Shown here one piece after another: positions 1 through 64,000 of a stretch of DNA of 64,000 nucleotides. The position numbers and the translations under genes were made by a program. How positions within the stretch are numbered: position 1 is the stretch's first letter; each line of letters starts with the position of its first letter. The notes below the pieces were generated by a model that was not told the DNA's origin, did no database searches, and was given only the letters and a program-made list of their open reading frames with translations. The stretch is from Azolla caroliniana (taxonomy: Eukaryota > Plantae > Polypodiophyta), in contig JBHGNT010000001.1 in assembly GCA_043228905.1 (NCBI GenBank), positions 15,004,001-15,068,000 of the forward strand, read 5' to 3'.

Positions 1-2129
1 AGTTTAGAGCGTTCCGAACTGCTATATGTACACGGGAGAATACGCAGTCGTTTTTCGACTTACAGTCAATGCTCCTTATAGAGGAGAACCACACGGGTGC
101 GTCGACAAGCACGCATGCTGACAGCAAGATTCTGTACACGGAGAGAGATAGGCCCCGTGGTCATGGTGGACGAGGCGAGTCGGTACGCAATGGACGCGAC
201 CGACGGGATCAAGGAAGAACGCATCGAAGTGATGCCGATAGCAATTCCGGACCCTCCGGAAACAGAGGGAGTCGAGGCGACGAGGACTGGCAAGGGAAAC
301 CCGCCGCGGAATGCTAGTATTGTGGTAAGAAAGGCCACAGGGAGAGCGAGTGCTGGAAAAATCGCTCTAATTCGGAGAGAACCAGGTCCAGATCCGGTTC
401 CGGACAGATCGATAAAGGAAATCGGTAGCCATCGCATTACGCTGAAGAATCCGAAAAAGCCGAAAAAGGGTCAGTCTTCGTGACGAGACACGAAGCAAAC
501 TCAATGAAGAAGATCACCCCGAAGTTAGAGTAGGTGTGGTACGTTGACTCCGGCGCGTCAAACTACATGACGTGCCACAAGGAGTGGTTCTCGTACCTGG
601 AAAAACCGATGCAACCGGGAGTAGTCGCAACCGGAGACGACACTCCGCATCCGATCACAAATGTCCGTGAAGTTCCCTTGAGCCATGTCGGGCAGAAAGG
701 GGAACTTATGAATTTGCTACACGTCCCCACAATCACGAAGAATCTGCTGTCGGTCGGGCAGATCGTCGACCAGGGGATACAAGTCCGGTTTACGCATCTT
801 GGGTGCTTCATCGAGGAAGAAGGTCGAGTTATTGCGCAGGGGCGCAGAGACGGGAGGATATTTATCCTCGACTCTAGTGACGGTGGCACCGCAATATTCA
901 CGAAAGGACAAAAAGTCAAGTCGGACATCGCCTTATGGCACAAGTGGATAGGCCACATCAACTATCAACGGCTTTAGGACTTGCAATCGAAACAGGTGGT
1001 ATTTGGATTGCCTAGATTTAGTGGCCGAGAGGAACAAATTTGTAAAGCCTACCAACTCCGGAAGCAACACCGATTTCCCTTCCCTAACGAGCATAATCGG
1101 AGCCGGAACAAGCTCGACTTGATACCTTCCGATGCATGGGGGCCGGCAAACAACGTTAGTCTTGGCGAGAGTCGATATTTCGTCTCCTTCATCGACGACT
1201 ATACGCGGCACACGTGGATCTACCTCATTGAGAAGAAGAGTGAAGTCTTCGACTGTTTCTGGGACCTTAAAGGGTTTGTGGAAACGAAAACAGGACGAAA
1301 GATCAAGTGCCTACGGTCAAATGGCGGAAAAGAGTACTTTTCTGGTCAATTCAACGGCTATTTGCAATAGATGGGAATTCGACACGAATTCAGTTGTAGA
1401 TACACGCCGGTGCAAAACGGCATGGCCGAGAGGAAGAATCGGTCGATTGTGGAAGCGGCGCGGGCAATGCTAGAAGAAAAGAGCATGCCCAAGTTCTATT
1501 CGACCGAGGCTGTACAAACCGCGGTATACATCCATAATCGGATCGGAGAAAAAGTGTCGCCGCATGAGTAGTATTTCAGAAGGAAGCTGAATCTACGACA
1601 CTTGAGAATTTTCAGTAGGATTGTGTATGTGCATATACCGAAGGAGAAAAGGAGGAAGTTGGACGCGAAAGCCGAGAAGTGTATCTTGGTCGGCTATTCG
1701 GACGAGCAGAAGGGTTATAAATGTTATAACCCACGCACTAAACAAGCGCACGAGAGCCGCGATGTTGTGTTTGACGAGTTTGTGTCCTGGTACTTGCTTC
1801 CGACTCCGGAACTCACCTCCAATCCGAGTTCTGATGATGAGGTCAGTGAGGCCGAGGTGCCTCCGGATGAGCCTGAAATCGGGACCCGCGAAGAGAGTCT
1901 GACTTTAGTTCGCTTAAGCGGACCGAATGTACGACTGAGTCGGTTCGACTAGTCCGATGAAGAGCCGGCGAGTAGTGGACACTCGACCGTGCATTCCCCG
2001 CGCAGGAAGCTGAGGAGACGGCTTACGCGCAAAGAAAAAGGGAAGAAGAAGGTGTCGGATTACGGCACGGATAGGAACGAGTTGGATCGACGCGAGTCCA
2101 ACTCTGAGGGAAGAGACGACGGGTCTTCG

Positions 2130-3664
2130 AGATCATCACGGATAGGAGATTGTTCTTCATCACGGATGTTAATCATCATCGTCATCCATGCCACCTCCTT
2201 TCGTCGATGCTCCCGTTCCAATCGCTCGAAGTGGAGTTGGGTGCTGAGCTGGTCATCGTCTAATCGTTCCAACAACCTTTAGACAACAGCCAATTGCTCT
2301 CCGGGCAAGGACAGAAAGTCATCCGACAACTCCTGAATGGAGACAATTCTTTCTACATCCATCTTCTAGAAGTGGTCGTCGTCTTTTCTCCTATTCTCGA
2401 CGTCCATTCGTAGGACCTATAATTTGTCTGCTTGTTGCGTCCACATTGTCAACCATTCTACCGAGCTTTCGTCAATCATCCTCTTCGTCCGTTCTTTCCA
2501 TGCCAGCAAAATGTCCCGGATCTGGTTTAGCCCTAGCTTGGACATGTCCTCTGTGGCTTGCTTTTCCTCCTTCAATTTCTTTATTAGAGCCACGGTCGCC
2601 TGGGCCTGCACCCTACATTCCAACAATTGGGTCTGATAGGTTGTCTACATGCTATCTGGAGCCATTTTTGCTCGTTCAACCTCTTGGTAATGCTGTCGGT
2701 TGCATGTTTGTTTACGTACCCGTATTTAACATTTAAATACGTATAGTACCTCATCATTTGTATAGTACGTACTATACCTCAATGTTGTTTAGTCAAATAT
2801 CATGTACATTTGTCCAATACGGTATTTAACGTATTTATAAAAAAACATGTATATTACGTATTTATAAAGAAAATGTAAGTAAAACCCTAACAAAAAACAA
2901 AAGAAAAAAAGATTTTAGTGAAAAAGAAGCCAAAGGAAGGAAGAAAGAAGAATAGACGAGACGACGATGAAGAAGATGAAGAAGAAGAAGAGAGAAAAGA
3001 AGACATAAACCTGTCCTGAGTGTGATAATCGCAGAAGATAGAAGAAGAAGAAGAAGAAGAAGAAGAAAACGAAGAAAAAAGAAACCTATCATGAGTGTGA
3101 TAATCGTAGACGATTCCTCAATCTATGAAGGCATAATTGTAAATAATTACAATTTGAAGTAGAACATCGTGATACACACTTACACTGATTTTTAGAATAA
3201 GGGAATGTCGACATCCATATTACTACAAGTATTTTAGGATGTGAAATGTTCAAATGTCTTATATGTATTTTAGGATGTAGAACTATATTGTACATCACAA
3301 AATTGTGTAAACATAGATGTTTTTTACAATATTATCGAAATGTTTTAGAAAGGTAAATAATTTTCAAATTCTAGAAGTATTTAACATACTATACGTAAAA
3401 TACGTACTTTACGTACTTTACGTATTTTAAAAGTATTTAACATATTAAGAAAACATATTTAATGTATTTTTAAATTGGGAGATATTATACGGGTATTAAT
3501 ACATTAAATACGTATGGTATCTATACCGTACCTAACAACCTTGGTCGGTTGAGCTCCATCCTTTTGCTTGCCGCCTCCTCAAGCAGCTTTGCCGACTCGA
3601 CCGCCTTTGGTCATTCCTCTGCCAACACATCCGCTTTCTTTGCTACAGTAGCCCAGAGTTCTCC
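2130..3664 (-). pseudogene. Fragment of a charged, probably coiled-coil ORF (likely TE-derived), split by a MITE
   Basis: Minus-strand ORF pieces 2060-2275, 2417-2626 and ~3550-3664 are E/K/R/L-rich and continue across the MITE; no family recognised. Confidence 0.35.
2703..3543. mobile_element. Non-autonomous hAT-type DNA transposon (MITE), 841 bp
   Basis: 8-bp TSD GTCGGTTG (2695-2702 and 3544-3551); imperfect terminal inverted repeats CATGTTTGTTTACGTAC / CAAGGTTGTTAGGTAC (rc); many subterminal TACGTA motifs; AT-rich and non-coding. Confidence 0.8.
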
Positions 3665-5224
3665 ATGGGGTTTGTGGCCTCCAAGTCCGACTCTTCGTTG
3701 TTCATCCGGCAAGGTCTGGACGGTCCGGTTTGCATCTTGTTGTATGTTGATGATCTAGTCATCACCAGACCCGGACTCGATGAAATCAACCGAGTCAAGT
3801 CCCAACTGTTGGATGCATTTGAGATGAAGGACCTAGGGGACCTTCACTAATTCCTTGGGATCGAGGTAATCCGAAACCCCGACGGCATATTGCTCTCACA
3901 AAGACACTATGTGTTGAATATGTTGTACAAGTTCAGCATGAAGGAATGCCGACTGATCTCCACACCCCTGTTCCGGAACCAGAAGCTTCGTCCCAACTCT
4001 AGACCGACCTGCGATGAGAAGCGGTTTCGACAAATCATCCAACCCAACATCAGTTATCCGGTCGGTGTGATCAGCCAATATATGCAGAAGCAGACTGTGG
4101 AGCACCTTTTGTGTGCACATCGAATTTTGCGATATGTGAGGGGCACGAAGAACTGAGGACTGTTATACCAGCATGGTATAACCGAGGAGCTAGTCGGCTA
4201 CACCGATGCCGACTGGGTTGGCGATGCATCGGATCGTCAATCCACCTCCTACTATATGTTTTCCCTTGGCAGCGCGGCTGTTGCGTGGAGCAGCAACAAG
4301 CAGCCAACAGTGGCCCTTCCGAGCACTGAGGTTGAATACCGAGGCGCTACTGTTGCCACCTGTGAAGTCATTTGGCTTCGGCGACTACTACAAGACCTGC
4401 ATATCGAGGTGCCGACCCCGATCCTGATCTACTGCGACACCATAAGCAGCATGTAGCTCGCCACGAACCCCGTATTCCATGCTCGCACAAAGCACATAGA
4501 AGTGCACTACCACTTCATGCGTGAGCGTGTCCTGAGCAGTGAAGTCGAACGTTGATATGTTTATAAGGATCGGCAAGTTGCCGACATCTTCACCAAACCG
4601 CTTGGATTGGAAAAGTTGCAGCACTTCACCAAAATGCTTGGTGTTTGGCATCTGGACGTGCCACACTTGAGGGGGAGAATGGGCAAAGACACTAGAACGG
4701 GCAAACGCAAAGAAACTGCCGGTTGTGCCGGTGAGGGAAGAACCAGCAGCGGCGGTAGAGTGAAGAAGGCCATAGCCGACCAGAAGAAGAAGGCCAAGGC
4801 CTGGACATGGTCCGATGTGGTGACGGGCCTAGAACCGGAAGACGAATCGGGAGTGACCGATTTGGACAAGAGCTAGAATGAATCGGAGACAGCTGATTTG
4901 TTTTAACAAACGGATTCGGAAGAACCGGATCAATTCAAGGAAAAGAGGATGAGAAGGCAGCGAAAGTCGACGCTAACACGAAGGAATTGGCGAATCGGCA
5001 AGCGCCGAAGTCACAACAGCGAGGGAGCTGAATTGGGCCTGTTGAGTAGACAAGCCGATCGAGGAGGTCGAGGTGTGCAATATCAAAAGGGTCGCAGCAA
5101 ACGGAACCGGACCAGACGAGGAGCACGAGCGAGACAGAGTGACGCCAGAAGTAGCCGGGTGGAAGGACCTAGTGCCATGGAGACGGACACTATGATCTGA
5201 CCTCAAGTTGAGCTTGAGGGGGAG

Positions 5225-5610
5225 TGTTGAGCGGTAAGCTTAACCGGATCCGGATCGGCTGAATAAGCCTGAGCCGGATCGGTGAGCAGGTGAGCAAGCG
5301 AGGCGGTAAGCAAGTGAGCCGGTTAGCCGGATCAAGCAGTAACCAGAAGCCTAGTAGCAACCTAGACTACCTGGTAGTTAATGTCTCGTAGTTAGTGTCA
5401 GACGCTCGTGTGAGCATTGAAGTACACAGTACCTCTTAGGATGTGTATGAATAGTGTTGTTGAGCACGTTGTATGTATAGAGCTTTTTATAGAGTTGTTG
5501 ATAATAGATTTAAGTTGTTCTGTTGTTTCTCTGTCTCTTCTGCCTATTAATCTCTCTCTCTCTCTCTCTCTGTTGCTATCCGGCTAAGCCGGTTGTCTAA
5601 CGCTTCCGCA
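5225..5610 (+). repeat. 3' LTR of copia-1
   Basis: Starts TGTTGAG directly after the PPT and ends CTTCCGCA, like the related LTRs at 56121-56556 and 57338-57776. Confidence 0.8.
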
Positions 5611-5960
5611 CCTTCGTTTTCATGTACCATGTATTGATTTTCGATTTCAGGTGGCTCGTTCCTCCATATCCTAGAGTGTTTAACTTTACAAAGTTTTGCG
5701 AGATGAAGGAGGACTTTAACAACATATATAGTCTATCGTTAGAGGGTATTCACCTTGTTGTTCTAACATATAAATTGATTAGTGATGTCGATTGGTTGTC
5801 AGTTTATAAAGTTCCCAGAGTGAAAGGTAAGGTGAAGATCAAGAATGTACGACCGGAGCTGTATGACAACTGCATGAGGCTCCACTAGAAAGTACATCAA
5901 GAGATCCCGGCCAACAACAAGTTGTCTGGTCCATTTGCCAGACCTTTTGCATACGAGTAT

Positions 5961-6444
5961 TGTGCGGAATAACGCTCGTCCACAACCGAGCCTCAAACAC
6001 TTAATGGAAGAACAAATGAAAAAATAGACGACATAGGATGTTTACGTGGAAAACCCTAACAGGGAAAAACCACGGGAATCCATAGACTCCAACTATCACT
6101 ATACAAGAAGAAGGTACAACAGAAAACTCAAAGGCAATGACCTCGAGTTCTATATCTTCGCCAACTAGCAATGACAATAGAAACTCAATCTCTCACTCAC
6201 TATACAATAGAATGATAATAACTCTAGCTCTAAAGTGATTGCCCTAAGTCATATTATACTTATATGACTTTGAGACTATTTACCAATATAGCCTTTACAA
6301 GCAGACTAGAAACATATTTGCAAATATGTCCCTGGATGGATACCTTCCGGTCCGGTCCGGTTGTTGCATCTGGTCTGGTTCCTTCCTTCAGCTCGTCCAA
6401 TCTGGGTCCTTCGATTCTCATCCGGAGGGATCGAATTCCCAACA
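5961..6444 (-). repeat. Copia LTR (copia-5 family) with adjacent PPT remnant
   Basis: The rc starts TGTTGGGAATTCGATCCC, ends TTATTCCGCACA and is preceded by AAAGGGGCAATT; it is homologous to 55191-55705. Confidence 0.75.
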
Positions 6445-7055
6445 AATTGCCCCTTTACTCTGGCATGGGATTAGGTGATATAGGCAAACTCGTCAAGAAC
6501 TAGAAAACTGCCTTATGGCAAGAAACATAGAAACAACTCTAACTTCCTACGTGGCATTCTTTCAACTAATCGATGTCCTACTATTACATTTTTAGTCTTT
6601 TGACTTACTTATTCACACTTGTCCTATTTCCAACCCATAACTTAATGGACTATATTTTTTACTAATAATTTATGACTAATACTTTAACTTTAATACTTAG
6701 TCGACTTGCCCTGACAACAATTGCGCCACGTGAACCATTGTTTGATGGTTCAAGTTACTTAATTCGTAGTTGTTGAGAATCAAAATCAATTTCCTGTGAG
6801 TAGGAACACACTCTAGGATCCTCAAGTGTGTGAACACCCCACCTCCTTGTATAGTAACTAGTGTGTAATAGAAGTTAATGTCCTATTACACATATTCGTT
6901 AGGTAGGTAAGACACGACCTCTTTCCCAAGAGGTTGTACTAGTGAGCGAACTTAGAGAGAATGTGACTACATTAGCAACTTCTCCCTATTGTTGTAACTG
7001 TTGGTCATTCTTGCTTCCTTGTAATAGAGTTTTCTGATTTTTCTGTAATTGTGAG

Positions 7056-7078
7056 CTCTCTCTCTCTCTCTCTACACA

Positions 7079-7136
<58 letters not shown>
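7056..7136. repeat. (CT)n(CA)n compound microsatellite in the copia-2 LTR
   Basis: Directly visible in the sequence. Confidence 0.95.
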
Positions 7137-7138
<2 letters not shown>

Positions 7139-7944
7139 TCTTCCGCTGCACAGAATCCATCCGATTCTTTACGTGTAACAGAGCGCGTGGTTGCTTGATC
7201 GAAGCCTATCGCCTCTGCATGTGTTGTGCCCAATTCCGTTCGCCAAGAACTGGTTGATCGTTGTAGCAGCCATCTGCACAATTCGCATCAAGAAGAAGAA
7301 GAAGAAGCTAAACATGAACACACATATGGGAAGCACTCTTCCTACCAAAAAGCTCAATAGAAACAACTTTGCATCTTGAGAGTACAAGATGCACCAATAC
7401 CTTATTGGCCAAGGCTATTGGAGTTATGTTGAATGGGCAAACGAGAATCAACCCAACCCAACACATGCTGACTACCCAGCTTGGGAGCAAGCAACGAGTC
7501 ATGTGTTGTATTGCCTTGCATCATGCGTCCATGATCACATGCTCGGCTACATCCGAGAGGCCAAAAAACCAAAGTAGGCTTGGGGGAACCTCAACAAGAT
7601 CTTCGCAGCCAACACGATCGCAAGAAAGCTTCAACTCCATCAAGAGTTGAACGACAGTCAACAGAGGGACATTTCAATCGGCATCTACACCTTGAAGTTC
7701 AAGGGGTTGTGCAACACCCTCCCATCTATCAATGTTAGCATTGACAATGATGAAATGGTGCAGATTTTCCTCGGAGGCTTAGCACCTCGGTTTGGGACCA
7801 TTGGGTCGGTTGTCCTCGCGAGGAAGAAACCTCCCTCCTTTGATCTCCAGTGGATGTTGCTGGTCGAGGAGAATCATGTTCGAACAAGAGGCAATGCACA
7901 AGAAGGATAGATGCTCTATTCGAACTTCAATGGAGGAAGAGGAC

Positions 7945-8392
7945 TGTTACCGATTAGGAACACGGTCTACGGTCAATCCTTCGACCTAGACCTCCAAGTG
8001 ACTTGTGACAACGAACGGTAGCGTCTGTGCGTAATACGTAGGGGAATGTTCCCCGTAACCTAGCAGCGTATAAGGGAGACGGCTACAACAAAGCTCCTTA
8101 ACAGTGGCTACACACTCAATGTTGCTTACTTCTACACTCTCAGGTGTTATAGACACATAGTAGATTAGCCGTAACTATACACAGATATCAAAGAAAATAG
8201 AATTCTATTATGATACGCTTCTTTACATTCCCAAAATTACACGCTGCCTCTATCAGAGGTTTTTTGCCCTTCATATATGTAGGGTGTTTTAGCCGTTCAC
8301 GCTTCCCGCGTGAACCGTTACATGTGTTACAATCTTATACTATTTCCTATTCCTGCGCTCTTGTTCGTCGGTTACTATCCCGCCGGATAACA
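7945..8392 (-). repeat. 3' LTR of gypsy-A
   Basis: Direct repeat of 14629-15077, lying downstream of integrase in element sense. Confidence 0.93.
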
Positions 8393-8394
8393 CG

Positions 8395-8435
8395 TGGTAC
8401 GCCTATGGGATAGTGCCACGGCACGTCGGACCCAT
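8395..8435 (-). other. tRNA-3'-end-like structured motif at the PPT position (copy A)
   Basis: Element sense reads ATGGG TCCGAC GTGC CGTG GCAC TAT CCCAT AGGCGT A CCA, 2 nt before the 3' LTR; there is no purine tract. Confidence 0.8.
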
Positions 8436-8439
8436 CTCG

Positions 8440-9200
8440 TTAATCTTCTTCCAAAATGGCCCGGATGTTTGGCTCTGCTACGGTGTCCGCATCCAGGGAC
8501 GACGTAGGGCCCGTAGGTGCCTCGTGGTCTGGTTGCCCTGTTTGGTCGGGAGGGCTTCTCCTGGTGTCGCGATCATCTTGTGTGGGCGGTCCGGCTTCTG
8601 TGGGCTCTTCATGGGCTAGGGGGTTGGGCTCAGCCGTCGGCAAGCTTGCGGTCGGTCCCGGCTCTGTCTCCTCCGTCACTTGCTCCGTAGTGTCGGTCGT
8701 CTTTGTACGCTCTGGGGAGTGGGGTTGCGGTTCCGCTTGGTCCGCAACGATCTCCGTGTGGTCGGCCGATAGCGTATGCTCCGGTAGATGGGGTTCCTCT
8801 TGGGCAATGGTTTCGGTGTTTGGTAATGTGGGGGACCCCGCTCGTCATTCCGTGTTGTTCACCGTAGTTGTAATCTATGGTGACCTAGCTTGAGGTTCCA
8901 CTTCTTCGGCAGTGTTTGGAATTGGTGTCGCGACGGATTCCTCATTTGTTCGCGTGCTGCTGGCTTGTTTGATCTGGTGAAACAGATCCTCCTGGCGTTC
9001 ACCAAAATCGTCTAATAGTTGTGCGAGTTCTTCGGAATGCTGGTCCGCTAGCGCACGATAGTCCTGCGCTAGGCCCTCGCGTATTGCCGCAATGCTCTCC
9101 TCATTGAGTTTATAGAAGCCGCGGCCGTGTTTTCGCCGGTTCTCCCAGTCTGCACGATACGCATGCAATTCTGCCGCTTGGGTTGCCCACGCCATCCATC
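8440..9200 (-). pseudogene. Remnant of an extra sense ORF between integrase and the 3' LTR of gypsy-A
   Basis: WATQAAELHAYRADWENRRK..YKLNEESIA..L.QDYRAL aligns by eye with 27930-28200 of gypsy-B. Confidence 0.7.
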
Positions 9201-9319
9201 CATCCTTTGTCCATCCTTTTTACATTATGATACAAGTGGGGCCGTCCACTTACGCCGCAGGTTCTCCGGCTTTGTCCTGTCCGGCGGTGAGTGGGTTGGG
9301 TGGCGTAGGGCCCAGGTAA

Positions 9320-12300
9320 GGTTTAAGGCGGAACCCATTCACCTTTTATCGTAAGACTTCCCTGGCCAGCGTGCCTTGTTCCGCTCCTAATATCCAGTAT
9401 GGGCATGTCCAGTGGAATCGTAACTTCCCTAGCATATGGCCCATGCGGGTTTGGAAAACCAGTACTGCTCGACCGACCGCGAAATCCTTTTCCCGTGCGT
9501 TCCGATGTCGATCCACAAACACTTTACACCGTTGTTGTTCCTGCTCCAACACAACCATGCTGTGTATGCGTTTTTCGCCGAGTTCGAGTAGCTGGTGGAG
9601 CTGTACCTCCTCCAACTTGGCTTCCGATAGTTGGTCTCGTACCTGAATGCGTAAACTGGGTATCTGAAACTCTACCGGCATCACGGCCTCCAGCCCAAAC
9701 GCTAGCCGAAACAATGTGCATTGTATGCTTGTTTTGTAGCTGGTTCTATACGCCCATAACGCACTCTATAATTTGGTATCCCAGTCCGTTCTATTCTCAT
9801 TGACGATTCTCTTTAAGATGGTTTACAACGTCTTGTTGGTGGATTCCGCTAACCCATTCGCCTGTGGATAATATGGCGTACTCTTCTTGTGGACTATAGC
9901 GTAATGATGTGTTAGTTCTCGAAGAACCGTATTGAGAAAGTGGCTCCCTTGGTCACTGATAAGCTCAATCGGACAGCCGAACCGATACCAAATGTGCTCG
10001 TAAAGGAATCTCGCTATGACGGCCACCGTATTTTCTCGTAGTGCCTTCGCTTCTACCCACTTGGTGCAATAATCTGTGGCTACCAATATGTATTTATTGC
10101 CCGTATGGGCCGTTGACGGTGTGAAGGGGCCCACAAAATCCAATCCCCACTTTTGGAAGGGGTATAACGGTAATACGGGTTGGTGTGGCATCCTTTCACC
10201 CTTCGTGGGCTGGCCCATCCGTTCACACAAATCCCACTTTCTATAATACTCGTATGCGTCCTTCTGTGTAGTCGGCCACCATATTTTCCGGGCTGTAACA
10301 TCGCTCGCGTAATGGCCGCCTGCCGTGCCGTAGTGAGCCTCCCGTAAGACTGCTTCTTTGTCATCCTAACGTACCCCATGTCGCCAAATGCCATCACTTC
10401 CTTTGTGATATAAAATTCCTTCTACCAGGCAGAAGTTACGGCTTCGGACAGCTAATTGTTTCTTCTCGTCCGTGCGTAATTGTGGTGGAGGTAGTCCCAT
10501 AGTAAAAAAGTATGTCATTTCCATAAGCCACCGGTCCGGAAAGGTCAATTCCGTTCTTTCTGCTAGTGTTGCAACCTGCTGAATGTCGGCGTCCGGAAAG
10601 TCGTCGTCGTCCTTCTGTACTGTTTCTCCATTATCGAGTCTGCTCAAAACATCTGCCATTGCGTGTTGCGTCCCCGGGCGGTGCTGAATTACAAAATCAA
10701 AATTCTTGAAGCAGCAGCATCCATCGCGCCAATTTCCCTGTCAGTGCTTGTTTCTCCACCAAATACAACAGTGCTAAATGTCCACGTAGAACGTGAATTT
10801 CCTCCCTAACTGATAATGCCGGAATTTATTGATGCTATAGATCATCCCTAACGCCTCCCGCTCTGTTGTGGAATAGTTACGCTCTGCCGTGGATAATTTG
10901 CGACTAGCGTAATACACCGGCTGGTACCAATTTGGTTCGGTGAGCTGCATTAGCGCACTTCCTATTGCTATGTCCGAGGCGTCTACGAACACGTGGAATG
11001 GCTTCGCCCAAACTGGTGGCCGTACGACGAGTGCCTGTGTGAGCATTATCTTAAGCGCATCATAGGCCTTGTCCTCCGTTGCGGTCCATTGGAAGGGAGT
11101 CTGATGCACGACAGCATGTAATGGTGTGGCGAAGTTCGCCAAGTATCGTATGATCCGACTATGTCGTCGTATTTGTCCTAAACACCGGCTAAGTGATTTC
11201 ACGTTTGTCGGAGTTTTGGCTTGCGTAATCGTGGAGATCTTGTTCGGATCGACCGCTATTCCATCCTTGCTGATTATATGGCCTAGGAGAGTCCCGCTGG
11301 TCACGCCGAAGGCACATTTCACGGGATTCAGGCTTAAGCGTGCGGTGTGGCAACGTTCCAAACACAATTGCAGATGCGTAAAATGGTCGATTGTTTTCCC
11401 ATATATCGCAAAGTCGTCTAAAAAAACTTGCATGAACGCCGGAATATATTCCCCAAAGATCTCCGTAATTGTCCGTTGAAATGTCGCCGACGCCGTCTTT
11501 AGCCCGAACATCATGACGACGGCCACATAGACTCCCCAGTCCGTGACAAATGTTGTCTTCTCTTGGTCATCGGGATGCATGCATACCTGGTTATACCCAC
11601 TAAAGCCATCTATAAAATTGTACATGTCATGTCTTGCGACGGCGTCCAGTACGCTATCGGTGAATGGTAAAGGGAATGCGTCCGTAATGGTTACGGCATT
11701 TAATTTTCGGTAATCCACGCATGCACGTATTTTACCATTTTTCTTTGGAACGACTACTATCGGGCTTAACCCTGTGGCTTGTTTAACTGGCCGTATGAAT
11801 CCTGCCTTTAGGAGTTTGTCAATTTCTTCTTTTACGGGGGTTGCGTAGTTCGGGTTCATGCGGTAGTGGAGCTGCTGAACGGGTTTTGCGTCGGTTGCTA
11901 AATTGATCTTATGTTGTAGAACTTCGGATCTAACCCCTTCATGTGCTCGTGAGCCTAGGCGAACACATATTTATATTTCTTGAGTAGTTCGATCATTGCG
12001 TCTCTCTGGGACGGCCTTAATTCCTTTGCAATGGAGAGAAAACAGGGTTCTGACGTCATACCCACGTTTACTTCTTCCAGGGCGGAGGCGGTGACTCGCC
12101 GTGAAATTTCCATTTCCCTCTCGAATGTTGCCCGTGCTCTGCTTAGTTCCAATATTGACTCCAGATTTGGTTCATACGCCTCATCGTTGAGGATAGTGGC
12201 CGTGGCATATTTTGTCGTGGTTGCGATGACGTCGATTTCGAACAACGGAATAATCCAAGGGTGCTCGTCCTGGTATGCCTCTAATTCTGCATCCTCCACC

Positions 12301-14560
12301 CCAGCCAACATATTTATATCTTCCACGTACAATGGTGTTATACCCTTGGATTGTGTCGCGGTTCCGTCTTTAGGTACGCGAACCTTGGTGTGTCCGTGTC
12401 GGAAACTGATACACATGTGTTGCCAGCTCTGCTTGATATCTGCTGCCCGAAGCCACGTTCTGCCTAGTAGGACAGGGTACGCCCCTCGGGCATCCAAGGC
12501 GAGGACTACCACCGAGATGTCGAAGCGATGTCCTCCCACGATAATTCCTATCTTGTGTATCAACCACAATGGTCGTACTGAGCGGATATCTGCCATACGG
12601 ATCTAGAATGGGCAAGCCTCCCATTTTGAAATGCCTAACTTCTCGCATGTTTTCGCGCTAATTACATTAACGCCCAAGACGCCATCGATTACGCATCCTG
12701 GGATTTCCTGTCCGTATAAATCAATGTAATAGCCGGGTTGTGGTGATCCACTACAGATGGTCCGTCGCTAACGTCCATGTGGTTCATAGCAACGCTCACC
12801 CCGGGTATGCCCGTCACCCGTTCTTCCATGGTCTGGCGGAAGTGTGGGACTAGTTGTAGCAGCTTCTCCATGGTTAATGTTATCTTGCACCTTGCTAGTG
12901 CTTGCCAAATGGGGTCTGGGGCTGGTCATTTGTCCTCCACTTGCTCCATTGTATTTGCGGACTCCTTTTGCATGCGCTCTGTATTTGTCGCATTTGCTTT
13001 TTCAACCCATGGCTGGGCTTGTCGTCGTATCTCATCTTGCGTGGCCCAATCAACCATTTTTGTTTGCTGGCGTGTCGTGACTTGCTGCACTTCCACCATA
13101 ATCGTATTGATGGCGGGCCCCTTGCCCTTGCGTACTGGGCATTGCGTGGCATAATGTCTGGGCTGCTGACAAACAAAACAATGGATGCTCGATTCGCCCT
13201 TCTCGGCTCCTGGTGGTGTGTGCCGATCCCCTGCTGCGACTTGCTCCTCATGGTCTGGCCTCGTTTGTCGGAGCGTACGCGGTGGTTGCTGTTGTTCCCA
13301 GCGTGGTTCTTGGTTTCGCTCATCGCCCGAGCTTTTGTCATATCGTCGGTGGTCCTGATATTGCTGTTGCTTCCCACGATAACCATTCAAGCTGCCACAT
13401 TTGTTTGTCGGCCGGTCATTCTCATAGTGCCGGCCCCGTTTAGCATAATTGGGGGGACCACGGTAGTCCTCATCCTCTGGCTCGTCTTCCTCGGAATCGT
13501 TGTGATTCTGGCGATTCCGATAGTGCTGGTCGTCACGTGGGTTGCGATCCACATACCGTGGTCGGTCTTCTTGCCTCCTTTGTTCAGTACGACATGGGGG
13601 ACGTTGTGTGTCCATGCTGCGTACTCTGGGAGCAGCTCTGTTCAGCATATTGTATTCGCATTGTTCGATTGTGTGAGCCTTCAAGTGGCAGATTGGGCAG
13701 TGGATTCACATGTTGGAGTCCACTACGGAATGCCCCAAGTTCAAGCAAATCGTGCACTGGATTGCTTAACGAAACTGTCGTTCCTCATCTTGAGGTAACG
13801 CTTGTCGTAATGAGGACATAGAAAACCTTTCCTCTTCGTCATCCAGCTCGAGCTATAACACTCGTTCAATGACCATATCCATTGTTTCCCCTTTCACGTT
13901 ATTGTTGTTGAGCGTTGTCCGTATGGGTCGGCGTAATGTTGCCAAAAATGTCCCCGAGCCTCGTCCTCCGCATGGCTCCGTTGTAGTTTCCGTCGTAAAT
14001 TTTGGAAACGTAAGCTGAAGTTTGCGATCTTCTCGGTCGGCAGCTGCTTAATTGTGTAGAACTGTCCGAGGATTTCTCGTTGTGGAACCCTCCGATGGAA
14101 GAACCGCAAAAAGGCGGACTGCAGCTGGTTGAAGGTCGTGATTGCTGGCAAATCCATCAGTGAATGCCAAAATGCCGCTCGCCCATCCAATGTTAACCCG
14201 AACTCCGTCATTTTGGACTAGTGCGCTACCGCCTTAGAAAGGCTCTGCGCCATGTGGTTTGCATTCTAGACATTGAGGAACATGCGAATATGAGTTGCGG
14301 CGTCGGTTTCATCGTTAAAGCGGGGATAGGCAAAGGCCATGATCGGGGTTGCGGCAGGTCGGGAAAGACCACAATGCTGTTGTGGTGAGCGTGCTCCCCG
14401 CGTATCGTTGAGGTATTTGGAGAGCGGAAAATCACCTTTGTGATCACAACAGGTACTGTTGAGGTCGCTGAGGCGAGGCTTCTGCCGTGCGCGGTCCTCT
14501 GCCTAGCGTGTGATAAACCTTGTGATTGGCCGGTCTGATCATGTTGGTTCTCTAGGGCGT
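9320..14560 (-). pseudogene. gag-pol of gypsy-A (fragmented)
   Basis: Gag EFGLTLDGRAAFW; zinc knuckle CFVCQQPRHYATQC; protease VIDG..GVNVI (~12660-12690); RT CVDYRKLN and FLDD (10774-11859); RNase H DASDIAIG and NYSTTERE; integrase KWGLDFVGP and PQANGLAE; GPY/F-like C-terminal motif. Confidence 0.92.
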
Positions 14561-14610
14561 CTATGGCTAAATATCCATTCGTTGTTGTTCGCCCGTGAGA
14601 AGACACAGAT

Positions 14611-14624
14611 CATCAAGCGTGCCA
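14611..14624 (-). promoter_or_regulatory. Primer-binding site of gypsy-A (tRNA-Arg-like)
   Basis: TGGCACGCTTGATG lies 4 nt inside the 5' LTR and resembles the TGGCACGCC-type PBS of non-chromoviral plant Gypsy elements. The tRNA identity is from memory. Confidence 0.7.
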
Positions 14625-14628
14625 AAAG

Positions 14629-15077
14629 TGTTACCGATTAGGAACATGGTCTACGGTTAGTCCTTCGACCTAGACCTCCAAGTGACTGTGTGACAATGAA
14701 CGGTAGCGTCTGTACGTAATACATAGGGGAATGTTCCCCGTAACCTAGCAGCGTATAAGGAAGATGGCTACAACCGAGCTCCTTAACAGTGGCTACACAC
14801 TCACCGTTGCTTACTTCTACACTCTCAGGTGTTACAAACACACAGTAGATTAGCCGTAGCTATACACAGATATTAGAGAAGATAGAATTCTATTACGATA
14901 TGCTTCTTTACATTCCCAAAATGACACGTTGCCTCTATCAGAGGTTTTCAGCCCTTTATATACGCATGGTCTTTTAGCCGTTCATGCTTCCCGTGTGAAC
15001 CGTTAGATGCGTTACAATCTTATACTATTTCCTATTCCTGCGCTCTTGTCCATCGGTTACTATTCCGGCGAACAACA
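14629..15077 (-). repeat. 5' LTR of gypsy-A
   Basis: Direct repeat of 7945-8392, followed in element sense by CTTT and the PBS. Confidence 0.93.
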
Positions 15078-15555
15078 AGGACAAGGTCGGGGAAGAAGAG
15101 GCCAATTGAGCCAAGGACAACACAACCAAGAGCAACCTCAAAAACACAACTTCTACTAACGACAAGACGTCTCGAACACGCTAAACGGAGCATCTGGAAG
15201 AAGGGGGAGCAATCGGGCCGGACCCATCCGACAAAACAATCTCGCTCAATGCGGATACTGTGGAAAAATGAATTGGCCTCCACAAGCCGATAACTCACAA
15301 ACTACGCCTCCAACTCCGACTATGATATTGTGGCGGAATGTTTGTGATAAGGCACATAGCGCACTCGATGACAACCTCAAACCTGACCAACACCTCCAAA
15401 GCAGAAGATGAATGGTTTGTCGACTTAAGCCCATCAAACCACATGACATCCCATGAAGATTGGTTCAAGGAGCTACGAAAGCCTGAATGACCCGGCTATG
15501 TGGAAATTGGGGATGACACAATTCACCCCATTCAGTATATCGACAATGTCCCATT

Positions 15556-16050
15556 TGTCAGGAAACAGGTCCCTCCGGATGGGAAGTGAGAAGAACCGTG
15601 TTGATGAGCAACTTGGCCGAGGCCGAAACCGGAAATCGTGGAGATAGCCAAAACAGAAGGCTAAACTTGTAAATAGTCGAAAGGGTACATTAGTATATAA
15701 GTACTTAGGGCAATCATGTTAGTAATGTGTGTTATTTGTAAAGTTATTGTCGACGAGGTTGTTGCCTCTGTAACTGTGAGTGTGAGTGGAAGCGTGTGAG
15801 CTCCATAGCCGCCTGTTGGCGAAATAGGATCTTGAGGTCGTTGCCTCTAAGATCTTTGATTGTATTCCTTTCTCTCATAGTGTTCTGTTTCGGAGTTTGT
15901 GGACTCCATGTGGTTTTTTCCCAGTTCGGGTTTCCACGTTAAAATCTCTGTCATTCTTAGTTTCTGTATTCTATTTTTTCCTTTTCCATTAGATTGACTA
16001 TTATTCCGCACATGTACAACCGGTTGTGGCCGGCAACGATTTGCACTTCA
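15556..16050 (+). mobile_element. Solo LTR inserted in the copia-2 protease region
   Basis: TGTCAGG...ACTTCA ends; 5-bp TSD CCATT (15551-15555 and 16051-16055); internal similarity to copia-5-type LTRs; TATA ~15695. Confidence 0.85.
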
Positions 16051-16991
16051 CCATTTGGGGAAGAAGGTAACAAAACATATATCAAGAACTTTTTGCATGT
16101 TCATACAATAACAAAGAACTTGGTCTCAGTTGGCCAGATAGTCGAACAAGGCATGCAAGTCCGCTTCAACAACGGAGGATGCTTCATCGAAAAAGAAGGC
16201 TGACTTATCGCTAGGAGTCGGAGAGAAGGTCGGATGTTCATCCGCAACTCTCACTAGATGAACTCGGCAATGTATGCCAAGGGCCAGAGAGCCAACGCCA
16301 ACATAGAGCTCTGGCACAAGAGGATAGGCGACATCAATCTCCAAAAGCTCAAGGGAATACAGTTGAAATGAGCTGTCACCAGAGTCCCGAGCGTCACCAA
16401 AAAGGAAATTGTAGGCATGTGGAAGCTTGTCAATTTGGCAAACAGCACCGACAACCATTTCCAAAGGAGAGGAACACAAGCAAAGGGATCCTGGATGTAA
16501 TACACTCAGATGTATGGGGACCAGCCTAGATGACAACATTCAGTGGTTGCTGCTTCTACGTAACGTTCATCGATGACTTCTCTAGACATACCTGAATCTA
16601 CCCCATGTGGCAGAAGTGCGAAGTGCTCATACACTTCCAAAGGTTCAAAAACGAAGTCGAAAAGGTAACCGATCGGCATGTCCGATGCCTTCGATTGGAT
16701 GGAGGCAAGAAGTACTTCTACAATGCCTTTACAACATATCTTCGACAAGAAGGAATTTGGCGGGAGTTTACCTACCGACACACACCTCAGTAGAATGGAG
16801 TGGCAGAACGCAAGAATCGGCACATACTCAAGGTGGCAAGGGCAATAATGAATGAGAAACATCTAGCAAAGTCATATTGGGTTGACGTTGTCATAGTGTA
16901 CTTTGTACACTACGTAAAATATATGTGGAGTACCCGATTGACTAAGTATAAAGAAATAGGAGAAAATAGTACAATAATTATGTTATATGCA

Positions 16992-17058
16992 TAGGGCAGG
17001 ATTTAAACCCTGTACCTCCATGTTAACGATTTTCAGCCTTACCATTGTACTAGCATAT
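16992..17058 (-). mobile_element. Decayed tRNA-derived SINE head or tRNA-like pseudogene
   Basis: The rc shows A-box-like TAGTACAATGG and B-box-like GGTTTAAATCC at tRNA-like spacing; the cloverleaf is not intact. Confidence 0.4.
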
Positions 17059-17129
17059 TACGAATTTTAAAGTTATAGTAAACTTTATCCCATGTAAATA
17101 TTCTAGATAAGCATTATAGAAGAAGTTAT

Positions 17130-19568
17130 TCATTTTCTCATGTACAAACAAACCACACATCTTGGAAATGCACCAAGAAACTTAGGAAAAAATGGTTTGA
17201 TAAAGAATGTTGTGAAGCTCGAAAGTCCCTTATGGTTTTGGATGTAGTTAAGGATAAAGAGAATTACCAAAAGCACTTGCATGAGTATAAAAGGCTTATT
17301 CAATGAAAGAGAAGAATATGGGAAGTTACTCCACAATTTATCCAAATGCAAGAGAAAGCACATGCATGTACTAAATTTTGGGGAAATCTAAAGGGGAAAT
17401 GTGTTGAGAGTTATGATGACTGAACTCTTCACGACTTGTCTATGCATTGCAAGAATTTATATGAGTTATGTCTTGCTAGAAAGATGATGTGTTATGGTCC
17501 TCTTTCACATATGCCTCCTTTCTTTACAATTGAAGATATATGCATAGAACTTAAGAAATTGGGCTCTCGAAAGGCAAGCGATCTTCAATGTATATAGGTT
17601 GAAATGCTCAAATGGACGGGAAAGGAAGCACATGTATGGATAAACGATATGTTTAAGATGCATTGTAACATGGTATGATGTACGATTGGACTACAAATTG
17701 GATCAAACCTTTACATAAAGGTGGAAATGTAAATAATGTAAACAACTATCGTACCATCATGGTTGACTCATTAATGGCAAAACTGTTTGGATGTACAATG
17801 CAATCAAAGATAAGTGTATGGACTGAAAAAAATGGTAAGAGAGGTTATGGACAAGCTGGTTTTCGAAAACACCATAGCATCATTGATCACCTTATTACCC
17901 TTCGAGTATTAATGGAGGAAATCCGCCTTAGAGGTAAAGGTTTATATTGTTGCTTTGTACAGTTCAAGAAAGCTTTTGATGTGGTACCTCGGGAGCATAT
18001 TTGGAGGAGAATGGAAGAACTTGAGGTGCCAAGTGAATATATGCTTACAATTTCCCGAATTTATGAGAAGGTTATATGTTGTGTGTGCATGAGAGATAAA
18101 CTTTCAAATTTTTTCAAAAGCACTATTGGTATTAAGCAAGGACGCCCACTCTCACCAACACTATTTGGTCTATGCATTGATGAATTGGAAGAAATGGTTA
18201 CCAAGTTTGCAAAGGAAGAATGTGTTGAAGAAGTTGCCATTGGGAATGTTGTGATTATGCTTTTGCTATATGCAGGTGATGGAGTTCTTTTTGCAAATAC
18301 TTTAGGAGATGCACAAAAGCTTATGAAGGCATTGGAATTTTTTTGCATGCATACTAAAATAATTGTGTCAATAGCTCTAAAACAAAGATTATGCTTGTGG
18401 AGAGCCGAAAAAGATATAAACCATGCATTATGTACAACAATGAGCCACTTGAATGTGGGAAAGCTTCAAATATCTTGGCCTTGAAGTTCCTTCAAATCAT
18501 AGATGGAATGAATGTGCTACACGCCACTTAGAGGCGGGTAAGCCAACATACTATGCATTTGAGAACACACGCAATCTTTGAGATATTAAGTGTTGGGTCC
18601 TCAAGAAATATCTTTTCGACACTTTGGTGACACCAGTTCTTATCTATGGGGTGGAAGTATGGGGCGGTGGCATCCCTAAATCTATGTGGAAAGAGTTTGA
18701 AAATGTCCAAAAACATTTTCTTACAAAGTTTCTCCAAGTTAAGAATTAAATGCCCTACACTCTCCTCCTCCTTGAGACAGGATCGCTTCCCTTTGAGATC
18801 ATGGCCATGGAAAGGGTTGTTGAATACATGCTTCAGGTTCAAAAAAACCCCCTCACATCGATTTCCTAGAATTGCGTGGGAAGCAAGCAAAAAGATCCAA
18901 AAGATGCATAAAAGCAAAATTTTGTGTTCCGGTTGGATGCAAGCTATAGAAAAATGGTTTGGTAGATGGGATGAGAGACACTTGCTTCATGATGCATCAT
19001 TAGATTCCTCTGTAAATGAGGCCTTTTTGCAAAGCCAATGTATCATGACATGGGACAAATGTGGAGGCTCACGCTTCACACATTATACCACACATGTTGC
19101 ACGTAACCACAAAACCATATTCTTTGCGGAATGGGGAAATCGTACACATCGATACATGTTATAGCCCATACCGTTATCTGCCATTCGAACCATTGCTTCC
19201 ATGTGACTTAGCTCACATGCATTACGATGTGAGACAGGATGTTGGGGCACAAGTGATGAGAGTGATCGGCTATGCACACTTTGCCCTAAACAAGTTCGCG
19301 AGTTTGAGTATCACACTTTGATACAATGCTCTGCCTTTGATCATATTCGACCATGCTTTCCACATCTCTTTGATCGAGCCCAATCCTTGCATGAATTTCT
19401 TTCACAACCACAATGTGCACTCTCGATTGCAACATTCATTGGTAAAGTTCTTGAACATCGAGAGTCACTACTCACTTTCACACGTATCACATGAAATGTA
19501 ATATGGTTAGTCTCATAGGTCATATTTGACCTCCGAAGACAATAATATAATCTATCTATCTATCTATC
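17130..19568 (+). mobile_element. 5'-truncated non-LTR retrotransposon (LINE, RTE/RTEX-like)
   Basis: RT motifs NYRTIMV, QAGFRK, FKKAFD, GIKQG.PLSPTLF and LLYAGD (17675-18484); C-terminal RLCTLC..EYH..IQC zinc-finger-like motif; 3' tail of (CTAT)n. The clade call is tentative. Confidence 0.85.
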
Positions 19569-20264
19569 TCTCTCTACAAACACACACAATTCTTCTACTG
19601 CACAGAATCCATCTGATTCTTTACAGTAGTGCTTCTTGAGTTGATTGTGTTTAGATCTTCTATGTGGTATGCTTCTTGAGCATGTAGCACATGGCGGCCT
19701 AATAGGTAAAGAAATTCTTGTCTTGGATAATTAACCATATAGCCTCCACCAAAGGGTGTCTTATGGTGGATGATGTCGTTGTTGTGATAGAATTCGATAG
19801 ATGTTTTGTTATTTGTGAGTGTATTTATGGATATAATGTTTTTGCTATGTTAGGCATATAATGAGCTTCATTTCAATGAAGTTGCCATTAGAAAGTTCAA
19901 GGTGGGTACTCATGTGTCCAAGGTCATATTTCACTTTGTTATTCCCAAATGTCACTACAAAGGGATTTTCTAAGGTTTTATAATCTTTACGACATTCAAA
20001 CCTTGATGTGAGGTGATATGTGGCTAATTTTTCAACGATCCATATTGAACTAGGAGAGTGATCAAATGAATTAATGTCCATAGATGCAATGAAAAACTCT
20101 TTATTATCCTCATCGAAATTGTGTTGACTATGACATTTGCCATTATTTTGGTCATACTAATTATATGATACATTGTGTAAGCGTGTTCTTGTTTATATAT
20201 GTCAAAGTTAGCTTGCGGAATCGTAGACATGACCAGTTCAGCTGGATAGCAACAGAAAACAGAA

Positions 20265-20400
20265 CAGAAGGTTTAATGGAACCTTGAAAATACACAATAT
20301 GTAGGAGACACAGAGAGAGCAGAAGGTAAACTCAATTTGAAAAATACTCTCTGAACTCTGTACATAGAATGTGCTCAGTGAGCACTTTTATACATGTCCT
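20265..20400 (-). repeat. LTR fragment of the copia-1/7 family
   Basis: Matches 57395-57572 (GAAGGTTTAATGGAA...TGTGCTCAG.GAGCACTTTTATACA). Confidence 0.6.
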
Positions 20401-20519
20401 TAAAAGGACTTTTATTTATTTTGTAGGGAAAGGTCCACAAATGTTGCTATGTACAAGTTGTAATGGATTTTGGCATTTGCTATGCCGAATTGGAAATGGA
20501 TGTTGTGGCATTTGGCCCA

Positions 20520-21610
20520 ATAGACATCCTTCAGAAAGATCAATTTTTGAAAAACATTCTTTCGGTAAGCCACTAGCCATATTATTTAATTGGAACGTCT
20601 TGATGGCTTGAGCATTTAAGTTCCCAAGTCGATGATGTCATAATATTGTTTGTTCGATATTATTCTCACTTTTTGCAATATGTGCTTCTATCTTTTGGCA
20701 TCCACGAATGTATTGAATACGGTAGAGACCTCCCTCACTTCGATTGCAATTATATTTCATGTGTTCTCCATTTGGTAATGTGTACTTAATTTGGGCATAA
20801 TTTATTTTAAATTCTATGGTTGCACGGTTTTATGTTCCTTTTCCGACAGATAAAAGATTCTTTGTGATTCCAGAAACGAAATAGACATTACCAATTTTGT
20901 GATTATTTATCTTTTGCAATTAGTTAGAAAGCCAATCTTTGTTGTTTGTTAAATGGTGTGTAGCTCCCGTATCAAAATACCGTGTGTTATTATCTTGAGT
21001 TGAAGTTTGTATTCCTACAAGGAATGTTTCCACAAAAAAGGATTGGATAAGATCCTTATATCCCTCTTCTTCATCATCATGTGCTTCATCATAATTGGTA
21101 GAGCAATCTTTGTTTTCTTCACCTCGGTAATCTTCAGCTATGTGTGCTTCAACTTTGGGCTTGTACCGAGATTGTGATGGTTTGCTTCTAAATTTTTTGT
21201 TATCGCTGAATTCATCTCTTGTGTGACGTGGTTTATGACATCGATGACAAATTATATTTGAGAATCGCATACCTCCTTGCTTTGGTTGTGTATGTCCGAT
21301 GAATCTTGAATTATAGTCGGGTCGTGGATGATGAAATGTTCGCCTTGTTTTGTACGCTATCGTCGCTGATGGGTTTTGAGAGGCATCAGGTTGGCCTACT
21401 TTTCTCATTGCATCTTCTTGTCAGATGCAATTTATTAAGTCATTGAGGTTTATATTATTATTTGCATTTTGAGTAGTGGCAAAGTTACTCCAAGAATTTG
21501 GTAGGGCACCAAGAAGTAACAATCGTTGAAATTTCATCATCGTCAACTATTTAATGAATTCTGCCATTTCATCATTGTCTTTCATTTTTAGGGTTACAAG
21601 TATATTTAAT
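20520..21610 (-). pseudogene. Old copia gag-protease-GAG-pre-integrase fragment
   Basis: CHRCHKPRHTRDE knuckle, YFDTGATHHLT protease motif and HHRLGNLN. Confidence 0.75.
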
Positions 21611-21953
21611 GTCATAACTTGATACCATGTGGGAGTATAAGAATAGAGTATATAACAGATTTGTATTGATTCCATTCAAAATGAAACAAAGTGTAGAATG
21701 ATGCATTGACAAGCAGTTGCCAAGGGTGTTTATGTCTTTTCGATGAGACACAATGCCTCTTCATGTGTCTCTTAGATGAGAGGCTATATAAAATATTGTT
21801 GTTTATTGTTTTGTATTCCAACAATCGATGTGTGTTAGTATTGTGTTAAGTTTATGTGCATAAATGTAACAACATTCAATTACAATTACTAGCGTATTTG
21901 GTGCAGCATCAAATAGGGTGGCATGGATTGGGGCACACTTCAATGTGTGATGA

Positions 21954-22538
21954 TCAATAATAGAGGTCCAAGTCGAAGGAGAGGGTCCAGTGCGCGGGCG
22001 CGACGTTGTCGATGACAACCCGCTTGGAGATGGCGGCACCACGAGCTGCGAGGAAGTCTCCAGTTCCCCCGACCACCACCAACGTCCTATTGTCCAGAGA
22101 CTCATCCTCCTGCCCCAGGATGGCGATGGTGCCCGTGTATGGCCCCGATGTAATGGTGGCAGTGAATATGTGCATGAGGACGTAACCCTTTTGTGAGTTG
22201 AAGATCCAGAAGCCCTGGGCGACGCCGATCGGCTCCGAGTCCGGAGAGGCGTCGGGAGTGATGGGGTTCTCGAATGTGGAGCGGACACCGAAGTTGGTGG
22301 GGTTGGGCTGGCTGAAGTTGAAGGGTCCGGCGCTGTACACGGAGTCGAAGACGGAGTTGTTGATGGCCAGGTTGTAGACTTGGTTGTGGATGTAGAAGCT
22401 GAAGGTGTCAGGTCCCTGGGGAGGCTTTCGTCGAGCCGATACAGTGGTGGTCAAAGGAGCGGCCAGCAACAGTAGATAAGCGAGTGTAGTGGCGAGTGTA
22501 TTGGCGGAGGAGCCATATGAGACGGACTGCTGAACCAT
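21954..22538 (-). CDS. Dirigent (DIR-like) protein, 194 aa, single coding exon, probably secreted
   Basis: First ATG at 22538; N-terminal hydrophobic stretch; all five dirigent motifs present (FYIHN, FG...FENPIT, AQGF, YTGTIAILG, RTLVVVGGTGDFLAARG); N-glycosylation sequons NNS, NFS and NRT; GC-rich intact frame. Confidence 0.92.
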   Translation of the reverse strand: MVQQSVSYGSSANTLATTLAYLLLLAAPLTTTVSARRKPPQGPDTFSFYIHNQVYNLAINNSVFDSVYSAGPFNFSQPNPTNFGVRSTFENPITPDASPDSEPIGVAQGFWIFNSQKGYVLMHIFTATITSGPYTGTIAILGQEDESLDNRTLVVVGGTGDFLAARGAAISKRVVIDNVAPAHWTLSFDLDLYY

Positions 22539-22766
22539 GTTTGTAATTGTGCTCAAATTGTTTTATGTATAATATAATTCACAAGCGAATAGAAGAAGAA
22601 GAAGATGATGATGATGATGTGATTTGATAAAGATTGTGAGCAGGTTTGGTAGTTAGTTAGTTTGGTTGGAATGATTCAAGTAGCAAGTATATGAGCGGCA
22701 GGAGGAGGAGGGAGAGATAGTTATGATGTATGTATGTATGCTGGTTTGGCTTTAGCCTAGCCTGCT

Positions 22767-22774
22767 TATTTATA
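22767..22774 (-). promoter_or_regulatory. Putative TATA box of the dirigent gene
   Basis: The rc reads TATAAATA, ~230 nt upstream of the ATG and downstream of a (CT)n tract. Confidence 0.5.
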
Positions 22775-22798
22775 CAGAGAAGGTGAGGGGAGGGGTGC

Positions 22799-22841
<43 letters not shown>

Positions 22842-22884
22842 TTTGTGGCTCGCTGACCTTGTCTTCTCGACCACACACACAAGT

Positions 22885-22893
22885 ACACGTGGC
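22885..22893. promoter_or_regulatory. G-box/ABRE-like site
   Basis: ACACGTGGC lies ~110 nt upstream of the putative TATA box; this is a motif match only. Confidence 0.35.
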
Positions 22894-23729
22894 GTTGACA
22901 ATTAGTGAATAGCTCAGCCGGATCGAGAAAGGCTTCTGGATTGAAATTTTCAAGCTTCGTAGCCCTATTTTGCTCGCACTATTTAAAATATTATCAACTC
23001 TCGAGGGAACAAGTCGAATGGAAGGACGGGCAGAATATGCAATTTAAACTAATATAATTCCACAGTGCATAATCTACTTCAATATCTCGGGCTCCATCTC
23101 GTAAAGTTCTTTTATGTTTGTTTTGGCCCCATGTCAGAATGTAGTGTACATCTCATGAGCTTGCATCCCCAACACTCACAACATGCAATTTAATGAGATA
23201 TACAGATATTTTAGTGTCGAGACACAAGTTTGTCAATGTGCATAATTATGTAGAACTTTGCACATGTATCTAGATGTTTTATTTAATGTAAGGGATCATC
23301 CATAATAGGTAATAGTTTGCACTGATTGCATTTTAGCGTGTAGTCATTAATATGCACAATTATGTAGTTGCATGTATTTGGATGTTTTACAGAATGTAGG
23401 AAACCTATTATGTATGTTCACAAATTTGCTATATTGGCATTTTGATTCAGAAGATGCACACATGTATTGAGGCATCCATGGCATGCTTCTTATTATGTTT
23501 TGACAATTAGCCTACTCCCTACATTTGACAACGGAATGCTATGATCGATGTGTTTCTTTTTTTGGTTCATTTTCCATGAGCACTAATATGTTTAATAAGG
23601 TTAATAGTGGGTATGAACGCAAGGTTTGACATTCTCAAAAGGGAGAAAAGTCAAGGGTGCTGATGGGGGCAGGTGGTTCCCAAAGTCAGCTCCGTGTGTG
23701 TGCGTCCGTTGAATTTTATTGAGAATATG

Positions 23730-23774
<45 letters not shown>

Positions 23775-25124
23775 TATAGTATATACTATATATATTTTAT
23801 CTACACCCTACAACAACACGTTTTCTCATTAAAAGTGATTTAACTATATATATATGTCACGTTAGGTTAAGCACCTCTCTCTCTATCTCGTTATTGGATT
23901 GGTGTTGTCCTGATTATATCTATTGATTCTGGTCATAACACTTTCTCACTCCCCCCGCCCCCCCACCTTTCTCACCGTCAAGTTCTTTCTGTATCATTCA
24001 CAACCGGTGGGTCCCTTGGATGCTAATTCTCTGCAAGTAAACCTGCCCTGCCCCTCCGCTTCATTCAAGCCTGCCCCACCACAACTTGGATGTCCCCCCC
24101 CCCCCCCACCCACCCCCCCCTTCCACTTTTGGACTCCGTCCACAGCACAAGTCCCTTCCGTCCTTCAACTTCAGCCAAATCCAATCCCACCCAAGCAGCC
24201 CTTCCTTTCTGCACTCGGGGGCGGCCCAGCTCTTCCTTTCTGCACGTATTCATTGCGATCCTATCACTTGGGGGCCATGACCTTGACGTTGGCACAATCC
24301 CCATCGTGGGACAAGAAGGCGATGAATTACTCCACACGTCATCGACTCTGGCTGTGGTTACGCGAACATGATATTTGCCTCCGACTCGCACAATCACCAT
24401 TCCACTAGTCTATTACACAATTGCTTTTACACCCCCACCATGCCACTAGTCTTATATATGTACTATATTCGAATCTGGGGTTGCGCTATCTCTTAAACTT
24501 ATAAAGCGTTCAATCAAGAGTGCATCTCATGCATTCCTTTTACTAAACTTTGTGAACGCATGCATATATGAATTGCTTCTACAATATCTAGATTCATATT
24601 GGAGCATACAATCACTTACAGTGTTCCCATATTCCTAGCCAATGGTTGCCTTGCTTCCTTATTTTTAGAATTGAAATTTGCCCCACTCAACTAGAATGTG
24701 ATTTTGACATACATGTATGCTTCAAATGATCACGATCTAAGAATGTTGTTCTATACGAGAGGATGACAATTTCAAATATGTTAGTTGAGGACAACCATGG
24801 AAGGAGGAGTAAGCCATATATGTTAAGCTTGTTTGTTTGATAACTTTACATGCTAAAGCAAACTCTTGACGACAATGATTATGGTGATATTAGTATGCAT
24901 ACATCCTTTCATAGTTATCTACATAGATTATATGTGACATGAGTGTTAGAAGTTATAATTAACTAATTAGCTGTCAGTGATAAACTACTTATTTAATTAC
25001 TAAATATAACCCCACACCCCAAGTTATTATTAGTAAAACAAAACCATTTTTCATATAAGTTGTATTTCAAAAAGCTTCCTCATTTTTCCCTCCACTTCCT
25101 CCATTTTTCATAATCTTGTATCCT

Positions 25125-25889
25125 ATGGAAAGGGTTGTTGAATACGTGCTTAAGGTTCAAAAAAGTCCCTCATCGACTTCCTAGAATTGCATGGGAAGCA
25201 ACCAAAAACATCCAAAACATGCATAAAAGCAAAATTTTGTGTTCCGGTTGGATGCAAGATATAGAAAAATGGTTTGGTAGATGGAATACGAGACAGTTGC
25301 TTCATGATGCATCATTAGATTTCTCAGTAAATGAGGCCTTTTTGCAACACCAATGTATCATGACATGGGACAAATGTGGAGGCTCACGCTTCACACATTA
25401 TACAACACATGTTGCACCTAACTACAAAACCATATTCGTTGCGGAACGGGGAAATCATACACATCGATACATGTTAGAGCCCATACGGTTATCTACCATT
25501 CGAACCACTGCATCCATGCGACTTAGTTCACATGCATTGCAATGTGAGACAAGGAATTGGGGCACAAGTGATGAGAGTGGTCGGCTATGCACACTTTGAC
25601 CTAAACAAGTTCGCAAGTCTGAGTATCACACTTTGATACAATGCTCTGCCTTTGATCATATTCGACCATGCTTTCCACATCTCTTCGACCGAGCCGAATT
25701 CTTGCATGAATTCCTCTCACAACCACAATGTGCACTCTCAATTGCAACATTTCTTGGTAAAGTTCTTGAACATCGAGAGTCACTACTCAGTCTTACACGT
25801 ATCACGTGAAATATAATGTTTTTTGTCTCATAGGTCGTATTTGACCTCCGAAGACGATAATATAATCTATTTATCTATCTATCTATCTC
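25125..25889 (+). mobile_element. 3' fragment of the same LINE family as 17130-19568
   Basis: Closely matches 18807-19568, including the (CTAT)n tail. Confidence 0.9.
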
Positions 25890-28708
25890 TCCTCACTCAC
25901 CTCGCCATCACAGACGCTCTACTACTCAAACCTTGCCTCTGAAACGTTCCCCTTGGTCATCTCAATCCATCCCCGAAGAGCTGACGATTTACATCTCCCC
26001 AACCCTATGGCGGTGGCTCCACGACAAAGGCCTTGTAGGCTACATCCGAGTGGCAAAGGCACCGCCTCACCGTAACGCACAAGAGATGGCAAGGAAACTA
26101 AATATCGACACCATTATAAATTCCAACATCATGAAGAAGTTGGGCCTGTCCGGAGATGGGGAACGCCCCTTCACGATCCCTCCAGCAAGGGAGCTCGAGC
26201 ACTACTTTGGGGAATACTCCATCTCGGCCAAAACCTACAAGACGCGGGATGCGCCTGATCCGTTCTTTCAAGAAGTCGCAAAGTTCTTACTCAAAGTAGG
26301 TTGCGTACACACCAATACGTATGGGATGCCTAAACAGAAAGCGGGCATCGTCATCGTGACTTTCAAAGGACAGGGCATAGATTGGTGAGTTACAACAAGG
26401 TCGGTGTAGCGAGAAGGATTTGATGCGTTCCAGGTCAGGAAGAAACTTCGCCCCATCATCCAAGGGTATTTAACAATATTGTTTCTGCCCCAGGCCCTCC
26501 CCGCCCCTATAATGGCCCGATCGATGGTCACGCCACGACCAACGGAACGGAAAGTCGCCAAACTCGCCACAACTGAGCGGGAGGAGGACGAAAATACACA
26601 GGTTACGGAACCGGTAGCCTCAGAGGCCGAAAAACAACCTAACCCCGCCCCCTGAGTTGAAACGTAGCCTGATGTAGTTACATTGGTCAAACAAGACCAT
26701 GCCCCAAATAGCGTGAAGACCAGACGCCGCTGACTAGACCAGAAGGATGGTCGCAGACTTGTTAAGGATATGGCTACAAAAACTGAGACCCCCGCCATAA
26801 TCGGGGCTGTGACGACACTAGAAGTGATTCCGCACCCACGGCCAATCTTCACCAGACAATCAGAATAAGGTAAGGGCGTATTCACATATGAAGTGGAAGT
26901 ATTGAGCTACCCAGATATTCCAGACACGTCACATGAATTTGGGGCTCTCTTTGCAACTCATGGAGCTCCTAGTTACATAGCAGATCAAGGTCTCCCAACG
27001 CATGGTAGAAGAGCACGCCATACGCCAAATGATCGAATGCGCATTGACTCAAATAGTTGTCTAGGGTTGGATGAAAGAGAAACGCCATCGTTGGCCAGAT
27101 GGGCATCGAACTACCCCCACTAAATATGGCCTTAGTCGGAGTACATAGGGAGCTTTGTGGTGGTTATCATTGGCGCCAAGGATATTACGACAAAAAACAA
27201 AAATCAATGGAAGACTATTAAGATAACACAATAACAACTGGAAAAGACACAACAGAGGATTTCGGAACTCGAAAATGGCGTACCAACATGGGCGGAACCT
27301 ACTCCCACCCCCGCTTCCCAGACATCTGAACTTCAATCGCTATGGGAAGAGGGGGAAGCCCAAGCGGCGATCACGGCCAAAGCAAAGCGCGCCACAAAGC
27401 TGGCCGAAATGGAAATTGAATGCCTCCGGTCAAACTTCAACAATACTTGGACAGAGAGGCGGATATCTGGGCCAAGGCACACAAGACCGTAAAAGCATTG
27501 AAGGAGAAACTGGACACAAAGATCGTTGCGTACGCGTTAACAACGAGGGAACTGAACAAGTAGAAGGAGGAGCTGGTCCGGAAAGAAGGCATCATCACAT
27601 CAATGCAAGAGCCAGTGTAGAAGAAGAAGGCATGGTACGATGAAGAGATCGAGAACCAACAACAGGTAATTTGAAATGTCGAGATATGCCTCAATAACGA
27701 GATGGGCAGACTGGAGGCACTCCACGAGAAGGAGTCGCATATTTGGTAGGGAGTAAAAACTCATTACGAAGAAGCAGCGATTGCATATCAACGACAAATT
27801 GCATACCTCCAAAATGCTCTTGATGACTTACAAGCACGCACGAACCTTAGCATGGAGCGCATTCCCACACTCCTCGAAACAAAGCAAGACTGGTTTACGG
27901 CCCAGTTACAACGGCCCTAAATAGAGTTTGGGCTGGGTGGGCGGCACAAGCGGTTGAGCTCCACACATACTAGGCCGATTGGGAGAACCGCCGAAAGGAA
28001 GGGAAAGGCTCCTACAAATTGAGCAAGGAAAGCATTGCTATGGTCCGAGAAGACCTTACCCAAGACTACCAAGCCCTAGTCGACTGCCACACCGAGGAGA
28101 TAACACATTTGCTAAGCGCTTTCGGTGATAGCCACATTGATACCTCAATCCCACTACAAGCTATCAAAGCAAAACAAAGGAGAACAGAGGAGGAAAGAGC
28201 CATGGCCACATCCATCCGGACAGTGACCCCGTGGATTAGAACAAAGGTACGCAAGAAAATGACGACACCCCAGAGGGTACTACGACACAGTAACCTCTAC
28301 TATACCCCCGCAGGCACCAACACGGATGATGACGTATGGAGGCAATCACGGGAAACACTACGGGAGTTTCCCACCAATGACCAACATGAGGACACCACAG
28401 AGCAGGCACCAACACAAGCAGTGGTGTCGGAATCAACAAAGCGTGGACACCTATTAGGACCTGTCACCACGGAACCAAGCCCACAGTTGGAGTCCGACCT
28501 CGCCGAACCAATTAACGTCGCGGCAACTCTCGTCCTGACTAGTAGGGGCGATCACCTAAAACCCAATCTCCTTGATATTTTCGACGAGAAATAAAGGGTG
28601 ATAGTGGGTCCGACTTGCTCCGACCCTATCCCACAGGCGTACCATGTGTTGGTTGCCTCCAATGACCAAGTGTGAAACGCCGAAGTGGAGAGGACAAAGC
28701 GAAGCGGA
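25890..28708 (+). mobile_element. 3' part of a Gypsy element (gypsy-B): long decayed extra ORF, tRNA-like motif and start of the 3' LTR (TGTTGG at 28647)
   Basis: ORF pieces 25933-28594 with a coiled-coil-like middle; homologous to the gypsy-A extra ORF; same terminal motif. Confidence 0.7.
28604..28644 (+). other. tRNA-3'-end-like motif at the PPT position (copy B)
   Basis: GTGGG TCCGAC TTGC TCCG ACCC TAT CCCAC AGGCGT A CCA, followed by TG and then TGTTGG. Confidence 0.75.
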
Positions 28709-31700
28709 CAACCATTGGCACCATTTCTTTTCCTTCTATTTGGGAAAGATCTATCATATTTTCTTAGATCCTAGACGGCGGCCATCCAAGTGTCGAATAC
28801 AAGTGTATAATGGCCGTATTCACACTGTCCCTTTGGACAACCCAAGTTCGGGCTATTTCTGTAAATAGCATAAAGGACAGTTGCCCTAGGATAGTCACTA
28901 TATAAAGTGACTTTGTAACCTTTAGTGAAGGTTGGTTGTCATTTGTATCTGTTGTTATTAGAATATAACGTTTCCTTTGTGCCTCTCTCTCTCTCTCCCT
29001 CTGTGTCTATCTTGCTCGTGCATACATAGGTTCTTCTTCATCATGAATGTTGCTTGCACTTTCGCATTGACAGCCTTGTCCCCAACATTTGGTATTAGAG
29101 CGTTGGAGGTTCTTCAACCCGCTGCAGGCTGTCATCGCACAACACAACATTCTGTTTTCGTTTTCTTTGAAGAACAGAGAAGGGAGAAGAAAAACAAAAA
29201 GCTCGCATCTCATTGTGTTAAATCAAAAATTGGAGTAAGCTAGTTGGTTGTACTCTGTTCCTGTGATTGTAACCGATAGAGGGGAGCTCCTTGAGCAACA
29301 ACCTACCCAATCTTGCATCATTCGGTTAAACAACATCCGAATAGGTCACCGAACGCTATTCATCCACTTGATGTAACCACCCGCTGCAGATTGGTCTCTT
29401 GGCAACAACCACTTCGTGCTTCAATCGGTCGATCGACATTCAGGAGGATCAGTTGGATCCATACCTCTCATCGTTGCAATCATCCGAAGCAAAATCGGCC
29501 CAAACAATCGGTTTCGTGTAATCGGTATTCGGCATACAATCGGAAGCTAACCGGGCTCACTTCGACTCGGTAACATTCAAGAAGACCAGCCGGTTCTGTC
29601 CCGGAGTCACTCTGAGCGAGTTCAGCAACAAGTATCTGAAACCAAACCGACTCGGGTTCAAAACCGACTAGAACGATATCGGGTGAGCCGACCGGCTGCA
29701 CCCCTCTAAGGTTCGTAGTCAACTCCGAACTGAGTCTTACCAACCGAAACCGAAGCCGATGGCATCAACATTCGGCTCATCGGAGATGAGTGTAAGGAGG
29801 TTCGACGGTTAGAACTTCAACTTCTGGAAGGAACAAATGCAGGACTATCTCATAGTCAAGGGTCAGATAGACCCGATTGAGAATGAAAATTCTCCAGAAG
29901 CATTCAAGGCAAACGAGTGGCTAAAGCTAGACAGAATCGTCCGCGCCATGATTCGGATGCACTTGTCGGAGTCAATGTACTTCACAGTGCAATCATGCAC
30001 GACAACGTTTGAACTTTGGAAAACACTTTCAGAAACTTATGAAAAGAAGGTTGCCGCAACGAAGATGTATCTGATCCGGCGCCTCTACAACTTGCAGATG
30101 AAAGAATTTGATTCGGTTCAGGCACACCTCAATGAGTACGAAAGCATAAGCTCCCAAATCTCGTCTCAATGGACGGCAATCGAGGATGAACTCAGAGCAA
30201 TGATACTCATGAGTAGTCTCCCCTCTTCATGGGAAACTTTCATTAAAACCGCGTGCAATGCTTCAACAGCTGCCATTAAGTACTCCGAGGTCACGAGCGC
30301 AATCCTCACTGAAGCAGCTCGAAGAAAGTCTTTCGCCAAAGACTCGGCAGATGAAGCTTACGTAGTACATGGTTCGACCGACCGATCAAACAACCAGGGA
30401 AGAAGTTCTTCCCGACCGCCGAACAATCAGCGAAGCTGGAGCAAGTCCCGGGACAACCAAATCTGCAACTACTGCAAGAAACCGGGACACATCAAAGCCG
30501 ACTATCCGGCACTCAAAGAAAAAACCGACAAAGCTCAGAGAGTGGATCAGAAGAGTAGCTGGCATGAGGAGGTCAACTACGTCGGCTCTTCAACTGAAAT
30601 TTTGACGACCGACCCGAACATACTGTCCATAGAGAACCCAGTCGAATCAGAAGTTCTGCTTACAATTGAGGAATCGAGCACATGGCTCTTGGACTTGGGC
30701 GCATCTTATCATGTGACACCTCACCGATCACAGTTTCGGCAATACTTGGACTCGCACTCTGACTCAGTTCGAGTCGGCAACTCGCAACATTGTGCTATAA
30801 TTAGAATTGGCACCGTAGAGCTCAATCTTCCGGGAGGCTCTACACTCGTACTACACAACGTTCAACACGTTCCTGAGCTTTCAAGGCCCTTGATCTCAGT
30901 CGGACAACTTGACGAAGCCGGCATCCGTGCCAGATTCTCATCAAGAGGGTGGACACTCCACAAAGGGAACCTCTTGCTTGCTCGAGGACCGAAGGCACAC
31001 TCTTTGTACCCTTTATATGTCACACTCAAAGAGGGTGACTTATTTTTTCTTGATATCCCCGTGTCATCGTTATGGCACGGACGACTTGGACACCTCAACA
31101 AGGTCGGCATAACGCACCTATCCAGAGCCGGTTACATCCCCAAGCTCTCCTTCTCGGATCACCAATTCTGCAAGCATTGCTAATACGGAAAACAAGTAGC
31201 CGTATCACATCCGACATCAGCACCAAGAGAATCGAGTCCCCTCGATTTGGTTCACTCAGACGTTTGTGGCCCGATGCCACATCAGTCTCTCGGCGGTGCT
31301 TTGTACTTCATCAGTTAAATTGAAGACTCGACTCGGAAGGTGTGGGCTTATCCCATCCAAACCAAAGATCGGGTGTTCTCGATCTTCTCCGAATGGCTTA
31401 CAATGGTCGAAAATCAAACCGGTTGGAAACTGAAATGTCTCCGAACCGACAATGGAGGAGAATTCAAGTCTGAAGAATTCGTTAAATTTTGCCGCAAACA
31501 CGGCATTCGACGTGAATATACGGCATCCTTTAGTCTAGAGCAAAATCGAATTGCTGAACACATGAATCAGACGATTAAAGAATGCGTAGTATCCATGCTC
31601 CAACACTCCCGACTGTCGGATGGCTTCTGGGCGGAGGCTCTACTTACGGCAGTACACATAATAAATATGTCGCCAAGTAGACCTCTAGGACTTCAAATAC

Positions 31701-34410
31701 CTCAGGAAATATGGACTGGCAATAAGCCGAATTATGACAAACTGAGGATCTTCGGTTGCGAGGCATAAGCTCTCATTCCGAAAGAAGACCACCGGAAACT
31801 CGAACAAAGGTCAAGGAAATGTGTTTTTCTTGGATATGGACCCGATGGCGAGATCGGATACCACCTCTAGGACCCCGAGCACAGACAAATCGTCCAAAGT
31901 TCGGACGTCGTATTCAACGAGTCGGTTATGCATAAAACGGTCGAAAGGCCTATTGAAGTCAGAAGGGTAATATTTTCCGGAGTGCCAACCCTTCATGACG
32001 GCCCAGCCTACAACACGAGATCGGTTTCACAGGTAACTGACAACTCTCGCACTGAATCCACCGATTCGGCACAGCCGAATGGCTCCACTCCCGACCATCC
32101 GACATTGACACCCGGTGCAACTAGTCCAGTCATACCTCGCAGATCCAAGAGACTGTCACAACCTCCGGAGAGGTACTCTCCTGGAATTTTCTTTACCGAC
32201 GCCGGTGAACTGACGTCCTACGAAGAAGCATCGGCATCTGCCGATTTAGCCACATGGCATCTGGCGATGGAGTCGGAAATGCACTCCATTCAGGCAAACA
32301 AGACTTGGGACTTGGTTGAATTACCGAAGAATCGACGTGCTCTTCCATGTAAGTGGGTCTATCGACTAAAAGAGACGTCCGACTCGACCACCCCAAAGTA
32401 CAAGGCCAGATTAGTTGTGAAGGGATTTAGACAAGAATATGGCGTGGACTTCGACAAAATCTTTTCACCAGTGGTGAAAATGACGACCCTCCATTTCATG
32501 CTCGGCGTCGTGGCCGCCGACAACTTGGAGCTGATTTAGCTAGATGTAAAAACGACATTCCTCTACGGTGACCTAGAGGACGAAATCTATATGGAGCAAC
32601 CGAAAGGCTTTGTGGTATCCGGCCAGGAACATCTAGTCTGCCGACTCAGGAAGAGTTTATACGGCCTGAAACAAGCACCCCGACAGTGGTACAAGAAGTT
32701 CGACGACTTCATCCAGTTAGTCGGCTTCTCCAAGAGCGATGAGGACCATTGTCTCTTCACCAAAACAGCTCAAGACGGCTCTCCTGTCTTCTTCATCATC
32801 TATGTGGACGACATGCTACTCTTCGGTTGGCATGCCGGAGAGCTCACCGAACTCGTTCGACAACTGCGGTTGAAGTTTTCCATGAAGGACCTCGTTCTGG
32901 CAAGACACATACTTGGTATGAAGATTAGTCAGTATCGCGATACACGACAACTTTTCTTGTCTCAAACCGACTACATCGGACGTGTCTTAGAACGCTTCAA
33001 CATGCAATCGGCCAAGTCAGCTTCGACCCCGCTCCCCATTCACCTTCGGTTGTCTCAGCGAGATTGTCTGACACCCGGTCCGGAGGGGGAAGATATGAAG
33101 TCGGTACCGTATGCATTGGCAGTTGGCTCCCTCATGTACGCGATGGTCGTGACACGACCTGATATTTCTCACGCGGTAGGAGTCATCGGCAGATTCATGC
33201 ACAACCCCGGCCGATCGCACTAGAACGCAGTCAAGCATGTGTTCAGATATTTAGCTTGCACAAAAGACCACGCCATTCTTTTCGGCCTGAACTCAACCTT
33301 AAGCATAGTCGGTTACACCGACTCGGACTTCGCCGGTTGTGTGGACAGTCGGAAATCAACAACCGGATACTCTTTCAAATTCGACAATGAAGCAATCTCG
33401 TGGAAGTCAAAACTTCAGGAGTGCACAGCCACCTCAATGACCGAAGCGGAATATGTAGCTGCGTCCGACGCAGCAAAAGAAGCTTTATGGCTCGGTCAGC
33501 TGGCGCACACGTTTCGACAGGTCGACTCCGACTAGGCACCAATTGTCTACAGCGACAATGAGGGTGTTGTTGCTTTGTCAAAAACTCTTGTTCACCACAA
33601 CGCCTCTAAGCATATCGACGTTCGATATCACTTCGTTTGGGACTACGTCATTTCAAGGAAAATTGGTCTCGAGAAGATATCCACAACCGATAATGTCGCA
33701 GATGGAATGACCAAGTGTCTTTCGGCGGATCGTTTCCAGTCCCTTCGGCACCAGATGGGTGTAACGAAAAATCGGGCCGATTAAAGTCGAACACACAGCA
33801 TAGGATGGTTTCGGACCACCGACATCGGTTCTCTAAGGATCGGCTTCAGCTGTTCCGACTCGACCGGTTCGGTCCTCTGCCTCCGGATCTTGCCGACTCA
33901 GACAAAACCGATCTGTCCGATAAACCTTGTATATATACCTGTAATTCTTTAAGATAACCCATGTATACGCCCATTATGGGGGAGTGTCGAATACGAGTGT
34001 ATAATGGCCTTATTCACACTATCCCTTTGGACAGCCCAAGTTCGAGCTATTTCTGTAAATAGCATAAAGGGCAGTTGCCCTAGGATAGTCACTATATAAA
34101 GTGACTTTGTAACCTTTAGTGAAGGTTGGTTGTCATTTGTAACTGTTGCTATTAGAATATAATGTTTCCTTTGTGCCTCTCTCTCTCTCTCTCCCTCTAT
34201 GTCTATCTTGCTCGTGCATACACAGGTTCTTCTTCATCACGAATGTTGCTTGCACTTTCGCATTGACGGCCTTGTCCCCAACACCAAGCAATAGCCTTAC
34301 CTATTGCAAACTCGACAGTTCTTGATGCTAAGTTTGCAGATGACACTGCTCTTTATATTCATGGAGATGTTATTAATCTTGATTGGGTACAGAATGCTTT
34401 GCAGATATTC
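28709..34410 (+). pseudogene. Short L1-like RT fragment (28709-28790 plus 34289-34410) split by copia-3
   Basis: Joined across the insertion it reads PLAPFLF...AIQAIALP...DAKFADDTALY. Confidence 0.65.
28791..34283 (+). mobile_element. Full-length Ty1/copia element (copia-3), pseudogenised
   Basis: LTRs 28791-29087 and 33985-34283 (~13 substitutions by eye); TSD CCAAG; Met-type PBS TGGTATTAGAGC (29090-29101); PPT GGGGGAG; gag-PR-IN-RT-RH at ~29760-33784 with several stops. Confidence 0.96.
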
Positions 34411-36060
34411 CGTAGCATAGCCTATGTGCATGTGCCAAATGAGAAGCAGAGAACGCTGGACCCGAAGTCTGAGAAGTACATCTTTGTTGACTACTCACAT
34501 GAGCAAAAGGGTTATAAGTGTTATAACCCCCGAACAAAACAAGTTCAAGTGAGGCGAGATGATGAGTCGGCATCATGGAACTCTCTCCCGACTCCGATGT
34601 CCGACTCCGACCCGATTCCAGAGGATGAGGCCAATGAGTCCGAAATGATCCAGGGAGAAGATGAAGAAGGATTTGGTACTCTACATGAGAGTCTGATCTC
34701 ATTCCGGCTAAGTGGGCCCAATGAGTGACTGAGTCAGAATGACCAGTTTAATAAAGAGTAAGCGAGTTGTATAGACTCGGTCCTCATCTCCCCGCGCAAG
34801 GAATCGAGGAGATGGTTCACGCGCAAAAGGAAGGGGAAAAGGAAGATGCCAGAATTCGCCACCGGCAGAGAGTAGTCAGATTGGAGCGAATTCGACTTCG
34901 AAAAGAACGAAGATGGACCTTCGGGAATGAAGTTCGAACCGACCACGAGGGACTTGAAATTGGCTAATGAGAAGTTACGTCGATTCACCCGCCAGAAGAA
35001 CCCCGTGAAAAGGTATGGGTACAATGAGTACATGGCACATCATTATGCCTACATGACGAAAGTCACGGTAGTGGGTGAGGCAGAGAGCTACATAGAAGCT
35101 GCGAAGGACAGAAATTGGCGTGCCGCTATGGAGGAAGAGATGCACACAGTGAAGGAAAAAGAGACGTGGGATTTAGTGAACGTACCAAAAAGAGTGAAGC
35201 CGATTGATTACCGATGGGTATACAAGGTTAAATACAACACCGACGGCTCCGGTCACGAAGATGACGACTATCCGTGTCCTTCTTGCAGTGGTTGTGGCGA
35301 AGGGGTGGCATCTACATCAGATGGATGTGAAAAACGCATTCCTACAAGGTGATCTTGAGGAATAGGTGTTTATGGTTAAGCTCTCGTATTTCAATTAGGA
35401 GTGAATACATTGGCAGTGTGTTGGTTGAAGAAGTTCCTCTATGGACTCAAGCAAGCCCCGTGTGCCTGGAACACAAAGATCATCTAGAGACTGTGTCGGA
35501 TGAGGTTTGCTCCGCTAAAATCAAACTCTTCTCTCTTCATTCGGCACGGTCAGAATGGGCTAGTTAGTATTTTACTTTATGTTGATGATTTAGTCATCTT
35601 CGGCGCCAACCTGGACGAAATCGGTCGCGTCAAATTTGAAGTTGCAGCATCGTTTGACATGAAGGATCTTGGGGACCTTCATTACTTCCTCAGGATCAAA
35701 GTGATCCATACGCCGGAAGGCATACTGATCAGTCAAGGCCATTATGTGTTGAGTATGCACTTCAAATTCAGTATGACAGAATACAAATCCATCTTGACCC
35801 CTCTGGACTGAAATATAAAGCTTCGCCCCAACTCCAAAATGGCATGCGACTCGAAAAGATTCTGACAAATCATCCGAAGCCTTATATATTTGACCATCAC
35901 CTGCCCAGACCTCAGCTATTCGGTCGGATTGATTAGTCAATTTATGGCGCATCTGACTATGCAGCATCTTCCGTGCACGCACCGAATATTCAGGTATGTT
36001 CGCGGCAATAAGGACCAAGGGTTGCTATATCGAACCGGGGTAGCTGAACAACTTCTTGAC
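34400..36060 (+). mobile_element. Copia-4 (copia-1 family), integrase end and RT fragment
   Basis: QKGYKCYNPRTK, WRAAMEEE, WVYKVK and ILLYVDDL motifs; the same family's tail resumes at 55706. Confidence 0.85.
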
Positions 36061-36959
36061 TACGAGCACTTTCTGTTGTAACCTCCGTCTGGCGAAGATC
36101 GCGAGAACGAAGTCGTTCCCTCTATGTTTCCACTTTGTATTTCCTCTCATATAGTGATAGTTGGAGTCCGTGGGCTCCTGTGGTTTTTCTCGTTTAGGGT
36201 TTTCCACGTAAACATCTTGTGTCATCTCGTTTTAGTCTGTTCTCTTCTATTCCTTGTTGAAGACTCGGTTGTGGCTGAGTGCTATTTCCGCACAAACTGG
36301 TATCAGAGTGAACAACACAAGAAATGGTAGAGTCGCTCGGCAGCATGTTCAAGCTCACCGGCTCCAACTACTCACTCTGGAAGTCGAGGATGAGGGACAT
36401 TCTCGTGGTCAACGATCTTTGGTTGCCGGTACAGTTCGAGGACAAGAAACTGGACAAGATCAATGTTGTTACCGTACGAGATGTACGGGTGATTGATAAG
36501 TGTGATAAGTGAGGGTGAAAGATGTAATGTTTTCATATGTATGTGTAATGTTATACGATTATGAGTGTGAATGTAAGTGTGAGTGTGGTTGATACAAAGA
36601 GGTGCGAGTGAGTGACTAGGTGTGAATGCCAAGGGAGTTTGCACCCTTGTGTATCTACCCCTTTGTACCTATTTAAGCCCTCATTGGGGAATGAATGAAT
36701 AGAATGATCAGTTCTCTCTCTCTCTCTCTCTCTCCCCCTTAACGTTGAACCCCCTTGGGAGGGGGGTGGAGCCATTCTAGGCACCACCCCGCAATGCTTC
36801 TCAATGCTTGTTAACATCTTCATCATCTCTCTCACCATCATACCATTCATCATGTCACTATTACACCATGTTTATCTTTATCATCAGTCATCATCATTAT
36901 CATAAATATTAACCCTAACCCTAAAACCGACAGTCGAAGAAAGATTATGACCAAGGCAT

Positions 36960-36999
36960 GTGGGATCAACGTGCAAGGCACTATCCCACAGGCGTGCCA
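36960..36999 (+). other. tRNA-3'-end-like motif (copy C1)
   Basis: GTGGG ATCAAC GTGC AAG GCAC TAT CCCAC AGGCGT G CCA, 5 nt before the LTR. Confidence 0.78.
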
Positions 37000-37204
37000 T
37001 ATTGTGTTACCATACGAGATGTACGGGTGATTGATAAGTGTGATAAGTGAGTGTGAAAGATGTAATATGTTGATATGTATGTGTAATGTTATACGATTAT
37101 GAGTGTGAATGTAACTGTGAGTGTGGTTGATACAAAGAGGGATGAGGATGAATGGTAATGGTGTAATAGTGAAAATGATGGAGAGTATAATGGTGAGAAA
37201 GAAA

Positions 37205-38092
37205 GAAAGAAATATTAACATCTTCTAAGGCCAAAATTGGCCCATGAGACAAATGGTTTATAACGAAAAATGGGATACTTACCCATTCATCGAGAGTAGA
37301 AAATAAATAAAAATAAGATAAAATAGAGTTTAAGCTAAATAGTTGTAGTAAAATAATAAACATGTTCTATATAAAAATCATGTTCTACAATGAAAATGTT
37401 ATACTAGGACTAATTTCATTTCCATCCAAGTCTCTCGAAGAGAAGCGGGAGGTCAAAGGGTTGCGATGTGGATGTGGCCCGTGATGTCAATGTAAAAGGT
37501 ACCCCAACCATAGCTTCTAGTTGATGTAGCTCACGTTCCCTTATCTTCTTAATCTTTTCTACTCCACGTCGACTTGTTTTGAAGCCCAACATCCCAGGGC
37601 GTTTAGTTGTTCTTTGCATTTCTACTTCCTCTAAGTGAGAGGGCGAGCGGCGTAAGTGTATCCACATTCATCGTCTCCCCTTGTTCCTGAAAATTTCATT
37701 AGTTACATGTTGATGAATAGTAAAAGGGTTATGGTTAACACACTGTAATTTATTCTCCCTATGTTGTTCTAGCTCTAAAATACACCTACCTAGTCTCTTT
37801 ACAGTTGGGGTATCTAATAGTTTGGAGAGGGTCCTAATATGTCTTGGCATTCCGCCCGTATCTCGGCATAAGTTGGGCACTTGCATGTGAACTGATGCTC
37901 ATCCTCTATCTCTATGTGGCATAACCTACATAGCCTTTCCTCTCTAGGGACTCTATTAGCCCAACCATTGTCAATCTCAAGTTCGGGAGATGATATCCTC
38001 AGTTGTCCAATGGCCACCCTTAGTGTATTTGATAAGAACGTATCTAGATATCTTGGTCGTGTAGTAAAACCTAACTTAGAGAAGTGCAAGCA
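37205..38092 (-). mobile_element. 3' fragment of a second LINE family inserted in an LTR
   Basis: LRISSPELEIDNG...REERLCRLC..EIEDEH....C motif; the LTR sequence resumes on both sides. Confidence 0.75.
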
Positions 38093-38412
38093 TGAAGGCC
38101 AAGAAAAGCATTGAGGGGTGGGGGGTGGTGCCTAGAATGGCTCCACCCCCCTCCCAAGGGGGTTCAACATAAGGGAAGAGAGAGAGAGAGAGAGATGACA
38201 AGAGAGAGAGATTGAGAGAGAAAATGTTCCTTGTGTTCATTCATTCATTCACACCTAGTCACTCACTCACACCTCTTTGTATCAATCACAACCACACTTA
38301 CATTCACACTCATAATCGTATAACATTACACATACATATCAACAGATTAAATCTTTCACCCTCACTTATCACACTTATCAATCACCCATACATCTCGTAC
38401 GGTAACACAATA

Positions 38413-38452
38413 TGGTATGCCCATCGGAGAGTGCCTTGCACGTCGATCCCAC
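38413..38452 (-). other. tRNA-3'-end-like motif (copy C3)
   Basis: The rc reads GTGGG ATCGAC GTGC AAG GCAC TCT CCGAT GGGCAT A CCA; it lies downstream of the minus-strand RT-RH fragment. Confidence 0.72.
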
Positions 38453-38482
38453 ATGCCTTGATCATAATCTTTCTTCGATCGG

Positions 38483-40240
38483 TGTCATGATGTTTCTAAC
38501 ACATAGTGTGAAACCACCCTCAAAAAGAAGTAAAATAGTAGTTCAAATAAACTAGTATTGTGAAGTCAAGTTTATTGGTAGAAAAAATACTTTTTCATTT
38601 TCCAAAGATAATTCCTTATAAATAAATGGTCAAAGGATTGAACCTTACAATAAATAATGATGAATATTAAGTTCGAGGCGGTTTTCAAAAATAGAGAAAA
38701 GTAGAGAAAAAGATGGAGAGAAAAAAGAAAGCACGCGTGGATATGAGGAGCACAATAGAGAAAAAAGATCATAATTTCCTCGTCAGATGTTCAAATTAGA
38801 AAAGAAAAGATGCATAAGGAAGCTAACCCAAAGAGGTTTCCAAGAATATCTTGCATGTGAAATTTGGGGCTAGAAAACAGAAATAGTGAGGAATAGAAAA
38901 GTTGACTCATATAGACAAGTGTTTTTTTAGGGGAAAAAGGCAAGCAATCCTAAACCTATAAATAAGAGCCTATTCTAGTAAAGAAGGAGGGGAGGGAGAA
39001 GGAACGCGGAAGCTTTACTCAATTGGAAAGTGGAAGAAGAAGGATCATCAACATTGAGAGGCATCATCAACAAAGAAATTCCTTCTATACTCCACTGACT
39101 TCTTTCCTCCCCCTCGCTTCCCCCATTCATTTATAAAACAATCCTTCATATTTGCATCCAACCCATTGTAACATGATTCTTATATTATAAAAGAATCTAT
39201 TATATTGATATAACTAATATTTTCTTTCCTCTACTTGTCTTATGTCTAAATCTTGATTGTGCTTATTTGTTTGTGTGTCTTGTGACAAGGGAGCGTTTCG
39301 GGCTTGCCCATGCACCTCTCCTTTCACAAAGGCATTCAAACCTACATGTCTTATACGTTATCGTCATTTGTGCTTATTTGCTTGTGTGTCTTGTGACAAG
39401 GCAGCGTTTCGGGCTTGCCCATGCACCTCTCCTTCCACAAAGGCATTCAAACTTACGTGTCTTGCGTGTTTGTGTAAATCTTGCTTGTGTGTTCGTGCGA
39501 CTTGTGGCAAGGGAGTGTTCGGGCTTGCCCAAGCACCTCTCCTTTCACAAAAGCGTTTGAAATTGTGTCTCCCGTGTGTAAACCTTGCTTGTGTCTTTGT
39601 GCGACTTGTTGCAAGGGAGCGTTCGGGCTTGCCCATGCACCTCTCCTTTCACAAAGGCATTCGAAATTGTTTCTCCCGTGTGTAAACCTTGCTTGTGTGT
39701 TCATGTGACTTGTCGCAAGAGAGTGTTCGGGCTTTGCCCATACACCTCTCCTTTCACAAAGGCGTTCGAAATTGTTTCTCCCGCGTGTAAACCTTTCTTG
39801 TGTGTTCATGCGACTTGTGACAAGGGAGCATTTGGGCTTGCCCATGCACCTCTCCTTTCACAAAGGCGTTCGAAATTGTGTCTCTCGTGTATAAACCTTT
39901 CTTGTGTGTTCGTGTGTTTTGTAACAAGGGAGTGTTCGGGCTTGCCTATGCACCTCTCTTTTCGCAAAGGCATTCGAAACTCTGTCTCTCATGTGTTTAA
40001 GTAAGTCTTTTCCTTGTGTTTCCATGTGTAAGTCTTCCTCACGTGCCTTTGTTCGCCTTGTGACTAGGGGTTGATTCAGGCTTGCCCATGCACCTCTCCT
40101 TTTCACAAACACGTTCGAATACTCGTGCCTTGTTTGTGTAAGCCTCCCTTGTTATGTACGTGTAAGCCCTATTTCCTTCCCGTCCATAACCCCGGCGGTT
40201 CCGCCTCACGATCTGCACATAGTGACGTATTTTCACGACA
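38483..40240 (+). mobile_element. Probable long solo LTR (1758 bp)
   Basis: Inverted termini TGTCATGA...TCACGACA; flanks TCGG / CCGG (probable 4-bp TSD); TATA-like CTATAAATA ~38956; no ORF. Confidence 0.65.
39257..40140. repeat. Tandem repeat, ~8 units of mostly 104-111 bp
   Basis: The core GGCTTGCCCATGCACCTCTCC recurs near 39300, 39411, 39521, 39625, 39729, 39834, 39938 and 40078. Confidence 0.92.
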
Positions 40241-40414
40241 CCGGAACTTCCATCGATCCTCTCAACGATCAACTCCCTTGATCAGAGCGCTTGACTTGAA
40301 CATCTTCGTCAGTCAACGAATCTTCATCAACACAAACATTCCCATTCGGTCGGTTCACGAACATTGATATCATGGGTCCAAAAACATTGTGTGTATGTGT
40401 TTGGTAGTTTGTTG

Positions 40415-41255
40415 CGGACTCCGTCGCCTACCTCTCCGGATTCTAACCGGCTCCAGTAATACGCTAATGCATGTTGTACTCCCGGTCTGTAGTAGATTTC
40501 AAATTCGAACTCCTGTAGAAGCAACGTCGATCGTGCTAGTTTGCCGGTTAATGATGATTTGGAGATCAAGTACAACAATGCCGAATGATCCACATGGAAT
40601 GAGAATTTCCGTCCCGGCAAGTAATGACGGTACTTCGTTACACTGTATACCATTCCGAAGGCTTCCCTTTCCATTTTCTAATAATTCCGTTCCACCTGGG
40701 AGAGCTTCTGACTGGCATAGTAAACTGGCTGATACCAATTTGGTTCGGTGAGCTGCATTAGAACACTACCAATCGCAATATCAGATGCATCCACAAACAC
40801 ATGAAATTCCTTCTACCAATCCGGGGTTGTACCACCGGTGCCTGGGACAACATTACTTTGAGAGCATGATATGCCCTATCCTCCAGTTCCGTCCATTGGA
40901 AAGATGTCCGGTGTATGGCTGCATGTAGTTGCATTGCTAGGTTGGCCAAGTGTCCAAAAACTGCCTTAAAGCTTTGGCGGTCGTCAGTGCAGGTGCTTCC
41001 ACAATGGCTTTAACTTTATCTGGATCCACCGCAATCCCGTCCTTACTAACGATATGACCTAGTAGCGTGCCGTTGGTTACCACGAATACGCATTTCGCCA
41101 GATTCAGACTTAGTTGGTAACCTCTACATCTTTCCAGGCATAACCGGAGATGATTGAGATGTTCTCCTTTCTTGCTATACACCGCAAAGTCATCTAAGAA
41201 CACCTGCATAAACGCTGGGATAAATGCTGGGATAAACTCCCCGAAAATTGTACGA
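40415..41255 (-). pseudogene. Gypsy RT-RNase H fragment
   Basis: FMQVFLDDFAVY, LLGHIVS and EREAFGMVYSVTKYRHYL motifs; homologous to gypsy-A. Confidence 0.88.
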
Positions 41256-42677
41256 CGACAAAAGAAACTGGCAAAGACACCCCAGACACAAGTACACAAA
41301 GGGAAGGGTCGCAGCATGACCGGAAAGAGAAGTGCACCAGGAGATTGTGGAGGAAGAAGCAATGTGTGGAGAGGATGCCGGCAGGATGTGCTAAGAATGC
41401 ATGGGAGATGGTTCCAAAAGAAGTGGCGTAGAGACAACCGGAACCAGAACCAGAGTTGGTTAACATAGAAAGGCCAACGTAGACAGAGAAAGAGACACAG
41501 ACACAGACCAGACATTGACTGTTAGGAAAACTGACAACGCCGGAAAGACACGGCCTGACGCACCAGACATGGATGACCGAATACACAATATTGAAACGAA
41601 ACAAGGCAACCAGACAAGCTAGACTGCACATGCATAGACAAAGACGAATGGACGGGCGAAAAGGATGCATACAGACTCGAGGGACACAACCGAAAAGCAA
41701 CCGGAACGATAGCCGGATAGTGCTCGGAAGGGCCGGAAACCTACCGGAATAGTTAGATAGTGACTAGAGCAGACGGAGTGGCTGGAGAAACGGATAGAAG
41801 ATGGAACAAAAGATTGGATAGAGGTGGCCACATACCAACGGCTAGAGTAGTGGTTGACCAGCAGCGGCCCGGTCGGACAGAGACAATGACCGGATGGAGC
41901 AGTGGTCGTACAGTGGCAACGACAGAGCGGCAGCCGCTGGATCAATTTCCGGAATGTGGAAAGACACATAATGGTTGGAGTGGCCGAACGGTGCCAAAAT
42001 GGAGGCGTCTGGACTGGACAGGCCAGACAAACGAATGGACGGAAGAAAGAATGAAGGACTGGAAAGATAGGGTCAGTCATAGACAACTAGCAGTGGCAAA
42101 AATCAACGACCGGACAGACAACCGGAGCTGCCCGAGAAGCGGTTGGACAGCAACCGGAACGGCAACCGGAATGGTCGGGCAACTGACAACCAGAACGACG
42201 ATGATGCTCAAACGACGGGCCGGACCATTGTTGTAAAATACTTAGCATAAAATACACGTACAATACGTATTCTAAGTATTCTACAAGTATTCTAACTTCT
42301 TGTTTTCCTTTCTTTTCTTTTCTTTTCTTTTCTAATTTGGACATCTGACGAGGAAATTATGATTTTTTTTCTCTATTGTGCTCCTGATATCCACGACTGC
42401 TTTTTTTTTCTCTCCATCTTTTTCTCTACTTTTCTCTACTTTTGAAAACTGCCTCTAACTTAATATTCATCATTATTTATTGTAAGGTTCAATCCTTTGA
42501 CCATTTATTTATAAGGAATTATCTTTGGAAAATGAAAAAGTATTTTTTCTACCAATAAAGTTGACATCACAATACTAGTTTATTTGAACTACTATTTTAC
42601 ATCTTTTCGAGGGTGGTTTCACACTATGTGTTAGAAACATCACGCCACCAGTCGAAGAAAGATTATGATCAAGGCAT

Positions 42678-42717
42678 GTGGGATCGATGTGCAAGGCACT
42701 CTCCCATGGGCGTGCTA
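42678..42717 (+). other. tRNA-3'-end-like motif (copy C2)
   Basis: GTGGG ATCGAT GTGC AAG GCAC TCT CCCAT GGGCGT G CTA, 5 nt before the LTR. Confidence 0.72.
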
Positions 42718-42972
42718 TATTGTGTTACCGTACGAGATGTACGGGTGATTGATAAGTGTGATAAGTGAGGGTGAAAGATGTAATCTGTTGATATGTATGT
42801 GTAATGTTATATGATTATGACTGTGAATGTAAGTGTGAGTGTGGTTGATACAAAGAGGTGTGAGTGAGTGACTAGGTGTGAATGCGACGGGGGTTTGCAC
42901 CCTTGTGTATCTACCCCTTTGTACCTATTTAACCCATTACGGGGAATGAATGACCACAAGGAACATGTCTGC

Positions 42973-43033
<61 letters not shown>

Positions 43034-45209
43034 CTTATGTTGAACCCCCTTGGGAAGGGGGTGGAGCCATTCTAGGCACCACCCCCCACCCCTCAATGCT
43101 TGTCTTGTTCTTCATGATCTCTCTCATCATTATACTCTCCATCATTTTCACTATCACACCATTACCATTCATCCTCATCCTCTACCCTATTCCTAAAACA
43201 TTCAATAGATGCCACCACATGGGAGGTGATGCACATGAAGACAACGACGTACATCTGGTGCTTCATCGAGATGAGCCTATAGAACAACTACAATGAAGAA
43301 AGTAAGGCTCATGAACTCGAGGAGAAGATCGACATCATGTTCATGAACAAAAATGCCGTTAATCAGGTTTTGGTATTCTGGAAGTTAGTGTGGCTTCGGT
43401 ACCAAGACGGCTCCAGTATGGCGGAGCACATGAATTCCTTCTAGGGGCTAATACACCAAGCCACCTCGTTGGAAGTACCTCTCGCGGATGAGGTTCTCGC
43501 ATTGCTCCTACTCGGTTTTCTCCTGGATAGTTGGGAGACGTTAGTTGTCACATTGGGCAAATGTCGAGCAAGAAGGAAAGCAGTTGTCCCTGGCAAGGGC
43601 AAGATCAAGCTTGCTAAATGAAGAAGCTCGCCGAAAGGACCGGGAGTATGGAACTGATTGGAAGGCCTTGGTTACGAAAGATGACCATAACCGGGGAAGA
43701 GACCGGTATCGGAGTCCCCAAAACTAGGACAAATCGGGGACGAGGTCAAAGTTACGGGGGAGGCCTACCTGCTTCTGCTATGGGAAGCCGGGGCACTTCC
43801 AAAAGAACTATCGGCATTTCTAGAAAGAGAAAGGAACCGACAGTGCCGATTCAAAGAAGGGTTCGAACCGGAACGGTTCAGACCTCAAAGGGTCGGATTG
43901 GAAGGGAACGTCAACAATCGCGACAAGTGAAGAAGAATTGATGCCCATTACCGAGGATAATGAGTTAAACCTTGTCGGCGACGAGACAATGTGGGTTGTC
44001 GATTCTGGAGCGTCGTTCCACCTGACACCGGACCGGAGGTGCTTCTCATCCTACATAGCTGGAGATCACGGTTGTGTTCGGATGGGGAATGAAGGGACCT
44101 GCCGAATCATCGGCATAGGAGATGTGTTGTTGACAACATCAAGTGGATGCAAGTTGTTGCTGAAAGAAGTTCGACATGTTTCGGAGGTTCAGTTGAACCT
44201 AATATCAGCCGGTTGGCTAGATGATGAAGGCTACATGGGTATCATCCAGAATGGATTCATGACATTCAGCAAAGGAAGCTTGATCTTGGATCGAGCCCGG
44301 AAGATCAACATGTTGTACCTGATGCATGCCCGGATATGCCAAGAAGAAGTGAACGTAGCATCCGACACTACCGGTGAGCTGTGGCACAAGAGACTGTGTC
44401 ATATGAGCCAGAAGGGGATGAGAAGATTTGCTAAAGCCAACCTCATTCCGGAAGTGAAAGACGTGCATCTTGAGAAGTCCATTGTTTGCTTGGCCGGCAA
44501 GCAAAACCAAACCTCCTTCCGGTCAAAACCACTGATGTGACAGAATGCAACACTGGAGCTAGTGCATACCGATGTGTGTCAAGTGGACACAAAGTCACAT
44601 GCCGGATCACAGTACTTCATGACGTTCATAGACGACCACAACCGGAAGCTGTGGGTCTCACTGTTGAAGACAAAGGATTACGTGCTATCCGTCTTCAAGG
44701 AGCTCCACGCAAGAGTGGAAAGAGAAACCGGTCGGAAGCTGAAGGCGGTTCGAGCAGATAACGGAGCAGAATACTCGGGGCAATTCGAGGAGCATTGTTA
44801 GTCGAAGGGAATCCGGCTCGAATTCACCGTGCCGAAGATGCCAGAATTGAACGGGCTGGCCGAACGGATGAAGCAGACTGTGATGGAGAGAGTCAAGAGC
44901 ATGCTGGCACATGCAAAATTACCCAAGATGTTTTGGGGTAAGGCATTGATGACGGCGACCTATGTGATAAAGAAATCACCCTTAGCACCCTTGGAAGGAG
45001 AGTCACCGTAGAAAGTATGGACCAGTAAAGATGTATCTTACCGGCAACTGAAGGTGTTCTGGTGTCTCGCCTATGTGTATGTTGCGAATGACAAGAGAGC
45101 AAAGTTGGATCCAAAGTCCAGGGCATGCGTATTCCTTGGATACGACGATGATGAGTTCGGTTACCGGGTGTGGGATTTGGTTGACAAGAAGGTGTTCGTG
45201 AGTCGGGAC

Positions 45210-48200
45210 TGTTGAAGACAAAGGTCGTCAATGCAGAAGATCAAATAGCATTCGATTCTTGTTGAGTACCTGCGTATGACAGTTTTAGAGATCGTGCACA
45301 GAGAGAGAGAGAGAGAGAGGAGGCACAAAAGACTCTTTCTATTCAATAGAAGCAATAATACAACCCAACCTTACAAAAGGGTTACAAGGTCACTATATAT
45401 AGTGACCGACTTAGGGCAACTACCATTTATGCTAATTACACAAATGGCCCAAACTTGATCTATACAAAGGGATAGTGTGAATACGTCCATTATACACTTG
45501 TATTCGACACTCCCCCGTAATGGGCGTATACATGGGTTATCTAAGATTACAGGTATAAACCTAGGTTCTCGGACATATCAGTTTTGTTCGAGTCGGCAGG
45601 GTCCGAAGGCAGAAGACCGGACTGGTCGGGTCGGAAGAGTTGAAGCCGATCATTAGGGAACTGATGTCGGTTGTCTGAAACCATCCTGCGCTGTGTCCGG
45701 CTCTAACCGGACTGGTTTGTCGTTACGCCCATCTGATGCCGAAGGGACCGAAAGCGGTCTGCCGAAAGACACTTGGTCATTCCATCTGCGACATTGTCGG
45801 TTGTGGATATTTTCTCTAGACCGATTTTCCCTGAAATGACGCAGTCCCGAACGAAGTGATATCGAACGTCGATATGCTTAGAGGCGTTGTGGTGAACCGG
45901 ATTTCTCGACAAGGCAACAGCACCTTGACTGTCGCTATAGACAACTGGAGCCGAGTCATGGTCGACTTGCCGAAACGTGTGCGCCAGCCGGCCGAGCCAC
46001 AAAGCTTCTTTTGCAGCGTCGGACGCAACTACATATTCTGCTTCGGTCGTTGAGGTCGCTGTGCACTCCTGAAGTTTCGACTTCCACGAAATTGCTCCAT
46101 TGCCAAATTTGAAACAGTATCCAGTTGTTGATTTCCGACTGTCTATACAGCCGGCGAAGTCCGAGTCGGTGTAACCGACTACGCCTGAGGTTGAGTTCGG
46201 ACCGAAAAGAATGCCGTGATCTTTTGTGCCAGCCAGATATTTGAACACATGCTTGACTGCGTTCCAATGCGATCGGCCAGGATTGTGCATAAATCTGCTA
46301 ACGACTCCTACGGCATGAGAGATATCAGGCCGTGTCACGACCATCAGGTACATAAGGGAGCCGACTGCCGGTGCATACGGTACCGACTTCATATCTTCCC
46401 CCTCCGGACCGGATGTCGGGCAGTCTCGCTGAGAGAGCCGAAGATTCATGGGGAGCGGGGTTGAAGCAGATTTGGCTGATTTCATGTTGAAGCGTTCCAA
46501 GACACGTCCGATATAGTCGGTCTGAGACAAAAAAAGATGTCGTTTATCGCGATGCCGACTAATCTTCATGCCAAGTATGTGACGTGCCGGACCGAGGTCC
46601 TTCATGGCAAACTTCAACCGCAATTGCCGAATGAGATCGGCAAGTTTGCCCGCGTGGCGTCCAGAAATTAGCATGTCGTCCACGTAAATGATGAGGAAGA
46701 TGGGTGATCCATCTTGAGCTGTGTTGGTAAAAAGACAATGGTCCTCATCGCTTTTTGAGAAGCCGATCGATTGGATGAAGTCGTCGAACTTCTTGTACCA
46801 TTGTCGCGGTGCCTGTTTGAGGCCGTATAGACTCTTCCTGAGTCAGCAGACTAGATGTTCTTGGCCAGTTGCCACGAAGCCTTTTGGCTGCTCCATATAA
46901 ATTTCCTCTTCAAGATCACCATGGAGGAAGGCTGTTTTGACATCTAGCTGAATCAGCTCCAAGTTGTCGGCTGCCACTACGCCGAGTAGAAAATGAAGGG
47001 TTGTCATTTTCACCACTGGTGAAAAAATCTCGCCGAAGTTGACGCCATATTCTTGTCGGAAGCCCTTCGCAACTAATCTGGCCTTGTACTTTGGGGTGGT
47101 CGAATCAGACGTCTCTTTTAGTCGATAAACCCACTTGCAAGGAAGAGCACGTCGATTCTTAGGTAATTCGACCAGATCCCAAGTCTTGTTTGCCCGAATG
47201 GAGTGCATTTCCGACTCCATCGCCAGATGCCAGGTGGCTGAATCGACAGATGTCGATGCTTCTTTGTAAGACGTCGGTTCGCCGACGTCGGTGAAGAAAA
47301 TTCCAGGAGAATACCTCTCCGGAGGTTGCGACAGTCTCTCGGATCGTCGGGGTATGATTGGACTGGTCGCATCGGGTATCGAGGTCGGATGGTCCGAAAG
47401 CGAATTATTCTGCTGTGCCGAGTCAGAGTTGTCCGAGTCGGTGGTGTAAGGTTCAGCTACCCGTGAAGCTGACCGTGTGTTAAGAGCGGGGCCTTCTTGA
47501 AGGGTCGGCACATCGGAAAATGTTACCCTTCGGACTTCGATCGGTTTTTCGACTGATGGATTCATAGCCGACTCGTTGAACACAACGTCCGAACTTCGAA
47601 CGATTTGTCTGCGTTCGGGGTCCCAGAGTCGGTATCCCATTTCGCCGTCTGATCCATATCCAAGGAAAATGCATTTCCTGGACCGAGGTGCAAGTTTTCG
47701 GCGATCATCTTTCGGAATAAGGGCGTACGCCTCGCATCCGAAGATCCTCAGCTTGTCGTAATTCGGCTTACTGCCGATCCATAGTTCCTGAGGAATTTGA
47801 AGTCCTAGAGGTCTGCTTGGCGACATATTGATTATGTGTACTGCCGTGAGTAGAGCCTTTGCCCAGAAGCCATCCGACAGTCCGGAGTGTTGGAGCATGG
47901 AAACTATCCGTTCTTGGATTGTCCGATTCATGCGTTCTGCAATCCCGTTTTGCTCCGGACTGTGTGGTGCCGTAAATTCACGTCGGATGCCGCGTGGTCG
48001 GCAGAATTTGACGAATTCTTCTGATTTGAACTCTCCCCCATTGTCGGTCCGAAGGCATTTCAGTTTTCGGTCAGTTTGATTTTCTACCATAGCGAGCCAA
48101 TCGGAGAAGATCGAGAAGACACGATCTTTGGTGCGAATTGGATAAGCCCACACCTTTCGAGTCGAATCGTCAATAAAACTGACGAAGTAAGAGGCACCGC

Positions 48201-50731
48201 CGAGAGACTGATGCGGCATTGGGCCACAGACGTCCGAGTGGACTAAATCGAGAGGTCTCGTTTCTCTTGGTGCTGATGTCGGGTGTGATGCGGCTGCTTG
48301 TTTGCCATACTGGCAATGTTCGCAGAATTGATGGTCCAAGAAGGAGAGTTTAGGGATGTATCCGGCTCTAGATAGGTGCGTAATGCCGGCCTTGCTGAGG
48401 TGTCCTAATCTTCTGTGCCATAGTGATGACACAGGAATATCCACCAAAAACAGGTTACCCTCTCTGAGCGTAACATGTAACGGATACAGTGAGTGTATCT
48501 TGGGTCCTCTAGCAAGCAGGAGGTTCCCCCTGTGGAGTGTCCACCCTCCCGAAGAAAAACCGGCACGAATGTCGTCTTCATCTAGTTGTCCGACTGAGAT
48601 CAATGGCCTTGAGAGCTCAGGTACATGTCGGACATTGTGAAGTACAAGTGTAGAGCCACCTGCAAGGTTGAGCTCTACTGTGCCGATTCCAATGATGTCA
48701 CAGTGTTGTGAGTTGCCGACTCGAACTGAGTCGGAGTGACGGATCGTATATTGCCGAAATTGGGATCGATGAGGAGTCACGTGAAATGACGCGCCCGAAT
48801 CTAAGAGCCATGTGCTCGATTCTTCAGTCGTGAGCAGAACTTCTGATCCGACTGGATTTTCGATTGATAGTATATTCGGGTCGTTTGGTAGCACATCAGC
48901 TGAGAAGCTGACGTAATTGATCTCCTCATGCCGGCCACTCTTCTTCTCTGATTTCTGAGACTTGTCGTTCTTGTTCTTGAGTGCGCGGCAGTCGGCTTTG
49001 ATGTGTCCGGGTTTCTTGCAATAGTTGCAGATTCGATTATCCCGTGACTGGCTCCGTCTTCGCTGATTGTTCGGCTGCCGTGAGGAATCTCTTCCTCGTA
49101 TGTTCGATCGTTCTGTCGAACCTTGTACTACATAAGCGTCGTCTGTTGAGTCTTTGGCGAAAGACTTTCTCCGAGCTGCTTCGGTCAGGATTGCGCTCGT
49201 GACTTCGGAGTATTTAACAGCCGTGGTTGACGCGTTGCACACGGTTGTGACGAAAGTTTCCCATGATGAGGGAAGGCTGCTCATGAGTATCATTGCTCTG
49301 AGTTCATCCTCGATTGCCGTCCCCTGAGATGAGATTTGGGAGCTTATGCTTTCGTACTCATTGAGATGTGCTTGAACCGAATCTGATTCTTTCATCCGCA
49401 AGTTGTAGAGGCGCCGGATCAGAAACATCTTTGTTGCAGCGACCTTCTTTTCGTAGGTGTCCGACAGTGTTTTCCACAGTTCGAATGCTGTCGTACACGA
49501 TTGCACCGTAAAGTATACCGATTCCGATAGGTGCATCCGAATCGTGGCGCGGACGATTCTGTCCAGCTTCTGCCACTCAATTGGTTTGTATCCTTCTGGA
49601 GGTTCTTCATTTTCGATGGGATCGATTTACCCCTTGACTATGAGATAGTCCTGCATTTGCTCCTTCCAGAAGTTGAAGTTCGATCCATCGAACTTTCGTA
49701 GACTCATTTCTGACGAGCCGGATGTTGATGCCATCAAATTTGGTTTCGGTTGACGAAGCTCGGTTCGGAGTTGACTACGAACCTTGTTGGAGTGCAGCCG
49801 GTTGGCTCACCCAATATCGTTCTAGTCGGATTTGAACCCGAGTCGGTTCGGCTTCGGATATATGTATTGTTGAACTTGCTCGAATTGACTCCGGTAACTT
49901 GAGGGACAGAACCGACTGGTCTTCCCGAATGTTGCCGAGTCGGAGTGAGCCCGGTTCGCTTCCGAATATATATGCCAAATACCGATTATTGAAACCGATT
50001 GTCTGGACCGATTCTGCTTCGGGTGACTGCAGCGACGAGAGAGACGGATCCAACTGATCCTCCCGAATGTCGATCAGCCGGATGAAGCACGAATTTGGGT
50101 TGTTGTCTTGAGACCGATCTGCACCGAGTGGTTACAATGAGCGGCGAGCAGCGTTTGATGACCTCTTCGGATGCCGTTTAACCGAGTGGAGCACGATCGT
50201 GTCAATGTTGCACAAGGGGATTTCACCTCGAGCGGTTACGATCACAAGGAACAGAGTACAACCGGTTGGCTTACTCCAAGCGAAGATAATCTAACGCGAT
50301 GAGATGCAAGCCTCGTTTTTCTTCTTCTTCTCTCTTCTTCGAATGACGCAAGAAACCGAATGCTGTGCAGGCTGAGACGACGGCCAACAGCGGGTTGAAG
50401 GACCGAATACTATGCAGGCTCTGATACCAAATGTTGAAGACAAAGGCCGTCAATGCGGAAGATCAAATAGCATTCGATTCTTGTTGAGTACCTGCGTATG
50501 ACAGTTTCAGAGATCGTGCACAGAGAGAGAGAGAGAGAGAGGAGGCACAAAAGACTCTTTCTATTCAATAGAAGCAATAATACAACCGAACCTTACAAAA
50601 GGGTTACAAGGTCACTATATATAGTGACCGACTTAGGGCAACCACCATTTATGCTAATTACACAAATGGCCCAAACTTGATCTATACAAAGGGACAGTGT
50701 GAATACGTCCATTATACACTTGTATTCGACA
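45210..50731 (-). mobile_element. Full-length young Ty1/copia element (copia-6, sister of copia-3)
   Basis: 300-bp LTRs 45210-45509 and 50432-50731 (6 substitutions by eye); TSD GGGAC; PBS TGGTATCAGAGC (50418-50429); PPT 45510-45516. Confidence 0.97.
45703..49734 (-). pseudogene. Copia-6 gag-pol polyprotein, one frame with two premature stops
   Basis: ATG at 49734 to the stop at 45703 in a single frame; TAA at 49627-49629 and TGA at 46843-46845; zinc knuckle, DSG protease, integrase, YVDD RT and RNase H all present. Confidence 0.93.
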
Positions 50732-51529
50732 GGGACATAGTCTTCATGGAAGATTGGACCATTGCCGATTGGGAGTCAGAGAAGAAGGTGATGAACTCCG
50801 GATCATCCAATGAAAATCGGCTTGAGGACACAAGGACTTACCCGGTTGAAAACCGGATGTTAGTCGGTAACCAGATGACACTCGACGAACCGACCGGATT
50901 TGGACAAGAAACTGAACCGACCAAAGACGAAGACAGCGGAACCAGAAAAGATCCCGAATCGGATTCGAATGAAGAACAAACGGAGGAACTGGTATTCAAA
51001 AACCAAGGACGAAGACAATGTCTCAGAGAGAGAAGAGCCCCCCAGAGATTTCCAGATGCAGAGCACGTATTGCTGACCAATGAGGGGGACTCGGAAAGCT
51101 TTGAAGAGGCAAAGAAAGACACCCACAACCGAAAGTGGTTAAGTGCCATGTAGGATGAGGTAGATTCCCTGCATGAGAACCACACATACAAACTAACGGT
51201 GTTGCCGAAAGGAAAGAGGGCACTCCGGAACAAGTGGGTGTACAAGCTGAAACCTGGAGACGCCAGAAATCCACCAAGGTACAAAGCCCGGATCGTGGTG
51301 AAGGGGTTCCAACAAGATAAAGGAGTGGATTTCGACAAGATATTCGCCCCGGTAGTAGACATGGCATCCATCCGGACGGTATTGAGCATAGCGGCAAGCA
51401 TGGACCTCGAGGTAGAGCAACTGGATGTCAAGACGACATTCCTACATGGCGATCTCGAAGAAGAGATTTATGTGCATCAACTAGAAGGATTTGAGAGGAA
51501 AGGGAAGGAGCACCTGGTATGACGGCTAA

Positions 51530-51733
51530 AAAAGAGGTTATACGGATTGAAGCAAGTCCCCCGGCAATGGTACTGGAAGTTCGACTCCTTCATGATGGAT
51601 CAAGGGTACCACAAGACGCAAGCCGATCATTGCGTGTTTGTGAAGAAATTTGACGGAGGAGATTTCTTGATATTGCTCCTGTACGTGGATGACATGTTGA
51701 TCGCTGGATGAGACCAAGTCTAGATACGAATGT
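51530..51733 (+). repeat. Left copy of the 204-bp target duplication
   Basis: Identical to 54171-54374 except for 2 substitutions. Confidence 0.95.
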
Positions 51734-52099
51734 CGTGTATTAATAGCACAGGACTACACATGGTAGCCGTGTGTGCCCACCTCTCCCTCTTTAACTAATG
51801 CTCGGGACTACATGTTGTAGCCGGCTTATATGCACAATCCTTATCACTCCCCCTCTTCTCCATGATTTCTACAAAATTGTAAAAATGCCCCTCGTCTGTT
51901 TAACTAATTGTCACTCTACCCCTCTCCCTTTTCATGTTTTCACTCAAAACCCCCCATTTCTCTCTTCTTTCTCTTTCTCTTTTAATTTTTGTTACTCTTT
52001 CTCTATCTCTACCCTTCCCATTTTCTTTTCCGATATTTTACTCTACCCTCTCTCACCTCTATTCGTATACTCTACCCTTCCCCCTTTCATTTAAAATCA

Positions 52100-52470
52100 C
52101 ACTCTACCCCTCCATATACTTTTCTCAATTTTATTATACCCCTCCCTCTATTATTTTGACATTTTTAATTCCTACCCTTCCTCTCCTCAAAATATTGGAT
52201 ACCCCTCCCCTTCTTTTCTCCTAAATTTATTCTACCCCTCCATCTACTTTTCTCAATTTCATTATACCCCTCCCTCTATTACTTTGACATTTTTAATTCC
52301 TACCCTTCCTCTCCTCAAAATATTGGATACCCCTCCCCCTTTCTTTCTCCTAAAATTCATTCTACCCCTCCACCTACTTTTCTCAATTTCATTATACCCC
52401 TCCCTTTATTACTTTGACATTTTTCCTACCCTTCCTCTCCTCAAAATATTGGATACCCCTCCCCTTTTAC
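52100..52470. repeat. ~3 tandem units of ~127 bp
   Basis: AAAATATTGGATACCCCTCC recurs near 52189, 52317 and 52443. Confidence 0.85.
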
Positions 52471-52768
52471 TATTTTTTCCATACCCCTACCTCCTAGTTT
52501 CACTCATACCCCTATTTCCTCCTAGTTTCATTTATACCTCTCTCCTACACTTTTATTAAACCTAATCTTTAGATTATATTCACCCATTGCCCCTCTCCTC
52601 GATTTTTATATATTTTAAACATTACCCCTCCCCTTAACCTTTCTTTTTAGTAGCTTTATTTAGGGTTTGCCTTACGGCTTTGTGAAGAGTGCGAGTCGAT
52701 ATACCCTTTCTCTCTTCTCTAACTCCTACCTCTCTCTCTTTTCCTTTAGCTTTCTTACTTTTTATCCT

Positions 52769-52809
<41 letters not shown>

Positions 52810-53288
52810 ATTTCTCTTATCACAATATACCCTCTCTCTCTCTCTCTACGTTTCTCTTATCACAATATACCCTTTCATTTTCATATTCCTTTTTTAGTCT
52901 TCTACCCTCATTGATCTCTCGCCTTTTTTTTGCTTACCTTACCCCTCTTCCTTTTTTCTAAACCCTTAGCCTCCTCTTTGTAAGTCCCTTCGTTTTCTTT
53001 TTACTCTTTCTCCACCTTTCTATTTTTTTATATTTCTACCCTCACCCATGTTCTACTTTTTCTTACCCTACCCCTCCCATCCTCTTCCTAAATCTATAGC
53101 CTTCACCTTTATTTTCCCACACATGTCTCTCTCCCTTACCTCTCTCCTCTTTCCTTTCTCTCTCTTACTTTTTCTAGTTTACACACACATCTCTCTCCTC
53201 TCTCTCGCCTTTTGCTCTCTCTTAATTTTTTCACGTTTTCCCACTCTCTCTCCTCCTAGATCTACTCACTCCCCTTATGTCTACTCAT

Positions 53289-53324
<36 letters not shown>

Positions 53325-53597
53325 TCCCTTCTCATCATCTCACGTAAGCCTTGTTTCCCCCTCTCTCTTAATGCCCCTTATATTTCCTCACTTTTTACAT
53401 TTTATATCCTAAACTCTCCCTTTTCTTCTTATCCCTCCTTTTACAATATAACCTCATACCAAAGCCTTCCCCTTATCACATTAAAGCCCATAAAATCCTC
53501 TTCCTTCTTCTCCAAATCTTTCCCCCCCTTTCAATCACATCCATAAGCACAACCCCACTCCCTATTGTCATTTCTCTAAAGCCACTCCAAAAACTCC

Positions 53598-53606
53598 CTA
53601 TATAAA
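53598..53606 (+). promoter_or_regulatory. TATA-box-like motif just upstream of the hammerhead
   Basis: CTATATAAA. Confidence 0.45.
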
Positions 53607-53619
53607 CCTATCCACCCCG

Positions 53620-53680
53620 AATGGTCATGGTAGCACTGATGAGCCCCGTAGGGGGCGAAACTAGTTTGCTCATGACCATT
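53620..53680 (+). ncRNA. Minimal type I hammerhead ribozyme
   Basis: Stem I AATGGTCATG-(GT bulge)-AGCA / TGCT-CATGACCATT; core CTGATGA (53636-53642); stem II GCCCC-GTAG-GGGGC; GAAA (53657-53660); stem III AC-TA-GT inside the palindrome AAACTAGTTT; predicted cleavage after GUU at 53666. Confidence 0.9.
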
Positions 53681-53959
53681 ACCCATCGTATTGTAATTGT
53701 TTCCTTTTTTTAATGAAAATTAGTCTCCTTCTTAATCTCTCCCTCTTTCTAATCTAGACTATTTAGCTTATGGTTATGTTTTACCTTGTTTCTAATTTTA
53801 ATGTTAGTGATTAATCCCTCGTCTCTCTCTCTCTCTCTCTCTCCCTCCCCTTCCTCTATCTCTTATTATGCCTCACTTACACCAAGTTTGTCAAATGATT
53901 TGGGTGTGCTCAAATTATTCTTGGTGTTTCTTTTCTCTTTATCCCCTCTTGCACTTAAT

Positions 53960-54082
53960 CGTAAACCCTTTTACCCTCTAAACCCTAAGCCCAAAACAAA
54001 CACTAAACCCTAATTCTTAAACCCTAACCGTAACCCTAAACCTAAACCAAAACTCAAACCCTAATTCCTAAACCCTAAACCT
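53960..54082 (+). repeat. Cluster of degenerate plant telomere-like repeats / telo-boxes
   Basis: About five AAACCCTAA plus AACCCTAAA variants on the C-rich strand. Confidence 0.7.
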
Positions 54083-54170
54083 TTTTTTCTCTATAACTCT
54101 ACATCTTACATATTGCACCCACCGATTGCCTACCGTCCGCACTCCTTGTTTCGACTTCACGGTCCAATTG

Positions 54171-54374
54171 AAAAGAGGTTATACGGATTGAAGCAAGTCC
54201 CCTGGCAATGGTACTGGAAGTTCGACTCCTTCATGATGGATCAAGGGTACCACAAGACGCAAGCCGATCATTGCGTGTTTGTGAAGAAATTTGACGGAGG
54301 AGATTTCTTGATATTGCTCCTGTACGTGGATGACATGTTGATCGCTGGATGAGACCAAGTCAAGATACGAATGT
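54171..54374 (+). repeat. Right copy of the 204-bp target duplication
   Basis: Matches 51530-51733; the copia-5 RT continues after it. Confidence 0.95.
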
Positions 54375-55705
54375 TGAAGAAGGTCCTAAACCGGACTTTC
54401 TCAATGAAAGATTTGGGTCCGCCAAGATACACATTAGGGATGCACATAATCTAGGACTGGTCGGAGAAGTTGTTGTGGTTGTCACAAGAGAAGTACATGA
54501 CAATGGTGCTTCAAAGGTTTAACATGTCAGAGGCGAAACCGGTCGGAAAATTGCAAGTTGTCCAGAAAGTACTGGAACGGGGGAGTAGTCAGCTGGTTCA
54601 TGACCAATCCAGGAAGAGAGCACTGGAACGCGGTCAAGTGGATACTCCTGTATCTGAAGCGCGCCTCAAGTATGTTCCTCTGGTTTGGCTCTGGTAAACC
54701 CCAACTTGACGAATTCACGGATTCAGATATGTCAGCTTATGTGGATACCAGTCGATCTACATCTGGATATTGCATGACTTATGCAGGGGAGCCGTATCAT
54801 GGCAGTCGAGGCTGTAGAAGTCCGTTGCACTATCGACAATGGAAGCGGAGTACATGGTAGTTGTGGAAACCGGCAAGGAAGTAATGTGGATGAAGGACTT
54901 CATCGGAGAGCTAGGGATCGGATGGGAGCAATGCCAGCTCTACTGTGACAGTCAAAGTGCCATCCACCTTGTGAAGAATGCAGCCTACCATTCCCGAACC
55001 AAGTACATCCAGCGCAGGTACCATTGGATCCGGGAGAAACTAGAGGACAAAGACTTCGTACTGATGAAGGTTCACATGGAGGAGAACGGGTCGGACATGC
55101 TGACCAAGGTGTTGACAACCGAGAAGCTAGACGTGTGCCGATGGCGGATCAGGCTAACGAGACATCCCATGCCTGAGTGAAAGGGGAGATTGTTGGGATT
55201 TCGGTCCCTCTGGATGGGATCCCATTGAGAACCAGATGAAGGAACCGGATTTGGAAGGATTCCGGATAGAATCCGGAAACCGGATCGGATGGACCTGGTG
55301 AGAACCAGAGTATGGAACACATTTGTAAATATGTTAGAGTAACCCAAGTGAGGCTAGATTTGTAAATAGCCCTAAGGTCATATGAGTATAAATATGACTT
55401 AGGGAAATCACAGAATGTGGTCATTATTATTCTTGTACAGAGAGAGAGAGTGTGTGTGCAACCGAGTAGCTACGACCACTTTCTATTGTAACCACCGTCT
55501 GGCGAAGATCGCGAGCACGAGGTCGTTGCCTCTGTGTTTGCACTTTATATTTCCTCTCATATGGTGATAGTTGGAATCCGTGGGCTCCTGTGGTTTTTCC
55601 CATTTAGGGTTTTCGACATAAACATCCTGTGTCATCTCGGTTTTAGTCTGTTCTCTTCTATTCCTTCTTGAAAACTCAATTGTGGCCGAGCGTTATTTCA
55701 GCACA

Positions 55706-56556
55706 GTTCCGATGTCGTGAAGGGTCTGAAGATTGAGGACGAATTGGAGACAACCAATTCGGACAAGAGCTAGATTGAATCGGAGTCACCCAACTCGGAA
55801 GCGGTGCTTGATTCGGAGGAGCCGGATCAACTGAAGGCCAAACAAACAAGGAGGCAGCAGAAGTCGACACCGGCACGGAGCAACTGACGGGTTGAGACGC
55901 GCTGGATTCATGACATCAAAGGAGTTGAGATGCGCCTTCTGAGTAGACAAGCCGTCCGAGAAGGTCGAGGTATGCGGGACCGAACGGGTCAGGTAAAGTG
56001 GAACCGGATGGGACGTGAGCGCGAGCAAGACGGGAAGATGCCAGGTGGAGCCTGAGCTGAGGACCAGCCACCACAAACACAGACATTGCGATCAGGCATC
56101 ATTTTGAGCTTGAGGGGGAGTGTGGAGCAGACAAGCTCAACCAAATCCATATCGGCTGAATAAGAAAGAGCCGGATCGGTGCCCAGAACGAAGAGTAGGA
56201 TTGGTGTACAGATGGTAGCCGGAACCAGGAGCCTGATCAAAGAGCCGGATCAGATTGGAATCGGTAGGCCATTAGAGGCCTATGAATCTGGCCTAGTATG
56301 TAGGCATATTTTTGGGAGTTAGTGTCAATTACTCGTATGACCATTGAAGTACTTGTCAGTACTTTTGTCAATCCGTGTAAGGAGTTGTATAAAAGTTCTC
56401 ACTTAGCACATTGTAAGTACTGAGTGTTGTTAGTTTGAATTGAGTTTATTCTCTCTATCTCTCTTGCGTATTCTCTATTCTTAAGCTTGCATTCAATGTT
56501 CCTTCTCTGTTTATTGTTGTAATCCGCACGAGCCGGTTTGTCTACAAGCTTCCGCA
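55706..56556 (+). mobile_element. 3' tail, PPT and 3' LTR (56121-56556), probably of copia-4
   Basis: SDVVKGL tail; PPT TTGAGGGGGAG; LTR TGTGGAG...CTTCCGCA. Confidence 0.8.
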
Positions 56557-56569
56557 CGCTATTCCTAAC

Positions 56570-57300
56570 ACTTCTCAATGAAAGATCTCCGTCTTGCAAG
56601 ACAAATATTAGGGATGCATATAGTCCAGGACCAGACAAAGAAGCTATTGTGGCTATCACAAGAGAAGAAGTACGTGACGAAGGTGCTCCAACGATTCAGC
56701 GTGGCGGATCGACATTTCTGGAAAATTGTAAACTATCTAGAAGACAGAGTCCGAAGACAAAGGAAGAGAATTCGGACATGATGAAGATATGATATTTCTC
56801 TATTGTCGAAAGTATGATGTACGCAATGGTGTAAAACCGGCCAGATATCGGATATGTAGTCGGAGTGGTCGGCCGGTTCATGAGCTATCCGGGAAGAGAA
56901 TAGTGGACCCCGCGGTCAAGTGGATACTCTGGTACTTCAAAGGAACCTTGAGTATGTGCCTCCGATTCGGCTGAAGTAAATCCCAACATGAAGAATTCAC
57001 GTATTCAGATATAGTCGGTTGATGCGGATACCAACGAGTCTACATCCGGATATATCATGACTTATTCAGGGGGAGCCGTATTGTGGTAGTCGAGGCTGTA
57101 GAAGTTCGTTGCACTGTCGATAATGGAAGCGAAGTACGTGGTGGCTCAAGAAGCTGGCAAAGAGGTATTCTGGATGAAGGACTTCATTGGAGAGCTAGGG
57201 ATCTGGCAGGAGGAATTCCGGCTCTACTATGATAGTCAAAGTGCCATCCACCTCACAAAGAATGCAGCCTACCACTCCCAGCCCAAGCACATTTACAGGA
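56570..57300 (+). pseudogene. Copia RT/RNase H fragment (copia-5 family)
   Basis: MKDL..ARQILGM and DSQSAIHLTKNAAYHS motifs. Confidence 0.8.
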
Positions 57301-57337
57301 GAAGGAAGAAGATAAAGAGTTCTTGCTTAAGAATATG

Positions 57338-60300
57338 TGCGGAAGCTTAACACACACAACCGGGTAACTATAGACAAAAGACAAAGAGGATGCGGAAGGT
57401 TTAATGGAAAACTTAATCAATACAGCATACGTGGGAGAGACAGAGAGAGTAGAACACACAAAACAATACTCTAAAACTCTACTCCAAAATAATACTCTAA
57501 AACTCTATTCCAAAACCATACTCTAAAACTTTGTACATAGGATGTGCTCAGAGAGCACTTTTATACAAATCCATACTGACTGACGAAAGTACTGACACGT
57601 ACTTCAATGCTCATCAATGAGCTTCTATACTAACTCCCAAAATATATTCCTTTGTAGAATATCTATCCAACGACCTTCCAGTTTACGCAACAGCCCGACC
57701 TCTCGTTGCGCACCCGGTTTACGCACCCAGTCTACGCACCGGTTTACGCACCAAATGTTGAGCTTGTATCTCAACACTCCTCCTCAAGCTCAACTTGAAG
57801 TTCCGCATGCTCTTCTGGATCTTCGGTTCGGCTTCTCCTGGCTTCACGCCTCGCTCGCGCTACTCGACCCATTCGATTCCACGCGTCTCGACCCTTTTGG
57901 TCGGTTTGTCTGCTCATGCGGCCATTCTCAGCTCCCTTGCTATCGTGGTGTTGGCACCTCTTCCACTGCCCTTTCCTCCGCTTGGCATTCAATTTATTCG
58001 ACATCCCTGAATTGAACATTCAAACCGAATCGGCTATGATTCTCCGATTCGTTTCCACTCTTGCCCGAATTGGTTGTCTCTAATTCGTCTTCTGTCTTCA
58101 GGCCCTTAACCACATCAGACCATGTCTTGGTCTTGGCCTTCTCGCCGTCCTTGGCTTCAAGTCCCCCTTGTTCGGCCGACTCCGGCTCTTCTCTTCGGTT
58201 GCTGCCCGTGTTTCCACCTTCAGATTCTTTAGCCGACCCGAAATCGAATTCTTCATTTGACTCAGCGTCGCGGTCACTTCCACTCCTTTCCTGCTCCCTT
58301 TACTAGTCTTTTCTCCCCCTCAAGTTCGTCATGTCGAGCTATCGCAAACCCACTGCACCCGAAATTGCCGCAACTTGTCGAGACCAAGGGGCTTGGTGAA
58401 GATGTCGGCAGTCTGCGGATCCGTCAGAACATATGCTAGTTCGACTTCACCGGAGAGGACACGCTCACGGGAAAAATGGTAGTGCACCTCAATGTGCTTG
58501 TTCCGCTCATGGAAGACGGAGTTTTTTGCAAGTTGGATGCTGCTCAGGTTGTCGGAGTAGATCATCGTCAAAGTCGACACCACCTGCAGATCCTTGAGTG
58601 GCCTCTTGAGCCAAATGGCTTCGCATGTCGCGATTGTCGCTCCTCGATACTCAACCTCCGTGCTCGACAATGCAACTGTCGGCTGCTTCTTGCTGCTCCA
58701 AGCAATTGTGGCACTCCCAAGCGAGAAAGCGAACCCAGATGGGGATCTATGATCGTCGGCGTTTCTGGCCCAATCGAAATCCGACTAACCGATGAGTTGT
58801 TCGGCAATAATGGTCCAATATAGTAGCGCCCTATCCTTAGTGTTGCAGACATAGCACAATATCCTTTGCGCACACTAAAGGTGTTTCGCCGTGGGCTGTG
58901 ACATAAATTGACTGATTAGAACGACTGGGTAATGGAGATCCGATTGAGTGATTGTCAAATAAATTAGTTTTCTGACAATCTGTCAGAACCGTGTCGGGTC
59001 GCACGCCTTTCCCAAATGTCGGCGAAGCTTGATGTTTCTGTCCAAAGGAGTTGAGATGGACTTACAATTGGCCATCCCGAACTTGAAGAGAATACCCAGC
59101 ATGTAATGTTGTTGGCCGATCAGTATGCCTTCGAGGGAGTTCTTAAGTCGGTATACCGCTGATGTGTTCTTTCCGGACTAAAATCCGAGGGGTTGTACCA
59201 TGTACACCTGTTCCTCAATTTCTCCTTGCAGAAACACACTCCATCTTATGTAAATGTCACCCCTTTACCGTGGCTACCTCAAGCAGGATAGGGACGGTTG
59301 TCATCTTCATGATAGGCGCAAAGGTCTCATCGAAGTGGGTGTCGTGTTGCTGTGTGTATCCCTTTGCCATTAACTAGGCCTTGTAGCGGTTGACAGAGTC
59401 GTCGGTGTTGTACTTGTCCTTGTACACCCACCTACATCCAATCAGCTTTATACCCTTCGGGGCGTCAACCAGGTCCCAGGTTTCTTTTTCCGCTAATGCG
59501 TGCATCTCTTCCTCCATTGCGGCATGCCAAGTTGCATCCTTCGCCACTTCTGTGTAGCTCTCCGGCTCACGCACTTCTGCCACTCATGTCATGTACGCGT
59601 AATGATGCGCCATGTACTCGTTGTATCTGAACCGCACCACAGGGTTCTTCTAGCAGGTGGATCGACGTAATTGCTCATTAGCTGATTTTGAGGCCCTCTT
59701 AGCAGACGCAGACTTTGTTTCCGAAGGTCCGTCTTCGTTCTTCTCTGAGTTGGATTCACTTCGATCTAACTGGTCTTTATCAGTGTCATACTACTGCATC
59801 TTCTTCTTTCCCTTTTGTTTGCATGTAAACTGTCTCCTCGACTTCGTACGCGGGGATTGCAAGGCCAGGTCTCCACTACTCACTGGCTCTGCGTCTAACT
59901 AGTGATGTCGACACAATCGCTCATTCGGCCCACTTAGCCTGAATGAGATCGGACTCTCTTTAGGAGCTTCGATGTCTCCTTTTTCCCGAGGCATTTCAGC
60001 CTCTCTAACCTCTTCGTTAGAGATCAGAATGGAGTCCTCAGGGGTTGGAGGCGAAGAGAAGTACCACGACGCAGACTTATGTGAACTTGTTTGGTTCGGG
60101 GGTTATAACACTTATAACCCTTCTGTTCGTCTACGTAGCCAACTGAGATACACTTCTCGGCTTTGGCATCCAACTTCCTCCCTTTCTCTTTCGGCACATG
60201 CACCAATGCGATGCTATCGAAAACCCTCAAGTGTGCCAAGTTCGGCTTCTTCTTCAACTACAACTTATGTGGCGACACTCCTCCATTGGTAGATGCCCGA

Positions 60301-60643
60301 TTTTGGAGGTAGATAGTTGTTCTAATCACTTTGGCCCAATAGAACTTCGGTAAATGCTTCTCTTCAAGCATTGCCCTTCCCACCTCCTCTATCGTCTGAT
60401 TCTTCCTCTCGATCACGTTGTTCTACTAGGACGTGTATCTACAAGAGAATTCGCGTCGAATTCCCTCCTTCTTTAGATAACTCGAGAACTGGTTGGAGAA
60501 GTACTCCTTACCACCATTAGACCTTAGGGACTTGATCTTTTGCCCAGTTTCCCTATCCGCAAGTCTCTTCACCTTCAAGAAACACACAAAGACTTTGGTC
60601 TTTTTAGTGATCAAGTACGCCCAAGTGTGCCGAGTGAAGTCAT
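57338..60643 (-). mobile_element. Copia-7 (copia-1 family), 3' portion, interrupted by gypsy-D
   Basis: 3' LTR 57338-57776; PPT; KTWSDVVKG tail; RNase H SSTEVEY and ADIFTK; RT WHAAMEEE; integrase DFTRHTW. Confidence 0.88.
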
Positions 60644-63600
60644 TGTTAGCCAACCGGCAAGGAGTGGAGGGTAGTCTAGAATGTGAAAGGGCAGGATTTA
60701 TTGGAAGATGTTATTAGAATAATTATTAATTAAGTATATTTTGAGAAGTGAACGGACGGACCAGAATCGGTATGCCGATCCGGATCCGGACCGGTTCATA
60801 TTAGTGTGCCGGTTGGCACCGTTTTGTATGCAAAGCCGGTGATCTATAAAAAGGCCCGGTTACATTGTAAATGAGGATGGATAATTAATAAAGCTCTATT
60901 GTCTTATCTCTTTGTATTGATTACCGTTCTGTGCTAATTGCCTTCTATCTTACGTGTGTATTAAGATTCATGATATGTTGATTAAGTAGCCGATTGAGGT
61001 ATGATCAATTGTTAGTCTAAGTTACCTTGCCGTAACACCCTTTGGTGAAGTGTCTTTCGTAGACACTGTTAGGCTATTGTTCAGCCCTTAGGAGTAACAC
61101 AGTTTTTGGCGACCACGACTCCTGCATAAGCGCAGCGAACAGCGGCGGGAATGGATGACTGGACCAACCAGCGGACCAGCTACAGAACGAGCAAGGAGAC
61201 TCGCTGAGCGATTGTGGAAGCGAGAGGCCTTCCAGCAGGCGGCAGAAGTGATTCGTGAGGATCAATCATTTTCCAAAGTGATCCGGCGAGTGGCCAAGGA
61301 GTCACTCCGTTTGCAACAAGATTTCCACCCCGATGAAGGAAGCAGCTTAAGTAGTATTCGGGAAGCAAAATCCCTTCTGCAGGCATTAGATGCAGGTGAA
61401 GGTGATTCAGAACCGTTTTCGGCATTTGAATCAGAGTCGGACAGCGAATATAGTGCTCATTCCAATCACCGCAGCAGTCACGACACCCCAGTCGAACCGG
61501 CGGACGAGGAATCAGATACCTTACCGACACTAGAACCAAAATTGACAGAGCTGGAAGCCACAGATCGGCCAAGGACTGAGCAAACCCCGACCCCCGAAGC
61601 AGAGGAGGAAAGACCTCCCATAGAGGAAGAAAGACCTCCGACGGAGGAGGGGGAGAGACCTCCGACACCACCAGCCCGCGTTCCAAGAATGGACGACGAC
61701 ATGCCGTTTCAATATCCCAAGTACCGGAATGATACGGGTGCAGAGGCCCACGTCTATGCATTTCAGCAGACCTGGGAAGCGAATCATGTGTCACAACGCT
61801 TAACCGCAGTCGAAGCAGAACGCTCAAAGATGGCGGAGTTCGGCATGACCCTGGAAGGGCCCGCCGCCAAATGGCGCCTGACGCAAGATCCCAGCACCAT
61901 CACGACATTTTAGGCATTGAAAACTAAATTCTTACACTTTTTTCACAAAATGGTCAGCCTATTTTAAACCATCCGCCAGGAGCCCACGGAGAACATTCAA
62001 CAATTTGTAATCCAATTACAACCAATGCACAGCCAGCTTAGTCATGCACCAACAGAGGAAGAGACTAAGGCGATATTCCTAGCAACACTCCGAGAACCCC
62101 TACAAACGGTGTGCACAGTCATTGATTTCCGCACGAGTTCCGTCAACCAGGTCATAGACCAAGTCAAGGAAATGGAAAACTCCAGCTCGTGGCTGACGAT
62201 GGGGGCACTCCAACAAACTTTACCAACCGATGAAGACCTCCAATTTCGACAAGAAATTCAATGTAAGACTTGCCTGAATGCCGGACACTCGGCGTTGGAG
62301 TGCACCATGCATTCTCAATGCTTGCTTTGCTATTTTAGAAACCACACAATGGATCGGTGCGAGTATAGCTTGTTGAATCGGCAAGCACCACCGGTCCGGC
62401 AAATCGAACCACAGAGCAACCAGGAGGAGGAAGAAGAGCACTGGTGGGGAGAGGAGCATTACCGGCCGGCCCAAGATGTCCGGTACAGTGATCGACGAGA
62501 CGCTTATGACTGCGACTGGTATGATAGATATGATAGAGATCGGGACTATAATAGGGAACGGAATGAGCGGTACAACCAGGATCACTCCCCCGGTTACAAC
62601 CCACGAAGGGAGGACTATGGCAAGTATGATGACCGGCCCCGACAGGATTACCGGAACAAAAAGCATTTCAACAAAAAATGACATTTCAATAAAAAAGGGG
62701 ATCACCAACAGGAGCCGGATAAGGGTACACGAAGCACCCAACCAGACCAAGGCCAAGCACTTACAACAGGATCTCAACCGGGTGTCGGAGCGAAAGCAAA
62801 ATCCAGCAACACCCAGAAGGCTTACTGCTACTATTGTCGACAAGAGGGACACTACAGTAACCAATGTTCGGCGAAAAGCTATGATAAGCGACCAGCGGTA
62901 AACATGGTGGTAGCGGAAGTCGCAAACATACAACAAGGGACCACGAGGTCAAAAGGAAAAGCAACGGAGTGGGAAACCCAAGAAGCCATCCGGAAGCAGG
63001 CCATCGAATGGGTAAAGAAGGCAAATGAGCGGAATGTGGCAGAACTGGAACAACAAAAGGAGAATCCAGAGGAGCACACCGGTAATGGCCAGGCAGAAAA
63101 CCCAACATGGCAGACATTGCAAGAATGCCAAATCACGCTGCCATTAGGACGGCTATTGCAATTAGTACCCTGGTTTATGGAAGGACTGAAGACAGGAATG
63201 ACTGCAGTCGATATGCCACCGGCGCCGGCGTTCTTTTCTAATCCGGAGGAAGGACCGACGGTAGTGGACACGAGCAGTCCGGCTATCATAGCCATCGTCA
63301 AGGGACGAGAGCTACCTAGAACGATTATAGACGGAGGATCTGTCGTGAACGTGATTAGCCTCCGAACTTGTAATACCCTGGGACTATAGGACTAGGAGTC
63401 GTGCCCATTTTGCCTCCGGATGGCGGACACAAGTTCAGTAAGACCTACCGGATTGATACGAGATTTGGAAGTGACTATCGGAGGTCACACATTCCGCATT
63501 TCGGCATTAGTCCTCCAACTCAATGCACAAGGGGCATACCCACTGTTACTGGGCCGCACATGGCTAAAAACAACGCACATCAAGCAAAACTGGAGGAAAA

Positions 63601-64000
63601 CCATAATTACTTTCCGGCACGGCAAAGCAAAAGTACGAGTACCTACACAACCACGTTCGAGTACCGGCAAGGAGCTAACACCGTTGTATGCGAAATGTGT
63701 CAACATGCTTGAAGGATTGGCTGATGAAGAGGTCAATCAATACTTACAAGAGAATCCAAAAATTGTACTTTTATTTGAAATTGAAGTGGTACCATATATA
63801 ATACAACTGGAGGATGCCGATGAAGAACTAGATAAAGAAGCCATCAGAGAGTTACGGCAAGCGCAGGAGGCTTTGGAGAAGGAATTGGCAGTATCTGAAC
63901 GCGTAAAAGCCTCTCAGCTAGAAGAGGTAAACCTAGGCACCGCAGAAGACGCAAGACCGGTTCACATCACCAAAGAAATGACTCCAGAAAGGAAGAGGGC
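60644..64000 (+). mobile_element. 5' part of a Ty3/gypsy element (gypsy-D), related to gypsy-A
   Basis: LTR TGTTAG...GTAACA (60644 to ~61099); PBS TGGCGACCAC (61107-61116, tRNA-Arg-like); gag EFGMTLEGPAAKW; zinc knuckle CYYCRQEGHYSNQC; protease IIDGGS; runs off the window. The expected TSD is GTCAT. Confidence 0.9.

Follow-up and report, generated by a model that had tools for sequence, protein, structure and literature searches.

A copy of the tRNA-Arg(UCU) 3' end in the place of the polypurine tract: a candidate plus-strand origin in a clade of Ty3/gypsy retrotransposons

The window, that is the whole stretch of 64,000 nucleotides from Azolla caroliniana analysed here, was found by self-comparison to be a nest of LTR retrotransposons. 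One of them, element A, is a 7.1-kb Ty3/gypsy element delimited by its target site duplication, its LTR pair and the order of its Pfam domains. Its features are listed below.

7945-15077, minus strand: element A, Ty3/gypsy LTR retrotransposon
7945-8392, minus strand: 3' LTR of element A (TGTT...AACA), then the GTCCT target duplication
8393-8394, minus strand: 2-nt spacer from CCA to the LTR, CG in the sense of the element, then the TG of the LTR
8395-8435, minus strand: module of 41 nt ending in CCA, a copy of the tRNA-Arg(UCU) 3' end
8440-8679, minus strand: remnant of the last ORF, with its stop codon at 8442-8440, 4 nt before the module
9823-10230, minus strand: integrase core, decayed
10774-11859, minus strand: RT-RNase H, decayed
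13894-14211, minus strand: gag, decayed (the three coding regions span 9823-14211)
14608-14624, minus strand: primer-binding site (PBS), starting with TGG 4 nt past the 5' LTR, decayed
14629-15077, minus strand: 5' LTR of element A, preceded by the GTCCT target duplication

The two LTRs (about 448 bp, 91% identical in the window self-comparison) start with TGTT and end with AACA, and the 5-bp duplication GTCCT flanks the element on both sides. The Pfam domains Retrotrans_gag, RVT_1, RT_RNaseH_2 and rve were detected in gypsy order on the minus strand, so that 7945-8392 is the 3' LTR. Given the LTRs, the target duplication and the orientation of gag-pol, the module occupies the position of the polypurine tract (PPT), and it fills the whole non-coding gap ahead of U3. 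At the opposite end, the PBS is the complement of the tRNA-Arg(UCU) 3' end except for three transitions in the first 15 positions.

A pattern search of the window returned five copies of the motif, at 8395-8435 (minus), 28604-28644 (plus), 36960-36999 (plus), 38413-38452 (minus) and 42678-42717 (plus), all of them downstream of pol; in shuffled sequence the same search gave 0 matches, and none is expected. Copies C, D and E are 90-95% identical and represent one family, and the LTRs of A and B are unrelated; the window therefore holds three independent families. The features of the four other copies are as follows.

28019-28594, plus strand: ORF upstream of the family B module, with its stop codon at 28592-28594, ending 9 nt before the module
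28604-28646, plus strand: family B module and 2-nt spacer TG, followed by an LTR fragment (TGTTGG) from 28647
36931-37004, plus strand: conserved block of copy C (family C) and 5-nt spacer, the block consisting of a purine-rich ORF end and the module (36960-36999)
38408-38452, minus strand: module of copy D (38413-38452) and 5-nt spacer, the LTR starting at 38407 and going left
42651-42722, plus strand: block of copy E (from about 42651), with the module at 42678-42717 and a 5-nt spacer, followed by the LTR at 42723-43199

No PPT abuts the 3' LTR at any motif copy, runs of purines within 30 nt upstream of it reaching 3-4 nt at most, whereas in both copia elements of the window a run of seven purines (G5AG) directly abuts the TG of the LTR and is accompanied by a standard tRNA-iMet PBS. 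Purine-rich runs of 9-20 nt are present 4-25 nt upstream of the module in all families; those of A and B belong to the last ORF, as its coding end. The preliminary description of this DNA had claimed that element A has no purine tract before its 3' LTR, that gag-pol fixes its orientation and that five motif copies are distributed over three families, and each of these points was reproduced here, coordinates included. The orientations of B and D could likewise be confirmed, by a homologue of the post-integrase ORF of A at 27935-28270 (plus strand) for B and by the RT of the same element at 41284-40588 (minus strand) for D. The statement that the motif ends 2 nt before the LTR stands for A and B but not for C, D and E, where the gap between CCA and the LTR is 5 nt (TATTG).

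Several structural observations concern the surroundings of these copies. The LTR of family B is interrupted at 28785 by insertion of a copia element (28791-34283, target duplication CCAAG) and has no partner LTR in the window. This copia element and a second one at 45210-50731 are 83% identical, lie on opposite strands and have 300-bp LTRs; the second retains an intact 897-aa ORF at 46843-49536, minus strand. Copy C is followed by an LTR start at 37005 and directly preceded by an LTR end (36466-36929), so that 36466-37140 reads as an LTR end, 2 nt, the module block, 5 nt and the start of another LTR, and lacks a PBS. The arrangement resembles an LTR-LTR junction that would have kept a copy of the plus-strand primer segment. 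Its surroundings are scrambled, with an inverted LTR end at 37141-37200, and plant telomere-like repeats of the CCCTAA type are found at 36905-36928, at the end of the LTR copy. The 3' end of element D (interior, module and LTR start, 38246-38810) is repeated in inverted orientation at 42321-42884 with 95% identity, where the 5' part of D was expected, giving a head-to-head structure that is bounded on each side by an LTR end; the interior of D includes a tandem array with a 104-bp period (39257-40046). A (CT)n microsatellite inside the family C LTR differs greatly in length between 42975-43030 and 36715-36735, and contigs break there. Finally, two 770-bp direct repeats from another element (18807-19575 and 25125-25890), 92% identical and 6.3 kb apart, show no obvious TG...CA ends or PBS at their aligned edges.

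To identify the corresponding tRNA, public metagenome contigs were scanned for the T-arm/acceptor string, which yielded 50 loci. In 14 of these the match coincides with 73-nt tRNA-Arg(tct) genes called by ARAGORN, several of which are tandemly arrayed; the remaining loci mostly contained prokaryote-type tRNA-Arg(gcg) or tRNA-Arg(tcg). Two metagenome contigs of eukaryotic origin (L016, 4294-5395, and L030, 9117-10218) bear tandem arrays of five tRNA-Arg(tct) genes, several of them degraded by transitions. An identical tRNA-Arg(tct) gene was found in five metagenome loci (e.g. L031:782-854:+), followed by T-runs and located on ORF-poor contigs; these genes look eukaryote-type, and their setting is that expected of nuclear genes. 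The tRNA-Arg(UCU) 3' end given in the preliminary description agrees with these five genes, and its reading of the motif as T-stem, T-loop, acceptor strand and CCA with an inserted hairpin is upheld by the alignment, with a loss of one base.

More precisely, the module copies positions 49-76 of tRNA-Arg(UCU), namely the T-stem, the start of the T-loop, the second T-stem strand, the acceptor 3' strand, the discriminator base and CCA. When aligned to tRNA-Arg(UCU) with its CCA, the modules of the window carry 14-15 inserted bases, which form a small hairpin next to A58, and have lost one C at the stem junction. The T-stem 5' strand and the T-loop start match the tRNA at nine of ten positions in D and E and at nine of nine in the fern element L057; the T-stem 3' strand CCCAC is also identical to the tRNA, and the tail made of acceptor 3' strand, discriminator and CCA matches at ten of ten positions in C. 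In family B the likeness extends four bases further 5', to position 45. The decayed PBS of A and the tail of the related element L001 independently indicate the same tRNA tail with both Cs. The tRNA tail is matched perfectly and without interruption over only 8-10 nt in the families of the window and the fern. The lost C has another effect, as it lets the tail of the window families (8399-8435, 28604-28640, 36960-36995 and 42678-42713) pair with 10 contiguous bases of the tRNA-Arg(UCU) 5' strand; the same strand pairs over 7 contiguous bases with the tRNA's own 3' strand, over 7 with the L001 tail and over 4 with that of L057.

Folding of eight modules gave a nested hairpin without significant stability (z from -2.6 to +0.8). 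The closing pair of this hairpin is A-U in A and G-C in C, and L001 has a wholly different stem. No conserved partner for the acceptor 3' strand was found by folding, a 6-bp pairing being present in family C only. Rfam, used at a permissive threshold with the module of A and a fern copy, returned no tRNA match, and ARAGORN detected no complete tRNA in the window or in loci L001-L004. We thus rejected a tRNA gene, a SINE or a Helenus-type unit, as there is no complete cloverleaf and only positions 45/49-76 are represented. A PBS read on the wrong strand is excluded by the orientation of pol in A, B and D, and a coding motif by the ORFs of A and B, which stop before the module.

The named relatives of the RT of element A come from liverworts (Riccia) and a fern (Adiantum). 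The element L001, on a metagenome-assembly contig, has an RT 60% identical to that of A, LTRs 86% identical to each other and the target duplication TGTAG; its 3' LTR is preceded by the different-stem hairpin, a 14-nt tRNA-Arg(UCU) tail with CCA, AG and then TGTT. In Adiantum nelumboides, the elements L057 and L059 (RT 52-53% identical to A; target duplications GAAAT/GAAAC and CCAAG) have kept the T-stem and the T-loop start of the tRNA unchanged, with three bases inserted before position 58; the T-stem/acceptor part is slightly altered, and the last eight bases including CCA are retained and followed by AG and TGTT. The module is conserved in deep relatives, with the same CCA, 2 nt and TGTT in L001 and in the fern elements. 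This succession was observed in six independent LTR families (A, B, L001, L057/L059 and two seen as contig ends). Target duplications set the LTR edges in A, L001, L057 and L059 and directly adjoin the TGTT of their 5' LTRs. Letters identical to the tRNA persist in spite of unrelated LTRs and of RTs that are only 53-60% identical.

A quick maximum-likelihood tree of RT sequences places A, L001, L057 and L059 in one fully supported clade. The module is found in each of the four clade members whose 3' junction is readable, and it is lacking before the 3' LTR of the outgroup L003, which lies outside the clade. As far as sampled, the module would be confined to this single RT clade, a boundary that is drawn from five readable junctions, L002, L004, L055, L056 and L060-L063 being without one. 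An nhmmer profile built from eight modules recovered no further copy in any fetched locus, and viral contigs scanned with the RT and the RT alignment gave no useful match. The L003 locus itself consists of outgroup gypsy copies head to head (1-6203 and 9992-16194), a 6.2-kb inverted duplication with 99.9% identity.

The PBS is less constant than the module. It fits other tRNAs, probably other arginine isoacceptors, in L001, in both fern elements and in a relative within the window whose LTR is at about 60654-61100, while the module stays Arg(UCU)-like. Among the elements compared, PBS and module tail are mutually complementary in element A only. The window relative (60654-64000, plus strand) is a gypsy element that runs off the window; its PBS begins TGGCGACCACG, as in the fern elements and L003, and its gag has a long N-terminal extension.

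Contigs from four DNA runs, representing four related organisms, were placed on window:42321-43162, and their depth is used qualitatively only. In run X1 the summed depth goes from about 2,000 in the interior to 40,000-125,000 in the module block, from about 42651, and then to about 20,000 in the LTR. The module block also rises in two of the three other runs, and X12 and X16 are higher still at the LTR start. At three sites where copy E departs from its sisters, most or nearly all X1 contigs have C; one of these sites is the T in the CTA end of copy E, where C is found in nearly all of them. Where contigs diverge just past the module, AG or TG comes next and is followed by the TGTT of other LTR families. 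From this depth profile and these continuations, the widely shared unit is the module and not the family C LTR.

With respect to known lineages, element A shows what defines Ty3/gypsy elements (LTRs with a target duplication, domain order and a PBS), except that the PPT is missing. Chromovirus lineages have a chromodomain at the C-terminus of the integrase and mostly a tRNA-Met PBS or self-priming. No chromodomain was found by Pfam in the post-integrase ORFs of A, B, L001, L056 and L061, which are decayed copies. The PBS types given for Tekay, Reina, CRM, Galadriel and Tcn1 in REXdb supplement 5 differ from those found here. The Tat/Ogre/Retand group, whose members use a tRNA-Arg PBS, carry a second, archaeal-type RNase H and average over 9-11 kb (REXdb), was considered and rejected: only RT_RNaseH/RT_RNaseH_2 was detected and A measures 7.1 kb.

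The left edge of an LTR is where plus-strand DNA starts. Because this edge lies 2 nt from CCA and no purine tract is present, the primer is expected to end at CCA, and we consider that the module site is probably the plus-strand origin, a conclusion drawn from position. Its geometry mirrors that of a usual PBS (CA, 2 nt, TGG). We suggest that the module is a captured copy of the last ~28 nt of tRNA-Arg(UCU) which would serve this clade of gypsy elements as plus-strand origin. Our preferred candidate for the primer, put forward tentatively, is the host tRNA-Arg(UCU) itself, landing on an inverted second PBS in minus-strand DNA. Minus-strand DNA would be synthesised and the genomic RNA cleared by RNase H, after which the complement of the module would form this second site. 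The host tRNA, already handled by the chaperone and RT of the particle, would anneal to it through its 3' tail and, in some families, also through the 5' half of the T-arm, the hairpin being looped out beside m1A58, which is unpairable and would interrupt the tRNA duplex anyway. The natural CCA-3'OH would then be extended through the 2-nt spacer into U3, and the tRNA would be removed by RNase H as at the 5' end of the minus strand, the integrase trimming the 2 nt.

We favour the host tRNA over a primer made from the element's own RNA for four reasons: (i) a freshly captured perfect copy would work at once, (ii) the letters identical to the tRNA survive deep divergence, (iii) the insertions adjoin position 58 in two lineages and (iv) presumably no new enzyme specificity is required. 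Other points tell against it. The perfect match of the tail is short and a selected landing site could easily be longer; the loss of one base further in appears conserved; the hairpin of L001, with other stem letters, is easier to reconcile with a structural role for the RNA of the element itself. Two tRNA species per particle would be needed by members with a PBS for another tRNA, the spacer of family C is 5 nt and not 2, and a perfect competitor for the site exists in the genomic RNA.

The nearest competitor, which we regard as rather unlikely, is precisely that own-RNA primer. The hairpin would snap back and escape RNase H while the tail stays hybridised and is cut after CCA, RT then extending from it; RNase H would cut there since the duplex resembles the tRNA:PBS duplex that is processed in every cycle. 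The evidence of position and conservation applies equally to this scheme, which also accommodates the hairpin kept beside a tail of 10-14 nt with different stem letters and the imperfect but conserved identity with the tRNA. With such a primer, elements whose PBS fits another tRNA do without a second one, the element RNA is already in register, and the LTR-LTR-like junction at 36466-37140 carries the element's own version of the module, even if that junction sits in a scrambled region. The own-RNA scheme nevertheless demands, from the capture of the module onward, a new and precise RNase H specificity on a non-purine hybrid; the folding energies (z from -2.6 to +0.8) are no better than those of shuffles, and the T-loop/T-stem identity with the tRNA in the fern and window families is left unexplained.

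An improbable possibility is that the module acts solely on genomic RNA, when the minus strand is initiated or strands are transferred, either by pairing with the PBS (5'-3' cyclisation or masking) or by replacing the 3' strand of the primer tRNA on the PBS and so bridging the genome ends. Bridges of this kind between 5' and 3' ends through a tRNA are documented (PMC5371799, PMC1635307), the PBS of element A is complementary to its module tail, and in the window families the tail can form 10 contiguous pairs with the tRNA 5' strand, where the tRNA's own 3' strand forms 7. The tail forms only 7 such pairs in L001 and 4 in the fern element, however, and L001 and both fern elements have a PBS for a different tRNA, without complementarity to the module. 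As the PBS tRNA varies and the module stays Arg(UCU)-like, PBS-module pairing is weakened as a general function. Such a role would furthermore leave the elements without any plus-strand primer and the fixed geometry of CCA, 2 nt and LTR unexplained.

Still less probable in our view is that the purine-rich run upstream is the real PPT, the module being removed later or having another role at the RNA level. The presence of such runs (9-20 nt, 4-25 nt before the module) in all families would fit this, as would their inclusion in a block conserved between families, judged from loose contig ends before 42651. Against this, the run is the coding end of the last ORF in A and B, LTRs never contain the module, target duplications abut TGTT (A, L001, L057, L059), and the integrase would have to remove some 45-60 nt rather than 2. 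It seems very improbable that the module has no function and only survives, hitch-hiking in the lineage, from a single aberrant event of reverse transcription: capture of a primer tRNA sequence is plausible and old copies do show transition decay in the module, but it is kept at the same spot where LTRs and interiors have diverged beyond recognition, it is highly abundant in contigs of four related organisms, and an essential signal is missing from the place where it sits.

Literature searches, the REXdb text and the supplements gave no description of a tRNA-sense module replacing the PPT, and known systems resemble it only in part. In plant RNA viruses with 3' tRNA-like structures and in the Mauriceville retroplasmid of Neurospora, a CCA-ended mimic marks the start of the polymerase or RT; these mimics form the RNA 3' terminus, imitate the whole acceptor arm and serve as template for initiation on the RNA itself. 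The module, in contrast, has no acceptor 5' strand, stands inside the element ahead of U3-R and would be or recruit a primer. Plus-strand priming from a PPT is established in retroviruses and LTR retrotransposons (reviewed for Ty3 in PMC5371799). The module shares with the PPT its site directly before U3, the relation of a few nt to the LTR edge and the presumed role at the plus-strand 5' end; it differs in being a tRNA 3'-end copy with CCA that is not purine-rich, and for this last reason the RNase H resistance of a purine hybrid cannot select it. In yeast Ty3, which has a bipartite PBS, and in Drosophila gypsy, which has a second tRNA-Lys site, the 3' site is the complement of the T-arm, D-arm or anticodon stem of the tRNA; it serves to start the minus strand on genomic RNA, and a normal PPT is retained (PMC5371799, PMC1635307). 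Here too the Ty3/gypsy genome has a tRNA-related element close to its 3' end besides the 5' PBS, but it has tRNA sense, with CCA next to U3 and no PPT, and it could pair only by strand swap with the tRNA 5' strand (10, 7 and 4 bases). Self-priming in Tf1/Tcn1 and TAR elements concerns the minus strand, the 5' end of the transcript folding onto the PBS (PMC6317226); as element RNA there replaces the standard primer, it is the nearest precedent for an own-RNA primer, the module being instead a tRNA mimic at the proposed plus-strand origin. Finally, Helenus TRIMs likewise have a tRNA-derived sequence built into an LTR retrotransposon, in their case a whole tRNA-like Pol III promoter unit within the LTR, with an ordinary PBS and PPT kept (PMC10886601).

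If the proposal is true, these elements prime both DNA strands with tRNAs and dispense with the PPT and its special recognition by RNase H. To our knowledge, all retroviruses and LTR retrotransposons are assumed to prime the plus strand from an RNase H-resistant PPT, a feature on which annotation tools depend. LTR-element finders that demand a PPT will mis-score such elements in fern and bryophyte-type genomes. An abundant clade with a tRNA tail instead of a PPT would show that plus-strand priming can be re-invented. It would also offer a natural system for asking what RT and RNase H require of a plus-strand primer, and it would give new life to an old idea, in which replication origins are marked by tRNA-like tags ending in CCA.

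Follow-up and report, generated by a model that had tools for sequence, protein, structure and literature searches.

A 64,000-nucleotide stretch of Azolla caroliniana DNA, referred to here as the window, carries on its forward strand at 53620-53680 what is, judged from its sequence, a complete and intact type I hammerhead ribozyme. We consider it likely that this is a genuine hammerhead in the 3' module of an endonuclease-less, telomere-type family of Penelope-like elements of a land plant, and that the insert in which it sits is a gene-less, 5'-truncated member of that family, mobilized in trans. Elements of this kind are known but have barely been described in plants. The features of the insert and of its target site are collected in Table 1.

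Table 1. Features of the ribozyme-bearing insert and its flanks (positions in the window)
Feature	Positions	Strand	Basis
Left copy of the 204-bp target-site duplication, in copia RT (YVDDML region)	51530-51733	+	99% identical to 54171-54374; translation matches RVT_2 123-175
Inserted non-coding element, 2437 bp	51734-54170	+	Boundaries from aligning both duplicated flanks
Twin hairpins, GGACTAC..GTAGCC (51751-51768) and GGGACTAC..GTAGCC (51804-51822)	51751-51822	+	Family landmark near the 5' end
Three tandem copies of a ~128-nt unit in the element body	52103-52475	+	Repeat search; self-BLAST 94%
TATATAA box, 36 nt upstream of core C3	53600-53606	+	Conserved spacing among relatives
Type I hammerhead ribozyme	53620-53680	+	Sequence reading, pair-by-pair script check, fold z-score, shuffles, family alignment
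Degenerate C-strand telomere repeats (CCCTAAA-like) on the ribozyme strand	53960-54080	+	Heptamer counts
3'-terminal motif CGCACTCCTTGT (54138-54149), hairpin GAC (54153-54155)/GTC (54162-54164) and element end	54138-54170	+	Comparison with family ends
Right copy of the 204-bp target-site duplication	54171-54374	+	Alignment of duplicated flanks

The hammerhead and its predicted fold

An earlier, sequence-only reading of this region had described complete core nucleotides, a 5-bp stem II and a 14-bp stem I with a 2-nt bulge, and a script check of each pair found all of these where that reading had placed them. The outer part of stem I pairs 53620-53629 with 53671-53680 and the inner part pairs 53632-53635 with 53667-53670, which makes 14 standard pairs, interrupted by a bulged GU at 53630-53631. 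The CUGAUGA core occupies 53636-53642 and GAAA 53657-53660, so that C3 U4 G5 A6 N7 G8 A9, G12 A13 A14, the A15.1-U16.1 pair (A53660 with U53665) and H17 are all present. Stem II is the 5-bp GCCCC/GGGGC (53643-53647 and 53652-53656), closed by a GUAG loop. The 10-nt palindrome AAACTAGTTT (53658-53667) supplies helix III, and G16.2, U16.1 and U17 are found at 53664-53666; since U17 is nucleotide 53666, the predicted cut falls between 53666 and 53667. The palindrome, the GUU triplet and the cut site of the sequence-only reading are thus upheld, but its 2-bp stem III is not, as a 2-nt loop cannot close in the monomer. Three helices surround the core and helix I is the open one; helix III amounts in the monomer to the single A15.1-U16.1 pair with the loop CUAG, the alternative being a 6-bp intermolecular helix.

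A match to the pattern CTGATGAG..CGAAAC is found at one place in the window, whereas 100 shuffles produced none, and the 65-nt ribozyme stretch has a folding z of -6.35. At the gathering score, Rfam (clan CL00010) gave no hammerhead match in the window. Its best match in evalue mode is a forced alignment to Hammerhead_3 (type III), with 23.5 bits against a threshold of 48.5, and the evalue scan of the whole window otherwise returned chance-level matches only. This sole Rfam match is what might be said for a type III hammerhead from an angiosperm-like LTR retrozyme, a reading to which, together with that of a chance match, we give practically no credence: the alignment disrupts stems I and III and falls 25 bits short of the threshold, helix I is the open helix in every relative described below, and the element is without LTRs. 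Chance is contradicted both by the shuffles and by the family evidence. The ribozyme is not a chance match, because about 30 distinct plant relatives carry compensatory changes in stems I and II.

In the energy model, the monomer ground state (-30.6 kcal/mol) is an inactive fold in which core bases are paired, and the active monomer fold without helix III has -26.6. A domain-swapped double hammerhead with the 6-bp ACUAGU helix reaches -58.6, and two inactive monomers lie lower, at -61.2. These values, like the lack of an Rfam match at the gathering score, count against the preferred explanation. A lone monomer would, on this model, probably cleave poorly, in agreement with the published finding that hammerheads of the Penelope-like type cleave weakly and as dimers (PMC4209133). 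The ribozyme would then work mainly as a double hammerhead through its ACUAGU palindrome, acting on multimeric transcripts of head-to-tail arrays; we infer this because relatives are found in head-to-tail arrays, in which two ribozymes share a transcript. One Penelope-like hammerhead has been reported to require its protein for cleavage and to be dispensable for insertion in vitro (PMC11167929).

The insert and its target site

The element interrupts the RT of a copia element, and the two copies of the flanking 204-bp duplication differ at 2 positions. This 1% divergence suggests that the insertion was a recent event. The duplication is very long for any retroelement, and it begins in an A-run. 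The insert is strongly biased in composition (T 991, C 815, A 481, G 150), with 74% C+T on the + strand and a GC skew of -0.72. It holds low-complexity ORFs but no credible ORF, and self-BLAST detected no second copy within the window; the claim that this is a non-coding insertion present here as a single copy therefore stands. Repeat search and self-BLAST revealed no LTRs or terminal direct repeats within the element, and the element end has no poly(A) tail.

The hammerhead lies near the 3' end of the element, on the same strand as the reverse-complement telomere repeats, of which 53950-54085 contains 35 heptamers matching the C strand and 0 matching the G strand. The terminal ~90 nt that follow the telomere block end in CGCACTCCTTGT and a small hairpin, and the 3' end of the element falls within 6 nt of that hairpin, as do other ends of the family. 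In full non-coding units (those of L069, L026, L004, L035 and L017, among others), ~230 nt of 5' sequence run from the previous unit's 3' motif to the twin hairpins and resemble the start of the coding elements; the twin hairpins lie ~236-315 nt past the previous unit's 3' motif in L026, L069, L004, L008, L017, L035 and others. The window copy begins 17 nt before the first hairpin and lacks the 5' region of full units, and so it is 5'-truncated.

The combination seen here, of a 3' end that is exact, a truncated 5' end and a duplicated target, is the signature of target-primed reverse transcription. In the mechanism that we propose, a reverse transcriptase supplied in trans would copy the element RNA, starting at the 3' motif; copying would halt short of the 5' end, which would leave the truncation, and the insert would become fixed between breaks in the copia RT staggered by 204 bp. 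The mobilizing enzyme would be a Penelope-like RT: the element has no gene, and its 3' motif is common to RT-encoding relatives, and mobilization in trans by such an enzyme is the simplest reading of the two. A non-autonomous, trans-mobilized ribozyme retroelement family of Penelope type had also been proposed by the sequence-only reading, and it is supported by the ORF-less element and by a module held in common with elements that encode a Penelope-like RT. The enzyme, being endonuclease-less, presumably used pre-existing nicks for the staggered breaks. The location of the copy counts against this explanation: chromosome ends, with attachment to telomere repeats, are where one expects Penelope-like elements that have no endonuclease, and the window copy is internal, within a copia RT. 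Further, an RT-encoding member is absent from the window itself: no Penelope-like RT was found there, and the RVT_1 ORF at 17675-18484 belongs to a LINE, its RT carrying a YAGD motif.

That LINE RT, with another in one of the related loci (L080), raises the alternative that a LINE enzyme mobilized the element, as such enzymes do SINEs and processed pseudogenes. The first-strand nick site would be T-rich on the bottom strand, the duplication beginning with AAAA at 51530. We find this very improbable, given that the element ends without poly(A) and that it stops at the motif which its Penelope-like, RT-encoding relatives conserve. The usual target duplications of LINEs are also far shorter than 204 bp.

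It is very improbable, in our judgment, that the copia RT itself generated the insert and the duplication in one step, by switching template to a co-packaged hammerhead-element RNA and back again 204 nt upstream. The duplicated sequence is indeed internal copia RT, and its two copies are 99% identical, as a double switch would have it; random switch points, however, are unlikely to yield the exact family 3' terminus (no more than 6 nt from the hairpin, as at 26 other ends), and a 5' truncation combined with an exact 3' end is what target-primed reverse transcription leaves.

The window as a whole is a nest of retroelements (17675-19164, 10774-11859, 29837-33223 and 45703-49536), in which a LINE RT is accompanied by an RT/RNase H of gypsy type and by two or more further copia elements, among them one whose gag-pol frame is open over 897 aa. 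To named angiosperm proteins, the copia polyprotein is only about 42% identical.

Relatives and covariation of the stems

Relatives were collected from public metagenome contigs with a pattern of the core and palindrome of the window copy, yielding 112 loci. The core and the ACTAGT palindrome are constant among them by design of the search, and independent evidence comes only from the stems, the TATA box and the neighboring sequence. Half of the loci (56 of 112) are plant DNA closely related to the window, from one assembly series (ERZ1034...). One of them, L020, matches the window copy at 95% over 1.1 kb, with no difference in the ribozyme, and since it differs downstream it is another copy. 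Five further loci (L004, L022, L026, L035 and L069) are 80-85% identical to the window element, and positions 54116-54164 are 90% identical to L017, L062, L085, L098, L099 and L102; overall, related copies range from 68 to 95% identity. Copies of 51734-54170, and their linkage to a Penelope-type RT or a GIY-YIG ORF, were what the sequence-only reading had looked to as a check: such copies exist and a Penelope-like RT is linked to them, but GIY-YIG is absent from the partner.

Among the 56 plant loci there are 27 distinct stem contexts and 30 distinct 70-nt variants. Every stem context has a proximal stem I of 3-5 bp, an internal loop, a distal stem I of 6-10 bp and a stem II of 4-6 bp. The sequence of distal stem I shows compensatory change between subfamilies, and at one pair of stem II, 21 sequences have U-A and 13 have C-G. 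In a model-fitted family alignment (A3), 68.8% of cells were paired, compared with 59.3% after shuffling (the observed value was reached by 0 of 500 shuffles) and 36-43% in slid versions. In this CM-fitted alignment, distal stem I was out of register between subfamilies, with 49% of cells paired, and we therefore used duplex energies calculated per sequence: stem I arms paired with their own partners average -14.7 kcal/mol, compared with -9.1 for arms combined across families. Decayed copies of the hammerhead are also present (L018:5743, L022:212 and L072:9491). In L018, a single RT ORF is followed by two hammerhead modules (5486-5557 and 5743-5814) at a spacing of 257 nt; the core of the second is mutated (CTTAAGA), which makes it a decayed tandem duplicate.

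Helix III is not fixed at ACUAGU. In L026 (4695-4769, - strand) and L116 (4105-4174, + strand), ACAUGU replaces it, which is again palindromic, as would be needed for helix III to form in a dimer.

Several observations on individual loci are set down here in their own right. A tRNA-like sequence (L020:1440-1530) lies directly past the 3' end of the L020 copy. L019 provides a second case of internal insertion into copia: on its reverse strand (~600-900, counted in ribozyme orientation), a coding element of the family, truncated at its 5' end, interrupts a copia RT near RVT_2 1-70. No duplication is visible there, since its 3' end is followed by another unit. Thirty-four JAAUYA01 contigs (L002, L003, L005 and 31 further) come from a second, unrelated organism and hold a many-copy, non-coding hammerhead family with the same ACUAGU helix III, a CCCA/UGGG stem I, no telomere repeats and a GC content of 39%; this is probably an animal family of Penelope type. 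An IMG/VR contig, found in a scan of viral contigs, has a complete hammerhead with an 11-bp helix III (L001:845-935), which is of bacterial/phage type and unrelated to the plant family.

A conserved 3' module

The TATA box that the sequence-only reading had seen just upstream of the ribozyme is a conserved feature of the family and not a chance occurrence. TATATAA stands at -36 to -39 from core C3 in 30 of 33 distinct upstream contexts from diverged subfamilies, in surroundings whose sequence has diverged. Repeats upstream of the box in L073 and L100 start ~43 nt before it, which makes the box part of the element, and it is best read as the family promoter. Transcription might start ~26-35 nt past the box, within the 5' arm of stem I, and a transcript from there might carry a weakened ribozyme at its 5' side and a complete one at its 3' side.

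Downstream of the ribozyme come CGCACTCCTTGT and a short hairpin, at a distance of 170-230 nt in the compact subfamilies and of 350-1300 nt in others. Across 26 3' ends of coding and non-coding subfamilies the motif hardly varies, and the hairpin shows a G-C to A-U exchange in 4 of the 26. The order TATA box, hammerhead, tail and CGCACTCCTTGT is common to the non-coding elements and to those with two ORFs.

Reverse transcriptase-encoding partners

In many loci, an ORF1 of ~750-900 aa and an ORF2 of ~660 aa lie on the same strand, with the hammerhead 250-400 nt past ORF2. Units are arranged head to tail, and the next unit begins directly past the 3' motif. ORF2 has a weak Pfam match to RVT_1, with the motifs LPKLHK and RYIDD visible. 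Pfam searches of ORF1 and ORF2 from L018, L019, L063, L072, L078 and L112 found no GIY-YIG, APE or REL domain, nor do the nearest plant homologues of ORF2 have PF01541. The database relatives of ORF2 that are likewise endonuclease-less come from Cryptomeria, which scores slightly above Selaginella, from Selaginella (39% identity, E 5e-111) and from Ginkgo. More distant relatives, at ~30% identity, are RTs fused to GIY-YIG, i.e., classical Penelope-like elements. Language-model neighbors of ORF2 belong to clusters in which Rotifera and Chordata are abundant and which share its domain set, and a PDB sequence search with the family RT gave no match. By these sequence comparisons, the partner ORF2 is a Penelope-like RT without an endonuclease.

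For ORF1 (L018, L019, L072, L078 and L112), Pfam gave no match; its overlap with ORF2, 12-80 nt long, suggests frameshifting or reinitiation. In several loci the ORF1 region contains telomere-like repeats.

The homologous locus in Cryptomeria japonica (L116, BSEH01000784.1) was found through its RT and not through the ribozyme pattern. A type I hammerhead lies 405 nt past the RT ORF, with the stem I layout of the family and the palindrome ACAUGU, and a further RT gene follows in tandem. Between the RT ORF and the hammerhead is a 5S rRNA-like stretch (L116:3767-3865; 32.9 bits against a gathering score of 38), which may be a 5S fragment captured in the 3' untranslated region.

Telomere heptamers on the ribozyme strand of the 56 plant loci are overwhelmingly of the C-strand type (2396, against 80 of the G-strand type). 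A telomere block ~85-90 nt before the 3' end, as in the window copy, is found also in L020, L069, L004, L043, L030 and L109. In L007 the 3' motif abuts perfect (CCCTAAA)n that continues up to the contig end, and in L043, L030, L109, L027 and L020 the 3' motif is followed by telomere repeats and then by the last 60-85 nt of another unit. Junctions between the 3' motif and telomere repeats are what priming on G-rich chromosome ends predicts, and the arrangement fits published endonuclease-deficient Penelope-like elements (PMC8557442, PMC6431247).

Arrays and the question of a retrozyme cycle

Some contigs have identical terminal repeats, as tandem arrays would give, with units of 1841 nt (L035) and 6118 nt (L112), and successive units occur within L069 and L099. 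The tandem copies elsewhere that the sequence-only reading had called for are thus provided by relatives in head-to-tail arrays; for these the tandem organization is inferred, and the window copy itself is solo. Target duplications around other copies have to be read with the shortness of the contigs in mind, and tandem arrays mimic flanking repeats.

Such arrays, along with a palindromic helix III that favors dimers, would suit a plant counterpart of the animal non-LTR retrozymes, in which paired hammerheads would cut array transcripts, the unit RNAs would be ligated into circles to serve as templates, and the window copy would be one product. A 2026 preprint that derives animal non-LTR retrozymes from Penelope-like pLTRs (bioRxiv 10.64898/2026.07.22.740005) lends this some plausibility. 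Against it stand the size of the units, 1.8-6 kb compared with a few hundred bases in animal retrozymes, and the structure of the window copy, whose exact linear end at the 3' motif and 5' truncation fit priming from a linear 3' end as well or better. We regard such a cycle as unlikely, and prefer target-primed insertion of a linear element RNA by a Penelope-like RT.

Comparison with known elements

The closest published systems are the endonuclease-deficient Penelope-like elements (Coprina-type) of Selaginella moellendorffii, with type I hammerheads in their terminal repeats (Gladyshev and Arkhipova 2007; Cervera and de la Pena 2014, PMC4209133); a 2025 review cites Selaginella as the plant example, and essentially the sole one, of telomere-associated Penelope-like elements (PMC12477314). 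Like the present family, they have a plant host, an endonuclease-less RT of the same family and a type I hammerhead whose helix III is short and palindromic, and their sense strand bears C-strand telomere repeats. The window element differs in having no ORF, in its internal location in copia and in its 204-bp duplication. The link of the Selaginella elements to a ribozyme rests on PMC4209133, and the one Selaginella homologue locus that we fetched has no hammerhead within 9.7 kb. The conserved TATA-ribozyme spacing and the CGCACTCCTTGT end motif do not appear in the available part of the published Selaginella description.

In the Athena elements and Terminons of bdelloid rotifers, a hammerhead is likewise accompanied by reverse-complement telomere repeats (Arkhipova et al. 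2017; PMC6431247, PMC8557442). These and the plant family agree in the near-3' position of the hammerhead, the orientation of the telomere repeats, the head-to-tail chains and an RT protein without an endonuclease. They differ in telomere repeat type and host kingdom, and also in spacing: in Athena/Terminons the telomere repeats come immediately downstream of the ribozyme, whereas in the plant family 170-300 nt lie between the two and a terminal segment of ~90 nt follows the block.

Gene-less derivatives of Penelope-like elements have been reported as MRC1 and other non-autonomous Chlamys elements in Chlamydomonas (PMC8557442) and as the animal non-LTR retrozymes (bioRxiv 10.64898/2026.07.22.740005). 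Like the plant units, they keep the 3' part of an autonomous Penelope-like element and form head-to-tail multicopy insertions. The retained part includes the hammerhead in the animal retrozymes, while most Chlamys elements are without canonical hammerheads. The plant gene-less units differ from both in their size, 1.8-2.4 kb, and in having a partner without an endonuclease.

Another set of features separates the window element from the angiosperm LTR retrozymes. Those elements have LTRs of ~350 bp, a PBS, a PPT and 4-bp duplications, and they are mobilized by Ty3/gypsy elements. They are also non-autonomous and hammerhead-bearing, with type III ribozymes in the LTRs (Cervera et al. 2016, PMC4918200). 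The window element has a type I ribozyme, no terminal direct repeats and a 204-bp duplication.

Implications

Four things are new here. The first is a diversified Penelope-like hammerhead family in another land plant, in which the ribozyme, the TATA box and the 3' motif form one conserved module. The second is the mobilization of gene-less, 1.8-2.4-kb derivatives of that family. The third is a recent internal insertion with an unusually long duplication of 204 bp despite a partner without an endonuclease, and the fourth is a conifer RT homologue locus with the same kind of ribozyme. The locus gives constructs and coordinates for testing the role of the hammerhead in the life cycle of Penelope-like elements, and it bears on how endonuclease-less elements enter internal DNA. 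More broadly, we put forward tentatively, as possible and still well short of likely, that non-angiosperm land plants have a second, independent retrozyme system made of large, gene-less derivatives of telomere-type Penelope-like elements. Such a system would combine a promoter at a fixed distance from the ribozyme with a dimer-dependent hammerhead, would process arrays, perhaps to circular RNAs, and, as the 204-bp duplication suggests, might invade internal DNA without an endonuclease by priming at widely staggered breaks.
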